64,000 nt of DNA from a virus. The stretch is taken from the IMG/VR virus record IMGVR_UViG_3300043410_001708, positions 42,270-106,269 of that record, one strand, 5' to 3'. Of this stretch, positions 1 through 64,000 are shown one piece after another. The translations under genes were made by a program, and so were the position numbers. The notes under the pieces are model-generated. The model had not been told where the DNA came from, did not search any database, and was given only the letters and a program-made list of their open reading frames with translations. Position 1 is the first letter of the stretch, and every line of letters starts with the position of its first letter.

Positions 1-1477
1 CTTTCTCATTTTCATATTCCTGTTGTGCTTGCAACATCATCTTTTTGAATTTCTTGCGGTCATCATACATTTCAACCATCATCTTAGGTAAGAAACCTTG
101 AATGTCTGTACGGAAGAATTGACCGTTGGGTGTAATTGTGGCACCTTCTAAACTTGAAATGTCAATTTGTCTTTTCAAGAGTTTATCAACAGTAACACCT
201 TGTGAAAGAATGTCACGCATTTCTTGTGTATAGTTTTCTGGTTCAATCAACGTTTCTGGTGAAATATTATATTGCATCATCAAGTGAGGATACAAACTGT
301 TCAAGTCAAACGATGCAACCCAATGATGTAGGCCAACCTGTGGTTCTTTAACGTATGCACCTTCAAACGCAGCATCTTTGTCTTGCACTTCTTTTGGTGG
401 AACAATAATGTCTTTACCGAGTAAATAGGAATATGTCAGAGAATCCCACATACGTGTCTGTGCAAATACATCTTCATAGTTACACTTGGTGTCATATGCA
501 AGAGTCAAAGCCAATTCAATCAACTTTAACTTATCTTCAAGTTTGATAATCAACGCAACGTCTTTAATGTTATATTCAATAAAGAGTTGGTAATTCAATT
601 TGTAAAGTTGGTGTAAGTTTTCATATTCATCGTATGAAATCTTACCTTCACCGAGTTCTACTTGTGCAATATTATCCAAACGATAAGATTCTTGTGACTT
701 GCCACCTGGCGCATACCATTTGTATAGTTCAATATAATCAAGTGATTCGATACCAACGAAACTATATGCAATCAACAATCGACCATTGATATTGGTTTTA
801 CGTTCACTGATATAATTCCATGGAGATAACATCTTGGCTTTATCTTCACCAAGAATCTTACGAAAACGATTGACAAGATATGGTATATCAAAGAACTTGG
901 TATTCCAACCAGTGATAACATCTGGATACATTCTTGACCATAATTCAATAAACTTACTGCAAAGACTGTATTCATCTTTACACTTAATATATGTTACTGT
1001 ATTCGGATTGTCATTACGAAAATCACCACAACCAAACACATAGGTGTGACCATTTAAAAATGTTAATGCGATAGCAGTGATTGGTTCATCGGCTTTGTAA
1101 GGATCAGGGAAACCATTTTCTGAACCAACCTCAATGTCAATAATTGCAATGCTGATTTTATCTTGTTCCCAATCAACCATTTCTGGATGTTGTTCAGCGA
1201 TAAATGCATATTCGAATCTAGTGTTTCCATAGATTTTTGGTGCACCAGGAAGACCATCATATTGTTTTACGAATTCTCTGGCTTCACGGATACCATCAAA
1301 TCGTTTTGGAATAAGGTCTAAACCATCAAGTGATTTATGTGTACCTTTCCCGTTACGGGCTGGCAGATATAGTTGTGGTTCATAATCAATCTTTAGTTTG
1401 ATTCGTTTACCGTCTTTGACACCACGGTAAAGAATTCTGCCACCTAGAGATTGTACATTTGTGTAAAAAGTTGACAT
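1..1477 (-). CDS. gp43: Family B DNA polymerase, T4 gp43-like (5' part; runs off window edge)
   Basis: Manual translation from ATG at 1477 gives MSTFYTNVQSLGGRILYRG..., exonuclease motif DIE, and polymerase motif ASFDLNSLYPHLMMQYNISPET. Absent from the ORF track because it is truncated. Confidence 0.95.
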   Translation of the reverse strand, partial: MSTFYTNVQSLGGRILYRGVKDGKRIKLKIDYEPQLYLPARNGKGTHKSLDGLDLIPKRFDGIREAREFVKQYDGLPGAPKIYGNTRFEYAFIAEQHPEMVDWEQDKISIAIIDIEVGSENGFPDPYKADEPITAIALTFLNGHTYVFGCGDFRNDNPNTVTYIKCKDEYSLCSKFIELWSRMYPDVITGWNTKFFDIPYLVNRFRKILGEDKAKMLSPWNYISERKTNINGRLLIAYSFVGIESLDYIELYKWYAPGGKSQESYRLDNIAQVELGEGKISYDEYENLHQLYKLNYQLFIEYNIKDVALIIKLEDKLKLIELALTLAYDTKCNYEDVFAQTRMWDSLTYSYLLGKDIIVPPKEVQDKDAAFEGAYVKEPQVGLHHWVASFDLNSLYPHLMMQYNISPETLIEPENYTQEMRDILSQGVTVDKLLKRQIDISSLEGATITPNGQFFRTDIQGFLPKMMVEMYDDRKKFKKMMLQAQQEYENEK

Positions 1478-1788
1478 TAACCTGTAATAATTTGTTGTTG
1501 ACCTGGAAGAATAATACCTACACCAAAAATTTGATTATAGTTATTGACAAAATCTTCTGCTGGAACATAGTAGTATACAATATGTTCAAGTTTCAAGGCA
1601 ATAGTAGAATCCTTTTTTTGTTCTGCATGAATTGGAAAAGGTGCAAAACCTACGTTTGGTTGGCCATCTTTACCACGAACAATTGCAATACCCAATGGGT
1701 TTTTAATTACCATTTCGTTGAAGTTTTCCGTTTCAATTTCACCAATGAGTTCTTCACCGGTTATCAATTTCATTGCATAAATTTTCAT
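1477..1788 (-). CDS. Conserved T4-like hypothetical protein (Sm-like fold candidate)
   Basis: KLITGEELIG N-terminus typical of small Sm-like proteins of T4-like phages; coupled to gp43 start. Confidence 0.6.
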   Translation of the reverse strand: MKIYAMKLITGEELIGEIETENFNEMVIKNPLGIAIVRGKDGQPNVGFAPFPIHAEQKKDSTIALKLEHIVYYYVPAEDFVNNYNQIFGVGIILPGQQQIITG

Positions 1789-1830
1789 AATAGTCGCATC
1801 CTAAATAAATATAGTTGATTTGGATCAAAC

Positions 1831-1859
1831 ATTATATCATTTTTTTAATATGTTGTCAA
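1831..1859 (-). promoter_or_regulatory. Sigma70 promoter for the Sm-like/gp43 unit
   Basis: TTGACA-17 nt-TATAAT on minus strand. Confidence 0.85.
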
Positions 1860-1878
1860 TAGATAAAAATGGTACAAA

Positions 1879-2709
1879 ATGGATCCGTTCACACTTTTTG
1901 CCTTGGCCAACGGTGCAGTTGCCGCTGTGAAAAAAGGTTGTCAGTTATACAAAGATATTAAAGGTGCCGCTGGGGATGTTAAAGCAGTCCTCAAGGATTT
2001 GGACGACCAGTTCCACAAAAAGTATGAAGGTAAACCTGTGCCGCCTGCTGCTGCAAAGCAGTTACAGGAAGAAAAGGCTCGCATTAAAGAATTAAACAAG
2101 CGTAGTGAAGAAAGCACTAATATTTATACAGAGATAGGTGATTATCTTGGTCAATACTATGACAATTATTATAAGTGTTTAGCGGTACTTGAACAAGAAG
2201 AAAAACGTAGTGCAACAGAAGTATATACCGGCGGTGATAGTTTAGCCAAGCGTGCATTACAACGTGTTCTTATGCGTAAACAACTAGAAGCCATGGGCAA
2301 AGAATTACGTGAATTGATGATATATCAATCACCACCCGAACTTGGTGCATTATATACTGATGTTGAACTTATGACCAAAGAGTTGGGTGCTCAACAAAAG
2401 ATTCTTATTGCTAAACAGATGGAAGAACAAGCCAAAAAAGCAAAACTAAGAGCACAAAAAATTGAACATTATAAGATGGAGTTTGGTATGATTGTTGCGT
2501 TTCTTATTTTGTTTATTTTCATGGGTTTATTTTGGACTTGGTTGTATTATGATTCGAAGGAAAGACATCCACAAATATGGAATGGAACTTATCAAGCTGA
2601 ATTGGAAAAACAAAAAAGATATCAGGCTCAAAAAATTATGGATGCAATCAAATACCTGGACGAACAAAATTACGAAAATAATAAGAGGTTAATAACAAAT
2701 CAAGAATGA
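1879..2709 (+). CDS. Hypothetical coiled-coil protein with one transmembrane segment
   Basis: 276 aa ORF; hydrophobic FGMIVAFLILFIFMGLFWTWLYY; first gene of a plus-strand operon. Confidence 0.75.
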   Translation: MDPFTLFALANGAVAAVKKGCQLYKDIKGAAGDVKAVLKDLDDQFHKKYEGKPVPPAAAKQLQEEKARIKELNKRSEESTNIYTEIGDYLGQYYDNYYKCLAVLEQEEKRSATEVYTGGDSLAKRALQRVLMRKQLEAMGKELRELMIYQSPPELGALYTDVELMTKELGAQQKILIAKQMEEQAKKAKLRAQKIEHYKMEFGMIVAFLILFIFMGLFWTWLYYDSKERHPQIWNGTYQAELEKQKRYQAQKIMDAIKYLDEQNYENNKRLITNQE

Positions 2710-2846
2710 AAAGAAATAGATACACATTTTTAGAATGGGTATTTGATGATTTAGGCCTTGCTAAATTTTTATTATTTTTTTATCTTTTTTTATTGTTATT
2801 GGCAACTGGTATATTGTCACTGGTTTGGTGGTACACTAAAAGATGA
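2706..2846 (+). CDS. Small membrane peptide (46 aa), not in ORF track
   Basis: MKRNRYTFLEWVFDDLGLAKFLLFFYLFLLLLATGILSLVWWYTKR; ATGA overlaps with both flanking genes. Confidence 0.7.
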   Translation: MKRNRYTFLEWVFDDLGLAKFLLFFYLFLLLLATGILSLVWWYTKR

Positions 2847-3124
2847 AAACCAGTTATCAAGCAGCACTCATAGTTGCTGGACTTATTCTTATGCCGGTGC
2901 TTATAGTCTTACTGGCAAATTATATAAACATAATTGTTATAATTATTACCTTTTCTTTAAGTTTTAGTTTGGTTGCATATTATTTGTATGTTGACATTAA
3001 AGAAGAATTGGATTGGACTCGTAGTGAAGATGAACGATTAACTTATGGATTTAAAGATAATCCTTACAAAATGAGGATGTATAAATTCTATAAAAATTAC
3101 TTCAACACACGCCATGAAAAATAA
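2843..3124 (+). CDS. Hypothetical membrane protein (two TM segments)
   Basis: Two hydrophobic helices then a charged tail; overlapping start/stop with neighbours. Confidence 0.65.
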   Translation: MKTSYQAALIVAGLILMPVLIVLLANYINIIVIIITFSLSFSLVAYYLYVDIKEELDWTRSEDERLTYGFKDNPYKMRMYKFYKNYFNTRHEK

Positions 3125-3392
3125 ACTATTGTTTACAGTTGTTACAACTGCGGCAACACTCGTTGTTACACATCCAACTATCAATATAAATTTGATGCCG
3201 GATGCTGTCATATATACAAAAAGCACTTTTGAAAGTTCTGATTATTGTAAATTGGAAAAAACTTTTACTGATCCAAGAGGATTACAAGTGTGTGAATATA
3301 AATGTCCATCAACAAGAGGTGGAAACAAAGTTATACATACGACTTCCATAAACAATGCTAGAGCATGTAAATCTAAGGTGGAGGCACCGTAA
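3114..3392 (+). CDS. Hypothetical exported Cys-containing protein
   Basis: Signal-like N-terminus and four Cys. Confidence 0.6.
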   Translation: MKNKLLFTVVTTAATLVVTHPTININLMPDAVIYTKSTFESSDYCKLEKTFTDPRGLQVCEYKCPSTRGGNKVIHTTSINNARACKSKVEAP

Positions 3393-3417
3393 TGTTTAAT
3401 CCCTACGGAGTATTCGA

Positions 3418-4191
3418 TTGTTACATAGAATTTTTATTATACTGTTATTTTTTACCCTACTTCTTGGCCAACAAACAGTCAAAGCAGAATTCTTTACCGC
3501 CAAATCCTGGCTTGTGTCGGATTTAAATGGCACTATAATAGATGGTGAAGATTATGATAAGGTTAGACCAATTGCTAGCATAACAAAATTGTTAACAGTT
3601 ATGGTTGTGATGGACACAAAACCTGACATGAATCAAATGTTGATGTTGACCACAAAAATACAAGATAAATTGCCAGCAAAAAATCAAAGTGTCAGTAGAG
3701 GAAATTTAGTACTGATGGCTATAGTACACAGTAGTAACAGAGCCGCATATACTCTGTGTGAGAATTATCCTGGTGGTATGCCCGCTTGTATTAAAGCAAT
3801 GAATGACAAGTTGAAAAAATTAAAAATGGAAAATTCCATTGTTTATGAACCAACAGGTTTAGATAAAAGAAACGTTAGCACTGCAAGAGAACTCATAACA
3901 TTAACAAAGGCAGCGGCTGAATATGAATCCATAGTTTATGCTAGCCGTAAGTCTGAAATAAAAATACAAGTAAAAAAGAAATGGTTTGTTTTTCGTAATA
4001 CAAACCCTATGATTGGTCATTACCAAAATATCGTAGTAAGTAAAACTGGATTTATAAATGAATCGGGTGGATGTATCACGTTGTTACTTGATACAAGTGT
4101 TGGTGATAGAATAGTTGTGGTTCTTGGCAGTAAGAACACTAAGACTAGAATTCCTGAAGCGGAATTTATATATGAGGTGTATAAAGATTAG
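3418..4191 (+). CDS. D-Ala-D-Ala carboxy/endopeptidase, peptidase S11 (PBP5/PBP7-like)
   Basis: Signal peptide plus the three PBP motifs SxxK (ASITKL), SxN (SSN) and KTG. Confidence 0.9.
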   Translation: MLHRIFIILLFFTLLLGQQTVKAEFFTAKSWLVSDLNGTIIDGEDYDKVRPIASITKLLTVMVVMDTKPDMNQMLMLTTKIQDKLPAKNQSVSRGNLVLMAIVHSSNRAAYTLCENYPGGMPACIKAMNDKLKKLKMENSIVYEPTGLDKRNVSTARELITLTKAAAEYESIVYASRKSEIKIQVKKKWFVFRNTNPMIGHYQNIVVSKTGFINESGGCITLLLDTSVGDRIVVVLGSKNTKTRIPEAEFIYEVYKD

Positions 4192-4264
4192 TGGTTGCGG
4201 GTCACGGAGTTGCACCGGAACTGAGGATTATGAGCCCACTGTGATACTATTTCACCAACCCGCT
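4192..4264 (-). tRNA. tRNA-Met(CAT), initiator-like
   Basis: Cloverleaf, loop CTCATAA, 1:72 mismatch, GGG in anticodon stem, encoded CCA; atypical T loop TGCAACT. Confidence 0.75.
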
Positions 4265-4451
4265 ATATTTCTTGTTTTTTCTGACGTTGAAGATTTTGTT
4301 CTAAAATTCTGTCAAATTCTTCTTGTTCAGCTTTAGCATCTTCTATTTCTTTTGGTGATGGTTTTCTAAAAATCTTGTCGTAGTTATTAGCAAATGTTTC
4401 CTGTGAAACACTAAATGGTCTTGGACTAGAACCTTTACCACCATCAGACAT
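4263..4451 (-). CDS. Small hypothetical protein (GGKGSxPRP N-terminus)
   Basis: 62 aa ORF directly after groES. Confidence 0.65.
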   Translation of the reverse strand: MSDGGKGSSPRPFSVSQETFANNYDKIFRKPSPKEIEDAKAEQEEFDRILEQNLQRQKKQEI

Positions 4452-4453
4452 AT

Positions 4454-4699
4454 TTATTCTCCGTAGATATAAGCAATATCTTCAATCTTCACTACAAAAT
4501 AATCTTGCACTGTTACAGCTTTACCCCAATCTGGTTGCACCACATCACCAATCTGTAACTCAGTAACATCTGGTCCAACTGCAAGTACTTTTGCTCTATC
4601 AGGTTCTTCGGAGTGTCTTAGGATGATTCCTGAAGCGGTCTGTTTAACATTCTCAAGCCGTTCAATCAATACTTTATCGTGCAAGGGTTTAATATTCAT
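4454..4699 (-). CDS. groES: Co-chaperonin GroES/Cpn10
   Basis: MNIKPLHDKVLIE...TASGIIL...VLAVGP; start moved to ATG 4699 behind GAGGA. Confidence 0.9.
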   Translation of the reverse strand: MNIKPLHDKVLIERLENVKQTASGIILRHSEEPDRAKVLAVGPDVTELQIGDVVQPDWGKAVTVQDYFVVKIEDIAYIYGE

Positions 4700-4712
4700 A
4701 ATGTCCTCAAAA

Positions 4713-4779
4713 TGGAGCGGTCTTCTGCTTTGCTCAGATAACACAAGGGGGTGCCTTGTATCGTACTATTACAAACCGC
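4713..4779 (-). ncRNA. Degenerate tRNA-Gly-like RNA
   Basis: Acceptor GCGGTTT/AGACCGC-T-CCA intact; reduced D arm, non-canonical anticodon and T loops. Confidence 0.55.
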
Positions 4780-4785
4780 ATTAAA

Positions 4786-4859
4786 TGGAGCGGGATATCA
4801 GAATCGAACTGATGACGAAAGATTGGAAATCTCTAGTTTTGCCATTAAACTAATCCCGC
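4786..4859 (-). tRNA. tRNA-Gly(TCC)
   Basis: Anticodon arm AGAGA-TTTCCAA-TCTTT, TTCGATT T loop, CCA. Confidence 0.92.
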
Positions 4860-4935
4860 ATATAACTATATATGCATCATTTTAAAACACACATAATGCA
4901 TTTTAAAATGAGGACTCTTGCGAGTCCCCATACCA

Positions 4936-6363
4936 TCACAATACTTTGTAACGGTCATCCATGATGGTTTTAAGCATCACAGATTCTGGTGTAAAGGTTT
5001 CTAAGTCACCCGCCAACAGTGGTTTTACGACTGCTGGTGAGAAACCAGATACCAATGCAGTACCAGAAGTGTCGAACTTTACTGGAGCGTTGCCGTATGC
5101 GGCATTCAAGTTCCAGAATACAACCTTTGGCAAAGTGTATCCTGCTTCTTTGTACTTACGTGCAATCATCTGCATAGCAGAGTCATCATGTCTAACGCAA
5201 GCGTTAAATTGCATGTCTGACAGAATCAATACCATCGCTGGCATTTCTTCTTGTGGCACGCCACCTTTTACTGCTACATCAAGGATTTTTGCAAATGCCT
5301 TGTGTAGGTCGGTAGACATACCCCAATCAGATTTAACCATTTGGTCAATCTTTTGATTGATGTTACCTTTCAAGTGCAACAATTCTGGATTGGTAGAGAA
5401 AGTTAGGAAGGTGTCCTTGAACTTGCCTTCATTCTTATCTGCCAAGTATAGTCCCAAAGAGACTGCTACTTCCAAACAGGTTAGACCTGATTTGGAACCA
5501 TAACCACCTGCAGCGCAGGTCATTGAACCAGAAACATCCACCAAAGGTAGAATGTTTGCATCGCCAACAAAGTTAGGCAAAGCCTCCCATTGTTTTTGCA
5601 CCAAGTCCAATTCGGTCTTGTCGAATTTCATGTAACCACCGATACGGCCTTTCAGCACATCGTATGGGAACACAGCACCTGCATTAACCTTAACTTCTGG
5701 ATTATCACCCTTAACCAACGAAGCAACATATGCTGCATAAGTTGGAGTGTTACGGTTAAAAGCCTTCTTGTAACGGGATGCCGCTACGGAAGGTACGTGT
5801 GAGAAATTGATGGAATCCCAGTCTTTCGCACACATTTGAGTTTCAACCACTTTGGTCATTTCAACCAAAGACTTACGGTAAAACTTTGGGGACATACCAA
5901 AGAACTGACGGATTTCAGCCGCTAGTTTACCTTGGCGAGGAGTCCACTTTGCAGCCAATCCATTCTTCGCACGAAGCGCATCACCCAACATAGTGAATGC
6001 TGCTGACTTCATAACATCAGAATCGAATACAAAAATGTCGTCCCAACGGCCCAATTCAGGAACCTTTGTCAACAATGCTTTTGCGGCTTCTACGTCATTC
6101 TTTTCCAAATAACGCAAGATAGTACGGAACGATTCACGTTCACCGGCACCACCACGAGCATCACGTAACCAAGCAGCAACACGCAAAGCGAGTTCACGGT
6201 TTTCTGCCATTGCAGCTGCGAAAGCAGGCACAATGTTTTTGCCACGGGAAGCACCTGCATTGTAGAACAAATCTACAACTGCATTAGCAGTGGACTTACG
6301 AGCCTTCATACCGTTTGCGGTACGGGCATCTTGATTAACAACGGCATCTACAAAAGTTGACAT
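4936..6363 (-). CDS. Ro60/TROVE-like helical domain + vWA protein (DUF2828-type)
   Basis: N-terminal DLF, RDARGGAGER, GRWDD, AKWTPR motifs; C-terminal vWA MIDAS DVSGSM...STD...ILSDMQF...FWNL. Confidence 0.8.
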   Translation of the reverse strand: MSTFVDAVVNQDARTANGMKARKSTANAVVDLFYNAGASRGKNIVPAFAAAMAENRELALRVAAWLRDARGGAGERESFRTILRYLEKNDVEAAKALLTKVPELGRWDDIFVFDSDVMKSAAFTMLGDALRAKNGLAAKWTPRQGKLAAEIRQFFGMSPKFYRKSLVEMTKVVETQMCAKDWDSINFSHVPSVAASRYKKAFNRNTPTYAAYVASLVKGDNPEVKVNAGAVFPYDVLKGRIGGYMKFDKTELDLVQKQWEALPNFVGDANILPLVDVSGSMTCAAGGYGSKSGLTCLEVAVSLGLYLADKNEGKFKDTFLTFSTNPELLHLKGNINQKIDQMVKSDWGMSTDLHKAFAKILDVAVKGGVPQEEMPAMVLILSDMQFNACVRHDDSAMQMIARKYKEAGYTLPKVVFWNLNAAYGNAPVKFDTSGTALVSGFSPAVVKPLLAGDLETFTPESVMLKTIMDDRYKVL

Positions 6364-6384
6364 AACTTACTCCTCATAAAAAAA

Positions 6385-6504
6385 CAACAGAATACATTTT
6401 TTAGCGCACTACCAATTGTGCTATTCACGCCGAAGCGTAAAACAGGATTCGAACCTGTAACCTCTCCGTTATAAGCGGAAAAATTGTTTGCTGTGAGTAT
6501 TCTA
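6385..6504 (-). ncRNA. Y-RNA-like element E1 carrying a circularly permuted tRNA-Ile(UAU)
   Basis: Terminal stem AGAATAC/GTATTCT, ACAGCAA motif; inside, in order: anticodon arm, T arm, acceptor closed by UUCG, D arm. Confidence 0.8.
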
Positions 6505-6508
6505 AAAA

Positions 6509-6664
6509 CAACAGGTTAGCTTTCTACTTTTTGTTTACAGTGAGAAATCGAAACTCACCTTCGTTAGGACCATTTCAATAAACACCTTCAAAGGTCGAAA
6601 CCTCCAGTGTTTACCATAGTTACCTAACAGTTCAGTATTATTGAATAATGCTGTAACTAACCTA
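6509..6664 (-). ncRNA. Y-RNA-like element E2
   Basis: Terminal stem AGGTTAG/CTAACCT, ACAGCA motif, TGTTG tail; multi-hairpin interior with T-arm-like GTGAG-TTTCGATTT-CTCAC. Confidence 0.7.
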
Positions 6665-6692
6665 AAACCTTTTCAATCTTTCAATACTGTGT

Positions 6693-6744
6693 ATTGTAAC
6701 ACAAAAATTTGTTGTAGTCAAGCAGTATGTTGTAAACATACCAC
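6693..6744 (-). promoter_or_regulatory. Sigma70 promoter with upstream palindromic site, driving E2-E1-Ro-like gene
   Basis: TTGACT-17-TACAAT; GTTGT-N6-ACCAC at 6729-6744, 7 bp from the -35. Confidence 0.75.
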
Positions 6745-6750
6745 AATATT

Positions 6751-6824
6751 TGGTGCCCCATGACAGAATCGAACTGCCGTACCCGGATTACAAAACCGGT
6801 GTAATACCATTATACTAATAGGGC
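6751..6824 (-). tRNA. tRNA-Thr(TGT)
   Basis: Anticodon loop TTTGTAA, cloverleaf, CCA. Confidence 0.92.
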
Positions 6825-6832
6825 AAAAAACT

Positions 6833-6907
6833 TGGAGCGGGTAGTGGGAATCGAACCCACAACTAAACCTTGGCAAGGTCTTGTGTTACCACTAGCACCA
6901 TACCCGC
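6833..6907 (-). tRNA. tRNA-Gly(GCC)
   Basis: AGACC-TTGCCAA-GGTTT, CCA. Confidence 0.93.
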
Positions 6908-6916
6908 ATCATGTGT

Positions 6917-6945
6917 ATTATATATGCTTTACAAACAATTGTCAA
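6917..6945 (-). promoter_or_regulatory. Sigma70 promoter for tRNA-Gly(GCC)/Thr(TGT)
   Basis: TTGACA-17-TATAAT. Confidence 0.85.
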
Positions 6946-6965
6946 GCACATTTTTAAAAAATATT

Positions 6966-7049
6966 TGGTACGAGTAACCGGAGTCGAACCGGTACGCACA
7001 AGGCGGCAGATTTTAAGTCTGCTGGGTCTACCAATTCCCCCATACTCGC
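6966..7049 (-). tRNA. tRNA-Leu(TAA)
   Basis: GCAGA-CTTAAAA-TCTGC, long variable arm, CCA. Confidence 0.93.
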
Positions 7050-7050
7050 A

Positions 7051-7635
7051 TCACATGGCAGGTCCGTTTCCATTACGGAAACCGACCTCACCACCTTCTT
7101 CTTTGATTCGTTTCATAACATCTTCAAAAAGAATAGGACGAAAATCTGTTTGTTCAACACAAACACAATGATAACGAACATCTGGTGTGTCCAGTTCTTG
7201 ACCTCCGTTCCATGTCATCATCACACGACCTGTATGAAGGTGACCGTGAATGTTTGTTCCGAAACGACCAAGACTGGCGGGATGAATTGGAATATGTGAA
7301 AGAATCATTCCGTTCATTACATGATACGCACGAAGTTCACGGAAGTGTATTCTATATTCATCATCACGGAAGATATCGTGGTTACCACGAATAAGAACTT
7401 TATCACCGTTAAGTCTATGCATAATGCTAAGTGCTTTACGATTGATTACAACATCACCAAGATGATATACTTTATCAGTTGGCTTTACTGTTTCGTTCCA
7501 ACGCTTAACCATTTCTTCATCCATTTCATTTGGATCGGTCCATGGTCTAATCTTTTCACCTGTTATGGAGTCGGTGAATCTACACACACCAGCGTGACCA
7601 AAGTGTGTGTCACTTACTAAAAATACTGATGGCAT
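7051..7635 (-). CDS. Calcineurin-like metallophosphoesterase
   Basis: SDTHFGH, HLGD, GNHD, HGHLH motifs; start moved to MPSVFLVSD behind AGGAG. Confidence 0.9.
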   Translation of the reverse strand: MPSVFLVSDTHFGHAGVCRFTDSITGEKIRPWTDPNEMDEEMVKRWNETVKPTDKVYHLGDVVINRKALSIMHRLNGDKVLIRGNHDIFRDDEYRIHFRELRAYHVMNGMILSHIPIHPASLGRFGTNIHGHLHTGRVMMTWNGGQELDTPDVRYHCVCVEQTDFRPILFEDVMKRIKEEGGEVGFRNGNGPAM

Positions 7636-7653
7636 AATAAACTCCTGAAAAAA

Positions 7654-7728
7654 TGGCCCGGCGTGAGGGAATCGAACCCCCATTCGCACTTTAGAAGAAT
7701 GCTGTCCTATCCATTGAACGAACGCCAG
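7654..7728 (-). tRNA. tRNA-Arg(TCT)
   Basis: Loop CTTCTAA, cloverleaf, CCA. Confidence 0.9.
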
Positions 7729-7733
7729 AAAAA

Positions 7734-8174
7734 TCATACTCGGATGTATTCGTAATTAACTGTTTCTTCATTTTCTCTAAAAACAATAGCGCCGTTCTTC
7801 AAGTGAAAACGCTTTGCCATTTCAGTTTTTGGAGATAATGTCACAAATCTTTTTATGTATGGCATATTATTTTCTATGTGTGATACTGCATCAAATATAA
7901 GTGTTCCACCAGCACCTGGTGCATAACTCCATATTGTATAAAATACCGCAATCTCTGGATCGTTTACCTTTTCAAACAATTCAGATTCTTTTGTCGGAAC
8001 ATTTGTCTGATAACTTACGCATGTGATTGCTAATACTTTACCATTTGTATCCCGAAGAACAAAAATATCTTTGTTATTACCTACTCTTTCCGTAGTTGGA
8101 ATGTTAGGCCTGACAGGATCTTCATCCAATAAATTAAAAAAACTATCTGTGATGGATTTTATAATATGTAACAT
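7734..8174 (-). CDS. Small GNAT-fold protein resembling the malonyl-CoA decarboxylase catalytic domain
   Basis: AVFYTIWS, FVTLSP and RFHLKNGA recall the MCD motifs AVFYSIS, FxTLSP and RFHLxNGA. Confidence 0.6.
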   Translation of the reverse strand: MLHIIKSITDSFFNLLDEDPVRPNIPTTERVGNNKDIFVLRDTNGKVLAITCVSYQTNVPTKESELFEKVNDPEIAVFYTIWSYAPGAGGTLIFDAVSHIENNMPYIKRFVTLSPKTEMAKRFHLKNGAIVFRENEETVNYEYIRV

Positions 8175-8190
8175 GATAACTTAAATATAA

Positions 8191-8267
8191 TGGTGCCCCA
8201 GAGGAGACTCGAACTCCTAAAATTTGGTTTCTAAGACCAACACGTATACCAATTCCGTCACCGGGGC
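8191..8267 (-). tRNA. tRNA-Leu(TAG), short variable loop
   Basis: TTGGT-CTTAGAA-ACCAA, 77 nt, A73, CCA. Confidence 0.88.
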
Positions 8268-8280
8268 AATAAATACTTAT

Positions 8281-8505
8281 ATGATACCTTACGAACAAAG
8301 ACAAACAGTAAAACCACTTTATGAGTTATTCTCAAATGAAACATATGTGCCTCATGCTTATTATTGTATTGAATCTGATTTTATCGAATCATATGTTACT
8401 GAGATAAAATCTTTTAATGATGATGAAATATATATTCAACCTGAAAAAGAGTTTGTCTTAACAACATTAAAACAAGTTGGTGCTCCTACTAAGAATCGAA
8501 CTTAG
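8281..8505 (+). CDS. Hypothetical acidic protein, antisense within the tRNA array
   Basis: ATG at 8281 preceded by late-promoter-like ATAAATA; fills the gap between two tRNAs, 3' end overlaps tRNA-Thr(GGT). Confidence 0.45.
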   Translation: MIPYEQRQTVKPLYELFSNETYVPHAYYCIESDFIESYVTEIKSFNDDEIYIQPEKEFVLTTLKQVGAPTKNRT

Positions 8506-8551
8506 GATACATCCTTACCATGGATGTGGTATGCCATTTACCTATAAGAGC
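8478..8551 (-). tRNA. tRNA-Thr(GGT)
   Basis: CATCC-ATGGTAA-GGATG, CCA. Confidence 0.9.
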
Positions 8552-8556
8552 ATGAT

Positions 8557-8631
8557 TGGTGGGTCGTCAGAGAATCAAACTCTGTTCTTCCGGTTAAGAG
8601 CCGGTTGCTTCATCACTTAAGCTTACAACCC
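8557..8631 (-). tRNA. tRNA-Lys(CTT)
   Basis: CCGG-CTCTTAA-CCGG, CCA. Confidence 0.88.
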
Positions 8632-8634
8632 ATA

Positions 8635-8711
8635 TGGTACCCAAGGTGGGATTCGAGCCCACATAATCTTGCTTTTGAGACAAGCACGTATACCAATTCC
8701 GTCACTTGGGT
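8635..8711 (-). tRNA. tRNA-Leu(CAA), short variable loop
   Basis: CTTGT-CTCAAAA-GCAAG, 77 nt, same D arm as Leu(TAG), CCA. Confidence 0.88.
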
Positions 8712-8716
8712 ATATA

Positions 8717-8818
8717 CAACAGGATAGTTTTTTTACAGTGGGAATTGAACCCACAAGGTTTGCTTAGAAGGCAAATTGCGAACCATTCGCATGTGAATTT
8801 TTTGCTGAACCTATCCTA
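8717..8818 (-). ncRNA. Y-RNA-like element E3 carrying a tRNA-Arg(UCU) mimic
   Basis: Stem AGGATAG/CTATCCT, TCAGCAA; D-like arm, TTTGC-CTTCTAA-GCAAA, GTGGG-TTCAATT-CCCAC; no CCA. Confidence 0.8.
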
Positions 8819-8823
8819 AAACT

Positions 8824-8899
8824 TGGTGCTGCCTAGTAGAATCGAACTACTTTCCGAGGTTCTTCAGACCCCTGCTATGACCACATCAGCTAAAGCAGC
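8824..8899 (-). tRNA. tRNA-Phe(GAA)
   Basis: GGGGT-CTGAAGA-ACCTC, CCA. Confidence 0.92.
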
Positions 8900-8907
8900 A
8901 TATTGAA

Positions 8908-9074
8908 TTTGTAAGTATTGGGACCTCCCTCATTTCCCAACATTTTACCGGTATTTTCTGTGAAGCGGCCGACCGGTTAGAGGTACGTAGTAATAGTTGA
9001 TACTTGGCATCGGCAAAGCACTATCCTCATTCTTGTATGCCTACAAAAACTTTCTCAACATCTACACTTACAAA
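8908..9074 (-). ncRNA. Structured inter-tRNA RNA (unknown)
   Basis: 9-bp closing stem TTTGTAAGT/ACTTACAAA with internal stems GGCAT/ATGCC, ACCGGT/ACCGGT, TTGGGA/TCCCAA. Confidence 0.5.
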
Positions 9075-9077
9075 ACT

Positions 9078-9152
9078 TGGTACCTTGTGACGGGATCGAA
9101 CCGCCGACCTTCTCCTTGTAAGGGAGACACTCTACCGCTGAGTTAACAAGGC
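9078..9152 (-). tRNA. tRNA-Val(TAC)
   Basis: TCTCC-CTTACAA-GGAGA, CCA. Confidence 0.93.
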
Positions 9153-9165
9153 ATAAAATTTACTT

Positions 9166-9240
9166 TGGGGAGATATATGAGAATCGAACTCATGATAACG
9201 GAATCACAACCCGTGGTTTTGCCACTAAACTAATATCTCC
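9166..9240 (-). tRNA. tRNA-His(GTG)
   Basis: Loop TTGTGAT, G-1:C73, CCA. Confidence 0.92.
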
Positions 9241-9288
9241 CCAAAGTAAACTTTGGAATTTTTAACCGTGTTTATTCACGGGGGTCTG

Positions 9289-9777
9289 TTAGACCTGCAA
9301 AGCTTCTTGTTCTGCCAAGATTCTTTTCAATCTGTCAGCACAAAAACTTGCAGCTGGTGCGTCTGGTTTAACCATAGGTGTCATGTTACATGTACCCTTG
9401 ATATAACCAATCGCTTGTTGTACAACACATGAACTTCCGTACAAGTCATCTTTGTTTAAGTCCAAATGAACTTCAACATGGAAATCTTCTAATACATCAG
9501 CCAAGTCTTGGAACAATTCTGAAACCTTATACACTTCGGTCATTAACCGCATTGCAGGTTTACTTTTCTTATGGTCATAATCCAACTCACGTTGAACGAA
9601 ACCAAAAATCTTACAACCATGGCGGCCATCAATATGAACTACGACAGCCAAAGCATAGTCTGCATACCATACACCGTTTACACGGATACGTTCTGAGTCA
9701 GCACCCAAATATACTTTCGTATCTGGTCCTTGACTTGCAAGGAATTGCTTAACTTCTTGTATGTCGAACTTTTTCAT
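9289..9777 (-). CDS. RNase H-like YkuK-family protein
   Basis: VYLGADS, LMTEV, EVHLDLN, AASFCAD acidic motifs; start moved to MKKFDIQ. Confidence 0.75.
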   Translation of the reverse strand: MKKFDIQEVKQFLASQGPDTKVYLGADSERIRVNGVWYADYALAVVVHIDGRHGCKIFGFVQRELDYDHKKSKPAMRLMTEVYKVSELFQDLADVLEDFHVEVHLDLNKDDLYGSSCVVQQAIGYIKGTCNMTPMVKPDAPAASFCADRLKRILAEQEALQV

Positions 9778-9807
9778 ATCAATCACCTTTCTTTTTTTTA
9801 CTAACAC

Positions 9808-9881
9808 TGGCATCCCGACAGGGACTCGAACCCCGACCAACAGTTTTGGAGACTGGTATGCTGCCATTACACTATCGAGAT
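9808..9881 (-). tRNA. tRNA-Trp(CCA)
   Basis: CAGT-CTCCAAA-ACTG, G73, CCA. Confidence 0.92.
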
Positions 9882-9887
9882 ATAATA

Positions 9888-9951
9888 CAACAGGATAGAT
9901 TTTACTTTTCAAGTTACAAGTTTGAAGTATTTTATTGCTGTTACTATCCTA
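9888..9951 (-). ncRNA. Y-RNA-like element E4 (minimal)
   Basis: Stem AGGATAG/CTATCCT, ACAGCAA, single hairpin with anticodon-like loop CTTGTAA. Confidence 0.75.
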
Positions 9952-9955
9952 AAAA

Positions 9956-10029
9956 TGGTCCTCAGAACAAGAATCGAACTTGTGATGGCCGGTTATCAGC
10001 CGACTGTTATACCATTTAACTATCCGAGG
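9956..10029 (-). tRNA. tRNA-Ile(GAT)
   Basis: GTCGG-CTGATAA-CCGGC, CCA. Confidence 0.92.
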
Positions 10030-10033
10030 AATA

Positions 10034-10109
10034 TGGAGGGTCTTGAGGGATTCAAACCCCCGACCAATTGCTTCGTAGGCAACTACTCTGTTCACTGAGC
10101 TAAAGACCC
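10034..10109 (-). tRNA. tRNA-Arg(ACG)
   Basis: GTTGC-CTACGAA-GCAAT, CCA. Confidence 0.92.
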
Positions 10110-10115
10110 ATAATC

Positions 10116-10190
10116 TGGTGGTTCAGGTGAGAATCGAACTCACACAAGGCACCGTATGAAGATGCTGCACTGCCACTATGCTACTGAACC
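10116..10190 (-). tRNA. tRNA-Met(CAT), elongator-like
   Basis: GCATC-TTCATAC-GGTGC, fully paired acceptor, CCA. Confidence 0.85.
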
Positions 10191-10195
10191 AAATT

Positions 10196-10270
10196 TGGTG
10201 GACCGAGGGGGAATCGAACCCCCAACTGTGACTTGCAAGGCCACTGTGTTCCCAATTATACCATCAGCCC
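10196..10270 (-). tRNA. tRNA-Ala(TGC)
   Basis: GTGGC-CTTGCAA-GTCAC, G3:U70, CCA. Confidence 0.93.
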
Positions 10271-10326
10271 AAATTTGTTGTTGACAATTTATCTCATTAT
10301 ACGCCGTCAACAAAGGCGAGTATTAC

Positions 10327-10400
10327 TGGTCTCGGTGGCAAGAATCGAACTTGCGCCACATGCTCCCAAAGCACGGATGATACCATTTCACCACACCGAG
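10327..10400 (-). tRNA. tRNA-Pro(TGG)
   Basis: CGTGC-TTTGGGA-GCATG, CCA. Confidence 0.92.
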
Positions 10401-10406
10401 AAAATA

Positions 10407-10470
10407 CAACAGGATCGTTTTTGTCGCTAGACATCCAAAAGTTAGCTTGTTTATTGCTGAACCGATCCTA
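10407..10470 (-). ncRNA. Y-RNA-like element E5 (minimal)
   Basis: Stem AGGATCG/CGATCCT, TCAGCAA, TGTTG tail, small internal hairpin GCTA...TAGC. Confidence 0.75.
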
Positions 10471-10474
10471 AAAC

Positions 10475-10549
10475 TGGCTCCACAGGCAGGGATCGAACCT
10501 ACGACCAATTGATTAACAGTCAACTGCACTACCGCTGTGCTACTGTGGA
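10475..10549 (-). tRNA. tRNA-Asn(GTT)
   Basis: GTTGA-CTGTTAA-TCAAT, CCA. Confidence 0.93.
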
Positions 10550-10556
10550 ATATATC

Positions 10557-10631
10557 TGGCGGTCCCAAGGGGTAACGATCCCCTTCTTTATGCGTGACAG
10601 GCATACGTGCGTCCATGAACACTTTGAGACC
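10557..10631 (-). tRNA. tRNA-Asp(GTC)
   Basis: TATGC-CTGTCAC-GCATA, atypical T loop ATCGTTA, CCA. Confidence 0.88.
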
Positions 10632-10635
10632 AAAT

Positions 10636-10827
10636 ATTAGTACAAGCTACTGATTTTCCACGTCAGCCCTTGATTGAGCGGTTTCTCTGTCCATCCCTTT
10701 TATCTGGTACCTGTGTGCAGAGGGATACTGCCTATCAGAGCCTGAGTATTTCTCTCGCTAACGGTTTTCTGCCACCGGATCTCTATCGTTAATCAAACGC
10801 TACTTTAACGAAAAGTAGTAACGAGAT
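10636..10827 (-). ncRNA. Structured inter-tRNA RNA (~190 nt, unknown)
   Basis: GC-richer spacer with nested stems CTACTTT/AAAGTAG, TTGATT/AATCAA, CTCTG/CAGAG, TATCCCT/AGGGATG, GCTGA/TCAGT. Confidence 0.55.
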
Positions 10828-10828
10828 T

Positions 10829-10915
10829 TGGTGGAGACGGTGTGAGTCGAACACACAATGCCCTGAGGGCGGCGGATTTACAGTCCACTGGGGTTACCAA
10901 TTTTCCTACATCTCC
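10829..10915 (-). tRNA. tRNA-Tyr(GTA)
   Basis: GTGGA-CTGTAAA-TCCGC, long variable arm, CCA. Confidence 0.93.
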
Positions 10916-10923
10916 AAATTTTT

Positions 10924-10998
10924 TGGTAGGGGCACAGAGAATCGAACTCTGATTATCTGGTTAAAAGCCAGGTACTTTCGCCGTTAAGTTATACCCCC
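10924..10998 (-). tRNA. tRNA-Lys(TTT)
   Basis: CTGG-CTTTTAA-CCAG, CCA. Confidence 0.92.
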
Positions 10999-11004
10999 AT
11001 AATT

Positions 11005-11132
11005 TACCATTTGTTTTGCTGACGCACTATATGCTATGCTTCAACGGAATAGCTGCAGCGTTACCGTTTATTAACATAGTTACTCAGCATTGAACGTTTC
11101 TGCTGTGGCTTACATCAGCAAAACAAATGGTA
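11005..11132 (-). ncRNA. Structured spacer closed by a perfect 18-bp stem
   Basis: TACCATTTGTTTTGCTGA (11005-11022) is the exact reverse complement of 11115-11132; two internal hairpins. Confidence 0.6.
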
Positions 11133-11202
11133 CACCTAAGGAGAATCGAACTCCTCTTTCCGCCTTGAAAGGGCAGCGTCCTAACCGATAGACGATAGGT
11201 GC
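11128..11202 (-). tRNA. tRNA-Glu(TTC)
   Basis: CTGCC-CTTTCAA-GGCGG, CCA. Confidence 0.92.
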
Positions 11203-11205
11203 AAA

Positions 11206-11231
11206 AAACTACAACAAATTTTTAAAGAACA
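11206..11231 (-). promoter_or_regulatory. boxA-containing 26-nt leader repeat, copy 2
   Basis: TGTTCTTTAAAAATTTGTTGTAGTTT, identical to 12075-12100; resembles rrn boxA TGCTCTTTAACA. Confidence 0.75.
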
Positions 11232-11259
11232 TTTGATTGATTTCTCAATTCATAGATGA

Positions 11260-11311
11260 AGTATAACACAACCATGAATCTCTGTCAACCAGTGTGTTGT
11301 ATTTCTACAAC
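11260..11311 (-). promoter_or_regulatory. Sigma70 promoter with upstream palindrome
   Basis: TTGACA-17-TATACT; GTTGT-N6-ACAAC at 11296-11311, 7 bp from the -35. Confidence 0.85.
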
Positions 11312-11316
11312 GTGTT

Positions 11317-11392
11317 TGGAGTAGGTGACAGGAATCGAACCTGCATACAAGTGGTTTGCAATCACTTCCCTAGCCTTTCGGGTCACACCTAC
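11317..11392 (-). tRNA. tRNA-Cys(GCA)
   Basis: Loop TTGCAAA, U73, CCA. Confidence 0.9.
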
Positions 11393-11628
11393 ACTAATTT
11401 TTTCCTTGAACTACGGTGTGTTTCATCACGCCGCATAGTCCAATCGTAAGAGTTACCATCTGGTAACTTCTTATCTTTAACTTCATCATATCCAAACTTA
11501 CCAACGAATTCCATTTCACCATTAGTGATTGTTACGAATTCGTTAACAGTCTTGGCAAAGAACATTGCACCTGACAATGTTTCATGTTTCCATTCTTTCA
11601 ATTTTGTTTTTACTATCCACATACTCAT
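11389..11628 (-). CDS. Hypothetical protein
   Basis: 79 aa ORF filling the gap between two tRNAs. Confidence 0.6.
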   Translation of the reverse strand: MSMWIVKTKLKEWKHETLSGAMFFAKTVNEFVTITNGEMEFVGKFGYDEVKDKKLPDGNSYDWTMRRDETHRSSRKKLV

Positions 11629-11636
11629 CTTTCATT

Positions 11637-11728
11637 TGGTACCAGCGGTGAGAATCGAACTCACTCAAGAACGCTAATCTGGCGCTAAAAGGTGTATAAG
11701 ACCTCTCTGACTACCAAGTCTCGCTGGC
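11637..11728 (-). tRNA. Non-canonical tRNA with TAT anticodon (Ile/AUA) and long variable arm
   Basis: Acceptor GCCAGCG/CGCTGGT-A-CCA, mini D arm GACT-TGGT-AGTC, loop CTTATAC, variable stem, normal T arm. Confidence 0.75.
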
Positions 11729-11730
11729 AT

Positions 11731-11820
11731 TGGTGGAGAGTCAGGGAGTCGAACCCTGTGACCTACTTTCGTAAATCTACGGATTAGCAATCCGCTGCAT
11801 TACCATCCTGCCCACTCTCC
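11731..11820 (-). tRNA. tRNA-Ser(GCT)
   Basis: GCGGA-TTGCTAA-TCCGT, long variable arm, CCA. Confidence 0.92.
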
Positions 11821-11826
11821 GAATTT

Positions 11827-11916
11827 TGGTGGAAGCGGTGAGATTCGAACTCACGGACCCTTTCGGATCGGCAGTTTTCAAGACTGCTGCAATAAACCGG
11901 ACTCTGCCACACTTCC
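11827..11916 (-). tRNA. tRNA-Ser(TGA)
   Basis: GCAGT-CTTGAAA-ACTGC, long variable arm, CCA. Confidence 0.92.
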
Positions 11917-11997
11917 ATATAGAAACACACTACTGGCTATACACTCAGCGTCCCAAGTGCTACCAGAATCTAACTGGCGTAATGTGTTTTTATATGG
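11915..11997 (-). ncRNA. Structured spacer closed by an 18/19-bp stem
   Basis: 11915-11933 pairs with 11979-11997; two internal hairpins form a three-way junction. Confidence 0.55.
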
Positions 11998-12070
11998 CAG
12001 GGGTTATCAGATTCGAACTGATGATGACGATTTCAAAGACCGTTGCCTTAGGCCACTAGGCGAAACCCCA
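11995..12070 (-). tRNA. tRNA-Gln(TTG)
   Basis: ACGGT-CTTTGAA-ATCGT, G73, CCA; first tRNA of the array. Confidence 0.9.
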
Positions 12071-12074
12071 ACAT

Positions 12075-12100
12075 AAACTACAACAAATTTTTAAAGAACA
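12075..12100 (-). promoter_or_regulatory. boxA-containing 26-nt leader repeat, copy 1
   Basis: TGTTCTTTAAAAATTTGTTGTAGTTT just downstream of a promoter and upstream of the first tRNA. Confidence 0.75.
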
Positions 12101-12107
12101 AGTGTGT

Positions 12108-12158
12108 ATTGTAACAGAACCAAAGGTCCTGGCAACTACACTGTTGTATTGAAACAAC
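12108..12158 (-). promoter_or_regulatory. Sigma70-like promoter with upstream palindrome
   Basis: TTGCCA-16-TACAAT with extended -10 TG; GTTGT-N6-ACAAC at 12143-12158, 7 bp from the -35. Confidence 0.7.
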
Positions 12159-12162
12159 AAAC

Positions 12163-12196
12163 AAAAAACCCTAGTAGATTTCTCTTACTAGGGTCT
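12163..12196 (-). terminator. Intrinsic terminator (attenuator 3:4 hairpin)
   Basis: ACCCTAGTA/TACTAGGGT 9-bp stem followed by TTTTTGTTTG. Confidence 0.85.
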
Positions 12197-12227
12197 TGTG
12201 TTTGGAGTCTTTTTTAGAACTTCTGTT

Positions 12228-12341
12228 TTAGTTCTCCATCTTCACACAAAACCCGGTTGCAATCGCCCATGAGCTATCAGCGCAATTAACTGTGCGATAC
12301 TCTGGTTGCAACGTAAAGGGTTTATGAGATATGAGAGACAC
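12228..12341 (-). CDS. Putative attenuator leader peptide (37 aa, all 20 amino acids)
   Basis: GTG start after AGAAAG; MSLISHKPFTLQPEYRTVNCADSSWAIATGFCVKMEN; lies between a promoter and a terminator with overlapping alternative stems. Confidence 0.7.
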   Translation of the reverse strand: MSLISHKPFTLQPEYRTVNCADSSWAIATGFCVKMEN

Positions 12342-12371
12342 TTTTTTCTTTCTAAAATTTAATATATGTGT

Positions 12372-12400
12372 ATTATATAGGAACTTTTTAACCTCGGCAA
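12372..12400 (-). promoter_or_regulatory. Sigma70 promoter of the leader/tRNA array
   Basis: TTGCCG-17-TATAAT. Confidence 0.8.
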
Positions 12401-12413
12401 GCGGTTTTTGAAA

Positions 12414-12947
12414 TTATTTTTTGAATCCTTGAAAAAATAATTCGGGAGTATCATTTGTTTCAAACTTATAAGAATGAAACATACTATCTATATCAAAGTT
12501 AGTACGAAAATCTTCTTCTGTAAGATTCTTGTAATATTCCCAACCTTTACCGACAGTCAGTGGACTATCTTCTGGTTTTGCATTTGATGTACCATGTTCA
12601 GGTGCACCAGTTGTCGGTACAGTAATGAAAACTAATCCGTCTTTTTTGGTCATGCGATACATGTTTTGAAATGTTTCAACCCAAAATGGATTGTGTTCAA
12701 AACAATTACATGAACCTGTTGTATCGTATGTGCCGTCTGAATGGTCAACTAATTGACCCTCGCAAACTAAATCAACACTAGGTCCTTCAGCAACATCAAC
12801 GCCAGTATAATCACAGTCTTTAAAATGACTTCTCATAGTACCATTGATATCTAAACTACCAACTTCTAAAACTTTTGCGTTATTGAAGTTTTGTGGAAAT
12901 TGTTTTGACAAATTTCTAACATATTCTTGTTGTGCTGGATGTGACAT
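12414..12947 (-). CDS. Class I SAM-dependent methyltransferase
   Basis: KVLEVGS motif I, YTGVD, CFEH. Confidence 0.85.
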   Translation of the reverse strand: MSHPAQQEYVRNLSKQFPQNFNNAKVLEVGSLDINGTMRSHFKDCDYTGVDVAEGPSVDLVCEGQLVDHSDGTYDTTGSCNCFEHNPFWVETFQNMYRMTKKDGLVFITVPTTGAPEHGTSNAKPEDSPLTVGKGWEYYKNLTEEDFRTNFDIDSMFHSYKFETNDTPELFFQGFKK

Positions 12948-12950
12948 AAT

Positions 12951-13457
12951 TTATTTCTTCCATAATATTGGTGACTCAATAATTGGTGCAGACGGGTTAA
13001 CAAAATCATCAAATGTTTCCCACAAATGTTCTGATATTGCAAACTTTGTAATCAATCCTGGTTCACGGCCATAGGCATCTATCTCCCATGGTTGAATCCA
13101 ATAATCAATTTTGTCTGGATCAATTCTCTTTCCTCTCCATCGGGTCAATTCATCGTTAGTTTCACCTTCAATGTATTGTTTCACATGAACCATTTCATGT
13201 GCCAATGTTTCTAAAATCTTCCTAGAACCAATATGTGGATGAATCTCTATCAAAAATTTTCGAGGTTGATTTCGTGTATTGTAATCTTCAATACTAGCAA
13301 AACCATATTCATCTATTTTGGTACTAAAAAGGATTTGTGTGGTGCAATTGTTTCTTATTCGTGTATTGGGTATCAATTCTTTAGCATAAAAATGGGCGGC
13401 TCTTTCAACAAAGGGCTTAAAATCTTTATCCGGACAGTTAACCACACGAATAATCAT
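12951..13457 (-). CDS. Zinc metallopeptidase-like protein
   Basis: LAHEMVHVKQ HExxH motif and downstream PWEIDA. Confidence 0.8.
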   Translation of the reverse strand: MIIRVVNCPDKDFKPFVERAAHFYAKELIPNTRIRNNCTTQILFSTKIDEYGFASIEDYNTRNQPRKFLIEIHPHIGSRKILETLAHEMVHVKQYIEGETNDELTRWRGKRIDPDKIDYWIQPWEIDAYGREPGLITKFAISEHLWETFDDFVNPSAPIIESPILWKK

Positions 13458-13500
13458 CCTAGTCTCCTAAGGGCAACATTACCCTTAGTTATTTAGATGA

Positions 13501-13953
13501 TTAGATTTTTTCTACTAAAACTTTTGCCTTTTGTAAAAACTTAATACCATCATCACTCCGATAAGAGTTCCGATATAGAATGTGGTTAATACCACTTTGG
13601 TATATAAGTTTGGCACAGTCCAAACATGGAGCATGGGTAATAAACATAGTAGCACCCATACCAGATTCGTTAGACTTAGCCAACTTGGCAATGGCGTTAG
13701 TTTCTGCATGTAATACCTCCGGGCGTGTAACTAAAATATCTTTCTTTTCTACAGGCTGGCATGTTTCAGGATCCATTACATACGGATGCGTTTCACAGTT
13801 ATTGTCCCAACCAGCCGGCATACCATTGTAGCCAATAGAAATAATCCTATCTTCTTTGACTACAATGGCACCTACATGAAGTCTACGTGCTGAGGATAAT
13901 TCTGCGAACACCTCAGCAGTTTTCATATACGCATCACGAAATTTTTGTTTCAC
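13501..13953 (-). CDS. cd: dCMP deaminase
   Basis: VGAIVV, GYNG, HAE and PCLDC motifs. Confidence 0.93.
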   Translation of the reverse strand: MKQKFRDAYMKTAEVFAELSSARRLHVGAIVVKEDRIISIGYNGMPAGWDNNCETHPYVMDPETCQPVEKKDILVTRPEVLHAETNAIAKLAKSNESGMGATMFITHAPCLDCAKLIYQSGINHILYRNSYRSDDGIKFLQKAKVLVEKI

Positions 13954-14084
13954 AGGACCTCGTAATCTTCTTTACCGCAGCCACATTCAGGACAAGTAAA
14001 GTCATCAGGTAATGTATTCCATGCACCCTCTGTTGCTTCATCATGTTCATGTCCACAAACTACACATACGTGTACTTCACTCAT
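13950..14084 (-). CDS. Rubredoxin (44 aa), not in ORF track
   Basis: MSEVHVCVVCGHEHDEATEGAWNTLPDDFTCPECGCGKEDYEVL with two CxxCG motifs. Confidence 0.92.
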   Translation of the reverse strand: MSEVHVCVVCGHEHDEATEGAWNTLPDDFTCPECGCGKEDYEVL

Positions 14085-14533
14085 TATAGTTCTCCTAATT
14101 TTTGTTGATATGCAGCTGCATGACGTTTTTCAATTTTGGATAATGCAGCAAAACGTTTTTCTGCCTTACGTAGGATATCAGAAAATTGTTCTGCGTGTAT
14201 TTTTGATTCTTCAATTTGATGGCGAGCTTCCAATGAGGCAGATAAATTGCCTTCTGTTTTTGCATCAATTTCAAATTGTGGATACATTGTAGTGAATTCG
14301 TATGTCTCACCTTCAATGGCTTTCTCCAAACATTCTTTAGTTGATGGTTTACCAATTAACAATTCCAAATGACCCCATGCATGAAGTAACTCTTGGTCTG
14401 CTGTATGTTCAAAGTGTTTTGCAACATCTTCAAAACCTTCTTCTCGAGCAATCTTCGCAAAGTAACGATATTTGATATGTGCTTGACTTTCTCCAGCCAA
14501 GGCACTCTCAAGGTTTTTAATTGTAATTGACAT
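14084..14533 (-). CDS. rbr: Rubrerythrin (short-chain, ferritin-like)
   Basis: NLESALAGES, QELLHA, GETYE, EESKIHA di-iron motifs; start moved to MSITIKN. Confidence 0.9.
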   Translation of the reverse strand: MSITIKNLESALAGESQAHIKYRYFAKIAREEGFEDVAKHFEHTADQELLHAWGHLELLIGKPSTKECLEKAIEGETYEFTTMYPQFEIDAKTEGNLSASLEARHQIEESKIHAEQFSDILRKAEKRFAALSKIEKRHAAAYQQKLGEL

Positions 14534-14551
14534 AATACTCCTTAATAAAAA

Positions 14552-14626
14552 TGGTGGGCCCACTAGGAATTGAACCTAGACTCAATGAATTATGAGTTCA
14601 CTGCTTTACCATTAAGCTATAGGCCC
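14552..14626 (-). tRNA. tRNA-Ile2(CAT), lysidine type
   Basis: GGGCCTA acceptor, GTGAA-CTCATAA-TTCAT, CCA. Confidence 0.8.
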
Positions 14627-14808
14627 TATTTGATATATTCTAACGAATCTTTTCTCATTAATTTAGGTGTTTCCCTAATACCAATGTTTTTAATTACGTA
14701 AACGAAAGTAACACCATCAATTTCTTTAGTCTCTGGTGAACAGACGTAGTAATTCTCCATCGTGGTTTTTACACGAACTTTTTTGATGTATTGTTTTTCA
14801 GTTTTCAT
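14626..14808 (-). CDS. Hypothetical protein
   Basis: Basic 60 aa ORF directly behind the TTGACA-17-TATAAT promoter at 14815-14843. Confidence 0.55.
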   Translation of the reverse strand: MKTEKQYIKKVRVKTTMENYYVCSPETKEIDGVTFVYVIKNIGIRETPKLMRKDSLEYIK

Positions 14809-14825
14809 AATACTATTATAAAGGT

Positions 14826-14853
14826 AAAAAAAGAGGTTGTCAAGCAACCTCTT
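14826..14853 (-). terminator. Intrinsic terminator after the hsp20 unit
   Basis: AAGAGGTTG/CAACCTCTT stem plus T run; overlaps the next promoter's -35. Confidence 0.75.
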
Positions 14854-14858
14854 TACTA

Positions 14859-14924
14859 TTACCGGAACTTTTCAGGATAATTTAGTCGTTCCCACTCCTC
14901 ATCGGAGACAGGCCACCAATTCAT
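14859..14924 (-). CDS. 21-aa peptide coupled to hsp20
   Basis: ATGA overlap with the hsp20 stop; MNWWPVSDEEWERLNYPEKFR. Confidence 0.45.
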   Translation of the reverse strand: MNWWPVSDEEWERLNYPEKFR

Positions 14925-15367
14925 TCTTTTTCCTTAATAGCAATTTTCTTAATGGCGTCTTGTGTTTTGACCATATTTTCTAGCCAAATTTTAAGCATAC
15001 CATTCATTAGTTCCGCATCTTTGATTTCTACTTTATCTGCGAGAGTAAAGGTACGTTCAAATGCACGGTTGGCAATGCCTTTGTACAGATAATCTTCAGA
15101 TTCATCATCTTTAGATGCAGCTTTAATTACAAGTTTGTTTCCTTCCAAAGTCATTTCAATATCAGACTTAGCAAAACCAGCAACAGCCATTTCAATGACG
15201 TACTTGTTTTCTTTTACCTGTTTGATGTTGTATGGAGGATAAGATACGGCTTTAGTTGCAGCCGTTGCAGCTTCACGCATAAGTTCCAATGTATCATTGA
15301 ATCCTACTGTGAATGGTTGAATTTTACCAAAATCAGAACCGAAAAAATCTTTCATAAGATTTGTCAT
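14921..15367 (-). CDS. hsp20: Small heat-shock protein Hsp20 (IbpA-like)
   Basis: YPPYNI, IEMAVAGF, YKGIANRAFERTF, NGML motifs. Confidence 0.95.
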   Translation of the reverse strand: MTNLMKDFFGSDFGKIQPFTVGFNDTLELMREAATAATKAVSYPPYNIKQVKENKYVIEMAVAGFAKSDIEMTLEGNKLVIKAASKDDESEDYLYKGIANRAFERTFTLADKVEIKDAELMNGMLKIWLENMVKTQDAIKKIAIKEKE

Positions 15368-15518
15368 GTGTTTCTCCTAAAAGCGAGATTAAAAAATTGA
15401 TACCCCGAAGGCGTATCGGTTGAGTTACTGGTTACGGGATCCAGTGTCACCCTATCGTTGTGACCGCTTTAAACGCTCCTAAGGTAGGTGGAGCACCTTC
15501 TTCCCATCCCTGGGAACT
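15368..15518 (-). promoter_or_regulatory. Structured hsp20 5' leader ending in a ROSE-like thermometer hairpin
   Basis: TCTCGCT-TTT-AGGAGA sequesters the SD with a bulged G (UCGCU); five upstream hairpins; promoter TTGACA-17-TATAAT at 15520-15548. Confidence 0.65.
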
Positions 15519-15544
15519 TATTATATCAGTATTTATACTAGTTG

Positions 15545-15952
15545 TCAAGAACCGTTCGGTTTTTTACCAATATTATACTTTGGTGTAAGTTGCCAGTCAT
15601 TCTTTTCCTTGTGTGACAATATTTTAATCTGTGACAAGAAAATAGGTGCTGGCACCTCAGTTTGTTTTTTGTTGACCAACTTTACTAAACCCCAATCTTC
15701 CAATAGGTTTGCAATAGCATTCCTACGTGATAGGTCATTTTCGGTAATGTCGGTTGGTTTACCATCTAAGGCAAATAGTTCTTTGAAATGTACCACATAG
15801 TATTGTCCACGTTTGTGGAGAATGTGGCAAGATTGGTATAATGTTTGGTCTTTCTTTGAGGCAACACCGATACGGGTCAGTGTTTCACGTACCTTTAGAA
15901 AATCATCTTTGTCATCCAATGTCACTTCAACTAAGTCTTTAATGTCTATCAT
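15545..15952 (-). CDS. regA: Translational repressor RegA
   Basis: DFLKVRETLTRIG, LYQSCHILHKRG.YY.VHFKELF. Confidence 0.97.
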   Translation of the reverse strand: MIDIKDLVEVTLDDKDDFLKVRETLTRIGVASKKDQTLYQSCHILHKRGQYYVVHFKELFALDGKPTDITENDLSRRNAIANLLEDWGLVKLVNKKQTEVPAPIFLSQIKILSHKEKNDWQLTPKYNIGKKPNGS

Positions 15953-16328
15953 TATTCTTCACTCCGCCTGTATCTATTTTTGTTTTTATATCAGCGATTT
16001 GTTCATCGGTGAGGATACGTAGGGCTTCTTTAGCCTTGGAGTTTGAATACCCAAAATAGGTTTTCACACATTCAATATCCTTCTCAGAATCAGCTTTTTG
16101 CCATGGAACGAATTTACGTTTCATAGGCCTGATACTATTTAGAAGATACTGGTATTGCATGTCCTTATCGATTCCAGGCCACAGGTTCATGTCATTGGCG
16201 TACAAGACACAATCTAAATGGTTGGACAACGACCTATTGATTAGGAAAGGTGCATAATCTTTGAAGTCCAATTCACCATCCGGCACCTTCTTTCTCAGGA
16301 TGTAATCGGCATAATCGAACGGACTCAT
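15939..16328 (-). CDS. gp62: Clamp loader small subunit
   Basis: Y.PFLINRSLS motif; position between gp44 and regA. Confidence 0.92.
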   Translation of the reverse strand: MSPFDYADYILRKKVPDGELDFKDYAPFLINRSLSNHLDCVLYANDMNLWPGIDKDMQYQYLLNSIRPMKRKFVPWQKADSEKDIECVKTYFGYSNSKAKEALRILTDEQIADIKTKIDTGGVKNNDRH

Positions 16329-17257
16329 TTGAATTCACATTCGACCATAATTTCTGTCAGACAGGCAATCAAATTGATTTCATGGTCTGCAACAAAGGCT
16401 GATTGATACTGATACTTGGCCAAGATTAACACCATTTGTGGTACAGAATTTGGTTTCAACTTTTCATACAGACCATCATAGATGTTTCTAAAGATTCTGG
16501 TGATATCATTGTCAAGGTTGTTTGTAACCCATTTACGACAAGAAGCAAAGTCCTTGTTCATAAGTGAAGTCACCAACTCATTTAGTTGCACATCGGAAAC
16601 TGATGCAAGAATACCTTTGTCAATTGTGCCGCTAACACTATAACGCTGAAGCTCGTTAAGAACACGGCGATTATCAGGAAAATGTTTCGTGATAACGGCA
16701 GCAACCACTTGCTTATCATATGTAACTCCTTCTTGTTCAAGAATCCACTCAACACGTTTGAAGAAGGCAGCTGCCATCTTTTGTTTACTGCCATTGATTT
16801 TGAAGTCAACAACGGTACAACGGGAATGAATTGGGTCAATGATTCTGTTCTTAAAGTTACATGTGAAGATGAAAGAACAGTTGGATGCAAACTCCTCAAT
16901 CGCACCACGCATGGCAGGTTGAGTTGAATTTGGATTTAGATAGTCTGCTTCATCAATGATAACGACCTTGCGTCCACCAGACAAGGACATTGACGATGCA
17001 TAGTTTTTGATTTTGTTCCGTAGAACATCGATACCCGATTCGTCTGAACCGTTAATCATAATGTAATCACAACCGACTTCTTCACAGAGAGCCTTTGCAA
17101 TTGTAGTTTTACCAACACCAGCAGAACCAGACAACAAGAGGTTGGGAATCTCTTTGCGGTTTACATATTCCTGAAATGTTGCTTTGATACCATCAGGAAG
17201 AATACAATCTTCGATGGTTTTAGGACGGTACTTCTCCACCCATAAAATGTGTGACAT
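16325..17257 (-). CDS. gp44: Clamp loader AAA+ subunit
   Basis: LWVEKYRP, GVGKTT, IIDEAD, SRC. Confidence 0.97.
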   Translation of the reverse strand: MSHILWVEKYRPKTIEDCILPDGIKATFQEYVNRKEIPNLLLSGSAGVGKTTIAKALCEEVGCDYIMINGSDESGIDVLRNKIKNYASSMSLSGGRKVVIIDEADYLNPNSTQPAMRGAIEEFASNCSFIFTCNFKNRIIDPIHSRCTVVDFKINGSKQKMAAAFFKRVEWILEQEGVTYDKQVVAAVITKHFPDNRRVLNELQRYSVSGTIDKGILASVSDVQLNELVTSLMNKDFASCRKWVTNNLDNDITRIFRNIYDGLYEKLKPNSVPQMVLILAKYQYQSAFVADHEINLIACLTEIMVECEFK

Positions 17258-17277
17258 TCAAATTCTCCATAATATAA

Positions 17278-17613
17278 TTAAATTTCGTCATGCCATTTAA
17301 AGCCAAGCAGTAACTTAGCAAAAAATCTTATGACTGCATTTGGCTTAGTGGGTCTATACACAAACACCTTGTGTGTGATTTCCCATTTGCCAACATACTT
17401 TTCACTGGGTTTTATAACAAACTCGGATGTTGGTGGTTGTGTCCATGCAAATGAACCTGTGCCACCATTACTAATCAAGTAATTGCCACTGGTAACAGTA
17501 CTCCATTGTCTCTTTCGCCACTCAGCAATCCATTGTTCACTTGGAGTAAAATCCAAGTCTAAAGTTTTTTGCTCAGTCAATGGAAAGAAAAATTCAATTT
17601 CAAGTTGTTGCAT
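17278..17613 (-). CDS. Hypothetical protein
   Basis: ORF in operon context. Confidence 0.6.
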   Translation of the reverse strand: MQQLEIEFFFPLTEQKTLDLDFTPSEQWIAEWRKRQWSTVTSGNYLISNGGTGSFAWTQPPTSEFVIKPSEKYVGKWEITHKVFVYRPTKPNAVIRFFAKLLLGFKWHDEI

Positions 17614-17800
17614 TTGGAAATGGCCAGTTCAATTCTTGTTTGATTTCTTCGATACGATTTTGTAACACAGAAATTGCTGTGTTAAAATGTCCAGTACCTT
17701 CTTCATTCGGATTGAATCTAGTTTTTAGAACCTGAATTTCTTTTTCCAAAACAGCAACATATTGTTCTCTATCAAACCATGTTCGTATTTCACCCATCAT
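17600..17800 (-). CDS. Hypothetical protein
   Basis: ORF with overlapping start/stop. Confidence 0.6.
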   Translation of the reverse strand: MMGEIRTWFDREQYVAVLEKEIQVLKTRFNPNEEGTGHFNTAISVLQNRIEEIKQELNWPFPNATT

Positions 17801-18072
17801 TTCACCTCATTCATACTTTCAAATAAAGCTTCAAACTCTTTTGACTCAGCAACCTCAGTCTGAAATGAATTTTTAAATTGTGTCTTTGCCATCCGTTTAA
17901 CAATCTTTTTAGGGATTTTTAATTCATCATTCGTAATGTCCACAATATCTTTAATAGCATCATTGTTGGCTTGATTTCTCTGCATATGCAACACAATCTC
18001 GTCAACATAACCTTTTAGTTTTTTTAATTGGTCTTCATCAAAAGAACCAAATAGTGTATTTACTTTAGTCAT
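17797..18072 (-). CDS. T4 DsbA-like dsDNA-binding protein
   Basis: Size and IKDIV...ELKIPKK...MAK...F pattern. Confidence 0.65.
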   Translation of the reverse strand: MTKVNTLFGSFDEDQLKKLKGYVDEIVLHMQRNQANNDAIKDIVDITNDELKIPKKIVKRMAKTQFKNSFQTEVAESKEFEALFESMNEVK

Positions 18073-18260
18073 TATGTCATCATCCCAACAACTTCAAAAT
18101 CAGTTTCTTCAACAATAATATTACCATTGATTAAATTGATTGCCGTTTTACCGTTTTGTTCACCATCTGAAATTGTGAATACTGCCACAATATGTCTTGG
18201 GTTAACTGCAATTTTGTTTGACGATCCAATTTCTGTAATCCATATCATATTATTCTCCAA
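18072..18260 (-). CDS. Hypothetical small beta protein
   Basis: IAVNPRHIV...T.I.L..G..IVEE pattern. Confidence 0.55.
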   Translation of the reverse strand: MENNMIWITEIGSSNKIAVNPRHIVAVFTISDGEQNGKTAINLINGNIIVEETDFEVVGMMT

Positions 18261-18927
18261 AACTTAAATCGGATTCTTTTGCTTCGATGGCGATCCAGTA
18301 TTCCATATCTTCTTTGGTGTTCTTGAAGTATGACAAACCTTTAGATGAAATTTGTACTTCATAAGAACCGGAAATCATTTTGAAGTTTTCTGTCAAAAAC
18401 AATGCCTTAAACTTCTTGCCGTTGCCATCAGCAATCTCTGTTGAATCTGTATGTGCTGAATTGTCTTTTGCATCACAGGTTGTGATAGAAATCTTTTCAC
18501 CATCAGACATGATGGCAATGTTAGGTGATTGTAGAATGCTTGCAGTCTTTAGGATAGAAGCAAGTTCTTCTTCTTTCAATGTGAAAGATACATCGACAGA
18601 AGGCAAGGTCAACTCTTTATCTGGTGGAGTTACAATCATGCTTTTTGCAGTCTTGCGATAGTTTAGTTTTTTACGACCAACTTTGAAGATAACGTGTTTG
18701 TCATCAAAATCAATTTCACCATCTTTGTACAATGATTGTACAGATAGAAACTGGTTCAAGTCATAGATGCAGAAATCCTGTGGGAAATCATCTTTAACTC
18801 CGGCTTTTGCCAGTACAGTCTTTGTTGCGGAAATAGTTGTCAATTTCTTACCAGTCTTAAACTCAATGCCAGGATTTATGTTGGCAAAGTTTTTAAGAAC
18901 CGTTAAGGTCTCATTAGATAATTTCAT
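18250..18927 (-). CDS. gp45: Sliding clamp
   Basis: MKLSNETLTVLKNFANIN, FCIYDLNQFLS, YWIAIE. Confidence 0.96.
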   Translation of the reverse strand: MKLSNETLTVLKNFANINPGIEFKTGKKLTTISATKTVLAKAGVKDDFPQDFCIYDLNQFLSVQSLYKDGEIDFDDKHVIFKVGRKKLNYRKTAKSMIVTPPDKELTLPSVDVSFTLKEEELASILKTASILQSPNIAIMSDGEKISITTCDAKDNSAHTDSTEIADGNGKKFKALFLTENFKMISGSYEVQISSKGLSYFKNTKEDMEYWIAIEAKESDLSFGE

Positions 18928-19589
18928 TACGATACTCCTTGTTTCAATTCACTCATTATACCTGGACCATAAGAGGTTGTCAAGCATTTAATCAATTTGT
19001 TCTTTAAGTCTTCCAAAGAACCTTGGTTGTCAATGTTGTGGTCAACATAACCACCAATCCATCGCCATTCAGATTCGTGTACACCGGATTGTTTCAGCAT
19101 AAATTCTTCTGCTTTCCAGTCACCACGATTAGCTTTGGCTGCAATCTCATACCAATGTGGTGTTGTACCACGTTCTATTTCTATGAGAATACCTTTATTA
19201 CCATGAACAAATTCAATTTCATTTTGAAAACGAACATCGGTTATAACATAATTTTGATTTGGATTATTTTGTATATAATTCTTTAATTTGATGATCCAAA
19301 AGTCTGAATGAAAAACATCACGTCCAACTTCTGTACCCATTAATTGTAATGCAAGTCTTGGTGTAAACTCACGTCCAAATTCTTCTGACCAAAACTTATC
19401 TGGTTGTTCACGCCACTGCCTAGATTGTTCTGTGTCACCTTCCAATAAATGTCGTGGCCAACCAAACATTTCTGCGGCAACATCTTTAACACCTTTAGCA
19501 AAACTGACAGGAGTAAAACCAAGGTCTTTAAGAATGTCACCGGCAGTACCTTTACCTGAACCAATGAATCCAAGTAAACCAACAATCAT
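18927..19589 (-). CDS. gp1: dNMP kinase
   Basis: GFIGSGKGT, PRLALQLMGTE, ITDVRF.NE, HESE. Confidence 0.92.
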   Translation of the reverse strand: MIVGLLGFIGSGKGTAGDILKDLGFTPVSFAKGVKDVAAEMFGWPRHLLEGDTEQSRQWREQPDKFWSEEFGREFTPRLALQLMGTEVGRDVFHSDFWIIKLKNYIQNNPNQNYVITDVRFQNEIEFVHGNKGILIEIERGTTPHWYEIAAKANRGDWKAEEFMLKQSGVHESEWRWIGGYVDHNIDNQGSLEDLKNKLIKCLTTSYGPGIMSELKQGVS

Positions 19590-20407
19590 TACATTTCTCC
19601 AACATAATTTGCTACAGCTGGCATATCACCTTTGAAGTGATAAGTACCAATGTGGTCTGTTCGCATCCAAGGACACAACCAAATTGAACCACCAATTTTA
19701 CGCCACAACTGACAGAACATATAATCTTCTGACAAATAACGGTCAGAACCACCGCCTGTAGGCGAATCAACAGTGTCAATCAATGTGTCAAAGAAAGCAT
19801 GAATATAACGTGTGCCATCAAAGTGTGCTTGGCCAACATGGTCAGGTTTGTAACGAAGATGTGGAAATGCTTGTGCAAATTTAGGAAACACTTCACGTTT
19901 AACCATCATAAAACCAGTACCAATTTCCAACACTTCAAGTGGATCGGCAACGCTGAACTTATCTGTGCCTCTAACTGGATTGAAAACATAATCACCAGTA
20001 ACTTTCTCTAAATCACCAGCTTGCATATCTGGATTTTTCTCTAGAGCTTTCTTAACTGAGGACCATTTGATGGCTTTCTTAGGATAAGGGCCGCCGATAA
20101 CATCTTTATCTAAGGCCAATAAAGCAATAACATCTTGTGGATTGAAGTGAATATCAGCATCAATAAACAACATGTGTGTGCAATCAGAACGATGCAAGAA
20201 TTCATCAACAAGATAATTTCTAGCACGGGTAATCAAAGATTCATTGAAAAGAAATGAGAATTTCACTTGAACACCATACTGCATACAGATGGCTTGTAAA
20301 TCGAGACATGCTTTAGCATAGAGTCCATGATTCATACCACCATACATTGGTGTTGCAACGAAAATGCTTTTCTTTGCTAATTCTTCTTTTTTAATTGAAA
20401 TTTCCAT
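19589..20407 (-). CDS. GT-A-fold glycosyltransferase-like protein
   Basis: ATPMYGG, ESLITRARN, FIDADI (DxD), GTGFM, LSEDY.FC. Confidence 0.75.
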   Translation of the reverse strand: MEISIKKEELAKKSIFVATPMYGGMNHGLYAKACLDLQAICMQYGVQVKFSFLFNESLITRARNYLVDEFLHRSDCTHMLFIDADIHFNPQDVIALLALDKDVIGGPYPKKAIKWSSVKKALEKNPDMQAGDLEKVTGDYVFNPVRGTDKFSVADPLEVLEIGTGFMMVKREVFPKFAQAFPHLRYKPDHVGQAHFDGTRYIHAFFDTLIDTVDSPTGGGSDRYLSEDYMFCQLWRKIGGSIWLCPWMRTDHIGTYHFKGDMPAVANYVGEM

Positions 20408-20462
20408 TTTCTCTCCAAAAATAAAAATGGGGATCCGGTGAACGGACCCCCAAATTGCTTAA

Positions 20463-20732
20463 TTAAGCGCTGAAGCTGTAGCCAGCTTTAAGTGCGGTAC
20501 GAACCATTGCTTTAGTTGGTGTACCCAAACGGTATACAGATACCTTAGAACCATCACCACGGGTCTTGGTGTTAGTGTAGATGACATGGCCTTCTTGGCG
20601 CAATTCATCAATACGAGCGGCAACATTTTGGATGCCGAAACGAGCACGAGCCTGTGCGGTTGAAAGGGTGTTGTAGCCTTCAGACTTGCTCAAATATTTG
20701 AGAATCTTTTCTTTGGCGGATAGTTTAGTCAT
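20463..20732 (-). CDS. Winged helix-turn-helix DNA-binding protein
   Basis: KILKYL...QARARFGIQNVAARIDELRQEG...YRL; own promoter (20789-20817) and terminator (~20423-20452). Confidence 0.75.
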   Translation of the reverse strand: MTKLSAKEKILKYLSKSEGYNTLSTAQARARFGIQNVAARIDELRQEGHVIYTNTKTRGDGSKVSVYRLGTPTKAMVRTALKAGYSFSA

Positions 20733-20838
20733 AATAATCTCCTAATGACAAAGTTAAAACAAAAGTCTTGCGTTTTGCAAGTATTCACATTATACTATTA
20801 CTTAGTGTGTGTGTCAAGTATATTGGCGGTATACTTTT

Positions 20839-22104
20839 TTATCTGCCAACTTGCGGCAAATACTTAGCCTTGGTTTCTTCCCAAGACAGGTATATCAAGT
20901 CATCATAAAACAATGATTCATAAGATACATTATTCTTTTTCTTCAACATTGATATACGACCCTTGGCATATTTGGTTTTCCAAATTTGCGTCAAGGTTTC
21001 TTCACTGGTATCAAATGATTTGACCAGTTGTTCATCACCAATTTCTTTCCTAAGATACTCATTGGTGTTGTTATAGAGAGGTGAGAAATAGATGCCTCTC
21101 TGATGTTCGGTACGGATAAGTTCTTTTGGAATACCTAACTTACCATACGCAAAATTTAATGTACGATTTTTGTGGTCACGTTTAAGTGGAAGTCCTTTTT
21201 GATTCTTGGCTTCCCACCACTCAAAATATTTACGTGTATGATTCTCTTTTACCCAATCATAAATCATTGTTCTGGTTTTTCTGGACGGTTCAAAAGCAAC
21301 AGAACCACTAGAGAAACCCATTTTGTTCCAATGTTCAAGACCATCATACTGAGATAGACCATTGGACTTAGTATTACCATAAAGAGAAGTAGTTGTAACT
21401 CCAACAAGAACATCACCATATTGTTTTTTCCAATCATTCTGTACAGTATCGGCAAGACACAATAGTGCCAACAATTTTCCACCCATGTAATTGAAACCAA
21501 GTGGTTGTAATGGAACAATTGTGGAACCGATTGCAGTATGATTAATCATACCTTGTTGTGTCTTAACATCTCTAGGCCAACCGATGGCCGTGTCTCTTGG
21601 AGTCAAGTCCAAGAAGTCGGATGATATACAGATAACACCAAGATATTTGTCTGTAACTTCATCAACCACAGTGTAATAAAGATTGCGGCCAATGTTTGAA
21701 TTGTTTTTCATTGTGGAAGAAAATGTACGTACAGTATTCCACGTTTCTGCCAAAGGTCCGTTAGATAAAACCAACTTTGGTTTTAGTTTTTCATAATCAT
21801 CTGGACCTTCTGGCATCCAAAAATTCTTCTTTACTTTTTCAACCAGTTTCTTTTGTGTAACATCTACCAATTGTACTTCTTCTTCAAAAAGTGTACTGAT
21901 GGTTCTGGTTGGATATTTCTCATGGACCTCTAACCACTTTTGATATAAGGTATACTCACGCACATCCATTTGTGATGCATACGTGAGGTCCTTAATCAAT
22001 ATCTCTTTCAATTGCTCGGTATCAATATGTTCAAAACGTTCAGGATCATTTAGTACCTGCCATTTCTCCCACTGAGCATCAACATAATCTATAGGTGTGG
22101 CCAT
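20839..22104 (-). CDS. DUF4338/DruA-like protein
   Basis: GRNL, LGVICISSD...RD..IGW, GGKLLALL, TTTSLYG..SQY motifs. Confidence 0.65.
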   Translation of the reverse strand: MATPIDYVDAQWEKWQVLNDPERFEHIDTEQLKEILIKDLTYASQMDVREYTLYQKWLEVHEKYPTRTISTLFEEEVQLVDVTQKKLVEKVKKNFWMPEGPDDYEKLKPKLVLSNGPLAETWNTVRTFSSTMKNNSNIGRNLYYTVVDEVTDKYLGVICISSDFLDLTPRDTAIGWPRDVKTQQGMINHTAIGSTIVPLQPLGFNYMGGKLLALLCLADTVQNDWKKQYGDVLVGVTTTSLYGNTKSNGLSQYDGLEHWNKMGFSSGSVAFEPSRKTRTMIYDWVKENHTRKYFEWWEAKNQKGLPLKRDHKNRTLNFAYGKLGIPKELIRTEHQRGIYFSPLYNNTNEYLRKEIGDEQLVKSFDTSEETLTQIWKTKYAKGRISMLKKKNNVSYESLFYDDLIYLSWEETKAKYLPQVGR

Positions 22105-22709
22105 TATTTTTTATTCAAAAGTTTATTCATCTTTTTAGGATTGAAATATTTGCGTCTAATTTTATCCAATCTCTTTAAACCAAATTGTAACGCAAGCGGT
22201 TTTACACGACTAGTATACACTATCCCGTTCATATGGTCAAGCTCATGAAGAAAACATCTTGCAGATATGCCACTAAAAGTTTTGGTACGTTTCTCACCTG
22301 TGAAATCCTGATACTCAACTTCCACATGTTCTGGTCTGGTGATACGAAGATTTAGGAAAGGGAATGAAAGGCATCCTTCTTCCATGTGTTTCTCACCACT
22401 TGATGAAATGATTTTCGGATTAAAGTATGCCACATATTCTTCACCGGCACCCATAACAAAAACACGGTACTCAAAACCACATTGATTAGCAGATAGTCCA
22501 ATACCGTTATGTTTTCTGCAAGTTTCTACCAATGTTGATGCGAAACTATTTGGATTGATTGGTGCATTTTCAAAATCAAACTCCGGTAGGACTTTGTAAA
22601 GTGCTGGATGGTCTGGCGGTACCAAGTCAAACGTTTCAACCTTTTCGGCTGTCGGTGCAACCTTAATGGTTTCTTCTGTGTTATATAAGACAATATCTTC
22701 TGTATTCAT
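22104..22709 (-). CDS. def: Peptide deformylase
   Basis: GIGLSANQ, EGCLS, HELDH. Confidence 0.95.
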   Translation of the reverse strand: MNTEDIVLYNTEETIKVAPTAEKVETFDLVPPDHPALYKVLPEFDFENAPINPNSFASTLVETCRKHNGIGLSANQCGFEYRVFVMGAGEEYVAYFNPKIISSSGEKHMEEGCLSFPFLNLRITRPEHVEVEYQDFTGEKRTKTFSGISARCFLHELDHMNGIVYTSRVKPLALQFGLKRLDKIRRKYFNPKKMNKLLNKK

Positions 22710-22720
22710 TTTGCAATCCT

Positions 22721-22859
22721 TTAAAATTTATAAAAATTATCTCTCTCAATAGCTGCTTTTTTGTAAGCTTCATGTGCTTCTTCTGGTTAAATTTCCTGTT
22801 TTTTCACAGTAATCAAACATCTCTTTTAATTCCAATTGTGTTATGTGTGCAATTGTCAT
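22721..22859 (-). pseudogene. Internally deleted HNH-AP2 homing endonuclease remnant
   Basis: MTIAHITQLELKEMFDYCEKTGNL fused out of frame to PEEAHEAYKKAA; bracketed by a 15-bp direct repeat. Confidence 0.6.
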
Positions 22860-24574
22860 TTTGCAATCCTACTGAAATTATTCTTTTTCTCGAACTTAAT
22901 CACGCTCCTAAATTTATCGAACAGTTGGTCGCCTTTATGTGAGATAACAAATACATTTGTATCTGCTCCCATTTCATGTATCAACTTCAGAAATTCTTCA
23001 GTGCCTACTGTATCAAGGCTAGAATCAAATACCTCATCAAGTATCAACAAATTTGTATTGGTACTATTCTTTAGTTTGGCAATTTGTCGCCAAGTAAACA
23101 ATAATGCCAAATCAATACGCATCTTTTCACCTTCTGAAAAATTAGCATAAGAGAAATCATCACGGTGTCTACTCTTAATTGTTTCTTCAAAATTTTCATT
23201 GATGTTAAAGTTAACAAAAAAGTCCATTGCTTTTAGGTACTTGTTAATCAACTTGTTCATTATTGGCAAGTATTGTTTGATAATACGTGTCTTAATGCCT
23301 CCATCTTTCAACAAAGTACCTGCAAATTCATGGTAATGTTTTTCTATCAAAGTTGATTCATAAGCTTTACGATATTCTTCTAATGCAGCATTCAGTTCAG
23401 TTAATTTTTGGTCACTGCCTTCCGTATTAGATTGTTTCTTAGTCAGTTCATCAATCTCAATATTCAACTTAGAAATGTAGTTGTTTATTGCTGATATGGT
23501 AGAAGTATGTTTAATAACTTCACCATGATGTTGACTGATATGTGAAAGTATATCCGTTATTGATTTTATTTCAGTAGTTACTTTGTTTAACTCCTGTTCA
23601 ATCTCAACCAGTCCAGTTTTTTGTGTAGAGATTTTCTCTGTTTTTTCTTGTACTTGAGAATTTTTCCACTCAGGTGTGATAGATTGTTTGCAAGTTGGGC
23701 AATCGTGGTTGTTTTCATAGAAGTCAATCTCCTTTTGATTTCGGTCAATATTAGTTTGTACTTTACCTTTGATTTGAAACAGACTCTTGGATTTTTTATC
23801 CAGTTTCTCTTTCTTATCACCAACCTTATTCTGTAATACCGCAATGTGTTTATTAATCAACTGAATATCACTTTGCAATGTACTCATTTGTGTTTTTGAT
23901 TTTTCTATTTCTTCCTGTTTGCGTTTTATTTCTGCATCGTGGTTCTTTTTATGTTCCTCGATGTTTTGTTTTTGTAGTGTTATCTTTTCTTCTGTCAAAG
24001 AAATGGCATACTTGGATTTATTTAAGTCATCTTTAATTGCCGAGTTCTTTTCTTTAATGACGTTGTTCATTGAGGAAAAGATTTGAATGTCTAGTAGGTC
24101 TTCAATGATTGCCCTACGGTCAGCAGCCGATAACTGCATGAATGGAACAAAGGATGCTGAACCAAGAATGACAACCTGCGTGAAGGACTTGTAATTTAGT
24201 TTGAGAATATTATTCTCTAGTATCTCTTGATAGTCTTTTGCAGCTGCATCTTGGTTCAGCAATACATCATTCAAATAAATTTCAAATACGTTTGGTTTAA
24301 TACCACGAATGACCTTATATTTCTTTTGGCCAATGTTGAAATGTACTTCAACGACTGCCTCTTTACCATTGACAGAGTTGAGTAATTGTGGTTTGTTTAT
24401 CTTACGAAATGGTTTACCAAATAAACCAAAACACAATGCATCCAAAATTGTGGACTTGCCTGCACCATTATGGCCAATAATCAATGTGTTATTGGACTTG
24501 GTAAAATCAATCTCAGTAAAGTGTGCTCCAGTGGATAGAAAGTTCTTCCACTTAATCTTTTGGAATAAAATCAT
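22856..24574 (-). CDS. gp46: Rad50/SbcC-like recombination ATPase
   Basis: KNFLSTG, GHNGAGKST, CPTC zinc hook, FSEGEK, ILDEVFD. Confidence 0.97.
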   Translation of the reverse strand: MILFQKIKWKNFLSTGAHFTEIDFTKSNNTLIIGHNGAGKSTILDALCFGLFGKPFRKINKPQLLNSVNGKEAVVEVHFNIGQKKYKVIRGIKPNVFEIYLNDVLLNQDAAAKDYQEILENNILKLNYKSFTQVVILGSASFVPFMQLSAADRRAIIEDLLDIQIFSSMNNVIKEKNSAIKDDLNKSKYAISLTEEKITLQKQNIEEHKKNHDAEIKRKQEEIEKSKTQMSTLQSDIQLINKHIAVLQNKVGDKKEKLDKKSKSLFQIKGKVQTNIDRNQKEIDFYENNHDCPTCKQSITPEWKNSQVQEKTEKISTQKTGLVEIEQELNKVTTEIKSITDILSHISQHHGEVIKHTSTISAINNYISKLNIEIDELTKKQSNTEGSDQKLTELNAALEEYRKAYESTLIEKHYHEFAGTLLKDGGIKTRIIKQYLPIMNKLINKYLKAMDFFVNFNINENFEETIKSRHRDDFSYANFSEGEKMRIDLALLFTWRQIAKLKNSTNTNLLILDEVFDSSLDTVGTEEFLKLIHEMGADTNVFVISHKGDQLFDKFRSVIKFEKKNNFSRIAK

Positions 24575-25638
24575 GCTTGTTCAGTATTCAATGCCTCTAC
24601 GTAGAGTTCTTTCAATAATGTTTTTAACCGGTCGTTGTCAATACTTTCTTCCGTAATGCCATCAACATACTTGTTTAATATAGTGAGTGTATCTTCTGCT
24701 TCATCAATTACATCCTCACCGTCTTCCAACTCTGTAATATCTTCTGCAATACTAATGTCCGCAGGGTTTACATTATACAGGTTATTCATGAACTTGTCAA
24801 ACAAATATGGGTTGTTTTTATTAATTACAACCACTTTAACATAGGTGTTTGTGTATGGCTTTAAATCTTTGCCATCAATTTCTTTGATAGATTGTTCTTT
24901 GTCATCGTAAATAATACGATGGAACATTTTATTTGGATTCTCTATGAATTCCAGTTGGTGAGTATCCAGGTCAAACAGATGAAAACCCCGGCTGTCATTA
25001 TAATCTTGCCAAGTAAGTTCGTACGGATTGCCCAAATAGTAGATATCATCACTAGAAGATTTGTGATGGTAATGACCACTAAAAGTGTGACTAAACTTCC
25101 TAAAAATAGCACGATCCAACCCTCCTTCAGATGGCATGCCACGATACATGGCAAAGCCTGCAATTTCAAAATGACCCATACAAAACTTTGCATCGGTCTC
25201 CTTTAATGTCTTTAAAGAATCTTCATAATTATCTGGACATATCCAAGGCATCATACAAATCTTATGTGGTCCAACATATATTTCGGTTGGATGGTCAATA
25301 ACATTTAATGATATACCATATTCACCAAGAAGTAAATCGGCTGAATTAATATCATTGGTGTTCTTAAAGTAAGTGTCGTGGTTGCCTGCCAGCATATGCA
25401 CTTGAATACCCATTTCAAACAATGGTTCAAAGAACATTTGTTTGGCACGTTTCAATGAGAAGAAGTTGATGTACTTTCTACGGTCAAATGTATCACCAAG
25501 AATGAGTACGGTATCAATCTTTTCTTTCACCAATGTTGGAAAGAAAGTCTCTTTATAAAACTTCTCAAAGAAATCCAAAAACAATGTTGAATCGTTTCTG
25601 GCACCAAAATGTTGGTCAGTAATTATCGCAACTTTCAT
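24571..25638 (-). CDS. gp47: Mre11/SbcD-like recombination nuclease
   Basis: TDQHFG, LGDTFD, GNHD, GHFE, SGHYH. Confidence 0.97.
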   Translation of the reverse strand: MKVAIITDQHFGARNDSTLFLDFFEKFYKETFFPTLVKEKIDTVLILGDTFDRRKYINFFSLKRAKQMFFEPLFEMGIQVHMLAGNHDTYFKNTNDINSADLLLGEYGISLNVIDHPTEIYVGPHKICMMPWICPDNYEDSLKTLKETDAKFCMGHFEIAGFAMYRGMPSEGGLDRAIFRKFSHTFSGHYHHKSSSDDIYYLGNPYELTWQDYNDSRGFHLFDLDTHQLEFIENPNKMFHRIIYDDKEQSIKEIDGKDLKPYTNTYVKVVVINKNNPYLFDKFMNNLYNVNPADISIAEDITELEDGEDVIDEAEDTLTILNKYVDGITEESIDNDRLKTLLKELYVEALNTEQA

Positions 25639-26075
25639 ACTATATTTTTCATCATCTTTTCTGCTTCCGCATCCACTACTCTTTGCCTCAACTCTGTTGT
25701 TGAAAAAGTGTGTTCACGTTTGTTAAAGTAAAATTTTATACCTTTACTGATACACTCTTGCCTACCCGTAAAAGTTTTGTTTTCATACTCATCACCTAGG
25801 ATTCTAACATTAATTGCATAAGAAAGCAATATGTCCAACAGGTCTTTTTCCGTGGCATAAACCACAATTTCATCCACATATTTGCAGGCTTGTAGTTGTA
25901 CATACCTTTCAAAGATGCTTTGAACTGGCCTGTTTTTTTCTTTAGGTCTATCTATGGTAGGGTCGGTTTGTAATCCAACTATAAGATAATCACACTGTTG
26001 TTTGGCTTCTTTAAGCATTATAATATGTCCAGCATGAAACAAATCAAAAGTGGAACAAGTAAATCCAATTTTCAT
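25635..26075 (-). CDS. Cytidylyltransferase (TagD-like)
   Basis: STFDLFHAGH (HxGH), IVGLQTD, FSTTELR; start moved to MKIGFTC. Confidence 0.88.
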   Translation of the reverse strand: MKIGFTCSTFDLFHAGHIIMLKEAKQQCDYLIVGLQTDPTIDRPKEKNRPVQSIFERYVQLQACKYVDEIVVYATEKDLLDILLSYAINVRILGDEYENKTFTGRQECISKGIKFYFNKREHTFSTTELRQRVVDAEAEKMMKNIV

Positions 26076-26079
26076 TATA

Positions 26080-26625
26080 TCACTCCTCAATAAATTTTTC
26101 AAGCCCTTTTGGTTTCTTTGCAGCGTCTTTGCCAGCCTTCTTAGTCTTTCTGGCATCTTCATATGTTTCAATGAACTCTGCAATATTCTCATATAGTTCG
26201 AATTGTTTTGTGGTACCATCTTCCGATTCTAACATTTCAAATTCATCCAGAATACCATACATCTCTGTTGCTTTGTACTTAACGTATAGTTGTTTCTTTT
26301 CTTTTTGTATTCGGCGTAGGAATGCAAAATAGATGACTTGAGTGAAATAGGCAAATGGATTGTTAGACTTAGATGGGTCAAAGTTCTCAAAGTACATCAA
26401 ACAATTTTCGATACCATCAGAAATCATTTCGTCACGGTAAGTATAATTGATGAAGTTTGGTTTATGAGATAGTCCTTCGGCAATTTTCATAAAACATTCA
26501 CCAATGTAATTTGGAATGTTTGGTTTTGGTTTGCCAGCCGCTTCGGCTTCTACGCATCTAGCCTTGTAATCGACAAGTGCCTTTAGGAAATCTTGATTGT
26601 TTATATAATGTTTTTGTTTACTCAT
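26080..26625 (-). CDS. gp55: Late-transcription sigma factor
   Basis: HYINN..F, KIAEGLS.KPNF.NY, NPFAYFTQ..YFAFLRRIQKEKKQ. Confidence 0.97.
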   Translation of the reverse strand: MSKQKHYINNQDFLKALVDYKARCVEAEAAGKPKPNIPNYIGECFMKIAEGLSHKPNFINYTYRDEMISDGIENCLMYFENFDPSKSNNPFAYFTQVIYFAFLRRIQKEKKQLYVKYKATEMYGILDEFEMLESEDGTTKQFELYENIAEFIETYEDARKTKKAGKDAAKKPKGLEKFIEE

Positions 26626-26647
26626 TCAAATGTACCATAAAAAGTTG

Positions 26648-26676
26648 TTGACAAAGGGCTTGACATGTGATATAGT
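26648..26676 (+). promoter_or_regulatory. Sigma70 promoter oriented antisense to the uvsW unit
   Basis: TTGACA-17-TATAGT with extended -10 TG on the plus strand. Confidence 0.6.
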
Positions 26677-26697
26677 TCACGGTGTCCCCCTATGATA

Positions 26698-27048
26698 TTA
26701 ATGTAATAAGGATTTACCAATTTCCTTTTCTTCGAAAGCAGCTAGTACCTCATCATTGAGTTCCACTTCTCTTTCTTTTCTCTCAGAGTCTTTTAACCGA
26801 ATTACTGACGAAATATAATATTCTTCAAAATCTTCGGACGGATCCATTGTACATAAAACATTTTCGGTTCCAATCTCAACAGATTCACCTTTCATTACGG
26901 CCATTGGTAACCAGTACTGTAGTACCAGATTTATGCCCCTGAGTTCAAACAACATGGGATTGTCAATCACCAGTTTGTTATTCTTTTCAAAAATGCAGTC
27001 ACAGATTATATCTAGACCATCTTTAAAACGTAAAATTTTAACTGCCAT
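26698..27048 (-). CDS. Conserved T4-like hypothetical protein (Sm-like candidate)
   Basis: KILRFKDGLDII N-terminus; usual position between uvsW and gp55. Confidence 0.6.
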   Translation of the reverse strand: MAVKILRFKDGLDIICDCIFEKNNKLVIDNPMLFELRGINLVLQYWLPMAVMKGESVEIGTENVLCTMDPSEDFEEYYISSVIRLKDSERKEREVELNDEVLAAFEEKEIGKSLLH

Positions 27049-28525
27049 TTTTTAGTCCTATATTGTAAATCTTAAAAGAGAACTGTTCTTCATTATATAT
27101 CTTCACTCTTTCAACGAAATGTTGCAGAGTAAAGTTTGTGTGTTTTTTGATTCTAAGGTCATCTGCAATATCATAAAGTGTTGCAATCTCTTTATTATCC
27201 GACTGTCTCAGTCCACGACCAATAGATTGTAAGTTTCTCACCCTCGATTTTGATGGTGATGTGAATATGATATTGTGTAAGTTCTTGATGTTGATACCGG
27301 TACTTGTTGTACCAAACGAAGCCACAAATATGGCGTTGTTCGATAACTCCATAAGTCTACGTATTTCTTCTCTAACATCCGTTTCAACACCACCGTCAAC
27401 AAAGAATACATTTCGACCGACTGCCTTTTCTCTAATCATTTCATAAAGTAATTTGCCATGTTTTTTCATTTGAAACAATACCAATGTATTCTTGTCTAAA
27501 CTTACAGCCAAGTTACGAATAAAACGATTTCGATTTTCAGACTCAATTAGAAATTTCAATTCATCAGGATAAGATTTATCTTTCATTTCTTGACAAATCT
27601 CCTCAGAGTGTTTCAATACCAAACACTTGATGTTAAATGGAGATAATTGTTTCTTGTCAATCAATTCTTTGGTGGTGATAACCTTTTTAGTTGGTCCAAA
27701 CAAACCTTCTAGTACCAATTTGTGTGTTTTAGTTCCATCCAAAGTTCCAGTAAGACCAATTCGGTACTTGGCATTTACACAAGCCGTCAATATAGATGTT
27801 AACGATTGTGCTTTGAATAGGTGTGCTTCGTCACCAATCACATAATCAAATTGGTGGAAGTATTCTGCGGGCAATTTGTAGAGAGATTGCCAAGTAGAGA
27901 TTGTAAGTTTTTTGTCAGTTACTTTATCTTTACCTTGATAGATTCTATGTACATTACCTTCAACATCAAAACCATTTTCACTTGAATAATCTTGGAAGTC
28001 TGTGTACAACTGTTCTACCAATGATGTTGTTGGTACAATAATTAAACCTTTCAGTTCTTGATAATCCAATAATTGTCTAAACAATAAGTATATGATAAGT
28101 GATTTACCTGATGCTGTTGGTGACAATAATAAGGTTCTACGTTTTTGGATTGCTTCAATAAACGCATTTTGTTGGTGTTCTCTGACACCGATTGGTTTAC
28201 TATTTGAATGTAGATTCAAAGTATCAAAGAATTTGTGTGCGTGATACACAGAATATTCATCTTCAATCAAATTATGTGAATATGCATACTCACGTTCATC
28301 ACAAAACTCCGTAAGATACGGAACTAGTCCAAGATATAGTTGACTGGTTTGTAGATTGAATAGACGAATCTTACCATCCCAAATGCGATTCCGATAGGCT
28401 GGAACGAATTGATAACCAGGTACAAAGAACGTGAAGTATTCTGATAGTTCCCTTGCAACGTGGCGTTCACAGACCACTTTACCGTACACCTCATTTACTT
28501 TTGCTATTGTAATGTGTTCAGACAT
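27038..28525 (-). CDS. uvsW: SF2 helicase UvsW
   Basis: WDGKIRL, SPTASGKS, DEAH, QSIGRGLR. Confidence 0.96.
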   Translation of the reverse strand: MSEHITIAKVNEVYGKVVCERHVARELSEYFTFFVPGYQFVPAYRNRIWDGKIRLFNLQTSQLYLGLVPYLTEFCDEREYAYSHNLIEDEYSVYHAHKFFDTLNLHSNSKPIGVREHQQNAFIEAIQKRRTLLLSPTASGKSLIIYLLFRQLLDYQELKGLIIVPTTSLVEQLYTDFQDYSSENGFDVEGNVHRIYQGKDKVTDKKLTISTWQSLYKLPAEYFHQFDYVIGDEAHLFKAQSLTSILTACVNAKYRIGLTGTLDGTKTHKLVLEGLFGPTKKVITTKELIDKKQLSPFNIKCLVLKHSEEICQEMKDKSYPDELKFLIESENRNRFIRNLAVSLDKNTLVLFQMKKHGKLLYEMIREKAVGRNVFFVDGGVETDVREEIRRLMELSNNAIFVASFGTTSTGINIKNLHNIIFTSPSKSRVRNLQSIGRGLRQSDNKEIATLYDIADDLRIKKHTNFTLQHFVERVKIYNEEQFSFKIYNIGLKNGS

Positions 28526-28730
28526 AATGATATCTCAAAGCATAGTATAATGCCAAACATGCAAAATAAAAGACGACATAATATAAAGCCCTAGTTCTCC
28601 ACATGGTTGCAGCAAAGAACATGCCAACCATAAAAGAGAATAGGTTTATTGCCTCAAACGATATTGTGAAGAAATTACTTGACATATTTTTCCTTTTTTT
28701 TATTAAAATGCCTATCGGCAATTTCTTCAA
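28518..28730 (-). CDS. Small membrane protein (true start probably MSSNFF at 28685)
   Basis: Two hydrophobic segments. Confidence 0.5.
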   Translation of the reverse strand: MKKLPIGILIKKRKNMSSNFFTISFEAINLFSFMVGMFFAATMWRTRALYYVVFYFACLALYYALRYHYV

Positions 28731-28881
28731 TTACTATGGTTAATATAGGTCTATATTGTTTATCAACCCAATGTTTAGCTGCCCAATCCAAATATTCATC
28801 AGGCACATCTTTTAGATAAAACCCTTTATATTTACCAAATGGCAACGGTGTATGTTTTCTGGATACGTGGTCTTTCTTCAT
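28675..28881 (-). CDS. Small PFGKYKG-motif protein (DUF3820-like)
   Basis: LPFGKYKG..LKDVPDEYLDW. Confidence 0.7.
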   Translation of the reverse strand: MKKDHVSRKHTPLPFGKYKGFYLKDVPDEYLDWAAKHWVDKQYRPILTIVIEEIADRHFNKKKEKYVK

Positions 28882-28882
28882 G

Positions 28883-29317
28883 TTACTGTCCGTTTACAAA
28901 TTTTTCCCATGAGATAAAGTCTCTTAACTGCCACGTTCTTTGTTTAAGTTCTGCCATCACCGATTCTATTACGGAGATAACTTCTTCGTGGTAGACCTTC
29001 TTTTCAAGTAATTTGATAAGGTCTTTGTCTGCTTCTAGGTAAGTATTGATATCCGATTTGAGTGCAAACTGGAATGGTTCCCATCCGTATTGTTCCAATT
29101 CTTCTTCGGACATTTTGCCAGTAAAGTATTCCCACTTTACTTTACGCATACGTAGATAATCAAAGTGTGCTTTCTTTGATGCAATCTTATGTTTAGTAAG
29201 GATGCCAAGATACTTACTATGATATTTGGGAATGTTTAATAGTTCTTTAGATGGTTCAGTTTGGTCAATAACCGCATCCGATTCCCACATTTTTAAAACT
29301 TGTTCAAGTGTTTCCAT
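28883..29317 (-). CDS. uvsY: Recombination mediator UvsY
   Basis: W..D..ID, IPKYHSKYL, KWEYFTGK, R.WQL...I.W.KF..G. Confidence 0.93.
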   Translation of the reverse strand: METLEQVLKMWESDAVIDQTEPSKELLNIPKYHSKYLGILTKHKIASKKAHFDYLRMRKVKWEYFTGKMSEEELEQYGWEPFQFALKSDINTYLEADKDLIKLLEKKVYHEEVISVIESVMAELKQRTWQLRDFISWEKFVNGQ

Positions 29318-29423
29318 ATCTATTCATCTATCTATTCAAATAACAAAATCTCTTTAGAAATCAACAACTTAATGTCATTTTATCTATTCAAAACATTATA
29401 ACACAAAATGATTACACTGTCAA
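29317..29423 (-). promoter_or_regulatory. uvsY promoter region with IHF consensus and three direct repeats
   Basis: TTGACA-17-TATAAT (29395-29423); AATCAACAACTTA (29359-29371); TATCTATTCA three times. Confidence 0.65.
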
Positions 29424-29924
29424 GTATGTGTATGACTGATATCTAAATGTTGCCGTTGCGGTCATTATTGTGTCCGCAGATTGTGTGGTATCAAATCTAA
29501 TATCACTAATACTCAAAGGAAAAACATTTAGATATTGTATTCTTAATATTGGATTATTCAGTCCGCTTAGAATCGTTAAAGTGGCATCTGAAAAATGTTT
29601 GTTTGTTTGCAATTCTTTACTGCCGTCACGTTTTTCAAAACCATCGGGGTCTGCCATGGTAAGAAACCAATCATATATGTTTTTCCATCCCTGCAATTCT
29701 TCATCTAATATGAATTCTACAGTCAATGGATCATAACTCAATTTTGTACCAGGCGAGTACATATCCAAAAATGGCGTTGCTCTATTCACTTCACCCAATG
29801 TAACACCAGGAAGATTAACTGTTTGACAGAAATATTGAGTTGTTCTGATTCTATCAAACGTTAATAGAAACTTGGTAGGTTGAAGTAAATTGGTATTTTG
29901 TGGTGTTCTGGTTATTGCAGACAT
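29412..29924 (-). CDS. gp3: Tail tube terminator/sheath stabiliser
   Basis: N.LQPTKF, YFCQTVNLPG, DATLTIL, FP.SIS; located after gp23. Confidence 0.8.
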   Translation of the reverse strand: MSAITRTPQNTNLLQPTKFLLTFDRIRTTQYFCQTVNLPGVTLGEVNRATPFLDMYSPGTKLSYDPLTVEFILDEELQGWKNIYDWFLTMADPDGFEKRDGSKELQTNKHFSDATLTILSGLNNPILRIQYLNVFPLSISDIRFDTTQSADTIMTATATFRYQSYTYLTV

Positions 29925-29953
29925 TTTATCTCCTCTACTACTATTTAGGAGCC

Positions 29954-29982
29954 AAAAAAAAGACCACCCGAAGGTGGTCTTT
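29954..29982 (-). terminator. Intrinsic terminator after gp23
   Basis: AAGACCACC-TTCG-GGTGGTCTT plus T run. Confidence 0.9.
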
Positions 29983-30010
29983 AAGTATCACTCTATGGTG
30001 ACTTTTTATC

Positions 30011-31357
30011 TTACATCAAGTTTTTAACTTGGAAGATACGGTAGTACACGTTAGTACGTGGGTTCAATGCACCGTTGCCAGATGCAAGACCGTTTGCGAA
30101 TGGGTTTGCAACCATGCCGTAACGAGTCTTGAAACCAATTTTTGGTTGGAATGTGAACTGGTCAACTGCACGAACCATTTGTAGAGGAACGTATGGGCAG
30201 TAGAATAGACCAGCGTCATAAGGAGAAGAACCCTTATAACCAACAGTAACCAATTCTTGGTTAGAAGTGTAACCACCGAAATATGGATCGATGTAAACTT
30301 TGATACGACCATGCAACATACCAGCAAATGTATTGCCTGTATCGTCAACTTGTAGGTCAGCAGATAGAGCTGGTGTGTATTGTAGAACACCGGCCATTGC
30401 CATAGCAGAAGCAACGTCAGATGATACAATCATCACGTTACCTTTACCTCTACGAGTTTGTTTTGCAATAACGTTAGCATCACGTTCAATTTGGAAAATC
30501 AAACCTTTGAAACGTTCAACTGACCAACGACCGTTAGAATCTGTGTCCAAGTCAAATGCACCAGCAGTTGTAGTACCATATTGAGCACCTGCAACAGCAG
30601 TTGTATAGATTGTACGGATAACTTCACGGTTAATTTCAGACAAAATTTCTGTAGAAAGAATGTTTGACAACTCTGTTTCTGCGTCCAAGCCATGAATTGC
30701 CTTCAAGTCTTGTGCAAGTTCTAGAGAGTATTCTGCCTTCAACGCACGGCTTTGAGCAGTAACTGTAACCTTTTCGATAGAGAAAGCCATTTGTTTGAAA
30801 GGACTATCTGTATCAGCACCCAATGCTTCAGCAGTTGCTGTAGTCATTGCGATACCAGTTGTATAGTGGTTAGCAGTCAAGTCTGCAACAGGGCTTGTAC
30901 GGATGTCAGTTGCGTTGTTACCACGGAAACCGTATGGGTTAGACGTAGACAATGCACCAGAGAATTCTGTATTTGCTTCGTTGAAGAATGCTTCGTTTGT
31001 GTTACCTGGACCACCTGATTGTGTGTCGTAACGAGCACGCATTGCGAAGATAAGACCTGTAGGTCCTGTCATTGGCTGAACGCCTGCAACGTCATAAGCA
31101 ATCAAGTTTGGCAATGCACGGCGAACCAAGCTAATCAAGATTGGGTCGTAGTTAGAAATGCCAGAACCTGTAACGTTTGTTGGTGCAGCAGAAACAGCAG
31201 TTTCATTCAACTGTTGTGCAGCAGCGGCCATTTCACGTTGTTGGTTTTCCAAAACAAGTGCTGTAACAGCTTTCTTGTATGGATCTTTGATGGACTCTAG
31301 GCCTTCGTGTTCAAGCACTGGCGCCCATTTCTTTTGTAGTTCTTCGGTTAGATACAT
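30011..31357 (-). CDS. gp23: Major capsid protein
   Basis: KWAPVL, GVQPMTGPTGLIFAMR, SRALKAEYSLELAQDLKAIHG, FQPKIGFKTRYG. Confidence 0.99.
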   Translation of the reverse strand: MYLTEELQKKWAPVLEHEGLESIKDPYKKAVTALVLENQQREMAAAAQQLNETAVSAAPTNVTGSGISNYDPILISLVRRALPNLIAYDVAGVQPMTGPTGLIFAMRARYDTQSGGPGNTNEAFFNEANTEFSGALSTSNPYGFRGNNATDIRTSPVADLTANHYTTGIAMTTATAEALGADTDSPFKQMAFSIEKVTVTAQSRALKAEYSLELAQDLKAIHGLDAETELSNILSTEILSEINREVIRTIYTTAVAGAQYGTTTAGAFDLDTDSNGRWSVERFKGLIFQIERDANVIAKQTRRGKGNVMIVSSDVASAMAMAGVLQYTPALSADLQVDDTGNTFAGMLHGRIKVYIDPYFGGYTSNQELVTVGYKGSSPYDAGLFYCPYVPLQMVRAVDQFTFQPKIGFKTRYGMVANPFANGLASGNGALNPRTNVYYRIFQVKNLM

Positions 31358-31398
31358 TAGTTTTCTCCTTGTTAGTATCTTTTATTGGTAAATTTTAT

Positions 31399-32661
31399 TT
31401 ATTTAACCAATGATTTAGAGATAATTTGTGCGTACTGAGCGATTGCAGGATCAATAGCTGCCGATGGCGCTTTTTCATCCTCAATTTCTACAGCTTCGTT
31501 AAGAGCAGAACTAACTGGTGCTTTAACTGATTGTTGGAAGTATGAATCTACCAATGTTTCTAGTTTGCGACCGAATTCTTCTTCAGTAGTAAACTCAACG
31601 CTCTCTGCGAGTGATTTAAGTTTTTCTACTTGTGTCTGCGTCAGGCCTTCACATACTGCATGTATAGCCTCGTTCTTTTTAAATTCGTTAATTTGTTTCT
31701 TCATTTCAACGTTACGTGAAATTTCTTCGTTGATAGAAGATTCCAATTCTTCAACCTTTGTTGTCAATTCTTCTACAACATCCACTTTTTCTTCTGGAAT
31801 TTCAATGTAGTGTTCTTCGAATAGACCTTTTAGACCACGAATGAAATCTTCAACGATTTCAGAACGTAGGCCTGCTTCGATTGCCAATTGGTTTTCTTTG
31901 AACCATTCTTCAGCCATATAGTTGATGTAGTCATCCAACTTCTTAGCCAAATCTTCTTTAACTGCTTCAACAGCAACTTCGAATTCTTCGTACAATGCTT
32001 CTTCAACTTCTTCCATAATGGACTGTGAACGAGCAATAACGGCAGATTCAAAAATTGTGGTAGCTTTTGATTTGAATTCTTCTGAAAGTTCTTCACCTGA
32101 AAGCAATGCACCTACGTCTTGGTCCATTTGTTCTTTCATTTTTTGTTTCTTCATCATAGCCTTAATCATTGCTTTGTCTTCGGCTGCGTCTTCATGGCCT
32201 TCGCCTTTTTCTTCAGCAACAACTTCATCTTCAACTTCAACTTCTTCTGGTACTGCATGGAATGTTGCACCAGGATTTGATTGCATTGTTTGTGTTGCTA
32301 ATTTAGCTTTGATGCGGTCACGGATTGCAGAATAGTCTGTTGCATTTGCTTGAACAGCTTTGTGTTCAGAACCTTGTGAGTCGGCAGGACCAGTTAGTTT
32401 GCCGCCAGGTTGTGAACCAACTGGTGGTGTTGCGCCTGGTGGTGTAGCTGTTGGAACACCTTTGGTGTAATCGCCTTCATCATCGTCTTGTTTCTTAACT
32501 TCACCTGCAACCTCACCAACATCTTTCATGCCATAAGCAACAGATGTAGGTAGTTTAGATGGACCATCTTTGTGACCACGAGCTACAGAAGCTTCAAAAT
32601 TTTCTTTTGCACCTTCTGTTAGAATTGCTTTAGCGGCGTCTGTCAGATTAAATTTTCCCAT
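31399..32661 (-). CDS. gp22: Prohead core scaffold
   Basis: LSEEFK.KATTIFE, W..EN..AIE.GLRSE, GLK.LF.EHYI.IPEEK. Confidence 0.93.
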   Translation of the reverse strand: MGKFNLTDAAKAILTEGAKENFEASVARGHKDGPSKLPTSVAYGMKDVGEVAGEVKKQDDDEGDYTKGVPTATPPGATPPVGSQPGGKLTGPADSQGSEHKAVQANATDYSAIRDRIKAKLATQTMQSNPGATFHAVPEEVEVEDEVVAEEKGEGHEDAAEDKAMIKAMMKKQKMKEQMDQDVGALLSGEELSEEFKSKATTIFESAVIARSQSIMEEVEEALYEEFEVAVEAVKEDLAKKLDDYINYMAEEWFKENQLAIEAGLRSEIVEDFIRGLKGLFEEHYIEIPEEKVDVVEELTTKVEELESSINEEISRNVEMKKQINEFKKNEAIHAVCEGLTQTQVEKLKSLAESVEFTTEEEFGRKLETLVDSYFQQSVKAPVSSALNEAVEIEDEKAPSAAIDPAIAQYAQIISKSLVK

Positions 32662-32698
32662 TTTGAGAATCTCCTTGATTTATATTGGATATTTATAT

Positions 32699-33343
32699 TT
32701 AAAGTTTTTTAAGGAAGTTTTCAAAGATTTTTAAGCTTACTGCTTCAATATCTTTACTTGATGCTTGTTTGATTTCTTGTTTAGCAACATCGTAATGTTG
32801 TTCTGTCCAGATACCATTAACCAACATCCATTCCTTACCTTCCATAATACCTTGCACAAAAGCACCAGGTGCAGAAGGATCTGCTACAATATCTGCCGCT
32901 GTGGCCAGATGAAAGTCTCCTTGAACGACATTGATGCCGTTTTCCATTTTAAGAGAACCCATGCCTCTGGATGACACACCAAGTTGTGCGCCACCTTCGA
33001 TAAGATTTCTTGCAATGTTACCCATAGGGGTTTCAAGAATTTTTGCTTTGCCTATCCAAGCATTTCCTTCTTGACGTAGACCAACAATTAGGTGTGATAC
33101 ACGGTCAAGATTAATGGATGGGGTGTCTGGATGTCCCAGTTCACCAAAGGCACGATTTTTAGAAATGTATTCTTCACTGTAACGATTAACTTCATTACGC
33201 ATGGTTTCTTCTTTGTACATGCGTTTGTTTTTGTTAACAGCTTCTGCAACTAGAAACGGACCTTCAATGTAGAGAGTTTTCTTTCCATCTTTTTCTTCCG
33301 TTAAGTATTGTACCGATTCGGTAAGTTCTCTGATAAGTTTCAT
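32699..33343 (-). CDS. gp21: Prohead protease
   Basis: GELGHP, LGVSSRGMGS, DIVADPSAP. Confidence 0.97.
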   Translation of the reverse strand: MKLIRELTESVQYLTEEKDGKKTLYIEGPFLVAEAVNKNKRMYKEETMRNEVNRYSEEYISKNRAFGELGHPDTPSINLDRVSHLIVGLRQEGNAWIGKAKILETPMGNIARNLIEGGAQLGVSSRGMGSLKMENGINVVQGDFHLATAADIVADPSAPGAFVQGIMEGKEWMLVNGIWTEQHYDVAKQEIKQASSKDIEAVSLKIFENFLKKL

Positions 33344-33353
33344 TATTGATACC

Positions 33354-33881
33354 TTATGGTTTCATGGCATATTGGCCATAGTTGAATGCTGCAGGGTCAT
33401 TGAATTGGCCTCTTTGATAATGTGCATTATCTTTGCGAAACTCAGCAACAATTGTATAACTGTCATTTGCAACCATACCTCTTGTTGTTACTAGAATGTC
33501 TCCTAAACAACCTGCTGTACCTTTTGCATTATTTGGAATTGTTACCCAGTTGCTATGTCCATCATATTCTCCATTACCATTTAAGAACATTAATGGTACT
33601 GGTGTATCAGCGTGCCAATACAACTCAACATCGCCTGTACAACCACAGTCATACCACAAACGATGTAAGCTTAAACCATAATATGAAAGTGGGGTATTTG
33701 CGGCACCACCTTGAGTGTTTGCAACCAAATATCCGTTAGTTGCAATTGCACCATACAAACTATTTGCTACAATACGTGTGTGATTATTTTCTTGACCTGT
33801 ACCGTCAAATTTACCTGTCAATTTAATAACAACATGTTCTGTTGTATCTTTTATTATTTGGTCGGTATATGAATTTGCCAT
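33354..33881 (-). CDS. Hypothetical (probably virion) protein
   Basis: 175 aa ORF within the head module behind a TATAAATA late promoter. Confidence 0.7.
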   Translation of the reverse strand: MANSYTDQIIKDTTEHVVIKLTGKFDGTGQENNHTRIVANSLYGAIATNGYLVANTQGGAANTPLSYYGLSLHRLWYDCGCTGDVELYWHADTPVPLMFLNGNGEYDGHSNWVTIPNNAKGTAGCLGDILVTTRGMVANDSYTIVAEFRKDNAHYQRGQFNDPAAFNYGQYAMKP

Positions 33882-33927
33882 TTGTAATCCCTGTTATGTT
33901 TGAATAATATTTATACCAGTGTCAAAA

Positions 33928-34125
33928 TTATTCAGCGTCTGCTGCATATACAACTTCATCTTCAGCAGTTGCGCCATTTGGATTCATTAATTGTTTTGCA
34001 ACTTCTACTTTGTGAGTTTCGATATGTGCCATGACTCTATCATGTAAAGCAGAATATAATGCATTACGCATTTCATTTGCGTTGTCAGTTTCTGCGTAAT
34101 CTATAATTTCTCTTGCTTTGTCCAT
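33928..34125 (-). CDS. Small acidic prohead core protein (gp67-like position)
   Basis: Size, acidity and position after the portal. Confidence 0.6.
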   Translation of the reverse strand: MDKAREIIDYAETDNANEMRNALYSALHDRVMAHIETHKVEVAKQLMNPNGATAEDEVVYAADAE

Positions 34126-34138
34126 TGTTATCTCCTAA

Positions 34139-35884
34139 TTATAAAATGCGTTTCAATCTGGTAAATGTGTTTTCAACTTCTTCTAAGCTGAGGTCGCCTT
34201 TAACGGATTTTGAACCACCGGAACTTTTTTCTTTTGGTTTACTATTTGATGATGAATCACCACCAGAACTGGAACCACCAGTTGCATCAGGTTGAGGCAT
34301 TAACTCTGCCTGTTGTACCATTTGGTCTGTTTGAACTTGTCCTAACATCTGTTGTTGTGCAACATCATTTGTTACCGAAACTGGCAATCCAAGACCCATT
34401 TCTTTTTCTTTTTCAATCTCTGCATCCATTTCTTTAATCTCATCATCAGTTAGACGCAACACATTTTGTTGAATCCATTTTTGAGAGAAATAACGACCAG
34501 TATATGGATCAACTGATTGAAGTAAAGTTAAACGTTGTGAAATTAATTCCGCTTCTTTTAATTCGGAAAAATTATTATCTTTGATGAAGTCATAATGAAT
34601 GTTTTCTTTGAACAATTCCCATTCTTCATCCGTACAGATACCTTTTAATACACACTGTACACGCAATGCTTGATTGAAAACATCAGAGAATTTGTTTCTC
34701 AATCTATCAACAAACTTAGAGAATTTCAATTCATCTCTAGTAATTTCTGATGAACGACCAAGTGAGAATCCTTGATTAGGTTCCAATCTAGAAATTGGTA
34801 CACATAATGCACCATATAGTTTCTTTTGGAAGTATTTAACGTCTTCCAACTCACCTAGGTTTTGTCCACCTGGTAGTGTAGTAATCTCTGTGCCTTTGCC
34901 ACCTTCTCTACGTGGTAACCAAAAGTCTTCCATCATTGACATAAATTTACGGTCATCACGTACTTCACCTGTGTTTGCATCATAGACAAGTTTGTTTTTA
35001 TACTTGACCATGATATCACGTAAGTATTGTTCCGCTTTTAATTTTGGTAAATTACCAACGTCAATATAGAAAATACGGCGTTCAGGTGCTCTTGAAATAC
35101 GGTAGATAACAGTTGCATCTTCAATCATACGCAACTGATTTAGAGGTTTAATTGCCTTGTGTAGGTAACTTAGAACCACCGCACGGCGAGAATCCATAAG
35201 ACCTGATACCACCGAAATAATAGAATCTGTAGTAATACGAACACCAACAGGACCAAAATTGGATGCACTGCCACTAACAACCTTGTCGTTGTAGATATAA
35301 TATTCATTGACTGGCTGCATAATATCTGCACCAGTTCTTTCGTCTTTTTGTTTCTTCATTTCACGAACCTTACGTAATCTACGTGGGTCTATGTAACGAA
35401 GTTCTTTGATGCCTTCTTGTGGATTTTCACGGTCAATAATAATGTGATAGTACATTCTGCCATCAACATAATATCGGCGGAAAATATCTTGTGCCATTTT
35501 TTGATAACTCAACATACGTAATACCGTGTTGAATTCTTCTTTAATGGCTTTTTTGATTTTGTCTGTAACTTTTAAATCATCTAAAATGATTTGTGTTATT
35601 TTACCATCATCGTCTTGCACAATGGCTTCATTAACTATGTCATCTATCGCAGATTCTATTTCAGGTTGCATTGCCATTTCACGGTAACGAGAAATAAGTT
35701 CTACCTCATTCTTTGCAGTACCGTCAAGGTCAACATATGTGCCGTAGTATGCGGCAGATGTAATAGTTAATGCCCCATCGTCTTGCGTTGGTGGTGCAAA
35801 TGATTGTTGGACGGCTGCGTCTTCCTCATCCTTTTGGCGAGAAATTGTAAATCCGAACAATGAAAATTTATTTGTGTTTGCCAT
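34139..35884 (-). CDS. gp20: Portal protein
   Basis: YRISRAPERRIFYIDVGNLPK, EDFWLPRREGGKGTEITTLPGG. Confidence 0.98.
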   Translation of the reverse strand: MANTNKFSLFGFTISRQKDEEDAAVQQSFAPPTQDDGALTITSAAYYGTYVDLDGTAKNEVELISRYREMAMQPEIESAIDDIVNEAIVQDDDGKITQIILDDLKVTDKIKKAIKEEFNTVLRMLSYQKMAQDIFRRYYVDGRMYYHIIIDRENPQEGIKELRYIDPRRLRKVREMKKQKDERTGADIMQPVNEYYIYNDKVVSGSASNFGPVGVRITTDSIISVVSGLMDSRRAVVLSYLHKAIKPLNQLRMIEDATVIYRISRAPERRIFYIDVGNLPKLKAEQYLRDIMVKYKNKLVYDANTGEVRDDRKFMSMMEDFWLPRREGGKGTEITTLPGGQNLGELEDVKYFQKKLYGALCVPISRLEPNQGFSLGRSSEITRDELKFSKFVDRLRNKFSDVFNQALRVQCVLKGICTDEEWELFKENIHYDFIKDNNFSELKEAELISQRLTLLQSVDPYTGRYFSQKWIQQNVLRLTDDEIKEMDAEIEKEKEMGLGLPVSVTNDVAQQQMLGQVQTDQMVQQAELMPQPDATGGSSSGGDSSSNSKPKEKSSGGSKSVKGDLSLEEVENTFTRLKRIL

Positions 35885-35946
35885 ATTTGTGTGTAATTAT
35901 AAAATCAAAAAAAACATGGGAGACCCTATTGGGCCTCCCGCATATA

Positions 35947-36489
35947 TCAGGTAGTTGTATTTGTTTCCCAGAATTGGTAAGCAAAAGTACAAGTATATTC
36001 CTCAATTGCGTCATTTGAACCCCAATCTAAATCGATTGGAGACAAGTCTAATGGGAACATACCAACGAATTTATATTTCTTCAATTCGTTACCAGTTTTT
36101 CCATATTGAATTACGCTTGCATCAACAGAATATGAGTTAATATTTTGAGCAGCTGTGCTTCTAATGTTACCTGCATGACTATTGATTGAGTTCATCCAAT
36201 TTTCTAAAGAATTTCTAACGACAAAATCTTCATCGTTAATAATTGTTAATGTCCAGTCTGCGAAAGTTCTGTTACCAGCAAATTTCATTTCACGACCAAA
36301 ATAATATACTGGAACTGTACCAATTGATGAACCTGGTAGTTGAGCTGTTTTAGCCATAAAACTGATTTTTTGGCCAGCAGCTGTAGCGTTTGATACTAAT
36401 GTTGGAAATATTAAAGAGACAGAGAATAGATTAGGACGTGCGCCGTCTCCAATCATATTAGCTCTGAATTCTGCTACATTAAATGCCAT
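35947..36489 (-). CDS. gp19: Tail tube protein
   Basis: GARPNLF, GR..KFAG.RTF.DW..TIINDEDF. Confidence 0.96.
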   Translation of the reverse strand: MAFNVAEFRANMIGDGARPNLFSVSLIFPTLVSNATAAGQKISFMAKTAQLPGSSIGTVPVYYFGREMKFAGNRTFADWTLTIINDEDFVVRNSLENWMNSINSHAGNIRSTAAQNINSYSVDASVIQYGKTGNELKKYKFVGMFPLDLSPIDLDWGSNDAIEEYTCTFAYQFWETNTTT

Positions 36490-36516
36490 TGTTTTCTCCT
36501 ATTATCGTTTTATTTA

Positions 36517-38208
36517 TTAAGCTGCACCAACGATTGTCACAAAATCAACACCAGTTCCAATAGCAACAAAATTCAATTGAATGTAGTTGACTGAACGAGC
36601 AGGCTTGATGTAAATATCACCAACAAATTGGTTACTGTCAACAACTTGTTGTGTATTATTTGTTGAATCACATACAACTTTAAAATCTGTGATACCACGG
36701 CGACCTTGAATATCACGTAAGAAAGGAGTTACAAGTGCAACAAATTGTGCTCTTGTGAATTCATCATTCAATTCAAACATTGAATACTTAGCTGCTTGTG
36801 CAATTGATTTTTCAAGTGTGATAAACAATCTACGAACATTGATTCTATCAAATGCAGAAGGTTTGTCCAACAAAGTTTTGTCACCAAATAATACGGTGCC
36901 TTGACCAGGGAAAGAAACAACTGGATTAACACCAAGTTTATATAGTGAATCACGGTATGGTTTAGTTGGATTCCATGACAACTTGATACAATTCTTAATT
37001 GCACCACGATTGAAACCTGCTGGTGAGAACCATGGGTCACGAATGTTGTCTGTGTATACACATAGACCAGCAATATCACCGTTCAATGGGATCCAACGGT
37101 ATGTATTGTTGTATTTGTCAAATTGATATTTCCAACCAGAATCAGCAACAACATAAGAAGATGTTCTGCTTAGCGATGATAACCAGTTTTCGATGTTGGT
37201 TGATTCACTACCACCTTGACTAACAACGTCTGCTCTTCTTGGAGAAATAAATGCAACACAATCTGCTCTACCAATTGCAATATTATCAATTACACTTTGT
37301 TGAACTGTAACACTGTGGTTAGCAGTCAACACCAATGAAATATCAATACCTTCTTTATTTGCAAACAAATCATAAGAGGTAACAATATCACCATCGGCTG
37401 GTGTTGCAGACACACCATTGCCTAGAGACCTTGTTATGTTTGTTGTTGGTCTTGCAAAAGTTCTACCTGCTGCAGGTTCATCCCAAGTTGTATTTGTTGT
37501 TGAATAATCAATTGGATCCATTGAGTAAATATACTTGGAATTATTAAAAATTACTTGTTTATAATAATTTGTAACACCATTGATTGTTGCATCTGAAGCA
37601 GCAGAAACAAAACCAAATGTTTCCAAAACTGTTCCAGCTGAACCAGTAAATAAACCATTTTCGTCAATAACAACAATGTGCATTTCGTCATCGGCTCCAG
37701 CAACAGAATCTGCATAATCAGATGTTTTTGGTGCTGATGTAAAATAGTTTTTGTATGCCCATGTAGAGAATGTTGATGTATTCGCACAAACAGAAACTGC
37801 TAAAGAATTTCCTAAAGTACCAGCGTATCTTGCTGCCCAAGGACCATAAGAATTCGAATTGCCTTGTCTAAGGTAAGTAGCTTCATAAACGTCTTCGTTT
37901 TTAATTGATACTGAATCACCTGTACCATCAACTGCGTTTCTTGCGGCTGAACCAACAGCTCTAACAACACTTAAGTTGTTTCCGTATGACAAAAAGTTTG
38001 CACAAGTGAAAAAAGATTCTGCTGTACTAGAATCTGGTTTACCGAATGTGTTGATAAGGGATATTTCACTATCGATTATTTTTATTTTATCTGCTGGACC
38101 CCATTGAAATGTTCCAGCAAATGCACCGGCCGTTGTTTGTAGTGCTGGTACAACTGTTGTTGCATCCACTTCAGCTACATTTACGCCTGGAGAGATTTGA
38201 AATGCCAT
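36517..38208 (-). CDS. gp18: Tail sheath protein
   Basis: SPGV...EVD, FQWGP, PWFSPAG.NRG, FDRINVRRLF, IKPARS.NYI.LNF. Confidence 0.98.
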   Translation of the reverse strand: MAFQISPGVNVAEVDATTVVPALQTTAGAFAGTFQWGPADKIKIIDSEISLINTFGKPDSSTAESFFTCANFLSYGNNLSVVRAVGSAARNAVDGTGDSVSIKNEDVYEATYLRQGNSNSYGPWAARYAGTLGNSLAVSVCANTSTFSTWAYKNYFTSAPKTSDYADSVAGADDEMHIVVIDENGLFTGSAGTVLETFGFVSAASDATINGVTNYYKQVIFNNSKYIYSMDPIDYSTTNTTWDEPAAGRTFARPTTNITRSLGNGVSATPADGDIVTSYDLFANKEGIDISLVLTANHSVTVQQSVIDNIAIGRADCVAFISPRRADVVSQGGSESTNIENWLSSLSRTSSYVVADSGWKYQFDKYNNTYRWIPLNGDIAGLCVYTDNIRDPWFSPAGFNRGAIKNCIKLSWNPTKPYRDSLYKLGVNPVVSFPGQGTVLFGDKTLLDKPSAFDRINVRRLFITLEKSIAQAAKYSMFELNDEFTRAQFVALVTPFLRDIQGRRGITDFKVVCDSTNNTQQVVDSNQFVGDIYIKPARSVNYIQLNFVAIGTGVDFVTIVGAA

Positions 38209-38275
38209 TTTATTCTCCTTGAATTATTATGTTCTTTTGGCAAAATACCATAAGAGTATTTATGAAAGGCTGGTT

Positions 38276-39964
38276 TTATAACCTTTCCAATCTGTTTCTC
38301 ATAAACTTCGCATACGTTTCTCCACCGTCTGCAAGTTCCCACAAATCACCACCCATAATTTCAAAATCGTGTTCCAAGCCGTCCTCAATGATTGGTGCTG
38401 GCAGAACGTCATCATCCATTTGGTTCATATTTTCTAATTGAATCTGTTTACGTATGTCATGGTTAACAATTTCTTTAAAATATTGTTGAGTTGTTACCCA
38501 TGAAAACATAACCAAAGACATAACCATATCATCATTTGCACCTTCTTCCGCACTAAAAGAGTTCTTTTGCTGAATAAAAGTGGTCAATTCCGAATAAGTA
38601 TCAAAATCTTGAATTTGTAATTTGTCACCTTCAATTAAAGTTTTTAGGTTTGAACACCCAATTGCCTTAACTTGTGGCGACATTTTCAGTCCCATTTGAA
38701 CACCACGGGCAAAACCAGCCGATAATTGCTGTGGTTTCTTATTACCTGTATATATTTTCCACAAGTTTTCATATTCAAAATCTGCATGTAATGAGTCGGC
38801 CACCTGTGGATTGTTATTAATTTCTACCAAAACATATGCATCATTATAATACCTGGCTGTATTGTAGATGACTGTTGGGAAAAGAATTGGTGTAATTGAC
38901 GAACTCTTATATGTTGCCACTTGTTTATATGGTGTCTGAGAGATATCAATTACAGAGAATGCTGAACTGTCAAGGTTTTTACCCTCCGAAACGTCAACCG
39001 TAATTGCATATAGGTGGTCCGATTTAGAATCATTCACACCTTCTTTAACCGGATGTTCATATATCTTCAACAAGTCGTGGTTTGCAATCGGGTCAATGTA
39101 TACCAGTTGTTGTAATTTGTAACCAGAAATTAGTGTGTTAGAGGAACCTAAAAACTCTGTTTCAAATTCTTGTGCAAACTGTCGTTCAGAAGTATTTCGA
39201 ATCGTTTCTTCTTTCCATTTTTCATCACGACCTGGTACATGTGACCAATGAATTTCAAAACTTACATAATTATTTTTCTTATTGATTGAGTCCATCCACA
39301 ACTTGTAGAATAGATTCATACCGTTTGGTGTAGACACAATAATAATCTTTGTCTTTTTACCTGATGAAATTACAGGGTAAACAGAGTTAAAGAATTCTTC
39401 CGCAATATTGTTTGGAACGAAAGCAAATTCATCCAAGAATACGATATTGAAAGAACCTCCACGAATTGCAGAACTTGATGTGGATGCTGCAACAATCTTA
39501 GAACCGTTCTCCAATTCAACGTTACCTTTGTTCCAGGTGACAATACCTTGTTGTAACCACATAGGTAAGTTTTCGTATGCGAGTTGGTACTTAGATAAAA
39601 TATCTCTTGCAAGAGAACCTTTGTTGGCCAAAACAGCACAATTCTGGCTGTCTGTAAAGATGGTTGCCCATAACATATAGGCAACTGTAGTGGTTGTTTT
39701 ACCAACCTGTCGAGGACATTTAGTGATAACGAAACGATTGTCCTTGAAAAGTTTCAACATCTTTTCTTGGAATGGCCACATCTTAAAGTTGATTAGACCT
39801 TCGTCAACGTTAACAATCTTTACATAATTCTTTGCAAAATAAACAGGGTCTTTGGCACACTTGATGTATTCATCAATCTGTTCTTGTGTGTATTCTACCT
39901 TGACGCCTGCCTTTTTAAGTAACGGATTGTCACGATAGGCTTCGCCGGTTCTTAAATCACTCAT
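38276..39964 (-). CDS. gp17: Terminase large subunit
   Basis: RQVGKT, FLDEFAF, STPNG, DVSEG, NDDMVM. Confidence 0.98.
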   Translation of the reverse strand: MSDLRTGEAYRDNPLLKKAGVKVEYTQEQIDEYIKCAKDPVYFAKNYVKIVNVDEGLINFKMWPFQEKMLKLFKDNRFVITKCPRQVGKTTTTVAYMLWATIFTDSQNCAVLANKGSLARDILSKYQLAYENLPMWLQQGIVTWNKGNVELENGSKIVAASTSSSAIRGGSFNIVFLDEFAFVPNNIAEEFFNSVYPVISSGKKTKIIIVSTPNGMNLFYKLWMDSINKKNNYVSFEIHWSHVPGRDEKWKEETIRNTSERQFAQEFETEFLGSSNTLISGYKLQQLVYIDPIANHDLLKIYEHPVKEGVNDSKSDHLYAITVDVSEGKNLDSSAFSVIDISQTPYKQVATYKSSSITPILFPTVIYNTARYYNDAYVLVEINNNPQVADSLHADFEYENLWKIYTGNKKPQQLSAGFARGVQMGLKMSPQVKAIGCSNLKTLIEGDKLQIQDFDTYSELTTFIQQKNSFSAEEGANDDMVMSLVMFSWVTTQQYFKEIVNHDIRKQIQLENMNQMDDDVLPAPIIEDGLEHDFEIMGGDLWELADGGETYAKFMRNRLERL

Positions 39965-40374
39965 TCTTTACCTTTGAGTAATTTATTTAATTCTGCGGTT
40001 GAACCAACAAAAATGGCTTTGTCAATCTTGGTATCACCATCTTTAGGTTTACCGTCCATTGTACGCATTTGTTTTTGTACTGCAAGAAGTTCTTTGTTTG
40101 CATCAACCACATTCTTTAACAGTGTACCATAAACTTCAAATGCCCTAGGATGTTGACCTGCTTTGGCAATTTGTAGTATTTCTTCCATGGCTTCTTTGCC
40201 TTGGTCAATTAGGTCTTGCAGATTATCTTTTGTTTGTTGATATGCGTCATTCAAATCATTTTTTAAATCTGGCCCATCTTCTGATGGCGCAACCACCGGT
40301 ACTAAAGGTTTAACCTCCTGTTCTACCGGTGTTACATCAAATAATTTTTCCATGTTTTTGTCAAATGTACTCAT
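39961..40374 (-). CDS. gp16: Terminase small subunit
   Basis: HPRAFEV, IFVGSTAEL. Confidence 0.93.
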   Translation of the reverse strand: MSTFDKNMEKLFDVTPVEQEVKPLVPVVAPSEDGPDLKNDLNDAYQQTKDNLQDLIDQGKEAMEEILQIAKAGQHPRAFEVYGTLLKNVVDANKELLAVQKQMRTMDGKPKDGDTKIDKAIFVGSTAELNKLLKGKE

Positions 40375-40388
40375 AGTTTTTATTTATT

Positions 40389-42353
40389 TTAGTCAAATAC
40401 ACTGTGTGGAAGATTCCAACATCCGTTTGTAAATATTAAAGTCAAAACAGCAAATGCTTGATTTCCTCTAAATGGTAACCACCAAGATGCCTGACCTTCA
40501 TATATGTAACCATTACCATCAGACCAACGTGCATTTGCAATTGTCATGCTTGTATATTCATTACCAGCAAAAGGACTAGATGGAACAATATACATGATTT
40601 GACCTTCAACACCATCAGATAAATGATATTGATTCGGTCCGTTACTACTTTGTGGTGTCAATTTATTAACAGAGACAGTTAAATCTAATTCAAATGGATC
40701 AGTTTCATTCCATTCTGCACTAGCTGTTCTGGTGGTTATTGAACCAACATTTGCAACACCTTTGCCACTAAATTCTATAGCCAAATCTGAACCAGAAGAA
40801 GGTATCACTACAGTACCGTTGGAATTAAAATTCCAATTTTGTGTAAACACATTTAACGTCTGTTCATTTTCAGGACTTGGGTTTTGATATAAAACAACAT
40901 TCATTGTGTATGCATAATTGGTATTTTCTGCAATCGTTAATGTTGTATTGCCTGAACCAACTGTTGAACTTGTTGAAGTTCTGGCTTCTGGTACAGTAAC
41001 ATATGTAAAATCACCCCATGATGTTGATTCTGCACCAAAATAAGTGCCAGACAAATTACCATCTATAGGCAATTGAAATACTGTTGTAATTGCTGCATTG
41101 CTTTGTGGAAAACTATAACCTGTTCCAACAATAAAATTGCCTCTAATATCTATTTCATGTGGTGTTGGTGTTGATGAGCCAGCACCAAGAATTTGAAGTG
41201 CATTGGCCCATGCAATAGAACCATCATCCGCATCTATCTTATAAACACAGAAACCATTTTGTTCATTTGATACTTGACCGTGGCCCATTGCATATAGATA
41301 ACCATTACTATATTTTATGGTTACTATTTCTGGATTATTTCCAACACCAAGAATTTCTTTTTCCCAAACTAATGAATTATCTGGTTCAAATTTGTAAATG
41401 TTTGTGCTTGTTGCTGCATACCAATTGTTTGATGAATCATAACTCAAAGAAACTATTGTATCATCATTATCATTTACTTTGTTTGACCACTGATAAACAC
41501 CTTCTGTATCAAACTTATGCACAAAACCATTATCAGAACCAACGTAAATACCACCTCTATTTGGCAACGCAATCACTGCCTCTGCATTTGGAATGTCTGC
41601 ATTAAAATGTGTGAAATATAATTCACCAGTTATATCTAAACCTGTGATTAAGTTGTGACCGCCAACATAGTAAGGAAATTCTTCATCATCAACAACAATA
41701 CCGTATGAATCAACTGAATCTGAAACTAATGTGCTCCATACATTTTGACCAAGATAATTAAATTTTGTAACAAGTGTTGAATTGTCATCTGGTATATTTG
41801 TCAATAAATACACGTTGTTATTTGCATCAACAGCAACACCAGCAGAATAACTATCCAATAAAACACTATCCACATTTGCGGCTGGTACCGATTTTCTCCA
41901 GTAAATATTTCCGTATGGATCAAATTTAATAAGGGTTGATTGTACCAAATTTGTGACGGTATTTGGTGTTGTCATTGAAACTAAAATGTTATTTTCACTA
42001 TCATAAGCAACACCACTTGGCCATGAATAACCATTTTGTGAAAGTGTTTCACCAAATAACATACCCCATGCTTTACGACTATAATGGTCATTAGCAATTT
42101 GTACTTCCGTATTGCTATACATTATAGTTTTATCAAACAAAATGTTACCTAATGATGCAGTGTTTGCTTTGTTAAAGGCATTTTGTGCTAGATTTTGGTT
42201 GGTTTCATAATAAGTATTAGATGTATTAGCATTGTTTGAGACTGCGGTATACAGCTCGGTGAAATTACTATTTGTTTTGATAAAGGCGCCTCTTAACGTA
42301 TCGCCTTTACCATCGTTTGCTCTAATACCAATATTGATAGTTTGTTTAGACAT
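40389..42353 (-). CDS. Virion protein with gp9/gp10-like N-terminus and beta-propeller-like repeats
   Basis: INIG..ANDG.GD.LR.AF.K.N.NF.ELY N-terminus; repeated KF(D/N)..G...W blades. Confidence 0.7.
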   Translation of the reverse strand: MSKQTINIGIRANDGKGDTLRGAFIKTNSNFTELYTAVSNNANTSNTYYETNQNLAQNAFNKANTASLGNILFDKTIMYSNTEVQIANDHYSRKAWGMLFGETLSQNGYSWPSGVAYDSENNILVSMTTPNTVTNLVQSTLIKFDPYGNIYWRKSVPAANVDSVLLDSYSAGVAVDANNNVYLLTNIPDDNSTLVTKFNYLGQNVWSTLVSDSVDSYGIVVDDEEFPYYVGGHNLITGLDITGELYFTHFNADIPNAEAVIALPNRGGIYVGSDNGFVHKFDTEGVYQWSNKVNDNDDTIVSLSYDSSNNWYAATSTNIYKFEPDNSLVWEKEILGVGNNPEIVTIKYSNGYLYAMGHGQVSNEQNGFCVYKIDADDGSIAWANALQILGAGSSTPTPHEIDIRGNFIVGTGYSFPQSNAAITTVFQLPIDGNLSGTYFGAESTSWGDFTYVTVPEARTSTSSTVGSGNTTLTIAENTNYAYTMNVVLYQNPSPENEQTLNVFTQNWNFNSNGTVVIPSSGSDLAIEFSGKGVANVGSITTRTASAEWNETDPFELDLTVSVNKLTPQSSNGPNQYHLSDGVEGQIMYIVPSSPFAGNEYTSMTIANARWSDGNGYIYEGQASWWLPFRGNQAFAVLTLIFTNGCWNLPHSVFD

Positions 42354-42373
42354 TTATTTCTCTCATTTGAAGT

Positions 42374-43393
42374 TTATTGGTTTGCTGCCTTGTTAATTGT
42401 CAAGACTTCATTTAATGTGTTATCAGCCATGGCTTCAACTTTATCAACAGTCATAAAGTCGATATCTGTAGAAACTCTACCAACAGAATCAACTTCAACA
42501 AATTTCAATGGGTTCAAGTTATAAGAAGTGAAGTTATAATTTGCTAAAGTATTAACACCGTATATAGGTTTATCGGACACAAAGTTTCCTGTTAGTTGTT
42601 TTAATCTTAGAATGTTGTCTGTGAATTGGACAACAATACCTGTTGCTGTTGTATCATCTGATGTATATCCCTGATATACCGTTTCACCAACTTTATAGGT
42701 ACCAAATCCGGAATCTAAATTCAAATAAAATTCGACAATATCTGTGTCTGTTATCAAATTGTAAACAGAAACAAATGCACGATTGATAACACCAGTTTCG
42801 GTTGTTTTTCCAAAAACAAAACCTTTGACTGTAAAATTCAAAGTCCAGATTATCATTCTGGTTTCTTTTTCTCTACCACCTTCATATGTTATTTCATGTG
42901 AAGTTGAATTTAAAATAACAGGTATTTCTTTAATGATACCCATTTCAGGAATTAAATTTAATTTAATTGTATAATCTGGTGTAAAATATGGTAATATGTG
43001 CTCAATGATTTGTGTACCATCTTCGATGTTTCTTACATAAATGTATAAATTGAAATCAAAATTGTATGGTACAGGATTATATTGTGCAATAACTCCAGTT
43101 GCTACATTTGTTCCTGCAAAATTTTTGATATTTGTATTTTGTTTTCTGCTAGAATCATATGTCAATCCTGCCATTTCAAATGACATTCTTGGTAAAGTTG
43201 TTTGAACTTTTTTATCTAAATTCAAATCTTCTTCTAAACGCATAACATATCGTTCTTTGCTTGCATATGCAATAGGAACAATAAATCTTTCAGATTCAGT
43301 ATTGTCTGGTTTGAATCGATATAGTGTTATGTTGTCAAAAAGATTGCCAAATCCAACAACTAATTTTCTGATGACACGGTTATATGTTGACAT
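42374..43393 (-). CDS. gp15: Tail terminator/sheath stabiliser
   Basis: FGNLF, VPIAY..KE, LPRMSFE, EQI/EHILPYF.P. Confidence 0.93.
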   Translation of the reverse strand: MSTYNRVIRKLVVGFGNLFDNITLYRFKPDNTESERFIVPIAYASKERYVMRLEEDLNLDKKVQTTLPRMSFEMAGLTYDSSRKQNTNIKNFAGTNVATGVIAQYNPVPYNFDFNLYIYVRNIEDGTQIIEHILPYFTPDYTIKLNLIPEMGIIKEIPVILNSTSHEITYEGGREKETRMIIWTLNFTVKGFVFGKTTETGVINRAFVSVYNLITDTDIVEFYLNLDSGFGTYKVGETVYQGYTSDDTTATGIVVQFTDNILRLKQLTGNFVSDKPIYGVNTLANYNFTSYNLNPLKFVEVDSVGRVSTDIDFMTVDKVEAMADNTLNEVLTINKAANQ

Positions 43394-44274
43394 TATATTT
43401 TTCCAAACGGATTAATTTCTGTAAAATCTATAATATTATCAGCCGAGTCGGACAAATATTCATTGTCATAAGCTTCATTCATGGTACTATCTTTTAATGG
43501 AATGTAAGATGACAAATAATAAGATGCATTACTTGTTGCACCAATGATTGCAACATTGTCCACAAATTCACCAGCAACATTTGTTACTTTCAATATGTCG
43601 TCAACTGTATTCCAAGATTGTACCATTGCAACGACAGTAGCATTTGCTTCTGTACCATCAGGTGATTGAAATACAATTTCTCTGGCTTCATATGTTCCTG
43701 TACCAATACCTGTGTTCAAATCAATTGTATAACTTGATTGAATCATTACATCATCAATATCTTCCACACCAGTATCGATAACTTCTTGTGAGTACTTGAA
43801 TTTCTCTAGTTCCAATTCATAGAAATAAGGAATCTTTCTACCCAACATAAAGAAGTCTTTGGTCTGGTTTGTGAATTTAATCTCAAACAATTCACCAGTA
43901 CCATTTAAGAATGGCACATAGACCAAATCACCTTCTCTTGGTCTATTGAATTTATCTTGTGGTACTCTTTGTGAGAAAGAACGTTTCGACAAAATGATGT
44001 TGACATTATTTTTAATCTCAAGTCCAAACTTTGAGAAGAATTCTCTTTCACCACCATACTCCATTGAACTGGATAGGTAAAATTCAATTGGAAATGCTGA
44101 ACTGAATTTCTTAATTGGATCTTCACCGTAAAGAATGTCTCTATCTTCTTCGTTTTCAATAGGTAAATAATAGGCATCAAAGCCCATAATCTTAATTGAT
44201 TCAACAATTAAGTCCTCAATTACTCTCTGCTCAGCAAGAGAGTTATAATTGTTGAAGTAGACACTGGTTGCCAT
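43393..44274 (-). CDS. gp14: Neck protein
   Basis: ESIKIMG.D.YYLP, SKFGL, RPREGDL, DFTE.NPFG. Confidence 0.93.
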   Translation of the reverse strand: MATSVYFNNYNSLAEQRVIEDLIVESIKIMGFDAYYLPIENEEDRDILYGEDPIKKFSSAFPIEFYLSSSMEYGGEREFFSKFGLEIKNNVNIILSKRSFSQRVPQDKFNRPREGDLVYVPFLNGTGELFEIKFTNQTKDFFMLGRKIPYFYELELEKFKYSQEVIDTGVEDIDDVMIQSSYTIDLNTGIGTGTYEAREIVFQSPDGTEANATVVAMVQSWNTVDDILKVTNVAGEFVDNVAIIGATSNASYYLSSYIPLKDSTMNEAYDNEYLSDSADNIIDFTEINPFGKI

Positions 44275-44275
44275 A

Positions 44276-45052
44276 TTAGTTCATAAACATTTCTAGTGGT
44301 GCACCGTACTTGTCACCGATTTCTGCGTGAAGTGCATCAATTTCTTCTTTTGCTTCGGCATAAATTTTATCACCATTCAACATAACACCACCAGGTAATT
44401 GAATGCCACTAAACTTTTTAAGGTTGTTGCCCCAAGAACGTTTAATAAGTGCTGTCGCATATTCTTTTAACCAACGGTCATTCCAAGCCTGTGTATAAAC
44501 ATCCGGATCAATCACCGCATAACATTCTGCAATAACTGTTGTACCAACTGGTGCTTCGCTGTGACCCCAAGCCCAATCAATATACAGTCTTTGCATGTGT
44601 CTTTGGAATCTAATAGGCACTTCACCAGAGAATAATTGTTCCAACATACGCAAATGTTGTAATGTCATGGTATAATTGATGTATGATGCAGATGTAAAAT
44701 CATACAATTCATTTAAACGTAGTTGATATCTCAAATCAAACATATTGACTTGAGATTGTGAATCAGAAATAGGAAATATTCTGGTAATACCAGCAATTTG
44801 TAATGCGTTGTTTGATGAATCTACTGCTTCTGATAGGTCCAAATATCTATTATCAACGTCCGTTTGGTCTAATTTTTTGATGTAATATACTTTTTGTAGG
44901 CCATCAAAATGATAATCTTGCCAGTATTGTAGTGCATCATCAATACGGTCTTCTACCTGGTCGTCATCAACGTTGATTTCGATTACTGGAAATCCTAGTC
45001 TACGCAGGCAATATTCTTTGAATGCCGTTCTTGTTGTGATTGTTTGCGCCAT
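44276..45052 (-). CDS. gp13: Neck protein
   Basis: YCLRRLG.PVIEINV..DQ..DRID, WLK.YATALIK..WG.NL.KF. Confidence 0.95.
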   Translation of the reverse strand: MAQTITTRTAFKEYCLRRLGFPVIEINVDDDQVEDRIDDALQYWQDYHFDGLQKVYYIKKLDQTDVDNRYLDLSEAVDSSNNALQIAGITRIFPISDSQSQVNMFDLRYQLRLNELYDFTSASYINYTMTLQHLRMLEQLFSGEVPIRFQRHMQRLYIDWAWGHSEAPVGTTVIAECYAVIDPDVYTQAWNDRWLKEYATALIKRSWGNNLKKFSGIQLPGGVMLNGDKIYAEAKEEIDALHAEIGDKYGAPLEMFMN

Positions 45053-45073
45053 TATATCCCCCTATAGGGATAT

Positions 45074-45487
45074 TTATGCTTCTGATTCCGTTGGCTCTAC
45101 GTATTCTACCCAAGAAAGTGTTTCTTCATTCCAGGTCCAGTAACCTTCTAATGGATATGGTACTGGTGGTATCAAATCGTGATTAATTTCATCTACTGTC
45201 CATGATGGATAAGGATTTGATGCAATCAAAGCATCTATCATTTCCTTTCTTTTTTCGTCTGAAATTTTATTGACAGTCCATACATCATAACAAATACCAT
45301 CAATTATTTTATATTCGGGTCCTTCAACCACTTCATCCCATTTAATAACTGGTTGTTCCACACGAACAAACTTACAATAATCTGGTGAATTGTCTAAGTC
45401 TATTTCAGGATAAACCATTTTCAAATTTGATTCAAACAAAGGATGATTTTTTGGTTCACCATTTTCAAGTTGTATGTATAAATTCAT
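45074..45487 (-). CDS. Hypothetical tail-fibre-associated protein
   Basis: PYPSW...PPVPYP...W.W.EETLSW motif. Confidence 0.6.
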   Translation of the reverse strand: MNLYIQLENGEPKNHPLFESNLKMVYPEIDLDNSPDYCKFVRVEQPVIKWDEVVEGPEYKIIDGICYDVWTVNKISDEKRKEMIDALIASNPYPSWTVDEINHDLIPPVPYPLEGYWTWNEETLSWVEYVEPTESEA

Positions 45488-45504
45488 TTCATTAACTCCT
45501 CAAA

Positions 45505-47574
45505 TTAAACATCTACAGTTGGTCCAGGATAAGTTGCTCTACCCCATGTAATTCTAACTGCACCAGGACCACCATTGCTTCTTCCTGCTGTATATGATCC
45601 TGCACCGCCACCACCGCCACCATAAGTTCCTCCTGTGCCGGTTGAGTTTGGTGCTGAACCATCTGTACCACCGCTGCCGCCAAAACCTTGAGCAGTAACT
45701 GTTGGACCAGCCGTATTAGTGAAGTTGTCTATATTTGGATCTTTACCCCAACCAAAAAGACCAACGCCGCCGCCACCTGCACCAACACCTAAAGCGGTTG
45801 CACCACTATTTGCACCACTCGCACCTGATCCTGGAAAAGCAGTTAAACCACCAGTTGCGGGATAGGCTCCGTTTGCCGCACTACCGCTTGTGTTCGATGC
45901 ATTTGCCCCGTTACCACCATAACCTGCAGCACCGCCGCCACCTTGGCCTCGACCGGTAGTTGCAGTTGTTCCTTGGCCACCTGTTCCACCACTATATGAT
46001 GCGCTTCCTAAATTTGTACCAGGAACACTTGCGGTTCCACCAGAACTTGCTGAAGCTGCTGTACCACTATTTGTTCCGCCTGTGGCGCTCATCAATAGTT
46101 GTGTGCCTGTTATTGTTATTGGACTGGTTATTGAACCTACTGTTTGAGAGGTACCGACCGTGTATGTTCCAACTTTACCATATTCACCTGTTTGAAATGC
46201 ATTTATAGTTGTTGAAGTTACGCCAGAACCAGTTATAGTTAGTCCTGTTGTTATTCGTCCTGAAGTAACTTCTGTTATATGTAAACTAGTTCCTGAAATG
46301 AATCCTTTGAAAGAAACATTTCGTGTTATGCTACTAGTTCCACCGTTTGTCCATAAGTTTACACCTGTTGAAGCGCCAGCAGCACCCGCCACTACAGTAA
46401 ATGTTTCACCGGGAACACATTCAAATCCTGCCCAACACAATCCTGCTCCGCCACCTCCAGTTTTTCCTGTTGTTGAATTGCTTTGTAAACCTGGTCCACC
46501 GCCACCAATACAGACTGCGGAAAAGTTATATATTCCGGCCGGCACAACCCATGAATAAGAACCTGCTGTTGTATAGCTTTGTTGACTTGTAGCTACTGAG
46601 GTATCGGTTGTATCAACGTTACCTGCTCCATATGAAGGAAATTGTCTACCGTCTCCCCATATTATTCTTACGCATCCTCTTGCACCAAATCCAGCAGCAG
46701 TGCCTGGGTTACCACTGCAACCACCTCCACCACCTCCACCAAATAGTCCTCCATGACATCCATTACCTCCAGCAGCCCATTGATTGGGTATGCGAACTAG
46801 AATAGACAAATAAGAAGCGGATGGTAAACCACTAGAACCACCAACACCAGATTGCCTAGCCCCTGTTGCTGCTGTGCTGTTGCTACCTTGGCCCCAAGGT
46901 CCTGTTCCTCCTCCGCCGCCGCTAGGACCGCTAATTGATCCTACACCTCCGCTACCTCCACCAGTTGTTTCTGCTGTACTTGTGCCTGTGTTGTTGACTC
47001 CATTTGATCCTAAGTTGGAACCACCATTACCATATCCACCTGCTCCACCGCCACCACTACTTCTTTCACTTGATGTAGCTGAGGTTGTTGTAGAAAAACC
47101 TCCAAAACCAACATCGGCCGAAAATCGTCCAACAATATTATACCAAGAATTTGTAGTAACACCCCAACTGTAGGTGCCATTTTTACCACTGGTTGCACTG
47201 ACACCAATGACTCCGCCACCACCGCCTGGAGCACTTAACATTCTTACACCATTTTGTAAAATATATGATTCTCCACCAGCACCACCAGTTTGACCTGTAG
47301 CTTGGCCGCCGGAACCTCCACCGCCAACCACAATTGTTAGTATTTCTCCAGGTGTAACAGACATGACGTTACCATAAATTAAATCGCCACCAGAACCACC
47401 CGTTGATGGTGCTGTTGTAGAAGATGCGCCGCCGCCACCGCCGCCAATACAAACTGCTGAAATTGCAAAAACACCTCTAGGTACTATCCAAGAAAATGAT
47501 CCGGAATTAGAAGTCCATTCTGCTTGACCGGGTGGTGCTTTGTACTTATCAGCTTTAATTAAACTAATAGACAT
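45505..47574 (-). CDS. Glycine-rich virion protein with two repeated domains
   Basis: Two copies of SW.VP.G....SAVCIGGGG...PGE..T.V.G and G.VRI.WG ends. Confidence 0.75.
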   Translation of the reverse strand: MSISLIKADKYKAPPGQAEWTSNSGSFSWIVPRGVFAISAVCIGGGGGGASSTTAPSTGGSGGDLIYGNVMSVTPGEILTIVVGGGGSGGQATGQTGGAGGESYILQNGVRMLSAPGGGGGVIGVSATSGKNGTYSWGVTTNSWYNIVGRFSADVGFGGFSTTTSATSSERSSGGGGAGGYGNGGSNLGSNGVNNTGTSTAETTGGGSGGVGSISGPSGGGGGTGPWGQGSNSTAATGARQSGVGGSSGLPSASYLSILVRIPNQWAAGGNGCHGGLFGGGGGGGCSGNPGTAAGFGARGCVRIIWGDGRQFPSYGAGNVDTTDTSVATSQQSYTTAGSYSWVVPAGIYNFSAVCIGGGGPGLQSNSTTGKTGGGGAGLCWAGFECVPGETFTVVAGAAGASTGVNLWTNGGTSSITRNVSFKGFISGTSLHITEVTSGRITTGLTITGSGVTSTTINAFQTGEYGKVGTYTVGTSQTVGSITSPITITGTQLLMSATGGTNSGTAASASSGGTASVPGTNLGSASYSGGTGGQGTTATTGRGQGGGGAAGYGGNGANASNTSGSAANGAYPATGGLTAFPGSGASGANSGATALGVGAGGGGVGLFGWGKDPNIDNFTNTAGPTVTAQGFGGSGGTDGSAPNSTGTGGTYGGGGGGAGSYTAGRSNGGPGAVRITWGRATYPGPTVDV

Positions 47575-47576
47575 AA

Positions 47577-49502
47577 TTAATCATTATAATAAAAAACAAC
47601 TTTCAATCCTTTTGCACCAGTACCAGCAGAAAGAATATCAACGGTGATTTCAGCATCATCAGATACCGCTGTTGTTACTAATGTTGTTGCTGTTACAGCA
47701 GTTGTGCTGGTTTTTTCTGTTGCATCTATTGTTAATTTATTTGTACCAAGAATTGTTGTACCTGACAATTTTATATCAACGTTAACTAAACCTGATGTTG
47801 ATGCAACATTGAGTGTTGCTCTTGGTATAGAAGTTAATGTCAATGCAGAAGGTGCTCTGAATGATGCTCTAGCGGAACCAACTGTTAAATTTGTTGATTC
47901 ATCAACAACAGAAAGAATCAACATCTCAGAATTTGCTTTTGAGAATGCTGCGTTAGCTTGTGCTCTTGCCCATGTATCTGTACCACCACCAGAACCTGCG
48001 TTGGCTGTGTATTGTGTGGTACCATCAGCAAATGTTAATCCGTTGGCGGTTGAACCCGTTATCCTTATCATACCTGAATAAACGTTACCAACAACACCCA
48101 AACCACCAGTAATTTGTACAGCACCACTTGTGTTTGAAACAGCAGTGTTTGCACTTGTTACTACCAAATTTCCTGTTATTACAGTATTACCTGTAACTGT
48201 TCCACCAACGTTTGCACTTAAAGAATTATTTGCTCTGGTGTAGGCCGCATTTGCTTGTACAAAAGCCGCATTTGATTGTGCTCTAGCAAATGTATCCGGT
48301 ACGTTGGCTGTGTATTGTGTGGTACCATCAGCAAATGTTAATCCATTCGCAGTTGAACCGGTTATTACAATTAAACCTGAATATAAATTACCAACAACAC
48401 CTAAACCACCAGTAATTGTCAATGCACCGCTTGTATTTGATATGGCCGTGGTTGTATTTGTAACCACCAAGTTGCCGGTAATTACTGTATTGCCTGTTAT
48501 GGTACCACCAGATTTTGGTAATGCATTGTTGGCTGTAGTAAAAGCACCATTGGCAAATGATGCTGCTGAGTTGGCAGTTAGAAAGGCACCATTAGCAAAA
48601 CTTGCTGCTGAATTTGCTGTAGAATAAGCTGCGTTGGAATTATTTCTTACCCAAGAATCGGTAGCATTATTAGCAGTATTGTAGGCCGCATTGGCTCTAT
48701 CGAAAGCACCGTTTGCAGTATCTCTAGCCCACGAATCGGATACTGAACCTCCACCACTATTTGCGGTATTGTATGCTGCATTAGCACGGTCAAAAGCTGA
48801 ATTGGCAAAATTTTGAGCTAATGTGATATTTGTATTTTGCGTTAAGTCAACACCTTGAATAGTTATGGTATTAGACGATGCACTATTGGCCATCAAAAAA
48901 GCACCATTAGCAAAATCAGCTGCTGAGTTGGCTGTTATAAAGGCACTATTAGCAAATGATTGTGCTGATGCAATATTAGTGTTCTGTGTCGAATCAACAC
49001 CTTGAGTAACTACTGTATTTGATGAAGCACTATTAGCCACCAAGAAGGCGCCATTGGCAAATAAACCTGCTGAGTTTGCAGTATCATAAGCATTATTGGC
49101 CTGTGTTCTTACCCATGAATCGGTAGCATTATTAGCGGTATTATAAGCCGCATTAGCTCTATCAAAAGCACCATTTGCAAATAAACCTGCTGAGTTTGCA
49201 GTGTCATAGGCATTGTTTGCTTGTGTTCTTACCCATGAATCGGTAGCATTATTAGCTGTGTTGTATGCTGCATTTGCTCTATCAAAAGCACCGTTAGCAA
49301 AAGAGGCTGCTGAATTTGCAGTAATGAATGCTGCATTAGATGTATCTCTAGCCCATGAGTCTGCACCGCCACCAGTATTTGCTTGTGAAAAAGCAGCATT
49401 AGCCTGTGCAAACGCAGCATTAGCCTTTGCGTATGCAGAAGGTACCAAAGAAGAAAAATCTTTAGTTGAATCTAGTCTTGATGGAGGTACTTGTGTTGAC
49501 AT
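47577..49502 (-). CDS. Fibre protein with AN(G/A/S)AF..AN repeats
   Basis: Heptad-like Ala/Asn repeats and GAL...GG.GV.GN modules. Confidence 0.75.
   Translation of the reverse strand: MSTQVPPSRLDSTKDFSSLVPSAYAKANAAFAQANAAFSQANTGGGADSWARDTSNAAFITANSAASFANGAFDRANAAYNTANNATDSWVRTQANNAYDTANSAGLFANGAFDRANAAYNTANNATDSWVRTQANNAYDTANSAGLFANGAFLVANSASSNTVVTQGVDSTQNTNIASAQSFANSAFITANSAADFANGAFLMANSASSNTITIQGVDLTQNTNITLAQNFANSAFDRANAAYNTANSGGGSVSDSWARDTANGAFDRANAAYNTANNATDSWVRNNSNAAYSTANSAASFANGAFLTANSAASFANGAFTTANNALPKSGGTITGNTVITGNLVVTNTTTAISNTSGALTITGGLGVVGNLYSGLIVITGSTANGLTFADGTTQYTANVPDTFARAQSNAAFVQANAAYTRANNSLSANVGGTVTGNTVITGNLVVTSANTAVSNTSGAVQITGGLGVVGNVYSGMIRITGSTANGLTFADGTTQYTANAGSGGGTDTWARAQANAAFSKANSEMLILSVVDESTNLTVGSARASFRAPSALTLTSIPRATLNVASTSGLVNVDIKLSGTTILGTNKLTIDATEKTSTTAVTATTLVTTAVSDDAEITVDILSAGTGAKGLKVVFYYND
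49051..49290. repeat. 120-bp tandem coding repeat (two copies)
   Basis: Two adjacent units encoding the same 40 aa with many synonymous differences. Confidence 0.85.
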
Positions 49503-49525
49503 TAATTATAGCCTTTTTATACTAT

Positions 49526-52500
49526 TTATTTGATATCATATGGCGTTGTCGGTACACTTATGGTTCTCGCATATCCGTTTGTCACTCTTAAATCTGCAAT
49601 GTAACCAATAATTCCATAACCGGCAGTTTGATTATCTTTTGAACCGCCTGCGTAAATTGAACCACTTGTGATATTACCTACTTGTACGCCAGAAACAGTA
49701 GCAGTTCCTCCAGCATTACCATTGACATAGAATGTCACAGTTGAACCACTACGTACCCAAGCAACATGTGTCCATTGATTATGAGTTATTGTTGTTGTTC
49801 CGTAATAACTTGTGCCGTTATAATATTCCATTCTGTAAGAACCTGACACGGGACTTGCTAAAGGTGATAATTTGAACACCATTGGATTAGCTGTACCACC
49901 AGCCTGTCTACTATCCCAAATACCCCAATGTGTCACAGTTGCATCCGATGGATACACCCAACATTCAAATGTAAAATCTCCACTAAATTTTACAAGACTT
50001 GGTTGTGGTCTTATACCAAGGTAGTCACCTTTTGCTGGAAAATATGCAGAGGTAAATCTTGATGTATTATTGGCTGCAAAAGGTTGTATTGTAGAAATTC
50101 TTGCATCGCCCGCTTTAGTAATAGTAAATGCGTTGGTCGACTTGTCAACAAAACTATTTGATTGGCAGGTCAATAGACTGGTGCCAGAAATTGCTGTGAG
50201 TGGTGAAGTTGGTGGAGTTGTATTTGCAGTGTATAATGCGGTGCCTTTTAATAATCTATAGTTACTCATGTATCCAGTAAAAAATTCACTATTATTATGT
50301 GCTGCCATACCAATTGTAACAGTGGCCGTTGCAGGAGAAATACTACTAGAATCAGTAAATGTACTACCAAGTCTATTGCCATTTACATAAAATGTACAAG
50401 TAGATCCATTTCTAACTAATGCAATATGATTCCAAGCATTTTGTGTAAGCCCGGTTGTTGTGATTAAACGTTGTGTACCATTAGTATAAATTTCAATACC
50501 AGTAGTTGCTGCGGATCTAATCAATAATCCTGTTAAATAGGTACCAATGTTCAAAATATTATTAGTATTAATTGAACCTAGTGCAGTTGGATATATCCAA
50601 GTTTCGAATGTATAATCTCCAGTTCCTAGTTGAAAAGCAGTATTTGAAGCAACGGTTAAATAATCCCCAGTACCATCAAAGTAACCACTGTATGTATCAT
50701 AGTATGGAGAATTATTGGCCACTGCTACAGCAGTGTTTCCATTTTCAATGTTATTGATTCTTGTTACATCTGTTATAGGTGATCCACCTAATGTGCTACC
50801 TAACAATAGTGTGGTATTTGCTATTGAAGTTAATGTTTTAGTTGGTGGTGTAAAACTTGTATTTGAACTATAAAGTGCTGTACCATTAAGTACTCTAACA
50901 CTATTCATATATCCAGTAAAATAATCGTTTGGTGTATTATTATAATATCCAACTCTTGGTGCTGATTGCATTATGGATGATGTGTAACTTGTAAATACCA
51001 CATCAACCACACCATTTAAAAATACTCTAAGTGTATTACTTGCATCTCTAGTTACTGCAACGTGATTCCATTGATATGGTACTATTGTTGTTGCTCCAGT
51101 AATATTACCTGCTGTTCCGTGTGATACTGTTAGTTTATTAGCGGTAGATATGTTAATGGTCCATCTGTTGGCATCAGATGTTGTATATTGAGAGTAAAAT
51201 ATTTGTGCAGTTGCACCGTTAATTTTTGTAGTATAAAACCATGCTTCAAATGTAAATTGACCTGTAGCTGATATTGGTATACCAGAAACACTTAAAAAAT
51301 CCGCAGTAGTGGTACCACCAAAATATATACTGCTTCCAAATGTGTTTGCTGAATAATCCGAAACAGCGCTTGGATTTGTTATTGTGAATGAACTAAAAGG
51401 ACTAAATTTTGAAATGGCAGAATCGCCATTTCTAGTAATTGTAAGTGCATTATTTGAGTTGTCTATGAATTGATTTGATTGACAAGTCAATAATACTGTG
51501 TTAGCCACTGCTGTAAGTGGTGTAATAGAAGGTGTTGTATTTGATGTATATAATCCAGTACCATTAGTAATACGTAAATTTGAAATAAACATATTTTGTG
51601 GCGAAAGGCCTGCATAATCTGCTGCTATACCCAAATTTGTACCTGAAGCTGCTGCCAAAGTAACACTAATTGAGGCTGAGGTATTTAATACTCCATTAAT
51701 ATATAATGATAATGTGTTACCGGATCTAACTGCGGCCACATGAGTCCAAGTATTAAGTGCATATGCATTTGAACTACTAGTAAGATTAGTAGTGGAACCT
51801 GCGCCCGTACCATAATAACGAAAAACAATACTAAATGTTCCGCCGACACCACCTCTCAACGACCATGATGAATTTGAACTTGAGGGTAAACTTTCTCTAT
51901 AGATACCAACAATTGGGCTAAGAGTCAATTCAGCTATAGGATATATCCAGCATTCAACTGTGAAATCATTGGAACCAAAAAGAAATTGATTAAATGGTAC
52001 AGTTAAATAATCTCCAGTACCATCAAAGTAATTACTCCATGAAGTGCCAAATGGTGTGAATGATCCTGTACTTGGAATTCCGTTTTTTGTAATTATGTTA
52101 TTAAAGTTACTTTCATCAATAAATGATTTTGTATTTGAAGAAAGGGATGTTTGTGTTGTCAACAACACTGTATTGGCCACAGGTGTCAATGGTGACCAAG
52201 AAGGAACAAAAGCAGATGTATATAATGCGGTGCCTTTTGTTATACGAACATTAGAAATGTAACCAGTAAGATAGTTTGCTCCAGGATTGTTTGCTCCAAT
52301 TGTCAATGGTCTTGTATTATTACCCATTGTAACGGTGATAGCGGTCGGCCCAACAACTAAAGCACCATTTAAATAAATTGATAAATTGTTTCCATTGCGA
52401 ACCATAGCAACATGGTTCCATGTATTAAGTGATGCTACTGCTGTTGAAATAAAGTTTTGGTTTCCTGTTGAACTTGTTGCAGGACTTAATACTCCTTGAA

Positions 52501-55072
52501 TAGTTCCGGTTGTAGTAAGAGCTAAAGAATATTGCGGTTGTACAGTGCCACTACTTCCGTCTTTTTGTATGAGACATGGTGAACTGGCAAAAGATGAGGT
52601 ATAAAACCAACATTCAACTGTCCAGTTAGGTGCACCTGTTGCCAAATCAACTGCGGGAGTATTATTAATATTTAAATAATCACCGGTACCATCAAAGTAT
52701 GCTGAGCCTTCATTCCCAATTAAAGTAACTGTTGATGTGTTTGCAAAAGGTCCGTTTCTTGTTGGTCTTGCATCACCATTAACTGTGATTGCAAATGCAT
52801 TGTTTGAGTTATCAATTACTGTATTTGCTTGACAAGTTAATAAACTGGTGTTTGCTATTACCGATAATGGACTAGTTGGTGGTGTGAATGCTTCTGTATA
52901 GACTGAAGTGTCTTTAACAATTCTAAAATTACTTAAATATCCAGTAAAACCAAAAGTCGATTGACCTCCAATTTCTAATGTTTTATTTTCACTAACAATA
53001 TTAGAACTTGTACCACTACCCAATACAGCACCATTTTTATACAAAACAAAACTTGTTCCTGTTTTCACTAATGCAAGGTGGTACCACTGATTTAATGAGA
53101 AATTATGTGTTACATTTATGATATCTCCTGATACCTGTGACGAGCGCAATATAATCGTTCCATCGCCCCAAAGATACAAATATGGATTGTAAGTACCAAA
53201 ATTATATAAATTGTCATTAGTGCCGGCGCCTGGTAATCCGGTAAAATAATACCAACCTTCTACTGTAAAATTGGTTGTTCCCATGTTAAAAGCTGTATTG
53301 CTAGTTAATGACAAATAATCTCCAGTGCCATCAAAATACATACTGTAATTATTTGCAGCAGGCACAGTGATTGTTGTTGGTGCGCCATCAAATGGAACAA
53401 ATGGACTAACTGTTACATCACCGTTCTTTGTGATTGTAAAGTTATTATTTGAATTGTCAATTAATCTATTTGATTGACATGTCAACAAAGATGTGTTGGC
53501 TACATATGTTAACGGTCCTGTTGGTGGAGTTGTATTTGCGGTGTATAGTGCAGTGCCTTTAAGAATACGAACATTAGAAATGTATCCTAACCAATCATTT
53601 GTTGTTGATCCAACTTGTCTGCCAATTGTTGGAGTACCATTACTTACATTTACATCAGAATTGGTGGCAGTGGCATCAATTATACCGTTAATGAACAATC
53701 TTGCTGATGTACCAGAGCGAGTAAGTGCAACATGAGTCCATTGATTTAATGGTATTGTTGCATTACTGGTGATCCAAGTGGAAGTTGAATTAAAAGCTGC
53801 TAATTTATTATTAGTAAGTGTATAGATTAACACATTCAAATCTTGATTGCCACGTAAATCAACAATTGCTCTTTGTGTTCCTGAATCTGTTTTGTATATC
53901 CATGCTTCGATAGTGTAGTCTGCACTAATAGCAAATGCTGAGTTAGCAGAAAAACTTAAATAATCCCCAGTACCATCAAAATAATTACTATAATACCCTT
54001 CTTCAAAAGGATTAAATTTACTTGACTTTGCATCTGCAATAACTGAGATTTGACTATTAATTGGACTTGAATCTGTATTAAAAGTGACTCCGTTTGGTAT
54101 TGTGTTTGCACTCAAAAGTAATGATGTATATTCCCAAAATAAATCACCAGCAAGATTGATAGACCAATTCAAATATAATGTTGCACTTCTACTTGTTGTG
54201 TTTGCAGTTGCGGTTATAATTGATGTGTTGCTGCCAAGAACTGTTGCTGTACCAGAAATTATACCTGTAGAAGTATTCATTGACAGACCAGTTGGCAATC
54301 CACTTGTTGTATAAAGTACACCATAACCGGCCGCAGAAGTTGCAACAGTTGTTACATTTGATATGGGTATATCTTGTGTTATATTATATGTTGTGTTGTT
54401 TGCTGGTGATGAAAAAGAAACAACATCCGTATTTACTGTAAGTGAAAAAGAACGAACTGAATCTTGATTTTCCGCATCAGATGCTTGTATTGTAAATGAA
54501 TATGTTGTACTTGATCCATCAACTGGTGCGGTACCTGAAATTGTACCACCAGAACTCAATGTTGCACCTGATGGTAATGATCCTGAGTATAAAGAATATG
54601 TAATTGGTGCATCACCTGTTGCAACAACCGATGTGTTAATTGCAGTTGTTTCATATACAGAACCTAATGAACCAGCTGATGTGGTGAATGTTGGTAGGCC
54701 AGAATATACCAAACCTGGAACAAGAATGCCAGTACCACCATTTACATTAGTTACAAAAATGGTGTAACTACCAGAACCTAATGCAGGAGAACTAAAGGCC
54801 AAACGACTGGAATCTAGGAATGTTACTACACCTATTGTGTTAGTTCCAACTATAACGGTTGCGCCAGGTGCAAAACCGGACCCATACAGGACGATAGTTT
54901 GATTACCTGATGTGTCAGCCGCAGTATCATTTGTTTCGTTGTAAGAACCATCGGTAATTGCAAAACGAGAAACAGTTGGAACAAGGTATTGTTGTTGGTT
55001 AAAATGTTCACCAACTGTAAGAATACCTGTCGTGTCTTTTGCTCTTTTGCCTCTAACACCGGCATTAAACAT
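49526..55072 (-). CDS. Large adhesin-like virion protein: Ig-like domains plus ~7 LamG/ConA lectin repeats
   Basis: Repeated YFDGTGDYL...FT(V/I)E.W...W.HVA.VR...Y.NG...GYISN.R...LLTCQSN. Confidence 0.88.
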   Translation of the reverse strand: MFNAGVRGKRAKDTTGILTVGEHFNQQQYLVPTVSRFAITDGSYNETNDTAADTSGNQTIVLYGSGFAPGATVIVGTNTIGVVTFLDSSRLAFSSPALGSGSYTIFVTNVNGGTGILVPGLVYSGLPTFTTSAGSLGSVYETTAINTSVVATGDAPITYSLYSGSLPSGATLSSGGTISGTAPVDGSSTTYSFTIQASDAENQDSVRSFSLTVNTDVVSFSSPANNTTYNITQDIPISNVTTVATSAAGYGVLYTTSGLPTGLSMNTSTGIISGTATVLGSNTSIITATANTTSRSATLYLNWSINLAGDLFWEYTSLLLSANTIPNGVTFNTDSSPINSQISVIADAKSSKFNPFEEGYYSNYFDGTGDYLSFSANSAFAISADYTIEAWIYKTDSGTQRAIVDLRGNQDLNVLIYTLTNNKLAAFNSTSTWITSNATIPLNQWTHVALTRSGTSARLFINGIIDATATNSDVNVSNGTPTIGRQVGSTTNDWLGYISNVRILKGTALYTANTTPPTGPLTYVANTSLLTCQSNRLIDNSNNNFTITKNGDVTVSPFVPFDGAPTTITVPAANNYSMYFDGTGDYLSLTSNTAFNMGTTNFTVEGWYYFTGLPGAGTNDNLYNFGTYNPYLYLWGDGTIILRSSQVSGDIINVTHNFSLNQWYHLALVKTGTSFVLYKNGAVLGSGTSSNIVSENKTLEIGGQSTFGFTGYLSNFRIVKDTSVYTEAFTPPTSPLSVIANTSLLTCQANTVIDNSNNAFAITVNGDARPTRNGPFANTSTVTLIGNEGSAYFDGTGDYLNINNTPAVDLATGAPNWTVECWFYTSSFASSPCLIQKDGSSGTVQPQYSLALTTTGTIQGVLSPATSSTGNQNFISTAVASLNTWNHVAMVRNGNNLSIYLNGALVVGPTAITVTMGNNTRPLTIGANNPGANYLTGYISNVRITKGTALYTSAFVPSWSPLTPVANTVLLTTQTSLSSNTKSFIDESNFNNIITKNGIPSTGSFTPFGTSWSNYFDGTGDYLTVPFNQFLFGSNDFTVECWIYPIAELTLSPIVGIYRESLPSSSNSSWSLRGGVGGTFSIVFRYYGTGAGSTTNLTSSSNAYALNTWTHVAAVRSGNTLSLYINGVLNTSASISVTLAAASGTNLGIAADYAGLSPQNMFISNLRITNGTGLYTSNTTPSITPLTAVANTVLLTCQSNQFIDNSNNALTITRNGDSAISKFSPFSSFTITNPSAVSDYSANTFGSSIYFGGTTTADFLSVSGIPISATGQFTFEAWFYTTKINGATAQIFYSQYTTSDANRWTINISTANKLTVSHGTAGNITGATTIVPYQWNHVAVTRDASNTLRVFLNGVVDVVFTSYTSSIMQSAPRVGYYNNTPNDYFTGYMNSVRVLNGTALYSSNTSFTPPTKTLTSIANTTLLLGSTLGGSPITDVTRINNIENGNTAVAVANNSPYYDTYSGYFDGTGDYLTVASNTAFQLGTGDYTFETWIYPTALGSINTNNILNIGTYLTGLLIRSAATTGIEIYTNGTQRLITTTGLTQNAWNHIALVRNGSTCTFYVNGNRLGSTFTDSSSISPATATVTIGMAAHNNSEFFTGYMSNYRLLKGTALYTANTTPPTSPLTAISGTSLLTCQSNSFVDKSTNAFTITKAGDARISTIQPFAANNTSRFTSAYFPAKGDYLGIRPQPSLVKFSGDFTFECWVYPSDATVTHWGIWDSRQAGGTANPMVFKLSPLASPVSGSYRMEYYNGTSYYGTTTITHNQWTHVAWVRSGSTVTFYVNGNAGGTATVSGVQVGNITSGSIYAGGSKDNQTAGYGIIGYIADLRVTNGYARTISVPTTPYDIK

Positions 55073-55431
55073 TAACTAATCTCCTCAAACGAACATACTG
55101 CTTGTAGTGTACTGTTATTGCTTGCTGTCAATCGTAAAGCATCTCCCTCCATCAAATAAATGGAAAGTGTTTTGTCGATGGCTGTAAAAGATGTATCCGC
55201 AGCTACAGAAACTGTGCTAACGATTTTATATGCCGTTGTATTTCTATACAAATCAACTGTTATATCTTGTGCATTTGTCGCATGTATATTGGAAATAATT
55301 AACGAATTGATTTTTAATATTTTACCACTAGAAGAAGGATTGGTTGCAATCGCTGCAGCTGATGTTGTCACTGCTTGAACTTGTGTATTTCCGTTAATTG
55401 TTGTTAGTGCTGCTATGTTTGGGTTTGCCAT
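55072..55431 (-). CDS. Conserved small tail-associated protein
   Basis: MANPNI N-terminus, KINSL...N, IYL.EGD, S(F/Y)EEIS. Confidence 0.65.
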   Translation of the reverse strand: MANPNIAALTTINGNTQVQAVTTSAAAIATNPSSSGKILKINSLIISNIHATNAQDITVDLYRNTTAYKIVSTVSVAADTSFTAIDKTLSIYLMEGDALRLTASNNSTLQAVCSFEEIS

Positions 55432-55440
55432 TTTAAATCC

Positions 55441-58437
55441 TTAGAATCCGAAAACAATTGACATTGCAATTGCTTTTGATAATGATGTTCCACCAGTATT
55501 TGCTTGATTAAATGCTGCATTGGCTTGAATGAATGCTGCATTTGCGGTGTCTCTAGCATATGTATCCGAGCCAGAAGCACCCACATAAGAATTTCCAGAT
55601 AATGTGGTTACTTCAACATTTGCACCATTCTCAAATGTTGTATCAAAATATATTACATTGCCTGTTATTGTATAAGTATCTCTGAGTTGAACGATACCAT
55701 CAACAACTGCTGTTACAAAATCTTCACTTAATGGTGTTACACTTAAATCGAATGTTGATGTTGAACCATTGGCTACAAATTTATTTGTTTGAATAGTTAA
55801 TACACTATTATTTCCGCTGACCGTATTTGCAGCTGCGTAAGCTGCATTGGCTCTATCAAAGGCTGCGTTAGCAAAACTTGCTCCTGAATTGGCTTTAGAA
55901 TAAGCTGCATTAGAATTTTCTCTTACCCAAGAATCTGTTGCAGTATTTGCTGCTGAGTAAGCCGCATTAGCTCTATCAAAAGCACCGTTTGCAAAACTGG
56001 CTGTTGTATTTTGTGAATCGTATGATGCGTTTGCTGTTACAAATGCACCATTAGCAAATGATGCACCACTATTTGCAGTTACAAAGGCACCATTAGCAAA
56101 ACTTGCTGCTGAATTTGCTTTGTCATATGCATTGTTTACATATGGCAACAAATCAATATTCTTAATTGTTATTATAGTTGATTTTAAATTTGCATTGAGT
56201 GTTGCAAGTTTAAAAGAACCGTCATTAATATCAATATTATTATTTGCACCAACTTCTGGTGTATATTCTTCAAAGAGTTGCCATTCTTTGGTGCCAGCGT
56301 CACGTATCAAACCAGTGTGTGCATTGGTGCCGTTATTATAGTGTGCAGCAAAACCAATATCAAGTACATCACCTGAATAATTTCCAGTACCTAAAATAAA
56401 CAAAGTATCATTTGCAACAATTTGTGTTGCACTGGTACTAAATGTATTTCCTGTAACAGAAAGATTGCCTGTGATATTAACATCACCAGAGATTGTACCA
56501 CCAGTTGAACTGAATTTTGAATTAGCTGTTGTAAAAGCACCATTAGCAAAATCTGCTGCTGAATTTGCTTTATCGAATGCTGCAGCCGAAGATATGCTTG
56601 CAGCATTAGCGGTGTATTGAACACTGCCGTCTGCAAATGTAATGCCGTTATTACCAGTTCCTGATATCTTTAAAGTGCCGCCAACTGTTACGTTACCGCC
56701 AACACCAACTCCACCAGTAACAACGATTGCACCGGTTGTAGTTGTTGTTGAACTGGATGTGTTTGTAAAATATGTTGGTTGTGTAAACGTTACGATACCG
56801 GTGTTATATACATTTCCTGATGTGTTTTGATTACCAACTTGAAAATCACCATCAACTGTAAATACACCACCAACCCATACATTTCCTTTAAATGCTGCAC
56901 CGCCCGCCACAGTTAAAGCACCAGTAGAATTAGATATTGTTGGTGTGGTGTTTTGTATTACTATTTGACCGGCATATATGTTGCCTTTACTACCAATACC
57001 ACCAGTAACAACAATTGCACCTGTTGTATTTGATGTTGCTGCCGCAACATTTGTGAAACTTACTGGTTGTGTAAATGTAACAATACCATTATTAATTACA
57101 TTACCACTTGTTGTTTGGTTGCCTACGGAAAAGTCACCATCAACCGTAAATACACCACTAACCCATGTATTACCTTTGATGGCAACACCACCATCAACAA
57201 TTAAAGCACCTGTTGAGTTTGATGTTGTTGGCCTTGTATTTTGAATAATCATTGTCGCCGTTGTGGACAATGTTAGGTTACCAGTTACTGTACCACCTGC
57301 TTTTGGTAATGCATTATTAGCAGTTACGAATGCTGCGTTTGCTTGACCTCTAGCCCAAGAATCTGTTGCAGCACCTGCAGCATTTGCCGTATATTGTGTT
57401 GTACCATCTGCAAATGTAATACCGTTAGCAGTTGAACCAGTTACTCTAATTGCACCAGTATAAACATTTCCCTTAATACCTGCACCACCAGTAACAACAA
57501 TTGCACCAGTGGAATTGGATATTGCAGCTGTATTTGATGTAAATTCTGTGGGTTGTGTAAATGTTACAAAACCTGAATGTAAAACATTACCTGTACTGGT
57601 TTGATTACCTACAGAGAAATCACCGTCAACTGTAAATATACCACTAACCCATGTATTACCTTTGATGGCAACACCACCATCAACAATTAAAGCACCAGTA
57701 GAATTTGATACAGTCGCTTGAGTGTTCTGTATAAGCATCGATGCCGTGGTAGACAATGTTACATTGCCTGTTACTGTACCGCCTGTTTTTGGTAATGCGT
57801 TATTTGCGGTAGTAAAAGCACCATTGGCAAATGAACCTGCCGAATTCGCAGTATCATAAGCATTATTGGCCTGTATTCTTACCCATGAGTCTGTAGCTGT
57901 GTTGGCAGCATTATATGCCGCATTAGCTCTATCGAAAGCTCCATTGGCAAATGTTGCACTAGAATTGGCTGTAACAAAAGCACCATTAGCAAATGAACCT
58001 GCTGAATTTGCCTTGTCGTAGGCATTATTGGCTTGAGTTCTTACCCAAGGATCACCACCAGTGTTGGCCATGTCATAGGCTGCATTGGCGTGACTATATG
58101 CACCATTGGCTCTATCAAATGCATATTGCGGATCACTTCCACCTGCAAGCGCCGCATTGATTGTGATTGTTTTTGTAGTTGTATTTGTGCTGATAGTTAC
58201 ATTATTACCAGCAACAAAAGACAATGTGTCTGAACTACTTCCCGCAAATATTAGGGAGTTGTTTGAGTTGATTGTGTCAAACGAATATTGGTTGTTGATG
58301 TACGATGTACCACCAAGACTGTTTTTATAATACAGTTTACCATCGGCGTAGTTAAGAGCAACCTCACCAAATGCAAGACCTGATGGTGTGTTTCCTGTTA
58401 CGCCTGATTTTTTTAACTGTATTGCTGTGTTTGACAT
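55441..58437 (-). CDS. Long fibre protein with Mtd-N-like N-terminus
   Basis: IQLKKS...G..P..L..GE.A.NY.DG.L; ANGAF repeats; four TGA(L/I).V.GG modules; ends KAIAMSIVFG. Confidence 0.75.
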   Translation of the reverse strand: MSNTAIQLKKSGVTGNTPSGLAFGEVALNYADGKLYYKNSLGGTSYINNQYSFDTINSNNSLIFAGSSSDTLSFVAGNNVTISTNTTTKTITINAALAGGSDPQYAFDRANGAYSHANAAYDMANTGGDPWVRTQANNAYDKANSAGSFANGAFVTANSSATFANGAFDRANAAYNAANTATDSWVRIQANNAYDTANSAGSFANGAFTTANNALPKTGGTVTGNVTLSTTASMLIQNTQATVSNSTGALIVDGGVAIKGNTWVSGIFTVDGDFSVGNQTSTGNVLHSGFVTFTQPTEFTSNTAAISNSTGAIVVTGGAGIKGNVYTGAIRVTGSTANGITFADGTTQYTANAAGAATDSWARGQANAAFVTANNALPKAGGTVTGNLTLSTTATMIIQNTRPTTSNSTGALIVDGGVAIKGNTWVSGVFTVDGDFSVGNQTTSGNVINNGIVTFTQPVSFTNVAAATSNTTGAIVVTGGIGSKGNIYAGQIVIQNTTPTISNSTGALTVAGGAAFKGNVWVGGVFTVDGDFQVGNQNTSGNVYNTGIVTFTQPTYFTNTSSSTTTTTGAIVVTGGVGVGGNVTVGGTLKISGTGNNGITFADGSVQYTANAASISSAAAFDKANSAADFANGAFTTANSKFSSTGGTISGDVNITGNLSVTGNTFSTSATQIVANDTLFILGTGNYSGDVLDIGFAAHYNNGTNAHTGLIRDAGTKEWQLFEEYTPEVGANNNIDINDGSFKLATLNANLKSTIITIKNIDLLPYVNNAYDKANSAASFANGAFVTANSGASFANGAFVTANASYDSQNTTASFANGAFDRANAAYSAANTATDSWVRENSNAAYSKANSGASFANAAFDRANAAYAAANTVSGNNSVLTIQTNKFVANGSTSTFDLSVTPLSEDFVTAVVDGIVQLRDTYTITGNVIYFDTTFENGANVEVTTLSGNSYVGASGSDTYARDTANAAFIQANAAFNQANTGGTSLSKAIAMSIVFGF

Positions 58438-58441
58438 TTAC

Positions 58442-59131
58442 TTAAAACGTTCCGCCATCTTTGATTGGGCCATTAGTACCAATTAAACCTGTTATAGTTG
58501 TTGGTACCACTTCTTTATTTAGCTCATCAATTTTTTTTCGTTTGGCAGGAGGTAGTTGTAAGTATTCAATTTTTTCAATCAATTCGGAAATCTGATTATT
58601 CAGATTGCTCTTTTCAGTTTCGTGTTTTTGAATCAACAGTTTAACATTCTTTTCATTTTCTTCATTAATACCACTAATCTTTCCATTAGTTTCGGCATTA
58701 ATAGAGTTGATTCTATTTTCAAGTTCTGTACGAACCTTATTAGTTTCTTCTCTAGCTCTAATTAATTCACTCTTAAATGTTTCCACATGAGTGGCTTGAT
58801 TCTTAACACTATCATAGTCACGAAACTTTGTGGTCAATTCTTCATAATCTTGTTTTTGTTTTGCAACAAGATTTTCAGATTCAGCCAACTTATTTTTCAA
58901 ATCTTGTATGGCATTATTTTCATTTGTTATATTGGTTTGTTTTAAATTTTGAATTGTTTCTTGTAATTCACTATTTAATTTTACCAATGCATCAATTTTT
59001 TCAGTTTGTTCTTTTACAACCTCATCAGTTATTTTAGCATTCGCTTGCATTGAGACATTCCGGATAACACAATCTGTCATTGTGCTGGTCAATGTCTCAA
59101 TGTAATAATTTAAATACTTCTCATTTCCCAT
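58442..59131 (-). CDS. Coiled-coil hypothetical protein
   Basis: E/K/N-rich heptads; ends DGGTF. Confidence 0.65.
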   Translation of the reverse strand: MGNEKYLNYYIETLTSTMTDCVIRNVSMQANAKITDEVVKEQTEKIDALVKLNSELQETIQNLKQTNITNENNAIQDLKNKLAESENLVAKQKQDYEELTTKFRDYDSVKNQATHVETFKSELIRAREETNKVRTELENRINSINAETNGKISGINEENEKNVKLLIQKHETEKSNLNNQISELIEKIEYLQLPPAKRKKIDELNKEVVPTTITGLIGTNGPIKDGGTF

Positions 59132-59175
59132 TTCAAACTCCTATCATAAAAAATCTATTACATTATATAGTCAGC

Positions 59176-61086
59176 TTAGAATTGTCCTCCATCTATTGCT
59201 GATGACCATACTGGTACACCAGCATCAGTTGTTGTAAGAATCTGATTAGACCATGTTTGGTCGGATGTGCCTGCTGCAGCAGTAACTGACAATGCACCTG
59301 TTCCGTTGCCGTATACGATACCTTTTGTGGTGAATGTAGAAGCACCTGTACCGCCTTGTGCAACAGTCAATCCAGAAATGTCTTCCGCAGTTGCTGCACT
59401 TACACGACCATATGCATCAACAGTCAACGATGTGATTGTCTTAGCTGCACCTAGTGTACCAGTCAATGAGTAAGTAACGTTTGCAAGTGTAGAAATTGCA
59501 CCTGTACCATTACCAATTAACAAACCACCAGTGCTTAATGTAGAAGCACCAGTACCACCTTGTGATACTGTTAGACCAGAAATGTCTGTTGCTGTTGCGG
59601 CTGTTACACGACCCCAATCATCTACAGTCAATGATGTGATTGTTTTTGCGGCACCTAATGTACCTGTTAATGAGTAACCAGCATTTGCAAGTTGTACAAG
59701 AGCACCACTGCCATTACCAATAACAATTTGACCAGCAGTGAATGAACTTGCACCAGTACCGCCTTGGCCAACTGTTAGTCCAGAAATTGCTTGGAATGTT
59801 GCAGCAGTGAATCTACCGTATGCGTCAACTGTTACAGAAGTAATGGTATTGTTTTGTGTACCAGAACCTGTTGCAGTGAATGTTGTATTAGCAAGTTCTT
59901 TTAATGAGTTTGTGCCATCACCAACAAGGATAGAACCAGCAGTGAATGAACTTGCGCCAGTACCACCGTTGGATACTGTCAAGTCATCAGTTAAAGTTAA
60001 TGACTTAAGGTCTGCACTACCGGCAACTTTTAATGTACCAACTTCTAATACTGTTGTATTTGCCCATGCAGCAACCAAATTAGATTTCAAGTTTGCTTGA
60101 CGGAAACTTCCAGATGCAACGTTGATAACGTTACCTGTTGGTTCTGTGTCATAATTGTCAAACAAATAGAAGTAACCATCACCAGCATGACGCATCAAAC
60201 CAGCATGTCTTGCAGAACCATCATTATAGTGACCGTAGAAACCGATATCAACTGCATCGGACGTATTGTTTGCACCAAGTGCAATCATTGAGTCTTCTAC
60301 TGACAAGGTAGTTACATCATATTTTGTAACTGCACCTAAAACAGCAAGGTTACCGCTGATGGTAATATTACCATCAATAGTTTGGTCTAGTGAAGCGGTG
60401 TTTGCACGAACAACTGTCGTGTCTACATCAATTGTAATTGTGTTATTTGTAACTGTTGAAGTTAAACCTGCGCCACCAGCAACTGTTAGTGTGTCAGATG
60501 CAAGGTTAACTGTATCTGTACCAGAATCACCAGCAACGTTCAATGCAGTAGAAATTGTTGATGAATTGGCAATGGTCATAACACGACCGTTTGCAGCAAC
60601 TTGAATAATAGGTATTACTGTTGTACCACCGTATGTGCCAGCAGATAGACCAGCAACTGTGTTAAGTGATGCACTTAATGTTGCATTTGCAGTACCATTA
60701 AACAACTGTGCGGATGCAGTGATATCACCACCAGTAACATCAATATATCTGTCTGTCTCAAATTGTGTTGCAGAGTTCGCATTACCTGTGAAACCACTTT
60801 CATCAATCGTGAAAGCCCCAATTGTAACGCCACGGGAAGTGATATGACCAACAGCAATATTACCAGCAGCATCACGTTTAACTAATGTGCTTACTGTATT
60901 TGATGCGGTTGCAGAATCAATCTGCGAGGTGTAATATTGACCACCAACATTAACAACACCGTTACCGTCAGGTGATCCAATGAAGATAGTATTAGATTGA
61001 TATGAATATGCCAGCTCACCTGATTGCAGGCTTACTGGTACACCTGTGGTCAGGGAACGTTTTATTCTTAGTGCTGTATTGGCCAT
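59176..61086 (-). CDS. Fibre protein with Mtd-N-like N-terminus and GGTGA repeats
   Basis: LRIKRS...P..L..GELAYS; L.V..GGTGAS and TVD.YGR repeats; ends DGGQF. Confidence 0.75.
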   Translation of the reverse strand: MANTALRIKRSLTTGVPVSLQSGELAYSYQSNTIFIGSPDGNGVVNVGGQYYTSQIDSATASNTVSTLVKRDAAGNIAVGHITSRGVTIGAFTIDESGFTGNANSATQFETDRYIDVTGGDITASAQLFNGTANATLSASLNTVAGLSAGTYGGTTVIPIIQVAANGRVMTIANSSTISTALNVAGDSGTDTVNLASDTLTVAGGAGLTSTVTNNTITIDVDTTVVRANTASLDQTIDGNITISGNLAVLGAVTKYDVTTLSVEDSMIALGANNTSDAVDIGFYGHYNDGSARHAGLMRHAGDGYFYLFDNYDTEPTGNVINVASGSFRQANLKSNLVAAWANTTVLEVGTLKVAGSADLKSLTLTDDLTVSNGGTGASSFTAGSILVGDGTNSLKELANTTFTATGSGTQNNTITSVTVDAYGRFTAATFQAISGLTVGQGGTGASSFTAGQIVIGNGSGALVQLANAGYSLTGTLGAAKTITSLTVDDWGRVTAATATDISGLTVSQGGTGASTLSTGGLLIGNGTGAISTLANVTYSLTGTLGAAKTITSLTVDAYGRVSAATAEDISGLTVAQGGTGASTFTTKGIVYGNGTGALSVTAAAGTSDQTWSNQILTTTDAGVPVWSSAIDGGQF

Positions 61087-61134
61087 TATTATTATCCTTG
61101 TTGTTGGTTGGACTTAAATCCTATTATCTATTTA

Positions 61135-61344
61135 TTAAAAACTGCCACCGTCAAAACTCAAATCTGACGCAGGACCTGGAACACTTTCAATGTAACCCAA
61201 ACCACCTATGGGTATTACGTGATTTGTAGTATTTCCAATGAAAAGTGTGTTAGAAAGAAAAGAGTATGCTAATTCTCCGTCTGCTAGTGATTCTGGTGCC
61301 GTGTTTGCATACGAACGGAGTATCTGTATTGTGGTATTTGCCAT
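61135..61344 (-). CDS. Stand-alone Mtd-N-like mini protein
   Basis: IQILRS....P..L..GELAYS....LFIG; ends DGGSF. Confidence 0.7.
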   Translation of the reverse strand: MANTTIQILRSYANTAPESLADGELAYSFLSNTLFIGNTTNHVIPIGGLGYIESVPGPASDLSFDGGSF

Positions 61345-61878
61345 TTAAAAGAACCCCGCATCCGCACCCTGGAAAGCCAAATAAGTTATTGAGTTTGCTA
61401 CTGCGGCTTGAATTGCTTCCTCAGAAATTACACCACCGACTGTTTGTACGGGTGTAAAACCACCAACAGGTGATACAACAATTGCAATCGGATCAGGATT
61501 GTTTGCTGTTGGTGCAGCTGCAAATGAAATTGCACCTGTTGTTGCTTCAGATTTAATAACTGTTCCATCCAAGTCAATTGTATTACCACTTAGATACAGA
61601 CTTCGGAATTTTTTAGTTCTGGAACCAAGGTCGTATGTTCTTGATTCGGTAGGTATCAAACTACCATGTACTGGAGTATCAGTACCAAGGCCTTTAGCAG
61701 AAAAAGTTTTGGTTTGTGAATTGTATACGATTACATCACCAGTGTTTGCACCAACCAAACTAAGGTCGGTCAAACTTCTGAGTGTTTTGGTGCCATAAGA
61801 AAGTGTTTGTACTTTCGTTTTCTGGCCTTCAACTCTAACTCTTACTGTTGCTGGTTGTCTAACGGTTACCGTTGGCAT
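61345..61878 (-). CDS. Hypothetical virion protein
   Basis: L..L.D, YDLGS....FRSLYLSG.TI motifs; ends DAGFF. Confidence 0.65.
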   Translation of the reverse strand: MPTVTVRQPATVRVRVEGQKTKVQTLSYGTKTLRSLTDLSLVGANTGDVIVYNSQTKTFSAKGLGTDTPVHGSLIPTESRTYDLGSRTKKFRSLYLSGNTIDLDGTVIKSEATTGAISFAAAPTANNPDPIAIVVSPVGGFTPVQTVGGVISEEAIQAAVANSITYLAFQGADAGFF

Positions 61879-61887
61879 GTTAATCCT

Positions 61888-62229
61888 TTAAAATACTGTA
61901 ACTTGAGGTAAAACGTTCACAACTCCTTCTAAAACCCGTATAACTGTATTCGAAGAATCTTTGATGAGCACATCATATACATAACGACCAGCTGGAATAT
62001 TTGCTGTATTTGCGTATGGTAGAGATAGTAGTATGATACCTTCTGTCGGATCGTTGACTTCTACCACAAAATTTGCGGTTGTACTACTAGAATAATATGA
62101 TTTTTTCATGGCAGCTTTTATTTGGCTACCAGTTAAAACGAAAGGTGAACCATCGGCCTGGTCCAAAGAGATGGACGTACTGAAATTTGAACCTTGTTCT
62201 AAAAATAATTCTTGGTAACCAGCTGGCAT
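61888..62229 (-). CDS. Conserved T4-like fibre/baseplate adaptor-like protein
   Basis: L..EQG..F, ..KSYYS, GRYVYDV, RVLEG.V.V.P.VT. Confidence 0.65.
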   Translation of the reverse strand: MPAGYQELFLEQGSNFSTSISLDQADGSPFVLTGSQIKAAMKKSYYSSSTTANFVVEVNDPTEGIILLSLPYANTANIPAGRYVYDVLIKDSSNTVIRVLEGVVNVLPQVTVF

Positions 62230-62334
62230 TCTTTAACCCCTTTTGGAGGTATTTATACTGAAAATAAATTCGCTTTTTACATTCTTGGACCTGTTGGAGA
62301 AATTTCTGGAGCCGGAATGCAAAAAAGTGAAATT

Positions 62335-62625
62335 TTATGGTTTTGGATATTTTTCTTTAACTGCTTTACAATCAGCAATATACTTATCTACTGCCGCTTG
62401 GTCACCTTTGACGATTGCGTCCACATAGTCGAAGATGGGAGGATATTCTGCAAATCGTTTCTGAGCATAAGTTAGACTATTGAATTGTGATTGAGCCATG
62501 GCAATTCTTAGTTGTTCAGCCTCTTCGTCTGTGATAGCAACATAATCTGCTGGAATAATATGGTCTTGGCTGCCGTCTGATTCGTAGGCATAAATTTCGT
62601 TGTTTGGACTTTTATAATGTTTCAT
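62335..62625 (-). CDS. Tail fibre assembly-like protein
   Basis: Y...R..EYP......DA and VK.KYPKP motifs; follows a fibre gene. Confidence 0.65.
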   Translation of the reverse strand: MKHYKSPNNEIYAYESDGSQDHIIPADYVAITDEEAEQLRIAMAQSQFNSLTYAQKRFAEYPPIFDYVDAIVKGDQAAVDKYIADCKAVKEKYPKP

Positions 62626-62634
62626 TTTTTTTCC

Positions 62635-63876
62635 TTAGGATCTCAATTCATACCAAGTTATTGTGGGACCACCAGATGCTGTAACTTTGTAAGTTGATCC
62701 TGGTTGAACAATAGCACTCACTGTTGCAGCAACCGCACCATATTGAAAACTTGACCAACCTGCGGTAGATACATTTATCCCATCAACCGATAATTGTATC
62801 GACTGATTGACCGTAAAATTTCCATAAACATTTACCATGCGGGGTTTAGTATCTGTATTTATATAAGTAGTGCCTGCTACTCTTGTCCCATCCGTTGTTG
62901 ACATTAATCTCCAAGTTTGACCCATACCAACAGCAGGTACTGTATATGATGTGTAATATCCTATATCGTTGATAAATGAACTAATATAAGTTGGAATCGT
63001 TGGTATTGTTGGCTTATTTAAAATTTGTGAAGCGCCACTAGTAGCATTCCAATCAGCATTTACTTGACCAGGTATAGAAGGTTTGTTAGACAAATCATTA
63101 TATGAACCAGATGTTGCAACAGCAGCTAAACCAGAAACTGCACCTGCAGCAATTCCAATTGCTACGTTGGATGCGCCCGTAACCCTACCTTTTGCGTCCA
63201 CAATAACTCTAGGAACATTACTTGCAGAACCATATGTTGTTGCTACCACACCAGAATCGGCCAATCTACCAACAGCTAACAAACCAGAACTAATATTACC
63301 TGCATTTGTGGTATCTGTTGTTGCCGATGCGGCTAGTCCTGATACTGCACCGGATGAAATTGCAATTGCAACATTCGAAGCACCAGTGACTCTACCTTTT
63401 GCATCAACAGTAACTTGACTCACACTTGAAGCAGTACCATATGTTGTAGCAGTTACACCAGAATCGGCCAATCTAGCTGCATTTAATGTACCTGAACTGA
63501 TATTAGTTGCACTTGTTGTGTCTGTAGTTGCTGATGCAGCAAAGGTTGGATAACCGGTAATCTGTGCAGTTGTGATTTGTATTGGTGTATTGGAAATAGA
63601 TTTAACTCTACCTTTTGCATCTGTGACAATTGCAATAGAAGTATTTGTATTACCGTTATAAGCACTAGCAGTCAAACTAGATTGTGCTGGCAACCTTGCA
63701 TCTGCCAAAGTACCACTAGTTAATTGACTTGTATCAATATTGATTACGTTATTTCCTGCACCAATAACTCTACCTTGTGCATCAATAATTACCGATGGAG
63801 AAATCGAGGCGCCACCATAAGAGCCTGCTGTTACAGCTGTATTTGCCAGTACTGACGGCGTTATCTTTGTTGTCAT
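62635..63876 (-). CDS. Tail fibre protein
   Basis: Four VDA(K/Q)GRV repeats, VATSGSYNDL.NKP, C-terminal GMGQTW...Y.N...KP...W.ELR tip. Confidence 0.8.
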   Translation of the reverse strand: MTTKITPSVLANTAVTAGSYGGASISPSVIIDAQGRVIGAGNNVINIDTSQLTSGTLADARLPAQSSLTASAYNGNTNTSIAIVTDAKGRVKSISNTPIQITTAQITGYPTFAASATTDTTSATNISSGTLNAARLADSGVTATTYGTASSVSQVTVDAKGRVTGASNVAIAISSGAVSGLAASATTDTTNAGNISSGLLAVGRLADSGVVATTYGSASNVPRVIVDAKGRVTGASNVAIGIAAGAVSGLAAVATSGSYNDLSNKPSIPGQVNADWNATSGASQILNKPTIPTIPTYISSFINDIGYYTSYTVPAVGMGQTWRLMSTTDGTRVAGTTYINTDTKPRMVNVYGNFTVNQSIQLSVDGINVSTAGWSSFQYGAVAATVSAIVQPGSTYKVTASGGPTITWYELRS

Positions 63877-64000
63877 TTAATTTGTCCCTTTAATGTTTCC
63901 ATTTCAGCTTTCAACTCTTTAATTTGTTGTTCGGATTCCAAAAGTCGTTGTGCAAGTTTTATACAAGATACCAACGCTGCATTTCCATATGCAACGGACA
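63873..64000 (-). CDS. 3' end of a fibre gene (intramolecular chaperone/S74-like coiled coil)
   Basis: SVAYGNAALVSCIKLAQR...LK* with ATGA overlap; truncated by the window. Confidence 0.6.
   Translation of the reverse strand, partial: SVAYGNAALVSCIKLAQRLLESEQQIKELKAEMETLKGQIK

Follow-up and report, generated by a model that had tools for sequence, protein, structure and literature searches.

A boxA-headed tRNA array in an uncultured T4-like phage, with a co-varying leader-trailer pair that may form an rRNA-style RNA helix

The tRNA array, its promoters and a repeated leader

The DNA analyzed here (the window, a 64,000-nucleotide stretch of a 106-kb contig) derives from an uncultured, T4-like freshwater phage and carries a block of 27 tRNA genes headed by boxA. 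Promoter P1 (12108..12135, minus strand; TTGCCA, 16 nt, TACAAT, TG-extended; sigma-70-like, 10/12) heads the array, and its position is conserved in relatives. Promoter P2 (11260..11288, minus strand; TTGACA, 17 nt, TATACT, TG-extended; sigma-70-like, 11/12) follows within the array, and promoter P3 (6693..6721, minus strand; TTGACT, 17 nt, TACAAT) lies at its far end, where, judged from its sequence, it is the predicted promoter of a YrlA-like RNA and a Ro-like gene. The depth of assembled metatranscriptome contigs was higher downstream of P3. The transcription start sites at P1 and P2 are predicted and unmapped.

The first tRNA of the P1 unit is tRNA-Gln(UUG) (11995..12070, minus strand) and the first after P2 is tRNA-Glu(UUC) (11128..11202, minus strand); tRNA-Thr(UGU) (6751..6824, minus strand) is the last one ahead of the YrlA-like RNA and Ro-like gene. 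Between P1 and this end lie about 25 tRNAs together with small RNAs and four ORFs (7051-7737, 7734-8174, 9289-9912 and 11389-11628). The initial annotation had described a span of about 5.3 kb as mostly untranslated; the span measures 5.4 kb, but ORFs occupy approximately one-third of it.

An identical 26-mer had been reported after two promoters, and its two copies (11206-11231 and 12075-12100, minus strand) proved to be exact, each lying downstream of a sigma-70-type promoter and ahead of the unit's first tRNA, with tRNA-Gln beginning 4 nt past the copy after P1 and tRNA-Glu 3 nt past the copy after P2. No such repeat is expected in shuffled sequences. A 16-mer segment of the 26-mer has, as the initial annotation stated, an exact reverse complement at 6703-6718, which is the only inverted copy and lies 33 nt after tRNA-Thr. 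The description of this copy as following the last tRNA of the array holds for tRNA-Thr, the last tRNA within the bracket, but not for the block as a whole, as a further tRNA, tRNA-Gly(UCC) (4786-4859), lies beyond it. The segment occurs three times in the entire 106-kb contig, in the two leaders and in the inverted copy, and a 98%-complete relative likewise contains its own 16-mer exactly three times, in two leaders and one trailer.

No close phage relatives were found in GenBank, where only short, tRNA-sized matches were obtained. Four metatranscriptome runs contained parts of the region, only as short assembled contigs that provide neither ends nor strand, and none of the contigs listed from these runs bridged the trailer.

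boxA elements in the leaders

By every available sequence test, the first 13 nt of the 26-mer are a boxA. Both copies (12088..12100 and 11219..11231, minus strand) read GTTCTTTAAAA and match perfectly GYTCTTTAANA, the functional boxA consensus (Baniulyte et al. 2017, PMC5725501). They are identical to the E. coli rrnB boxA at 11 of 13 positions, or at 14 of 16 if the TTT that follows is counted. The exact phage boxA 16-mer is present 189 nt before the 16S and 242 nt before the 23S gene of a betaproteobacterial rrn operon (L205), and Burkholderiaceae 16S leaders and Pseudomonas-type spacers are also among the matches listed for it. The resemblance to rrn boxA noted in the initial annotation thus extends to a perfect consensus match and to identity with a genuine rrn boxA.

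Both elements are on the sense strand of the transcribed leader, shortly downstream of a promoter. The first starts 8 nt past the P1 -10 hexamer, at or beside the 5' end of the transcript, and the second starts 29 nt past the predicted P2 -10 hexamer. These are the only two matches to GYTCTTTAANA in the 106-kb contig. Among distinct leaders in relatives, a perfect boxA was found for 28 of 46 at tRNA-Gln and 29 of 46 at tRNA-Glu, and upstream of other tRNAs in only 2 of approximately 1200 regions; the element stays constant while the next 13 nt vary. An antisense promoter in the leader was also considered and rejected, as the reverse complement of the window leader gave poor -35/-10 hexamers by eye.

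A boxB-like hairpin with 5 bp and a GAAA loop (11236..11249, minus strand) lies 4 nt ahead of the second boxA. Two of its five pairs show changes on both sides in relatives, other relatives have unrelated hairpins in its place, and the P1 leader has no hairpin. The lambda nut site resembles this arrangement in that a phage employs a host-type boxA in the nascent early transcript to modify RNA polymerase. However, in a lambda-type nut site boxA is followed by a boxB hairpin bound by N, and the phage leaders do not meet this criterion, their hairpin being upstream of boxA, as in rrn, or absent, as at P1. A further difference is that the phage encodes no NusB homologue; none was found in the contig or in the 98%-complete relative.

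Similar tRNA arrays, interspersed with small stable RNAs and short ORFs and served by early/middle promoters, are present in T4, T5 and Vibrio phage nt-1. No boxA consensus was found at or upstream of these arrays on the coding strand, and genome-wide matches in these three phages were at the level of a reversed-pattern control.

Co-variation of leader and trailer

Two leader strands (12076..12093 and 11207..11224, minus strand), the first of which overlaps the last 6 nt of its boxA copy, are both complementary to one trailer strand (6702..6719, minus strand). The predicted helix consists of 16 Watson-Crick pairs with a G.U pair at each end, has an energy of about -20 kcal/mol, and would form over 4.5 kb from the P2 leader or 5.4 kb from the P1 leader. 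The trailer also covers part of the P3 -35 element and spacer, a double use that the initial annotation had missed, and in most relatives it overlaps the -35 element and spacer of a promoter as well; a role at the DNA level is therefore not excluded.

The initial annotation had interpreted the pair as an rrn-like leader and trailer bracketing the array and had proposed its conservation and co-variation in related phages as a check. At least seven leader sequence types were identified in such phages, and each has a matching complement 0-34 nt past a tRNA near the array end. The inverted copy is thus both present and co-varying in relatives, and the outcome named in the initial annotation as refuting, a copy missing or non-covarying there, was not observed. 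In each type 16-24 pairs form, with an energy of about -20 to -25 kcal/mol, compared with about -6 for shuffled sequences. Partner scores exceeded those of shuffles with z of 5-10 for four types and 3-4 for three. One case, L029, reached only z 2.1 with Watson-Crick scoring and was retained solely for its homologous position, and candidate partners in L077 and L082 were dropped at chance level (z about 2). In most types the first 5-6 nt of the helix fall within boxA (overlap is seen in A, B, C and E), whereas in types G and H there is no overlap and the helix begins at most 2 nt past boxA.

No partner above background was detected for the later leaders of L052 and L066, or in boxA-carrying phages that are more distantly related (L070, L056, L063, L047, L078 and L082). 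As these distant phages have boxA without a detectable partner, the helix is an addition confined to one clade. The same observation could indicate that the inverted copy has no function and that only boxA matters, the copy being a by-product of promoter-cassette shuffling or short-repeat gene conversion. T4-type phages do shuffle promoter-plus-hairpin cassettes. Nevertheless, such shuffling yields direct rather than inverted repeats, and it does not account for the fixed position after a tRNA 3' end or for repeated matched changes with near-constant helix energy across unrelated sequences, which makes a functionless copy highly improbable.

It is also conceivable that the conserved feature is DNA rather than RNA, namely an operator at which a phage or host protein binds 16 bp at P3 (-35 element and spacer) and just past the P1 and P2 starts, so that the tRNA and Ro regions are shut off together and co-variation reflects co-evolution of protein and site. 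All three copies of the 16-mer are indeed at promoters, and the overlap of the trailer with a -35 element and spacer, in the window and in most relatives, fits this model. However, the 16-mer lacks dyad symmetry, and there are only three sites in the contig and in the 98%-complete relative. At least seven variants of the site exist in phages that share 71-99% identity with the window in the Ro-like protein, and the specificity of a binding protein would have to have changed repeatedly. Furthermore, the trailer persists where the promoter is absent: in L102 it is kept in a 22-nt spacer between two tRNAs that is too small for a promoter, and in L088 and L067 it is kept where no promoter fits.

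The type of mismatch between leader and trailer also argues against a DNA site. In helices scored without any G.U bonus, internal non-Watson-Crick positions comprised eight G.U, one A.C and three transversions, and the excess of G.U over A.C on the transcribed strand (8:1; one-sided binomial p about 0.02) is a bias not expected for DNA. These mismatch-type counts replaced a comparison of sense and antisense duplex energies as the discriminator between RNA and DNA; the energies were dominated by spurious extra pairs and gave a mixed outcome, with the sense strand better in 13 of 22 cases. The GTTGT half-operator, which the initial annotation had offered as an alternative explanation of the 16-mer, is not conserved in the leader, from which it is lost in types B, C, E, G and H, and it was rejected, as the GTTGT/ACAAC palindromes that precede the -35 boxes are unchanged where the leader loses GTTGT. 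Taken as a whole, a DNA operator appears quite unlikely.

A proposed antitermination and processing design

Nus-factor antitermination combined with an rRNA-style leader-trailer RNA helix is the reading that we consider probable. The sequence identities, positions and co-variation are observations; every step that involves a protein, including Nus-factor binding, Rho resistance and RNase III cutting, is inferred from sequence. Transcription would begin at P1 and P2, both of them early promoters of the host type, and the first bases of each transcript would be an rrn-type boxA, preceded in the P2 transcript by the small boxB-like hairpin. boxA would then load host NusB-NusE(S10), with NusA, NusG and SuhB, onto RNA polymerase, and the loaded polymerase is inferred to be fast and Rho-resistant over about 5.4 kb (P1) or 4.5 kb (P2). 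The 16-18 nt starting inside boxA would pair with the RNA emerging 33 nt after tRNA-Thr, forming the counterpart of the helix that brackets 16S or 23S rRNA. Presumably, the boxA held by the polymerase would keep the leader near the RNA exit so that the helix could form once the trailer emerges, and the helix would set the ends of the precursor. Cleavage of the helix by host RNase III is likely, although inferred without data; no RNase III domain is encoded by the phage contig or the 98%-complete relative, and the host enzyme would therefore be needed for cutting.

Several observations stand against this proposal. There are no data on RNA ends, protein binding or cleavage, and the assembled contigs cannot map ends. 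RNase P should cut 3-4 nt past the leader long before the trailer is synthesized, and the leader would then need to remain attached to the polymerase or to work in trans. In addition, the window helix, with its 16 Watson-Crick and 2 G.U pairs, is AU-rich and short for RNase III, and the two leaders have only a single trailer between them.

With boxA working in the same way, the trailer might instead be a stop or reset signal, so that antiterminated transcription ends before P3, either because pairing with the last 5-6 nt of boxA strips NusB-NusE from the polymerase at the array end or because a long-range hairpin forms just ahead of the trailer's own U run. The overlap of the helix with the boxA 3' end in types A, B, C and E is consistent with such a signal, as are the terminal T run of the trailer and, in most relatives, its location on the promoter that follows. 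We nevertheless regard it as unlikely, since the helices of types G and H do not overlap boxA, an AU-rich stem is a poor terminator, and the L102 trailer lies 4 nt before a promoterless tRNA that would be silenced by stopping. A related, doubtful possibility is that the trailer carries two codes, covering the boxA end and releasing Nus factors as RNA and serving as the P3 -35 element and spacer as DNA. If this were true, antitermination would switch itself off exactly at the array end, and the rrn antitermination complex would serve phages as a portable tether for gauging where a multi-gene RNA cassette ends.

The preferred design, antitermination with a leader-trailer helix, shares with bacterial rrn leaders (E. 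coli rrnB and betaproteobacterial rrn were compared) the order promoter, optional hairpin, boxA and helix strand. In both, the helix strand is within a few nucleotides of boxA (2-3 nt after it in E. coli rrnB and 3 nt after it in the betaproteobacterial rrn with an identical boxA), and its partner is just past a mature RNA 3' end. Work on rrn operons describes boxA-mediated tethering together with a helix of 17 bp or more (PMC10250234), and the length of the phage helix is near this functional threshold. Unlike in rrn, the helix is phage-carried and brackets tRNAs, small RNAs and ORFs instead of rRNA, so that the locus is not an rrn operon. It is also shorter than the >30 bp reported for Enterobacteriaceae; its 5-6 nt overlap with boxA, the sharing of a single trailer between two leaders and the double use of that trailer as the -35 element and spacer of the next promoter are further differences.

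boxA and leader-trailer helices have been considered devices of rRNA operons, recently extended to suhB and CRISPR arrays. At CRISPR array leaders, boxA is reported to bring in Nus factors that counter Rho (Stringer et al. 2020, cited in bioRxiv 10.64898/2026.07.09.737519; see also Baniulyte et al. 2017). The CRISPR and suhB leaders resemble the phage leaders in having a consensus boxA after the promoter as a Nus-factor target outside rRNA, and the CRISPR array is likewise long and non-coding. They differ in being host genes and not phage tRNA arrays, and these two sources (PMC5725501; bioRxiv 10.64898/2026.07.09.737519) mention no leader-trailer helix for them. In the suhB 5' UTR, moreover, boxA promotes rather than prevents termination. 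No paper was found that describes a design of boxA with a leader-trailer pair around a phage tRNA array.

It seems that the phage borrows for its tRNAs the design by which the cell transcribes and trims rRNA. Such a design may account for the escape of long, mostly untranslated phage arrays from Rho, and the boxA sequence could serve as a clue to the hosts of uncultured phages; here the taxa among the matches listed point to Pseudomonadota, possibly Burkholderiaceae, which is a lead only. Whether boxA tethering promotes formation of a long-range helix is still open for rRNA (PMC10250234), and the phage arrays offer a natural, small and sequence-diverse test bed for this question. A boxA and a co-varying helix around a phage tRNA array suggest a new layer in the takeover of the translation apparatus.

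Organization and transcription of the tRNA array

The window lies within a 106-kb viral contig from IMG/VR with a G+C content of approximately 37%; the virus is T4-like, encoding a polymerase of the gp43 type and a clamp loader of the gp44 type. Twenty-seven tRNA genes were located on the minus strand from 12070 to 6751, to which Rfam added a few tRNA-like RNAs, and four ORFs, two of them with phage-family matches, were interspersed with the tRNA genes. Two exact copies of the 26-mer leader were found on the minus strand. The copy at 12075–12100 is preceded, at a distance of 8 nt, by the predicted promoter P1 (12135–12108, minus strand) and followed after 4 nt by tRNA-Gln, while the copy at 11206–11231 is preceded by the predicted promoter P2 (11288–11260, minus strand) and a 5-bp hairpin with a GAAA loop (11236–11249, minus strand) and followed after 3 nt by tRNA-Glu.

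As claimed in the initial annotation, a complement search identified a single exact inverted copy of the 16-nt segment of the leader, referred to here as the trailer, after the last tRNA of the main array (6703–6718; 33 nt from tRNA-Thr, on its 3' side), and no further copies of the repeat beyond the two leaders and this inverted copy were found in the whole contig. The trailer also makes up part of the -35 element and of the spacer of a third predicted promoter, P3 (6721–6693, minus strand). Downstream of P3 are a YrlA-like Y RNA (6378–6490, minus strand; Rfam 36.5 bits, below the gathering score) and, directly 3' of it, a gene for a Ro/DUF2828-like 'RNA-binding protein' (phrog_850; 4936–6363, minus strand).

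RNA data were available only as assembled contigs from four RNA libraries (metatranscriptomes), in which transcript ends were not resolved. The array was present in all four libraries, as was the Ro-like gene, which was far deeper (10–100 times the contig depth of the tRNA array), and no contigs were found upstream of ~12430 in these libraries.

Additional elements were observed in and around the array. Inside the bracket, a promoter that matches the consensus at 12/12 positions (6917–6945, minus strand) drives the last two tRNAs (Gly-GCC and Thr-UGU) without a boxA and with almost no leader. A separate small unit just upstream of P1 (12163–12400, minus strand) consists of a promoter (12400–12372) and a short ORF, together with a strong hairpin resembling a terminator (12168–12194). 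In related loci without the Ro module, a small RNA whose acceptor-like stem ends in CCA (L102, 7662–7760; L117, 7903–8000) lies downstream of tRNA-Gly(UCC), and a GroES-like gene comes next.

Identity and distribution of the boxA element

The resemblance of the start of the 26-mer to rrn boxA, proposed from the sequence alone, was borne out by a perfect consensus fit and by the identity of 16 nt to rrn boxA sites. The core GTTCTTTAAAA fits perfectly the consensus GYTCTTTAANA, whose source is functional E. coli boxA elements (PMC5725501), and the phage boxA is identical to that of E. coli rrnB (MG1655) at 11 of 13 positions, or 14 of 16 with the following TTT. When species-representative genomes were scanned with the first 16 nt of the phage leader, the matches listed included sites in the 16S leaders of Betaproteobacteria, Burkholderiaceae among them, and in the 16S-23S spacers of Pseudomonas-like genomes. 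Rfam placed the 16-nt copies of one betaproteobacterial locus 189 nt before 16S and 242 nt before 23S, which are the two canonical boxA sites.

The boxA consensus occurs in the phage contig only in the two leaders. Among 124 related loci, a perfect boxA was located within 50 nt before tRNA-Gln in 28 of 46 distinct upstream regions and before tRNA-Glu in 29 of 46, but before other tRNAs in only 2 of ~1200. Changes in the 13-mer among relatives were confined to positions tolerated by the consensus, sometimes toward the E. coli form, and the 13 nt 3' of boxA varied freely. In P2 leaders, the hairpin 5' of boxA showed compensatory changes among relatives and was substituted by unrelated hairpins in some of them, as expected for an rrn-type boxB.

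No boxA was found in the tRNA clusters of phages T4, T5 and nt-1, which may be the reason that this design has not been described; a full-text literature search found boxA work on rrn, lambda, suhB and CRISPR arrays, and none on phage tRNA arrays. Elsewhere in phage T5 (NC_005859.1), the boxA consensus (GCTCTTTAAAA) was observed at 4978–4988 and 116509–116519 (-), ~111.5 kb apart and one close to either record end, a pair that may reflect either coincidence or a genuine signal.

Leader-trailer complementarity in related phages

The leader-trailer pair postulated in the initial annotation held up in relatives, in which the inverted copy was kept with matched changes on both sides: it was exact in close relatives, and in other relatives leader and trailer had changed together. 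An unbiased search for pairing partners, covering up to 12 kb downstream of each leader, found at least seven leader types, named by the leader bases 3' of boxA (A, that of the window, B, C, D, E, G and H), every one with its own complement 0–34 nt past a tRNA near the array end. Pairing scores exceeded those of composition shuffles with z of 5–10 for types A–D and 3–4 for types E, G and H, and duplex energies were similar among types (-20 to -25 kcal/mol, 16–24 pairs; shuffled trailers, ~-6). One type B relative that is 98% complete contains its own 16-mer exactly three times, as two leaders and one trailer. For more distant relatives with boxA, no partner was detectable by the leader complement search.

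Two other pairings were observed. In L101, L109 and L110, a 12-nt partial leader complement (ACAACAAATTTT) lies after tRNA-Pro, where it separates an internal promoter from the following tRNA, and has no counterpart in the window. In one distant relative (L048, 3899–5527), the first leader pairs (-22 kcal/mol) directly before the second boxA, but this pairing is ambiguous, since the partner stretch forms a small hairpin on its own.

Three observations from sequence comparison favour action of the leader-trailer complement as RNA. With helix limits set by a score without G.U credit, the internal non-Watson-Crick positions comprised eight independent G.U or U.G, one A.C and three transversions, whereas G.U and A.C would be expected equally often if two DNA copies had drifted neutrally (one-sided p ~0.02). 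In addition, trailers are kept without a promoter, occupying the 22-nt spacer that separates two tRNAs in L102 and, in L088 and L067, directly adjoining the 3' end of a tRNA where a -35 element is lacking. The alternative raised at the outset, that the 16-mer is a DNA site containing a GTTGT half-operator, found no support: the GTTGT palindromes just 5' of the three -35 boxes remain unchanged in phages whose leader lost GTTGT, indicating that palindromes and leader are separate elements.

The leaders of types B, E and I contain GTCAA, and the complement of this motif holds the -35 core; in phages with a promoter there, a leader U forms a wobble pair with the G of TTGAC. Compaction can account for the overlap of the trailer with P3, and an additional DNA role beside the RNA role is not excluded.

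The short GTTGT..ACAAC-type palindromes or hairpins lie on the minus strand 3–6 nt 5' of the -35 elements of P1 (12143–12158), P2 (11296–11311) and P3 (6725–6741). The one before the trailer showed a compensatory change among relatives (GGTAT/ATACC versus GGCAT/ATGTC). These palindromes could be a 3'-end hairpin of the preceding RNA or a protein site.

Comparison with rRNA operons and proposed mechanism

In E. coli rrnB, P2 is followed by the boxB hairpin, boxA, 2–3 nt and the leader strand of the helix, whose complement lies past 16S; in the betaproteobacterial rrn operon with the identical boxA, the helix strand begins 3 nt past boxA and its partner lies ~20 nt past 16S. The phage array shares these parts and their order, but has them arranged around tRNAs. 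Warner et al. reported that 30S biogenesis requires a helix of 17 bp or longer and that altered boxA-helix spacing has the same effect as boxA mutations, which fits boxA tethering as an aid to helix formation (PMC10250234).

For the phage, rrn-type antitermination combined with a leader-trailer helix remains a reading in which binding, Rho resistance and cleavage are all inferred from sequence. Neither the phage nor its near-complete relative encodes NusB or RNase III, and host factors would thus act on the transcript. The short leader would be expected to be freed early by RNase P, so that pairing with the trailer may need the leader to be held on the polymerase.

What the first reader, a model, noticed from the sequence alone, without database searches (positions are those of the whole stretch)
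8717..10470. Anticodon-loop cargo in E3-E5: possible decoy panel
Seen: E3 holds an unpermuted cloverleaf (GCGAA-TGG-TTCGC, TTTGC-CTTCTAA-GCAAA = Arg UCU, GTGGG-TTCAATT-CCCAC) with only a vestigial acceptor and no CCA. E4 is reduced to one hairpin TTCAA-A-CTTGTAA-C-TTGAA (Thr UGU-like loop). E5 has a weaker hairpin with loop TTTTGGA (UUG or UGG, ambiguous). With E1 (UAU), all displayed triplets begin with U34, and each has a true tRNA counterpart in the array. Inference: the scaffold presents anticodon loops as sacrificial substrates or inhibitors for host tRNases. E5 is the weakest case.
Basis: partly seen in the sequence, partly recalled or inferred. Interest (0 to 1): 0.72.

Follow-up and report, generated by a model that had tools for sequence, protein, structure and literature searches.

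The report
Phage Y-like RNAs displaying anticodon arms
Three small RNAs wedged between the tRNA genes of a freshwater T4-like phage share a conserved "handle" that travels with a Ro60-shaped protein, and two of them, like dozens of relatives, hold up a faithful copy of a tRNA anticodon arm that may serve as bait in the phage-bacterium contest over tRNAs.

Summary
E3, E4 and E5 are real. They are three of five "handle" RNAs on the tRNA strand: a covarying 7-bp closing stem, CAGCAA after its 5' strand and GU after its 3' strand. They lie upstream of a DUF2828/DUF7788 protein whose model folds like Ro60. A handle-only scan of 81 related sequences finds 257 elements on the sense strand and none on the antisense strand.

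E3 is an unpermuted tRNA-like body with an Arg-UCU loop. It scores above the Rfam tRNA cut-off but has no CCA. E4 is a bare Thr-UGU-like anticodon arm with an A.C closing mismatch.

In relatives, about half of the short cargos are perfect 5-bp/7-nt hairpins with CU-NNN-AA loops (27 of 57, against 0.06 in shuffles). The stems covary. At fixed slots in the conserved tRNA order the triplet switches between close relatives (UCU, UUU, UAU; UGU, GUA, UUU).

E5 belongs to a separate conserved class. Its loop is 7-9 nt long and consensus folding gives no anticodon arm.

So the display of anticodon arms is well supported, but the decoy function is untested. A Felix O1-type homologue is reported to counter the Ppl defence, which is not known to cut tRNA. 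This scan has already met the handle/Ro-like system on many other genomes. The anticodon-arm census and the slot turnover are what this report adds.

The parts
8712..8821 (-). E3, a handle RNA with an unpermuted tRNA-like cargo. UUUU 8818-8821; 5' stem strand 8811-8817; GUU-CAGCAA 8802-8810; cargo 8728-8801; 3' stem strand 8721-8727; GU-led tail 8712-8720 that runs up to tRNA-Leu(CAA).
   Evidence: for sequence and fold. for Rfam tRNA, 35.8 bits at 8730-8798. for the syntenic slot between tRNA-Phe and tRNA-Leu(CAA).
8759..8775 (-). E3 anticodon arm: a 5-bp stem and the 7-nt loop CUUCUAA, with UCU at 8766-8768. The loop is identical to that of the true tRNA-Arg(UCU) at 7654-7728, but the stems differ.
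   Evidence: The closest relative, L001, has CUUUUAA here.
9882..9954 (-). E4, a handle RNA with an anticodon arm as its only cargo. 5' stem strand 9944-9950; UAA-CAGCAA 9935-9943; cargo 9899-9934; 3' stem strand 9892-9898; tail 9882-9891 that runs up to tRNA-Trp.
   Evidence: aligns end to end with Rfam RF01414, but at only 13.7 bits.
9908..9926 (-). E4 hairpin: loop CUUGUAA (UGU at 9916-9918), closed by an A.C mismatch, on a stem of 4-5 AU-rich pairs with a 3-bp outer helix.
   Evidence: Relatives in the same slot have a perfect 5-bp/7-nt version. Covariation is shown.
10401..10473 (-). E5, a handle RNA of a separate conserved cargo class. 5' stem strand 10463-10469; GUU-CAGCAA 10454-10462; cargo 10418-10453; 3' stem strand 10411-10417; tail 10401-10410 that runs up to tRNA-Pro.
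10422..10446 (-). E5 cargo core. GCUAAC 10441-10446; U-rich GG stretch 10433-10440; invariant GUCUAGCGAC region with a predicted 4-bp hairpin capped by UAGC (10422-10433). The fold is unresolved, and an anticodon-arm reading is not supported.
   Evidence: the RNAalifold consensus has no anticodon-like hairpin and all cargo pairs are invariant; loop length 7-9 nt.
6378..6507 (-). E1, a family member outside the finding. Handle plus a circularly permuted tRNA-like cargo (anticodon arm with loop CUUAUAA, T arm, closed acceptor, D arm), immediately upstream of the protein gene.
   Evidence: Rfam YrlA 36.5 bits, gathering score 69.
6508..6667 (-). E2, a family member outside the finding. Handle with a 129-nt cargo of another conserved class.
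4936..6363 (-). Ro60-fold protein of 475 aa (Pfam DUF2828 plus DUF7788). It has a vWA domain with an invariant MIDAS motif (D276, S278, S280). It is the presumed partner of the handle.
   Evidence: Pfam; PHROG 850, 'RNA-binding protein'; invariant residues; model, pLDDT 93; Foldseek top hits are Ro60 2i91/1yvr/1yvp, Rsr 2nvo and phage phiLo Ro60 9l5y.

Best explanation
E3, E4 and E5 are three of five small 'handle' RNAs of a T4-like freshwater phage.

Shown or strongly supported (about 0.85):
- Each RNA is closed by a covarying 7-bp stem, with CAGCAA after the 5' strand and GU after the 3' strand.
- Each lies between tRNA genes on the tRNA strand, so RNase P at the next tRNA and 3' processing of the previous tRNA should release an RNA of 70-110 nt. 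This step is inferred.
- The handle travels with a Ro60-fold DUF2828 protein across very different phages, so it is most likely that protein's binding site, as the conserved stem of Y RNAs is for Ro60.
- The variable interior is a displayed module. E3 shows a whole tRNA-Arg(UCU)-like body with its ends tied into the handle. E4 shows only a Thr(UGU)-like anticodon arm. E5 shows a different conserved hairpin module.

Inferred mechanism (about 0.35):
- The particle offers anticodon arms that cannot be charged to proteins that read tRNA anticodon arms.
- These are most plausibly host anticodon nucleases of defence systems.
- The arms act as tight-binding bait or competitive inhibitors rather than as consumable substrates.
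- The phage's own full tRNA set replaces any tRNAs that are cut.
- Single-base switches at position 35 retarget a slot from one tRNA to another.
For: Handle and strand
- 257 elements on the sense strand and 0 on the antisense strand in 81 sequences.
- The closing stem is 100% paired, and 5 of 7 pairs show changes on both sides.
- An RNA-side scan of IMG/VR found 279 more elements. All 146 that share a locus with the protein are on its strand.
- The only complete genome checked among loci without the protein in the fetched piece does encode it elsewhere.
- The same handle lies near the protein in Felix O1, Vibrio phage nt-1, a cyanophage and Cronobacter phage S13.

Protein
- The model has pLDDT 93 and its best PDB matches are Ro60 (E 2.5e-8, TM 0.65).

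Anticodon-arm mimicry
- E3 scores above the Rfam tRNA gathering score.
- 27 of 57 short cargos carry perfect CU-NNN-AA hairpins, against 0.06 in shuffles. With the wider scan it is 46 of 89.
- Among 30 distinct 7-nt-loop hairpins found with no constraint on the loop: U33 in 26, A37 in 23, A38 in 26.
- 4 of 5 pairs of the arm's stem show compensatory changes.
- Synteny: fixed slots keep an arm while the triplet changes.

Link to defence
- The commonest triplets are UUU 29, UCU 25 and UGU 23 of 134.
- PARIS AriB cuts Lys-UUU, Thr-UGU and Asn-GUU and needs U36-A-A-U39 (PMC12409363). Most arm-only cargos have U36-A-A-U39.
- P2 OLD prefers Thr-UGU (PMC12445682).
- Bas63 gp130 is Ro60-like and lies upstream of that phage's tRNA stretch. 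It is reported to counter the Ppl defence (PMC11482910).
Against: - No binding, cleavage or expression data exist for this phage. Contigs from four RNA libraries cover the region but cannot prove transcription.
- The host is unknown, because the record is a virus contig only. The arms therefore cannot be compared with host tRNAs or host defences.
- The one experimental counter-defence link is to Ppl, which is described as sensing DNA 3'-OH overhangs, not as a tRNase.
- Cargos in Felix O1-type phages are not canonical anticodon arms. In phage S13 the handle replaces the anticodon loop of two tRNA bodies, so the anticodon is precisely what is missing there.
- AriB also needs D-loop contacts, so a bare arm may bind it poorly.
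- The AU-rich 5-bp arms are marginally stable on their own. E4 has z = -0.6, and RNAalifold on the mixed alignment predicts only the handle.
- The match between displayed triplets and nuclease targets was noticed after the fact.
- The loop frame C32...U36-A37-A38 is, from my own knowledge, also the determinant set for t6A37 formation. The bias could therefore reflect recognition by a modification enzyme.
- E5 does not fit the anticodon reading.
Confidence: 0.38

Rival explanations
1. Tether for tRNA enzymes, not a decoy. As proposed for bacterial YrlA, the tRNA-like and anticodon-arm modules recruit host or phage tRNA-handling proteins to the Ro-like ring. Candidates are anticodon-loop modification enzymes such as the t6A37 machinery, aminoacyl-tRNA synthetases with anticodon-binding domains, processing or repair enzymes, or PNPase. 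The ring would then do quality control, repair or turnover of the phage's roughly 30 tRNAs, or of damaged host tRNAs.
For: [quoted passage not shown]
- Phage phiLo Ro60 with its Y-like RNAs binds host PNPase (PMC12135203).
- Ro with a tRNA-like partner has been proposed as an RNA-repair platform in jumbo phages (PMC7824862).
- The elements sit inside the tRNA array next to a calcineurin-like phosphoesterase and an RNase H-like protein.
- The conserved loop frame CU-NNN-AA with mostly U36 equals, from my own knowledge, the t6A37 determinant set.
- Variation is concentrated at position 35. This fits an enzyme that reads the frame and not the triplet.
Against: - No RNA ligase, kinase-phosphatase or RtcB was found in the parts of the window searched.
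- The rapid switching and the presence or absence of cargo at syntenic slots among close relatives looks more like conflict-driven turnover than a housekeeping role.
- A homologue behaves as a counter-defence gene.
Confidence: 0.27
2. The handle plus the protein is the working unit, and the cargo is largely filler inherited from tRNA genes. The particle acts through the Ro-like ring and its vWA/MIDAS domain, for example against a DNA-end-sensing defence such as Ppl or by capturing an exonuclease. On this view the anticodon-arm look reflects tRNA ancestry and a need for any compact hairpin.
For: - Cargos are extremely diverse, from 25 to about 280 nt. Classes such as E2 and E5 have no tRNA likeness.
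- Felix O1-type elements carry non-canonical hairpins, yet the Bas63 homologue has a phenotype.
- Slots can be empty in close relatives.
- The triplet is not conserved within a slot.
Against: - Decay of a tRNA remnant would erase the arm.
- Instead, the 5-bp/7-nt geometry, U33 and A37-A38 are kept across loci whose proteins are only 68-99% identical. Compensatory stem changes occur, and the excess over shuffles is about 400-fold.
- Arm-only cargos arose repeatedly, with many different stems.
Confidence: 0.2
3. These are not RNAs with a function of their own. They would be DNA-level repeats (miniature inverted-repeat elements, recombination or homing sites) or plain transcription and processing signals scattered through the tRNA array.
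For: - The elements have terminal inverted repeats.
- They are dispersed in several copies.
- They vary in presence between relatives.
- HNH homing endonucleases sit in some related arrays, for example in Felix O1.
Against: - The strand bias is absolute, 257 to 0, and always matches the tRNAs and the protein.
- Both arms of the stem change together.
- G.U pairs occur on the sense strand only: the invariant U.G at the base of the handle and several arm stems.
- The interior holds tRNA-type structure that is read correctly only on the sense strand: 0 of 57 strict hits on the reverse complement.
- The elements occupy fixed slots, not random sites.
Confidence: 0.03

Closest known systems
Bacterial and phage YrlA-type Y RNAs with Ro60/Rsr (Chen et al. 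2014, PMC4201824; Rfam RF02553)
   Same: - A small RNA closed by a terminal stem that goes with a ring-shaped Ro-type protein encoded next to it.
- The interior mimics tRNA.
- E1 of this window has the YrlA order of T arm, closed acceptor and D arm, and gives a sub-threshold YrlA match.
   Different: - The protein is Pfam DUF2828/DUF7788, not TROVE.
- The handle motif is different.
- There are five or more copies, dispersed inside a tRNA array.
- E3 is unpermuted, and E4 carries only an anticodon arm, the very part that YrlA lacks.
- E3-E5 give no YrlA match.
Thermus phage phiLo Ro60 with Yrl1/Yrl2 (PMC12135203; PDB 9KOP, 9L5Y)
   Same: - A phage-encoded Ro60-fold protein with Y-like RNAs encoded just upstream.
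- The structure is among the top fold matches of the window's protein.
   Different: - The phiLo RNAs are described with a bulged stem and a CGAA motif, and they bind host PNPase.
- No tRNA or anticodon-arm cargo and no tRNA array are reported for them.
Bas63 gp130, a Ro60-like counter-defence protein of a Felix O1-type phage (PhageMaP preprint, PMC11482910)
   Same: - Ro60-like fold, directly upstream of the phage's tRNA stretch.
- The Felix O1 homologue is 39% identical to the window's protein and has four handle elements in its tRNA array.
- The authors guessed that some annotated 'tRNAs' are Y RNAs.
   Different: - The RNAs were not identified there.
- The phenotype is against Ppl, a system said to sense DNA ends.
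- Felix O1-type cargos are not canonical anticodon arms.
- Orthology of gp130 with the Felix O1 gene is inferred from position and was not checked by sequence.
Phage tRNAs that replace or evade cleaved host tRNAs (T5 tRNA-Lys/Thr/Asn against PARIS, PMC12409363; phage tRNA-Thr against P2 OLD, PMC12445682)
   Same: - The same battlefield and the same tRNA species (UUU, UGU, GUU).
- The window also carries a full tRNA set whose Lys and Arg tRNAs lack U39.
   Different: - Those are working, chargeable tRNAs that restore decoding.
- E3-E5 have no free acceptor end or CCA and cannot decode.
- They could act only as mimics.
Class I RNAs of dictyostelid amoebae (PMC7919456; Rfam RF01414)
   Same: - About 60 nt, with a short covarying stem that joins the 5' and 3' ends.
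- A conserved motif follows the 5' strand of the stem, the interior is variable, and the sequence CUG(U) follows the 3' strand.
- E4 aligns to the model from end to end, and the ACAGCAAU stretch is identical.
   Different: - The score is far below the family threshold (13.7 against 41.5 bits, E = 2.4).
- They are eukaryotic, of unknown function and with an RRM-protein partner.
- No link to DUF2828 has been shown.
- This is a lead, not a membership.
Anticodon-arm mimicry in the E. coli thrS operator (own knowledge, not checked here)
   Same: An RNA hairpin that copies a tRNA anticodon arm in order to capture a protein that reads anticodons.
   Different: - That one is a cis-acting mRNA element for autoregulation of a synthetase.
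- It has no protein-bound handle.
- It does not come as a panel.

Membership tests
YrlA (Rfam RF02553) | Covariance-model score at or above the gathering score (69 bits) | tested here: not met
   E1 gives 36.5 bits. E3, E4 and E5 give no match even at E up to 10.
YrlA (Rfam RF02553) | Permuted tRNA-like module (T arm, closed acceptor, D arm) with no anticodon loop | tested here: not met
   E3 is in the normal tRNA order and has an anticodon arm. E4 and E5 have no T or D arm. E1 alone has the permuted order, plus an anticodon arm.
Ro60/Y RNA particle | The RNA is encoded beside a Ro60-type protein (HEAT-repeat ring plus vWA domain) | tested here: met
   Model pLDDT 93. The Foldseek top 12 PDB matches are all Ro60/Rsr/TROVE, E 2.5e-8 to 4e-6, TM up to 0.65. 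MIDAS residues are invariant. The elements lie 15 nt to 4.1 kb upstream on the same strand.
Ro60/TROVE protein family by sequence | Match to the Pfam TROVE domain | tested here: not met
   Pfam reports only DUF2828 and DUF7788. phmmer against PDB sequences finds nothing.
Ro60/Y RNA particle | Physical binding of the RNA's conserved stem by the protein | not testable with these tools
   Only co-occurrence and shared strand are shown.
tRNA (Rfam RF00005) | Cloverleaf score at or above the gathering score (29 bits) | tested here: met
   E3 gives 35.8 bits at 8730-8798. E4 and E5 give no match.
tRNA (functional) | A free 7-bp acceptor stem with discriminator and a 3' CCA (encoded by every true tRNA of this phage) | tested here: not met
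   In E3, 5 of 7 acceptor positions pair, there is no CCA, and both ends run into the handle. ARAGORN does not call it.
Anticodon stem-loop architecture | A 5-bp stem and a 7-nt loop with Y32, U33 and R37 | tested here: met
   E3 meets it fully. E4 has the canonical loop with 4 bp plus A31.C39, and relatives in the same slot meet it fully. Family-wide enrichment and covariation are shown.
Anticodon stem-loop architecture (E5) | A 5-bp stem and a 7-nt loop with Y32, U33 and R37 | tested here: not met
   In the window the candidate loop is 8 nt on a stem with a bulge. Relatives have 7-9 nt. The consensus fold has no such hairpin and there is no covariation.
Dictyostelid Class I RNA (Rfam RF01414) | Covariance-model score at or above the gathering score (41.5 bits) | tested here: not met
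   E4 gives 13.7 bits (E = 2.4), E1 gives 15.3 bits and E5 gives none.
Decoy or inhibitor of anticodon nucleases | Binding to, cleavage by or inhibition of a tRNA-targeting nuclease, and protection of the phage | not testable with these tools
   There is only a correspondence between the displayed triplets and published targets.

The most novel reading that the evidence does not exclude
The Ro-like ring with its handle RNAs is a programmable bait rack. Each slot in the tRNA array holds an anticodon arm, or a whole tRNA body, that captures and neutralises one kind of tRNA-targeting defence nuclease (PARIS/OLD-type Toprim enzymes, PrrC/RloC, colicin-like toxins). Single-base switches at position 35 retarget a slot as hosts change their weapons. 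This would be a new class of RNA-based anti-defence. It would also give a purpose to tRNA mimicry by Y-like RNAs in general.
Probability: 0.25. Interest if true: 0.88.

Novelty: new variant of a known kind. Interest (0 to 1): 0.7.

Why it matters
Why bacterial Y RNAs imitate tRNA has been an open question since 2014. In this phage lineage the imitation is pared down to the anticodon arm alone. That arm is multiplied into a panel and changes its triplet between close relatives. This points to the anticodon arm as the part that is read and gives a concrete, testable idea of who reads it.

If the arms bind or block anticodon nucleases, this would be a counter-defence made of RNA mimics. It would complement the known tactic of carrying replacement tRNAs.

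The handle with its DUF2828 partner occurs in at least 701 deposited phage genomes, including Felix O1-type coliphages. I found no description of the RNAs in the literature searched. Experiments in standard laboratory strains are therefore possible. Many 'gaps' and odd 'tRNAs' in phage tRNA arrays could also be re-annotated.

Tried and rejected
- **Single-sequence AlphaFold model of the protein:** pLDDT 38, unusable. It was replaced by a model built on a 109-sequence alignment.
- **phmmer of the protein against PDB sequences:** nothing.
- **Megablast of the region against deposited phages:** only one tRNA-sized hit.
- **RNAalifold on the mixed short-cargo alignment:** predicted only the handle. 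My first hand-made structure string was out of register and was redone.
- **Pseudoknot idea:** I considered pairing CAGC of the handle with the GUUG tail. I dropped it because both segments are invariant, so there is no covariation, and no linker would be left to span the 7-bp stem.
- **Handle-to-cargo pairing in E5:** I considered GUUCAGC pairing with the E5 cargo GCUAAC, which both the minimum-energy fold and RNAalifold use. It does not hold in relatives with other trinucleotides and there is no covariation, so it remains open.
- **E5 as a D-arm mimic:** rejected, because the loop would be too long.
- **E3 as a recent copy of the phage's tRNA-Arg(UCU):** rejected, with only 43 of 69 positions identical, about the median for any tRNA.
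- **Host identification through the window's assembly:** failed, because it is a 106-kb virus record only.
- **Expression:** contigs of four metatranscriptome libraries from four studies cover the region, including E1-E4 and the edge of E5. Contigs cannot show transcription, ends or strand, and DNA may be present in such libraries.
- **Rfam:** no family reaches threshold on E4 or E5.
- **Literature searches:** searches for DUF2828, phage Y RNAs with anticodon arms, and decoys of anticodon nucleases found no prior description of these RNAs.


Full report
**Setting.** The window is part of a 106-kb IMG/VR virus record. It belongs to a T4-like myovirus: gp23 capsid, gp20 portal, gp18 sheath, large terminase, clamp and clamp loader. 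Runs that hold it come from freshwater and estuary metagenomes. Positions 4.2-14.6 kb hold 28 ARAGORN tRNAs. Rfam adds two further plausible tRNAs at 8560-8631 and 4195-4264, plus the E3 body at 8730-8798. All are on the minus strand, and every ARAGORN-called tRNA encodes CCA.

**The repeat family.**
- Five elements on the same strand share a scaffold. It consists of a U run, a 7-bp stem that starts with AG, three variable bases, CAGCAA, a variable interior that ends A-rich, the complementary stem strand ending in CU, and then GU.
- The elements are E1 6378-6507, E2 6508-6667, E3 8712-8821, E4 9882-9954 and E5 10401-10473.
- E3, E4 and E5 each start 0-2 nt after the CCA of the preceding tRNA and end at the first base of the next tRNA. 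Ordinary tRNA processing should therefore cut them out. This is an inference.

**The partner protein.**
- E1 abuts a 475-aa gene (4936-6363, minus strand). Pfam calls it DUF2828 plus DUF7788, and PHROGs calls it an RNA-binding protein.
- A model built on 109 homologues has pLDDT 93.
- Its 12 best PDB matches are all Ro60, Rsr or TROVE structures, including the Ro60 of Thermus phage phiLo (E 2.5e-8 to 4e-6, TM up to 0.65). Behind them come vWA/MIDAS domains.
- The MIDAS residues are invariant.
- 'Ro-like' is therefore justified by fold, though not by the Pfam TROVE model.

**Is the family real?**
- A search with the protein brought in 80 IMG/VR loci with 68-99% identity.
- A scan that uses only the handle finds 257 elements on the protein's strand and none on the other. 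75 of 81 sequences have at least one. A stricter first version gave 146 against 9.
- In an alignment chosen by cargo length alone, the closing stem is paired in every sequence and 5 of its 7 pairs change on both sides. None of 500 shuffles reaches the observed scores.
- A second sample was drawn from the RNA side, with a 15-base pattern of the 5' half. It gave 279 elements in 96 of 118 loci. All 146 that share a locus with the protein are on its strand.
- I then checked five records whose fetched piece lacked the protein. The only complete genome among them has it elsewhere, and so does one fragment.
- The same handle, with other stem sequences, lies near the homologous gene in four distant phages:
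  - Felix O1 has four elements in gaps of its tRNA array.
  - Vibrio phage nt-1 has three.
  - A Synechococcus phage has at least four.
  - Cronobacter phage S13 has one classical element.
- In S13, two annotated 'tRNAs' are also tRNA bodies with CCA whose anticodon loop is replaced by a handle-like hairpin. That is the inverse topology.

**E3.**
- Rfam's tRNA model scores 35.8 bits on 8730-8798 (gathering score 29). It finds a D arm, the arm with loop CUUCUAA and a T arm. The acceptor pairs at 5 of 7 positions and there is no CCA.
- The minimum-energy fold shows the three hairpins inside the handle.
- Homologues have canonical D arms with GG and short covarying acceptor-like helices of 3-6 bp. 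ARAGORN even calls some of them tRNAs.
- E3 is no closer to the phage's true tRNA-Arg(UCU) than to an average tRNA. The two share only the loop.

**E4.**
- Read as an anticodon arm, it has four pairs plus A31.C39 and the loop CUUGUAA, on a 3-bp outer helix.
- Alone it is not more stable than shuffles. Relatives in the same slot have the perfect 5-bp/7-nt form.

**The census.**
- Among unique cargos of 45 nt or less, 27 of 57 carry a perfect 5-bp stem with a CU-NNN-AA loop. Shuffles give a mean of 0.06 (maximum 2) and the reverse complement gives none.
- With the wider scan the figure is 46 of 89. In the second sample it is 38 of 110 new cargos.
- With no constraint on the loop, 30 distinct 7-nt-loop hairpins show U33 in 26, A37 in 23, A38 in 26 and C32 in 16. 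The cargos are 27% U and 13% C.
- Four of the five stem pairs show compensatory changes, and a 2-bp outer helix covaries between A-U and G-C.
- Over 435 unique cargos there are 134 such loops with 23 different triplets: UUU 29, UCU 25, UGU 23, GUA 9, GGA 8, UAU 6, UGA 6, GCA 5 and others.
- U34 is thus common, at about 70%, but is not a rule. The strongest pattern is U34-N35-U36 (62%).

**Slots and turnover.** The order of the tRNA genes is conserved among relatives, and the elements sit in fixed slots.
- Between tRNA-Phe and tRNA-Leu(CAA), the E3 slot:
  - the window has a tRNA-like UCU;
  - L001, whose protein is 99% identical, has the same body with UUU;
  - L005 has an arm-only UUU;
  - L038 has UAU;
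  - three relatives have nothing detectable.
- Between tRNA-Ile(GAU) and tRNA-Trp, the E4 slot holds UGU, GUA or UUU.
- Upstream of the protein, the E1 slot holds UAU, UUG or GAA.
- Identical stems occur with different middle bases.
- The arm is kept while the triplet moves, mostly at position 35.

**E5.**
- Thirteen unique cargos form a class with an invariant GUCUAGCGAC region and a GCUA(A)AC segment. The U-rich GG stretch between them makes a loop of 7 to 9 nt.
- RNAalifold predicts the handle, three pairs between the handle's AGC and the cargo's GCU, and a small hairpin capped by UAGC. None of these cargo pairs varies.
- In five of the thirteen, the alternative hairpin has a 7-nt loop of the Pro-UGG type.
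- Relatives fill the same slot with small hairpins that carry related UGGA-containing loops. A displayed loop therefore remains possible.
- The anticodon reading is nevertheless not supported for the window's copy.

**What is known.**
- Ro60 orthologues with tRNA-like Y RNAs (YrlA) occur in bacteria and phages (PMC4201824).
- Phage phiLo Ro60 binds two upstream Y-like RNAs and host PNPase (PMC12135203).
- Jumbo-phage Ro/TROVE proteins were proposed as RNA-repair platforms (PMC7824862).
- The PhageMaP preprint reports that Bas63 gp130, which is Ro60-like and directly upstream of the tRNA stretch, counters the Ppl defence. It guesses that some of the 'tRNAs' are Y RNAs (PMC11482910).
- Ppl is described as sensing DNA 3'-OH overhangs.
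- I found no description of the handle RNAs or of arm-only cargos.
- The handle resembles dictyostelid Class I RNAs in architecture. Rfam aligns E4 to that model end to end, but at only 13.7 bits.
- Earlier notes of this scan report the same handle/Ro-like pairing on many other genomes. This report adds the anticodon-arm statistics, the slot turnover and the separate status of E5.

**Mechanism.**
- The structural reading is well supported: a Y-like particle whose RNA displays tRNA parts.
- For function I commit to bait or inhibition of anticodon-reading defence nucleases, at roughly one chance in three. The reasons are these:
  - The dominant triplets UUU and UGU coincide with published targets of PARIS AriB (Lys-UUU, Thr-UGU, Asn-GUU, with a U36-A-A-U39 requirement) and of P2 OLD (Thr-UGU).
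  - Most arm-only cargos carry U36-A-A-U39, while the phage's own tRNA-Lys and tRNA-Arg do not.
  - Turnover at the slots looks like a product of conflict.
  - A homologue is a counter-defence gene.
- Against this reading:
  - The Ppl link is to DNA ends.
  - AriB needs D-loop contacts.
  - Felix O1-type cargos are not anticodon-like.
  - S13 hides the anticodon.
  - The loop frame also fits the determinants of t6A37 formation (my own knowledge), which favours the rival reading of enzyme recruitment.
- Nothing here tests binding.

Noticed in passing
window 11637-11728 (-): The 'tRNA-Ile(UAU)' is 92 nt long and has a long variable arm. It sits directly next to two tRNA-Ser genes and is conserved in relatives. 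A class II, Ser-like body with a UAU anticodon might be charged by SerRS, which would raise the question of how AUA is decoded.
   Followed up: partly
window 8560-8631 (-) and 4195-4264 (-): Two tRNAs found by Rfam (49.7 and 33.4 bits) but not by ARAGORN. The first has the loop CUCUUAA (Lys-CUU) and ends in CCA. The second has the loop CUCAUAA, making it a third CAU tRNA.
   Followed up: partly
window 6508-6667 (-), and L064:7770, L024:4712, L022:9794 and others: The E2 cargo class has a conserved hairpin with a T-loop-like UUUCGAU loop, followed by a conserved A-rich segment. It occurs with cargos of 70-74, 95-96 and 125-130 nt. Its nature is unknown.
   Followed up: no
L082 (Cronobacter phage S13) 7895-8137 and 8154-8288: Two features annotated as tRNA-Ser and tRNA-OTHER are tRNA bodies with CCA. 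Their anticodon loop is replaced by a hairpin followed by UAUUCAGCA, which is the handle in inverse topology. A classical handle element with permuted tRNA cargo follows them.
   Followed up: partly
L083 (Salmonella phage Felix O1) 10717-10781, 10884-10939, 11338-11403, 11425-11547: Four unannotated handle elements (stem GACCNN, CAGCAA, 3' UGG) lie in gaps of the tRNA array downstream of the 'RNA-binding protein' ORF42.
   Followed up: partly
window 20839-22104 (-): A 421-aa phage protein matches the Druantia DruA domain (PF14236, E = 2.6e-20), a component of a bacterial defence system.
   Followed up: no
L005, between tRNA-Val and tRNA-Phe: ARAGORN calls a CUA-anticodon (amber suppressor-type, 'Pyl') tRNA in a relative's array. 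It is absent from the window.
   Followed up: no
window 7051-7737 (-), 9289-9780 (-), 4454-4744 (-), 14084-15367 (-), 22104-22709 (-): Several protein genes lie in or near the tRNA array: a calcineurin-like phosphoesterase, an RNase H-like (PF04308) protein, Cpn10, rubrerythrin, Hsp20 and peptide deformylase.
   Followed up: no

Follow-up and report, generated by a model that had tools for sequence, protein, structure and literature searches.

A candidate leader-peptide transcription attenuator preceding the tRNA array of a T4-like freshwater phage

Results

Layout of the locus

The DNA studied here comes from an uncultured, freshwater phage that is T4-like and has capsid, portal, sheath and clamp-loader proteins of the T4 type. 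The IMG/VR record of the phage is 106 kb long, and the window, i.e., the whole stretch of DNA that was analyzed, covers 64,000 nucleotides of it. The nearest cultured relatives of the capsid protein are found in Methylophilales phage Melnitz, Pelagibacter phage Mosig and Stenotrophomonas phage DLP_6, with 62-65% identity. The features of interest all lie on the minus strand (Table 1). In the order of transcription they are a methyltransferase gene, a promoter (P1), a short leader ORF, an intrinsic terminator, a second promoter (P2) and a tRNA array. Transcription from P1 would start near 12365, and a spacer of ~34 nt separates the leader ORF from the terminator. An earlier note on this DNA had described a promoter of the form TTGCCG-17-TATAAT, followed by AGAAAG and a GTG-started ORF of 37 codons. 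All of these were read back, both directly and by script.

Table 1. Features at the head of the tRNA array, with positions counted from the first letter of the window
Feature	Position	Strand	Evidence and remarks
Methyltransferase gene	12947-12414	minus	Pfam Methyltransf_23; upstream of P1
Promoter P1	12372-12400	minus	-35 TTGCCG 12400-12395, 17-nt spacer, -10 TATAAT 12377-12372; sigma-70, 10/12 to consensus
Shine-Dalgarno-like AGAAAG	12348-12353	minus	weak; 6 nt ahead of the GTG start
Leader ORF	12228-12341	minus	GTG start, 37 codons plus stop; 20/20 amino acids, 33/36 elongation codons distinct, rich in rare codons
Mid-ORF hairpin	12271-12302	minus	UAUC/GAUA core from the Tyr and Asp codons; RNAalifold, 45/45 sequences
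Segment 2 (predicted antiterminator 5' strand)	12234-12254	minus	within the last 8 sense codons; core 12254-12244, extension 12238-12234; duplex energy and covariation
Segment 3 (predicted antiterminator 3' strand)	12191-12207	minus	core partner 12201-12191; final 4 nt (12194-12191) open the 5' arm of the terminator
Intrinsic terminator	12163-12194	minus	9-bp stem, 12194-12186 with 12176-12168; 9-nt loop; U6 to 12163
Promoter P2	12108-12135	minus	TTGCCA-16-TACAAT, extended -10; between terminator and tRNA-Gln; bypasses the attenuator
tRNA array	4786-12070	minus	27 tRNAs covering 20/20 amino acids; ARAGORN; first is tRNA-Gln, 12070-11995

Composition of the leader ORF in the window

The leader ORF is unusual in its composition. 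It had been credited with all 20 amino acids and with 33 distinct codons in its 36 elongation positions, and a recount gives the same figures. Nineteen amino-acid types, with the start Met included, are reached by codon 25, where 18 had been claimed. It had also been noted that several GC-ending codons of the leader are scarce in the phage, and their frequencies per 1000 codons (CTC 1.7, CCC 1.3, CGC 1.9 and GGG 1.5) bear this out. Rare codons are enriched in the leader as a whole, which has a CAI-like score of 0.43 compared with 0.69 in gene windows (P = 8e-4). There is no run of codons for one regulated amino acid in the leader, and its relatives (see below) hold 17-20 amino-acid types.

The codon diversity exceeds what is expected by chance for a short frame, both in shuffles and in windows taken across the 64 kb. 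Only 0.3% of the stop-free shuffles of the ORF's own bases reach all 20 amino acids, and a fraction of 1.2e-4 (0.012%) reach all 20 together with at least 33 codons. Base composition alone is thus ruled out as the cause of the full amino-acid set. Of the 30,996 windows of 36 codons without a stop that the 64 kb contains, 33 codons are reached by a single one, which is the leader ORF itself. In the real proteins of the phage, all 20 amino acids occur within a window of 36-37 residues at a rate of about 1e-3. Since the window has ~280 short ORFs, one such ORF alone is only mildly surprising. What decides the matter is the comparison with relatives.

Relatives of the leader unit in IMG/VR

Relatives were sought using the upstream methyltransferase as an anchor, and then by two DNA pattern scans of IMG/VR. 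One scan was keyed on the two antiterminator strands and the other, which was independent, on two blocks within the ORF; the matches from the scans were confirmed with nhmmer. The leader unit was found in about 120 IMG/VR contigs, giving 82 unique sequences, and as these relatives share descent the family counts reported here are not independent. A tRNA array follows the leader unit in every locus that has downstream sequence. The gene upstream of the unit differs between loci. In nearly all relatives the alignments show that P1 is kept, in the form TTGCCA or TTGACA, a 17-nt spacer and TATAAT.

There are two layouts downstream of the terminator. In most contigs, the window included, tRNA-Gln begins 93-124 nt downstream of the terminator, and the interval contains P2 and a leader sequence, both of them conserved. 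In the second layout, seen at 12 loci that belong to two lineages, the first tRNA lies 9-21 nt after the U tract begins. This leaves no room for another promoter, and P1 is thus the only visible promoter of the array. P2 is kept by every relative that shares the window's type, and is absent where a tRNA directly adjoins the terminator. The earlier note had cautioned that further promoters lie past the terminator, and P2, conserved in the clade of the window, confirms this. Because P2 follows the terminator, the array of this clade does not rely on read-through, and the attenuator can be at most one input there, where it very probably gates P1-driven transcription as an auxiliary input to the tRNA array.

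No cultured carrier was found when three family members were compared by blastn with 50,697 phage records, which returned matches to tRNAs only or none. In DLP_6, the array head (KU682439.2, about 103.1 kb), where a 56-residue annotated CDS abuts tRNA-Pro, was considered as a carrier and rejected. This site lacks a clear terminator and is preceded by a permuted tmRNA, so that it is a different element.

Coding signature of the leader

The comparison of relatives supports a frame that is both conserved and translated. All unique coding sequences (65/65) keep the ORF frame open, compared with 3/65 and 0/65 for the other forward frames and 0, 9 and 1 of 65 for the reverse frames. The ORF is 30-45 codons long across the family, and the indels between clades (24, 3, 3 and 6 nt) each keep the frame. 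The entropy at codon positions 1, 2 and 3 is 15.3/11.0/21.6 in clade A and 3.4/2.7/7.6 in clade B, i.e., it is lowest at position 2 and highest at position 3 in both, and pN/pS is about 0.46. The start signals are swapped between relatives yet never lost, with GTG, TTG or ATG placed 5-8 nt past GAAAG, AGGAA or GGAG. A leaderless design, in which ATG stands exactly 6 nt after TATAAT, is present in 35 of the 73 elements that could be given a start. Frame, in-frame indels, third-position variation and starts all agree with the earlier proposal that this ORF is translated.

Terminator and antiterminator

Two of the RNA pairings that had been proposed, an antiterminator (2:3) and a terminator (3:4), are present in the window, where the 2:3 duplex has an energy of -22.7 kcal/mol. 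The terminator is conserved with compensatory pairs. Among the relatives there are 14 distinct 5' arms, each with a complementary 3' arm; the free energies range from -7.8 to -12 kcal/mol and the tracts from U5 to U8.

The antiterminator covaries in the relatives as well. In those found independently, both 2:3 strands differ from those of the window and complementarity is retained. The duplexes between cognate segments 2 and 3 have a mean energy of -19.2 kcal/mol, compared with -15.5 kcal/mol for non-cognate ones (0/10,000 permutations). In an alignment of 54 sequences (A2), in which columns 147-157 pair with columns 213-223, 93.2% of the antiterminator cells are paired, compared with 86.7% in shuffles (0/500). 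Cells in which both partners have changed number 27, where 7.1 are expected (0/500), and there are 11 further pair types compared with 8.3 (1/500). As a control, the partner columns were slid by 1-3 positions, which gave at most 0.112 compared with 0.206. Compensatory pairs occur at 4 positions of the 2:3 helix.

The covarying columns 219-223 are also columns of the terminator arm, and in every class they can pair either with segment 2 or with the 3' arm of the terminator. Since the covarying columns of segment 3 belong to the terminator arm, segment 2 competes with the terminator's 3' arm. As judged from the alignments, it is this competition for the same bases that defines the segment 2 helix as an antiterminator. 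The stop codon lies 0-21 nt past segment 2, and the distance from the stop codon to the terminator stem is 28-37 nt in all but two elements. This spacing fits a ribosome that needs to keep pace with the polymerase.

The 1:2 pairing and the mid-ORF hairpin

A third pairing had been proposed, in which the ORF folds on itself (1:2). This helix does belong to the minimum-free-energy fold of the window, but it is not conserved as a structure in the relatives. It shows no cognate advantage (-11.03 vs -10.95 kcal/mol, P = 0.37), and across 45 sequences its covariation is 0.088 compared with 0.087 in shuffles, with 192/500 shuffles as high. It is also absent from the leaderless variants. Because the 1:2 helix is without covariation and is missing in the leaderless variants, the switch is better described as having two states, in which the antiterminator pairs up as long as no ribosome covers it.

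A different structure within the ORF is retained. The core of the mid-ORF hairpin is present in 45/45 sequences according to RNAalifold (helix 5, 91% paired), and its nucleotides are invariant, synonymous sites included. It could possibly act as a pause hairpin for RNA polymerase.

Folding with a ribosome footprint

The response of the RNA to translation was modelled by placing a ribosome at each codon and folding only the RNA downstream of it, at equilibrium, in 14 representatives. With the ribosome stalled in roughly the first two-thirds of the ORF, the predicted probability of the terminator is below 0.5 in 11/14 representatives; the modelled antiterminator is weak in 3/14. With the ribosome further along, over the final third of the ORF or at its stop codon, this probability is 1.0 in 14/14. 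With no ribosome, the leadered variants favour the terminator, whereas in the leaderless variants the antiterminator is predicted to be favoured or tolerated, with a terminator probability of 0.08-0.5 in most. In this model, as the earlier note had proposed, an early stall leads to the antiterminator and a ribosome near the end of the ORF to the terminator.

Amino-acid composition across the family

The near-complete amino-acid set is a trait of the family and not an accident of the copy in the window. There are 66 unique leader peptides of 30-45 residues, and the expectation for them was taken from the phage's own amino-acid frequencies. All 20 amino acids occur in 46 of the 66 (0.06 expected) and at least 19 occur in 57. 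Even among the 31-residue variants, 5/6 are complete. The composition is flattened towards uniform, with Ala, Gly and Val depleted. The residues Cys, His and Trp are present in 95%, 94% and 100% of the peptides, where 22%, 36% and 34% are expected, respectively. Between lineages, Cys sits in 6 different alignment columns and His in 7. That presence is kept while position shifts argues, at the level of sequence, for selection on composition and not on a fixed peptide.

Completeness is not strictly maintained, since 20/66 variants have lost one to three amino-acid types, and elongator Met occurs in only 23% of variants. The earlier note had further claimed that a stall at almost any codon would free segment 2. 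This holds in part, because the predicted stall-sensitive zone contains 16-19 amino-acid types and not 20. In the window's copy this zone is without Gly and elongator Met, and per-sequence p values for its diversity are only 0.0001-0.27. One clade has a reduced array of 12-14 tRNAs and a leader with 17-18 amino-acid types. The overlap between the amino acids of its leader and those of its tRNAs is 12, compared with 11.9 expected (hypergeometric, calculated by hand). As the overlap in this clade equals chance, a match between the leader set and the phage's own tRNA set was rejected as evidence.

Discussion

We suggest that the element is a ribosome-mediated leader-peptide transcription attenuator that heads a phage tRNA array, and we put the probability of this at about 60%. 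The idea was first raised in the earlier note. The sequence comparisons bear out a conserved coding frame, the terminator, the covarying and competing antiterminator, the linkage to the tRNA array and amino-acid diversity across the family, but not the 1:2 helix or a sensing zone for all 20 amino acids.

The proposed mechanism is as follows. The host RNA polymerase would start at P1 and transcribe an ORF of 30-45 codons, the last codons of which form segment 2. Its partner, segment 3, overlaps the 5' arm of the terminator ~30 nt past the stop. A ribosome that keeps up with the polymerase, and already covers segment 2 or the stop codon as segment 3 is transcribed, would allow the terminator to form, and transcription would end with an RNA of ~200 nt. 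If the ribosome is late, because it initiated poorly or stalled before the final third of the ORF, segments 2 and 3 would pair, the terminator would not form and transcription would continue into the tRNA genes. From the folding model and by analogy with trp-type attenuators, we infer that termination is controlled by translation, and that prompt translation leads to termination and delayed translation to read-through. Since the leader has a near-complete amino-acid set and many rare codons, read-through would increase when almost any of these codons is decoded slowly. The unit may thus be a general gauge of translation speed or of the supply of charged tRNAs, which feeds back on phage tRNA synthesis.

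The locus could also be read as a gene for a small protein that stands on its own, promoter and terminator included. In that case the peptide of 30-45 residues would be what the gene makes, the helix that joins the ORF end to the flank of the terminator would adjust the stability or translation of the mRNA, and the adjacency to tRNAs would reflect modular co-inheritance. The pN/pS value indicates purifying selection on the peptide, some residues are conserved in the peptide alignment, and the tRNAs in the window's clade own a promoter, P2. However, the most conserved positions, Tyr and Asp, are arms of an RNA stem that is invariant at synonymous sites. In addition, rare amino acids shift position yet persist, and a peptide that folds or binds would not usually behave in this way. 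Segment 2 covaries with nucleotides of the terminator arm, a pattern that suits a switch better than a static 3' structure. The 12 loci where a tRNA closely follows the U tract, and where P1 is the only visible promoter of the array, also do not suit this reading. We consider it unlikely.

A further possibility is that the leader does act through attenuation, but as an arrest peptide. This is how the known leaders TnaC and SpeFL work. A motif in the nascent chain would stall the ribosome on a specific ligand, antibiotic or factor, and the signal would not be the general supply of tRNAs. There is a core common to all clades, Glu-Tyr-Arg-Thr, then Asp, then Ser-Trp, and Ser-Trp sits where the leading edge of a stalled ribosome would meet segment 2. 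Yet this core is invariant in its nucleotides, including four-fold degenerate sites, and forms the hairpin, so that its conservation as peptide may be a by-product. Clade B and the locus L081 alter much of the motif and keep the switch, and the flattened amino-acid composition is left unexplained. An arrest peptide thus seems very unlikely.

A non-coding RNA switch or small RNA, in which a trans factor (a protein, or uncharged tRNA as in a T-box) sets the choice and the open frame is incidental, is highly improbable. In its favour, the fold is strong (z = -5.8 against shuffles), the unit of promoter plus terminator is about 200 nt long, there are invariant nucleotide blocks and a conserved CAUGG could in principle, if speculatively, pair with the 3' end of a tRNA, but 65/65 open frames, third-position variation, in-frame indels and conserved starts stand against it, as does the lack of any Rfam match, T-box included, at E up to 1. 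For the same reason a stand-alone small RNA gene without coding constraint was rejected, as the unit is present but has a clear coding signature. The Rfam search was a cmscan of positions 4000-16000 at E up to 1, which gave no match within 12160-12400, the covariance models of the leader families and the T-box (RF00513, RF00514, RF00512, RF00506 and RF00230) included.

The attenuator that we favour has much in common with the leader attenuators of enterobacteria (trpL, hisL, leuL, pheL and thrL, and the multivalent ilvGMEDA and thr leaders). These likewise have a promoter-proximal short ORF followed by an intrinsic terminator. In trp-type leaders, the 3' strand of the antiterminator also overlaps the 5' arm of the terminator. 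A ribosome at the end of the ORF leads to termination and a delayed ribosome to read-through, which is also what our model predicts. There are also clear differences. The phage leader is without a regulatory codon run and instead samples 17-20 amino-acid types and many rare codons. The 5' strand of its antiterminator is inside the ORF, it has no conserved 1:2 anti-antiterminator, and about half of the phage variants are leaderless. The genes that would be regulated are phage tRNAs and not biosynthetic enzymes.

Other attenuators share parts of this logic. In the stalling leaders of antibiotic-resistance genes (ermC, cat, vmlR and lmo0919-type) and in pyrBI-type translation-coupling attenuators, a short ORF reports the progress of the ribosome to a downstream RNA switch. 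These leaders use specific arrest motifs or an ORF that runs into the terminator. The stalling and pyrBI-type attenuators, like the phage element as modelled, answer a general slowing of translation and not one amino acid. Close coupling prevents termination in pyrBI, however, and the phage model has the opposite sign. To our knowledge, none of the ermC, cat, vmlR, lmo0919-type and pyrBI attenuators controls tRNA genes. T-box riboswitches sense tRNA charging and choose between a terminator and an antiterminator, as in the phage model. T-box leaders are untranslated and bind one tRNA via a specifier codon, with a conserved Stem I and T-box sequence, whereas the phage element is clearly coding and does not match the T-box family.

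The nearest published functional analogue is the trn operon of Anabaena sp. PCC 7120, a long tRNA array that is induced under translational stress and controlled through promoter direct repeats bound by the repressor TrcR (PMC8421152, PMC10272220). The first of these papers (PMC8421152) makes no mention of attenuation, a leader or a terminator. The shared logic is that an accessory tRNA array is turned on when translation is impaired. In the phage, control would be exerted through a leader ORF and the terminator/antiterminator switch that it feeds, and not through a promoter-bound repressor. Because its control is by such a repressor, the trn operon was rejected as prior art for the mechanism. 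Full-text literature searches returned no published account of a leader-peptide attenuator ahead of tRNA genes. Very probably, the element represents a known mechanism, leader-peptide attenuation, with a new target, tRNA genes, and a new leader logic.

How far the sensing extends is a separate matter. It is likely that translation speed is sensed broadly, and plausible that all 20 amino acids are sensed deliberately. More tentatively, selection could have made the leader a near-pangram of the genetic code and so a 19-20-valent attenuator, in which the shortage, uncharging or cleavage of almost any tRNA de-represses the full tRNA set of the phage, and which would automatically counter anticodon nucleases and codon mismatch. 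We find this doubtful as it stands. Phage tRNAs have been proposed to replace host tRNAs lost to defence nucleases (PMC10264068). That the leader element is linked to host anticodon nucleases or other tRNA-cleaving defences can only be conjectured.

Since the element is small and has a sigma-70 promoter and an intrinsic terminator, it should be portable to E. coli reporters. If our interpretation is correct, it would be a naturally evolved, general sensor of translation stress, and could serve as a genetic part.

The purpose of large tRNA arrays in phages has long been debated, and little has been established about how they are regulated. If the attenuator is real, classical attenuation would gain a new regulatory target, in that a sensor of translation speed would be wired directly to the transcription of tRNAs. 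The logic of the leader would also be new, with maximal codon diversity taking the place of a run of one codon. The role that has been proposed for phage tRNAs (PMC10264068), to offset codon mismatch or the loss of tRNAs caused by host defence, would then become directly testable.

Additional features in and around the tRNA array

Between the terminator of the leader-peptide element and P2, the second promoter ahead of tRNA-Gln, there is a small palindrome, which covaries among the relatives (for example GGTGTT...AACACC in the alignment) and may serve as an operator or form a second hairpin. A conserved leader sequence that resembles rrn boxA lies downstream of P2.

Three matches to the Rfam tRNA model are absent from the ARAGORN output for the window. 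For tRNA-Ile(UAU), the best Rfam match is the tRNA-Sec model, at 32.6 bits and below the cut-off. This tRNA would decode the rare ATA, which is the fourth codon of the leader ORF.

Two more distant relatives (loci L025 and L026) carry a tmRNA with the tag peptide ANAANDEVYALAA, and in both the methyltransferase gene is found within the tRNA array. In Stenotrophomonas phage DLP_6 (locus L214) the array has 37 tRNAs, and an apparent tmRNA of the permuted (two-piece) type lies just upstream. Many of the small annotated DLP_6 CDSs end 7-10 nt ahead of a tRNA gene.

Features in the window and in related loci
Feature	Position	Strand	Basis or remark
tRNA-like element	8560-8631	-	Rfam tRNA model, 49.7 bits
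tRNA-like element	8730-8798	-	Rfam tRNA model, 35.8 bits
tRNA-like element	4195-4264	-	Rfam tRNA model, 33.4 bits
tRNA-Ile(UAU)	11637-11728	-	long variable arm
Palindrome GTTGT-N6-ACAAC	12143-12158	-	sequence and alignment of relatives
Class I methyltransferase, dCMP/cytidine deaminase and rubrerythrin-like protein genes	12414-14563	-	upstream of element
Lone tRNA-Met	14552-14626		
YrlA-like match	6378-6490	-	Rfam, below gathering score
DUF2828/DUF7788 protein ORF	4936-6363	-	adjoins YrlA-like match
tmRNA	L025 4208-4601		
tmRNA	L026 6210-6603		
Apparent permuted (two-piece) tmRNA	L214 545-760 (KU682439.2 ~102.85-103.06 kb)		

A Y RNA-like match within the tRNA region

Directly upstream of the DUF2828/DUF7788 protein ORF, and on the same strand, is a sub-threshold Rfam match to YrlA, a Y-RNA-like family (36.5 bits, E = 4.8e-5; the gathering score is 69). 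Together, the two may represent a phage Y RNA and Ro-like protein pair within the tRNA region.
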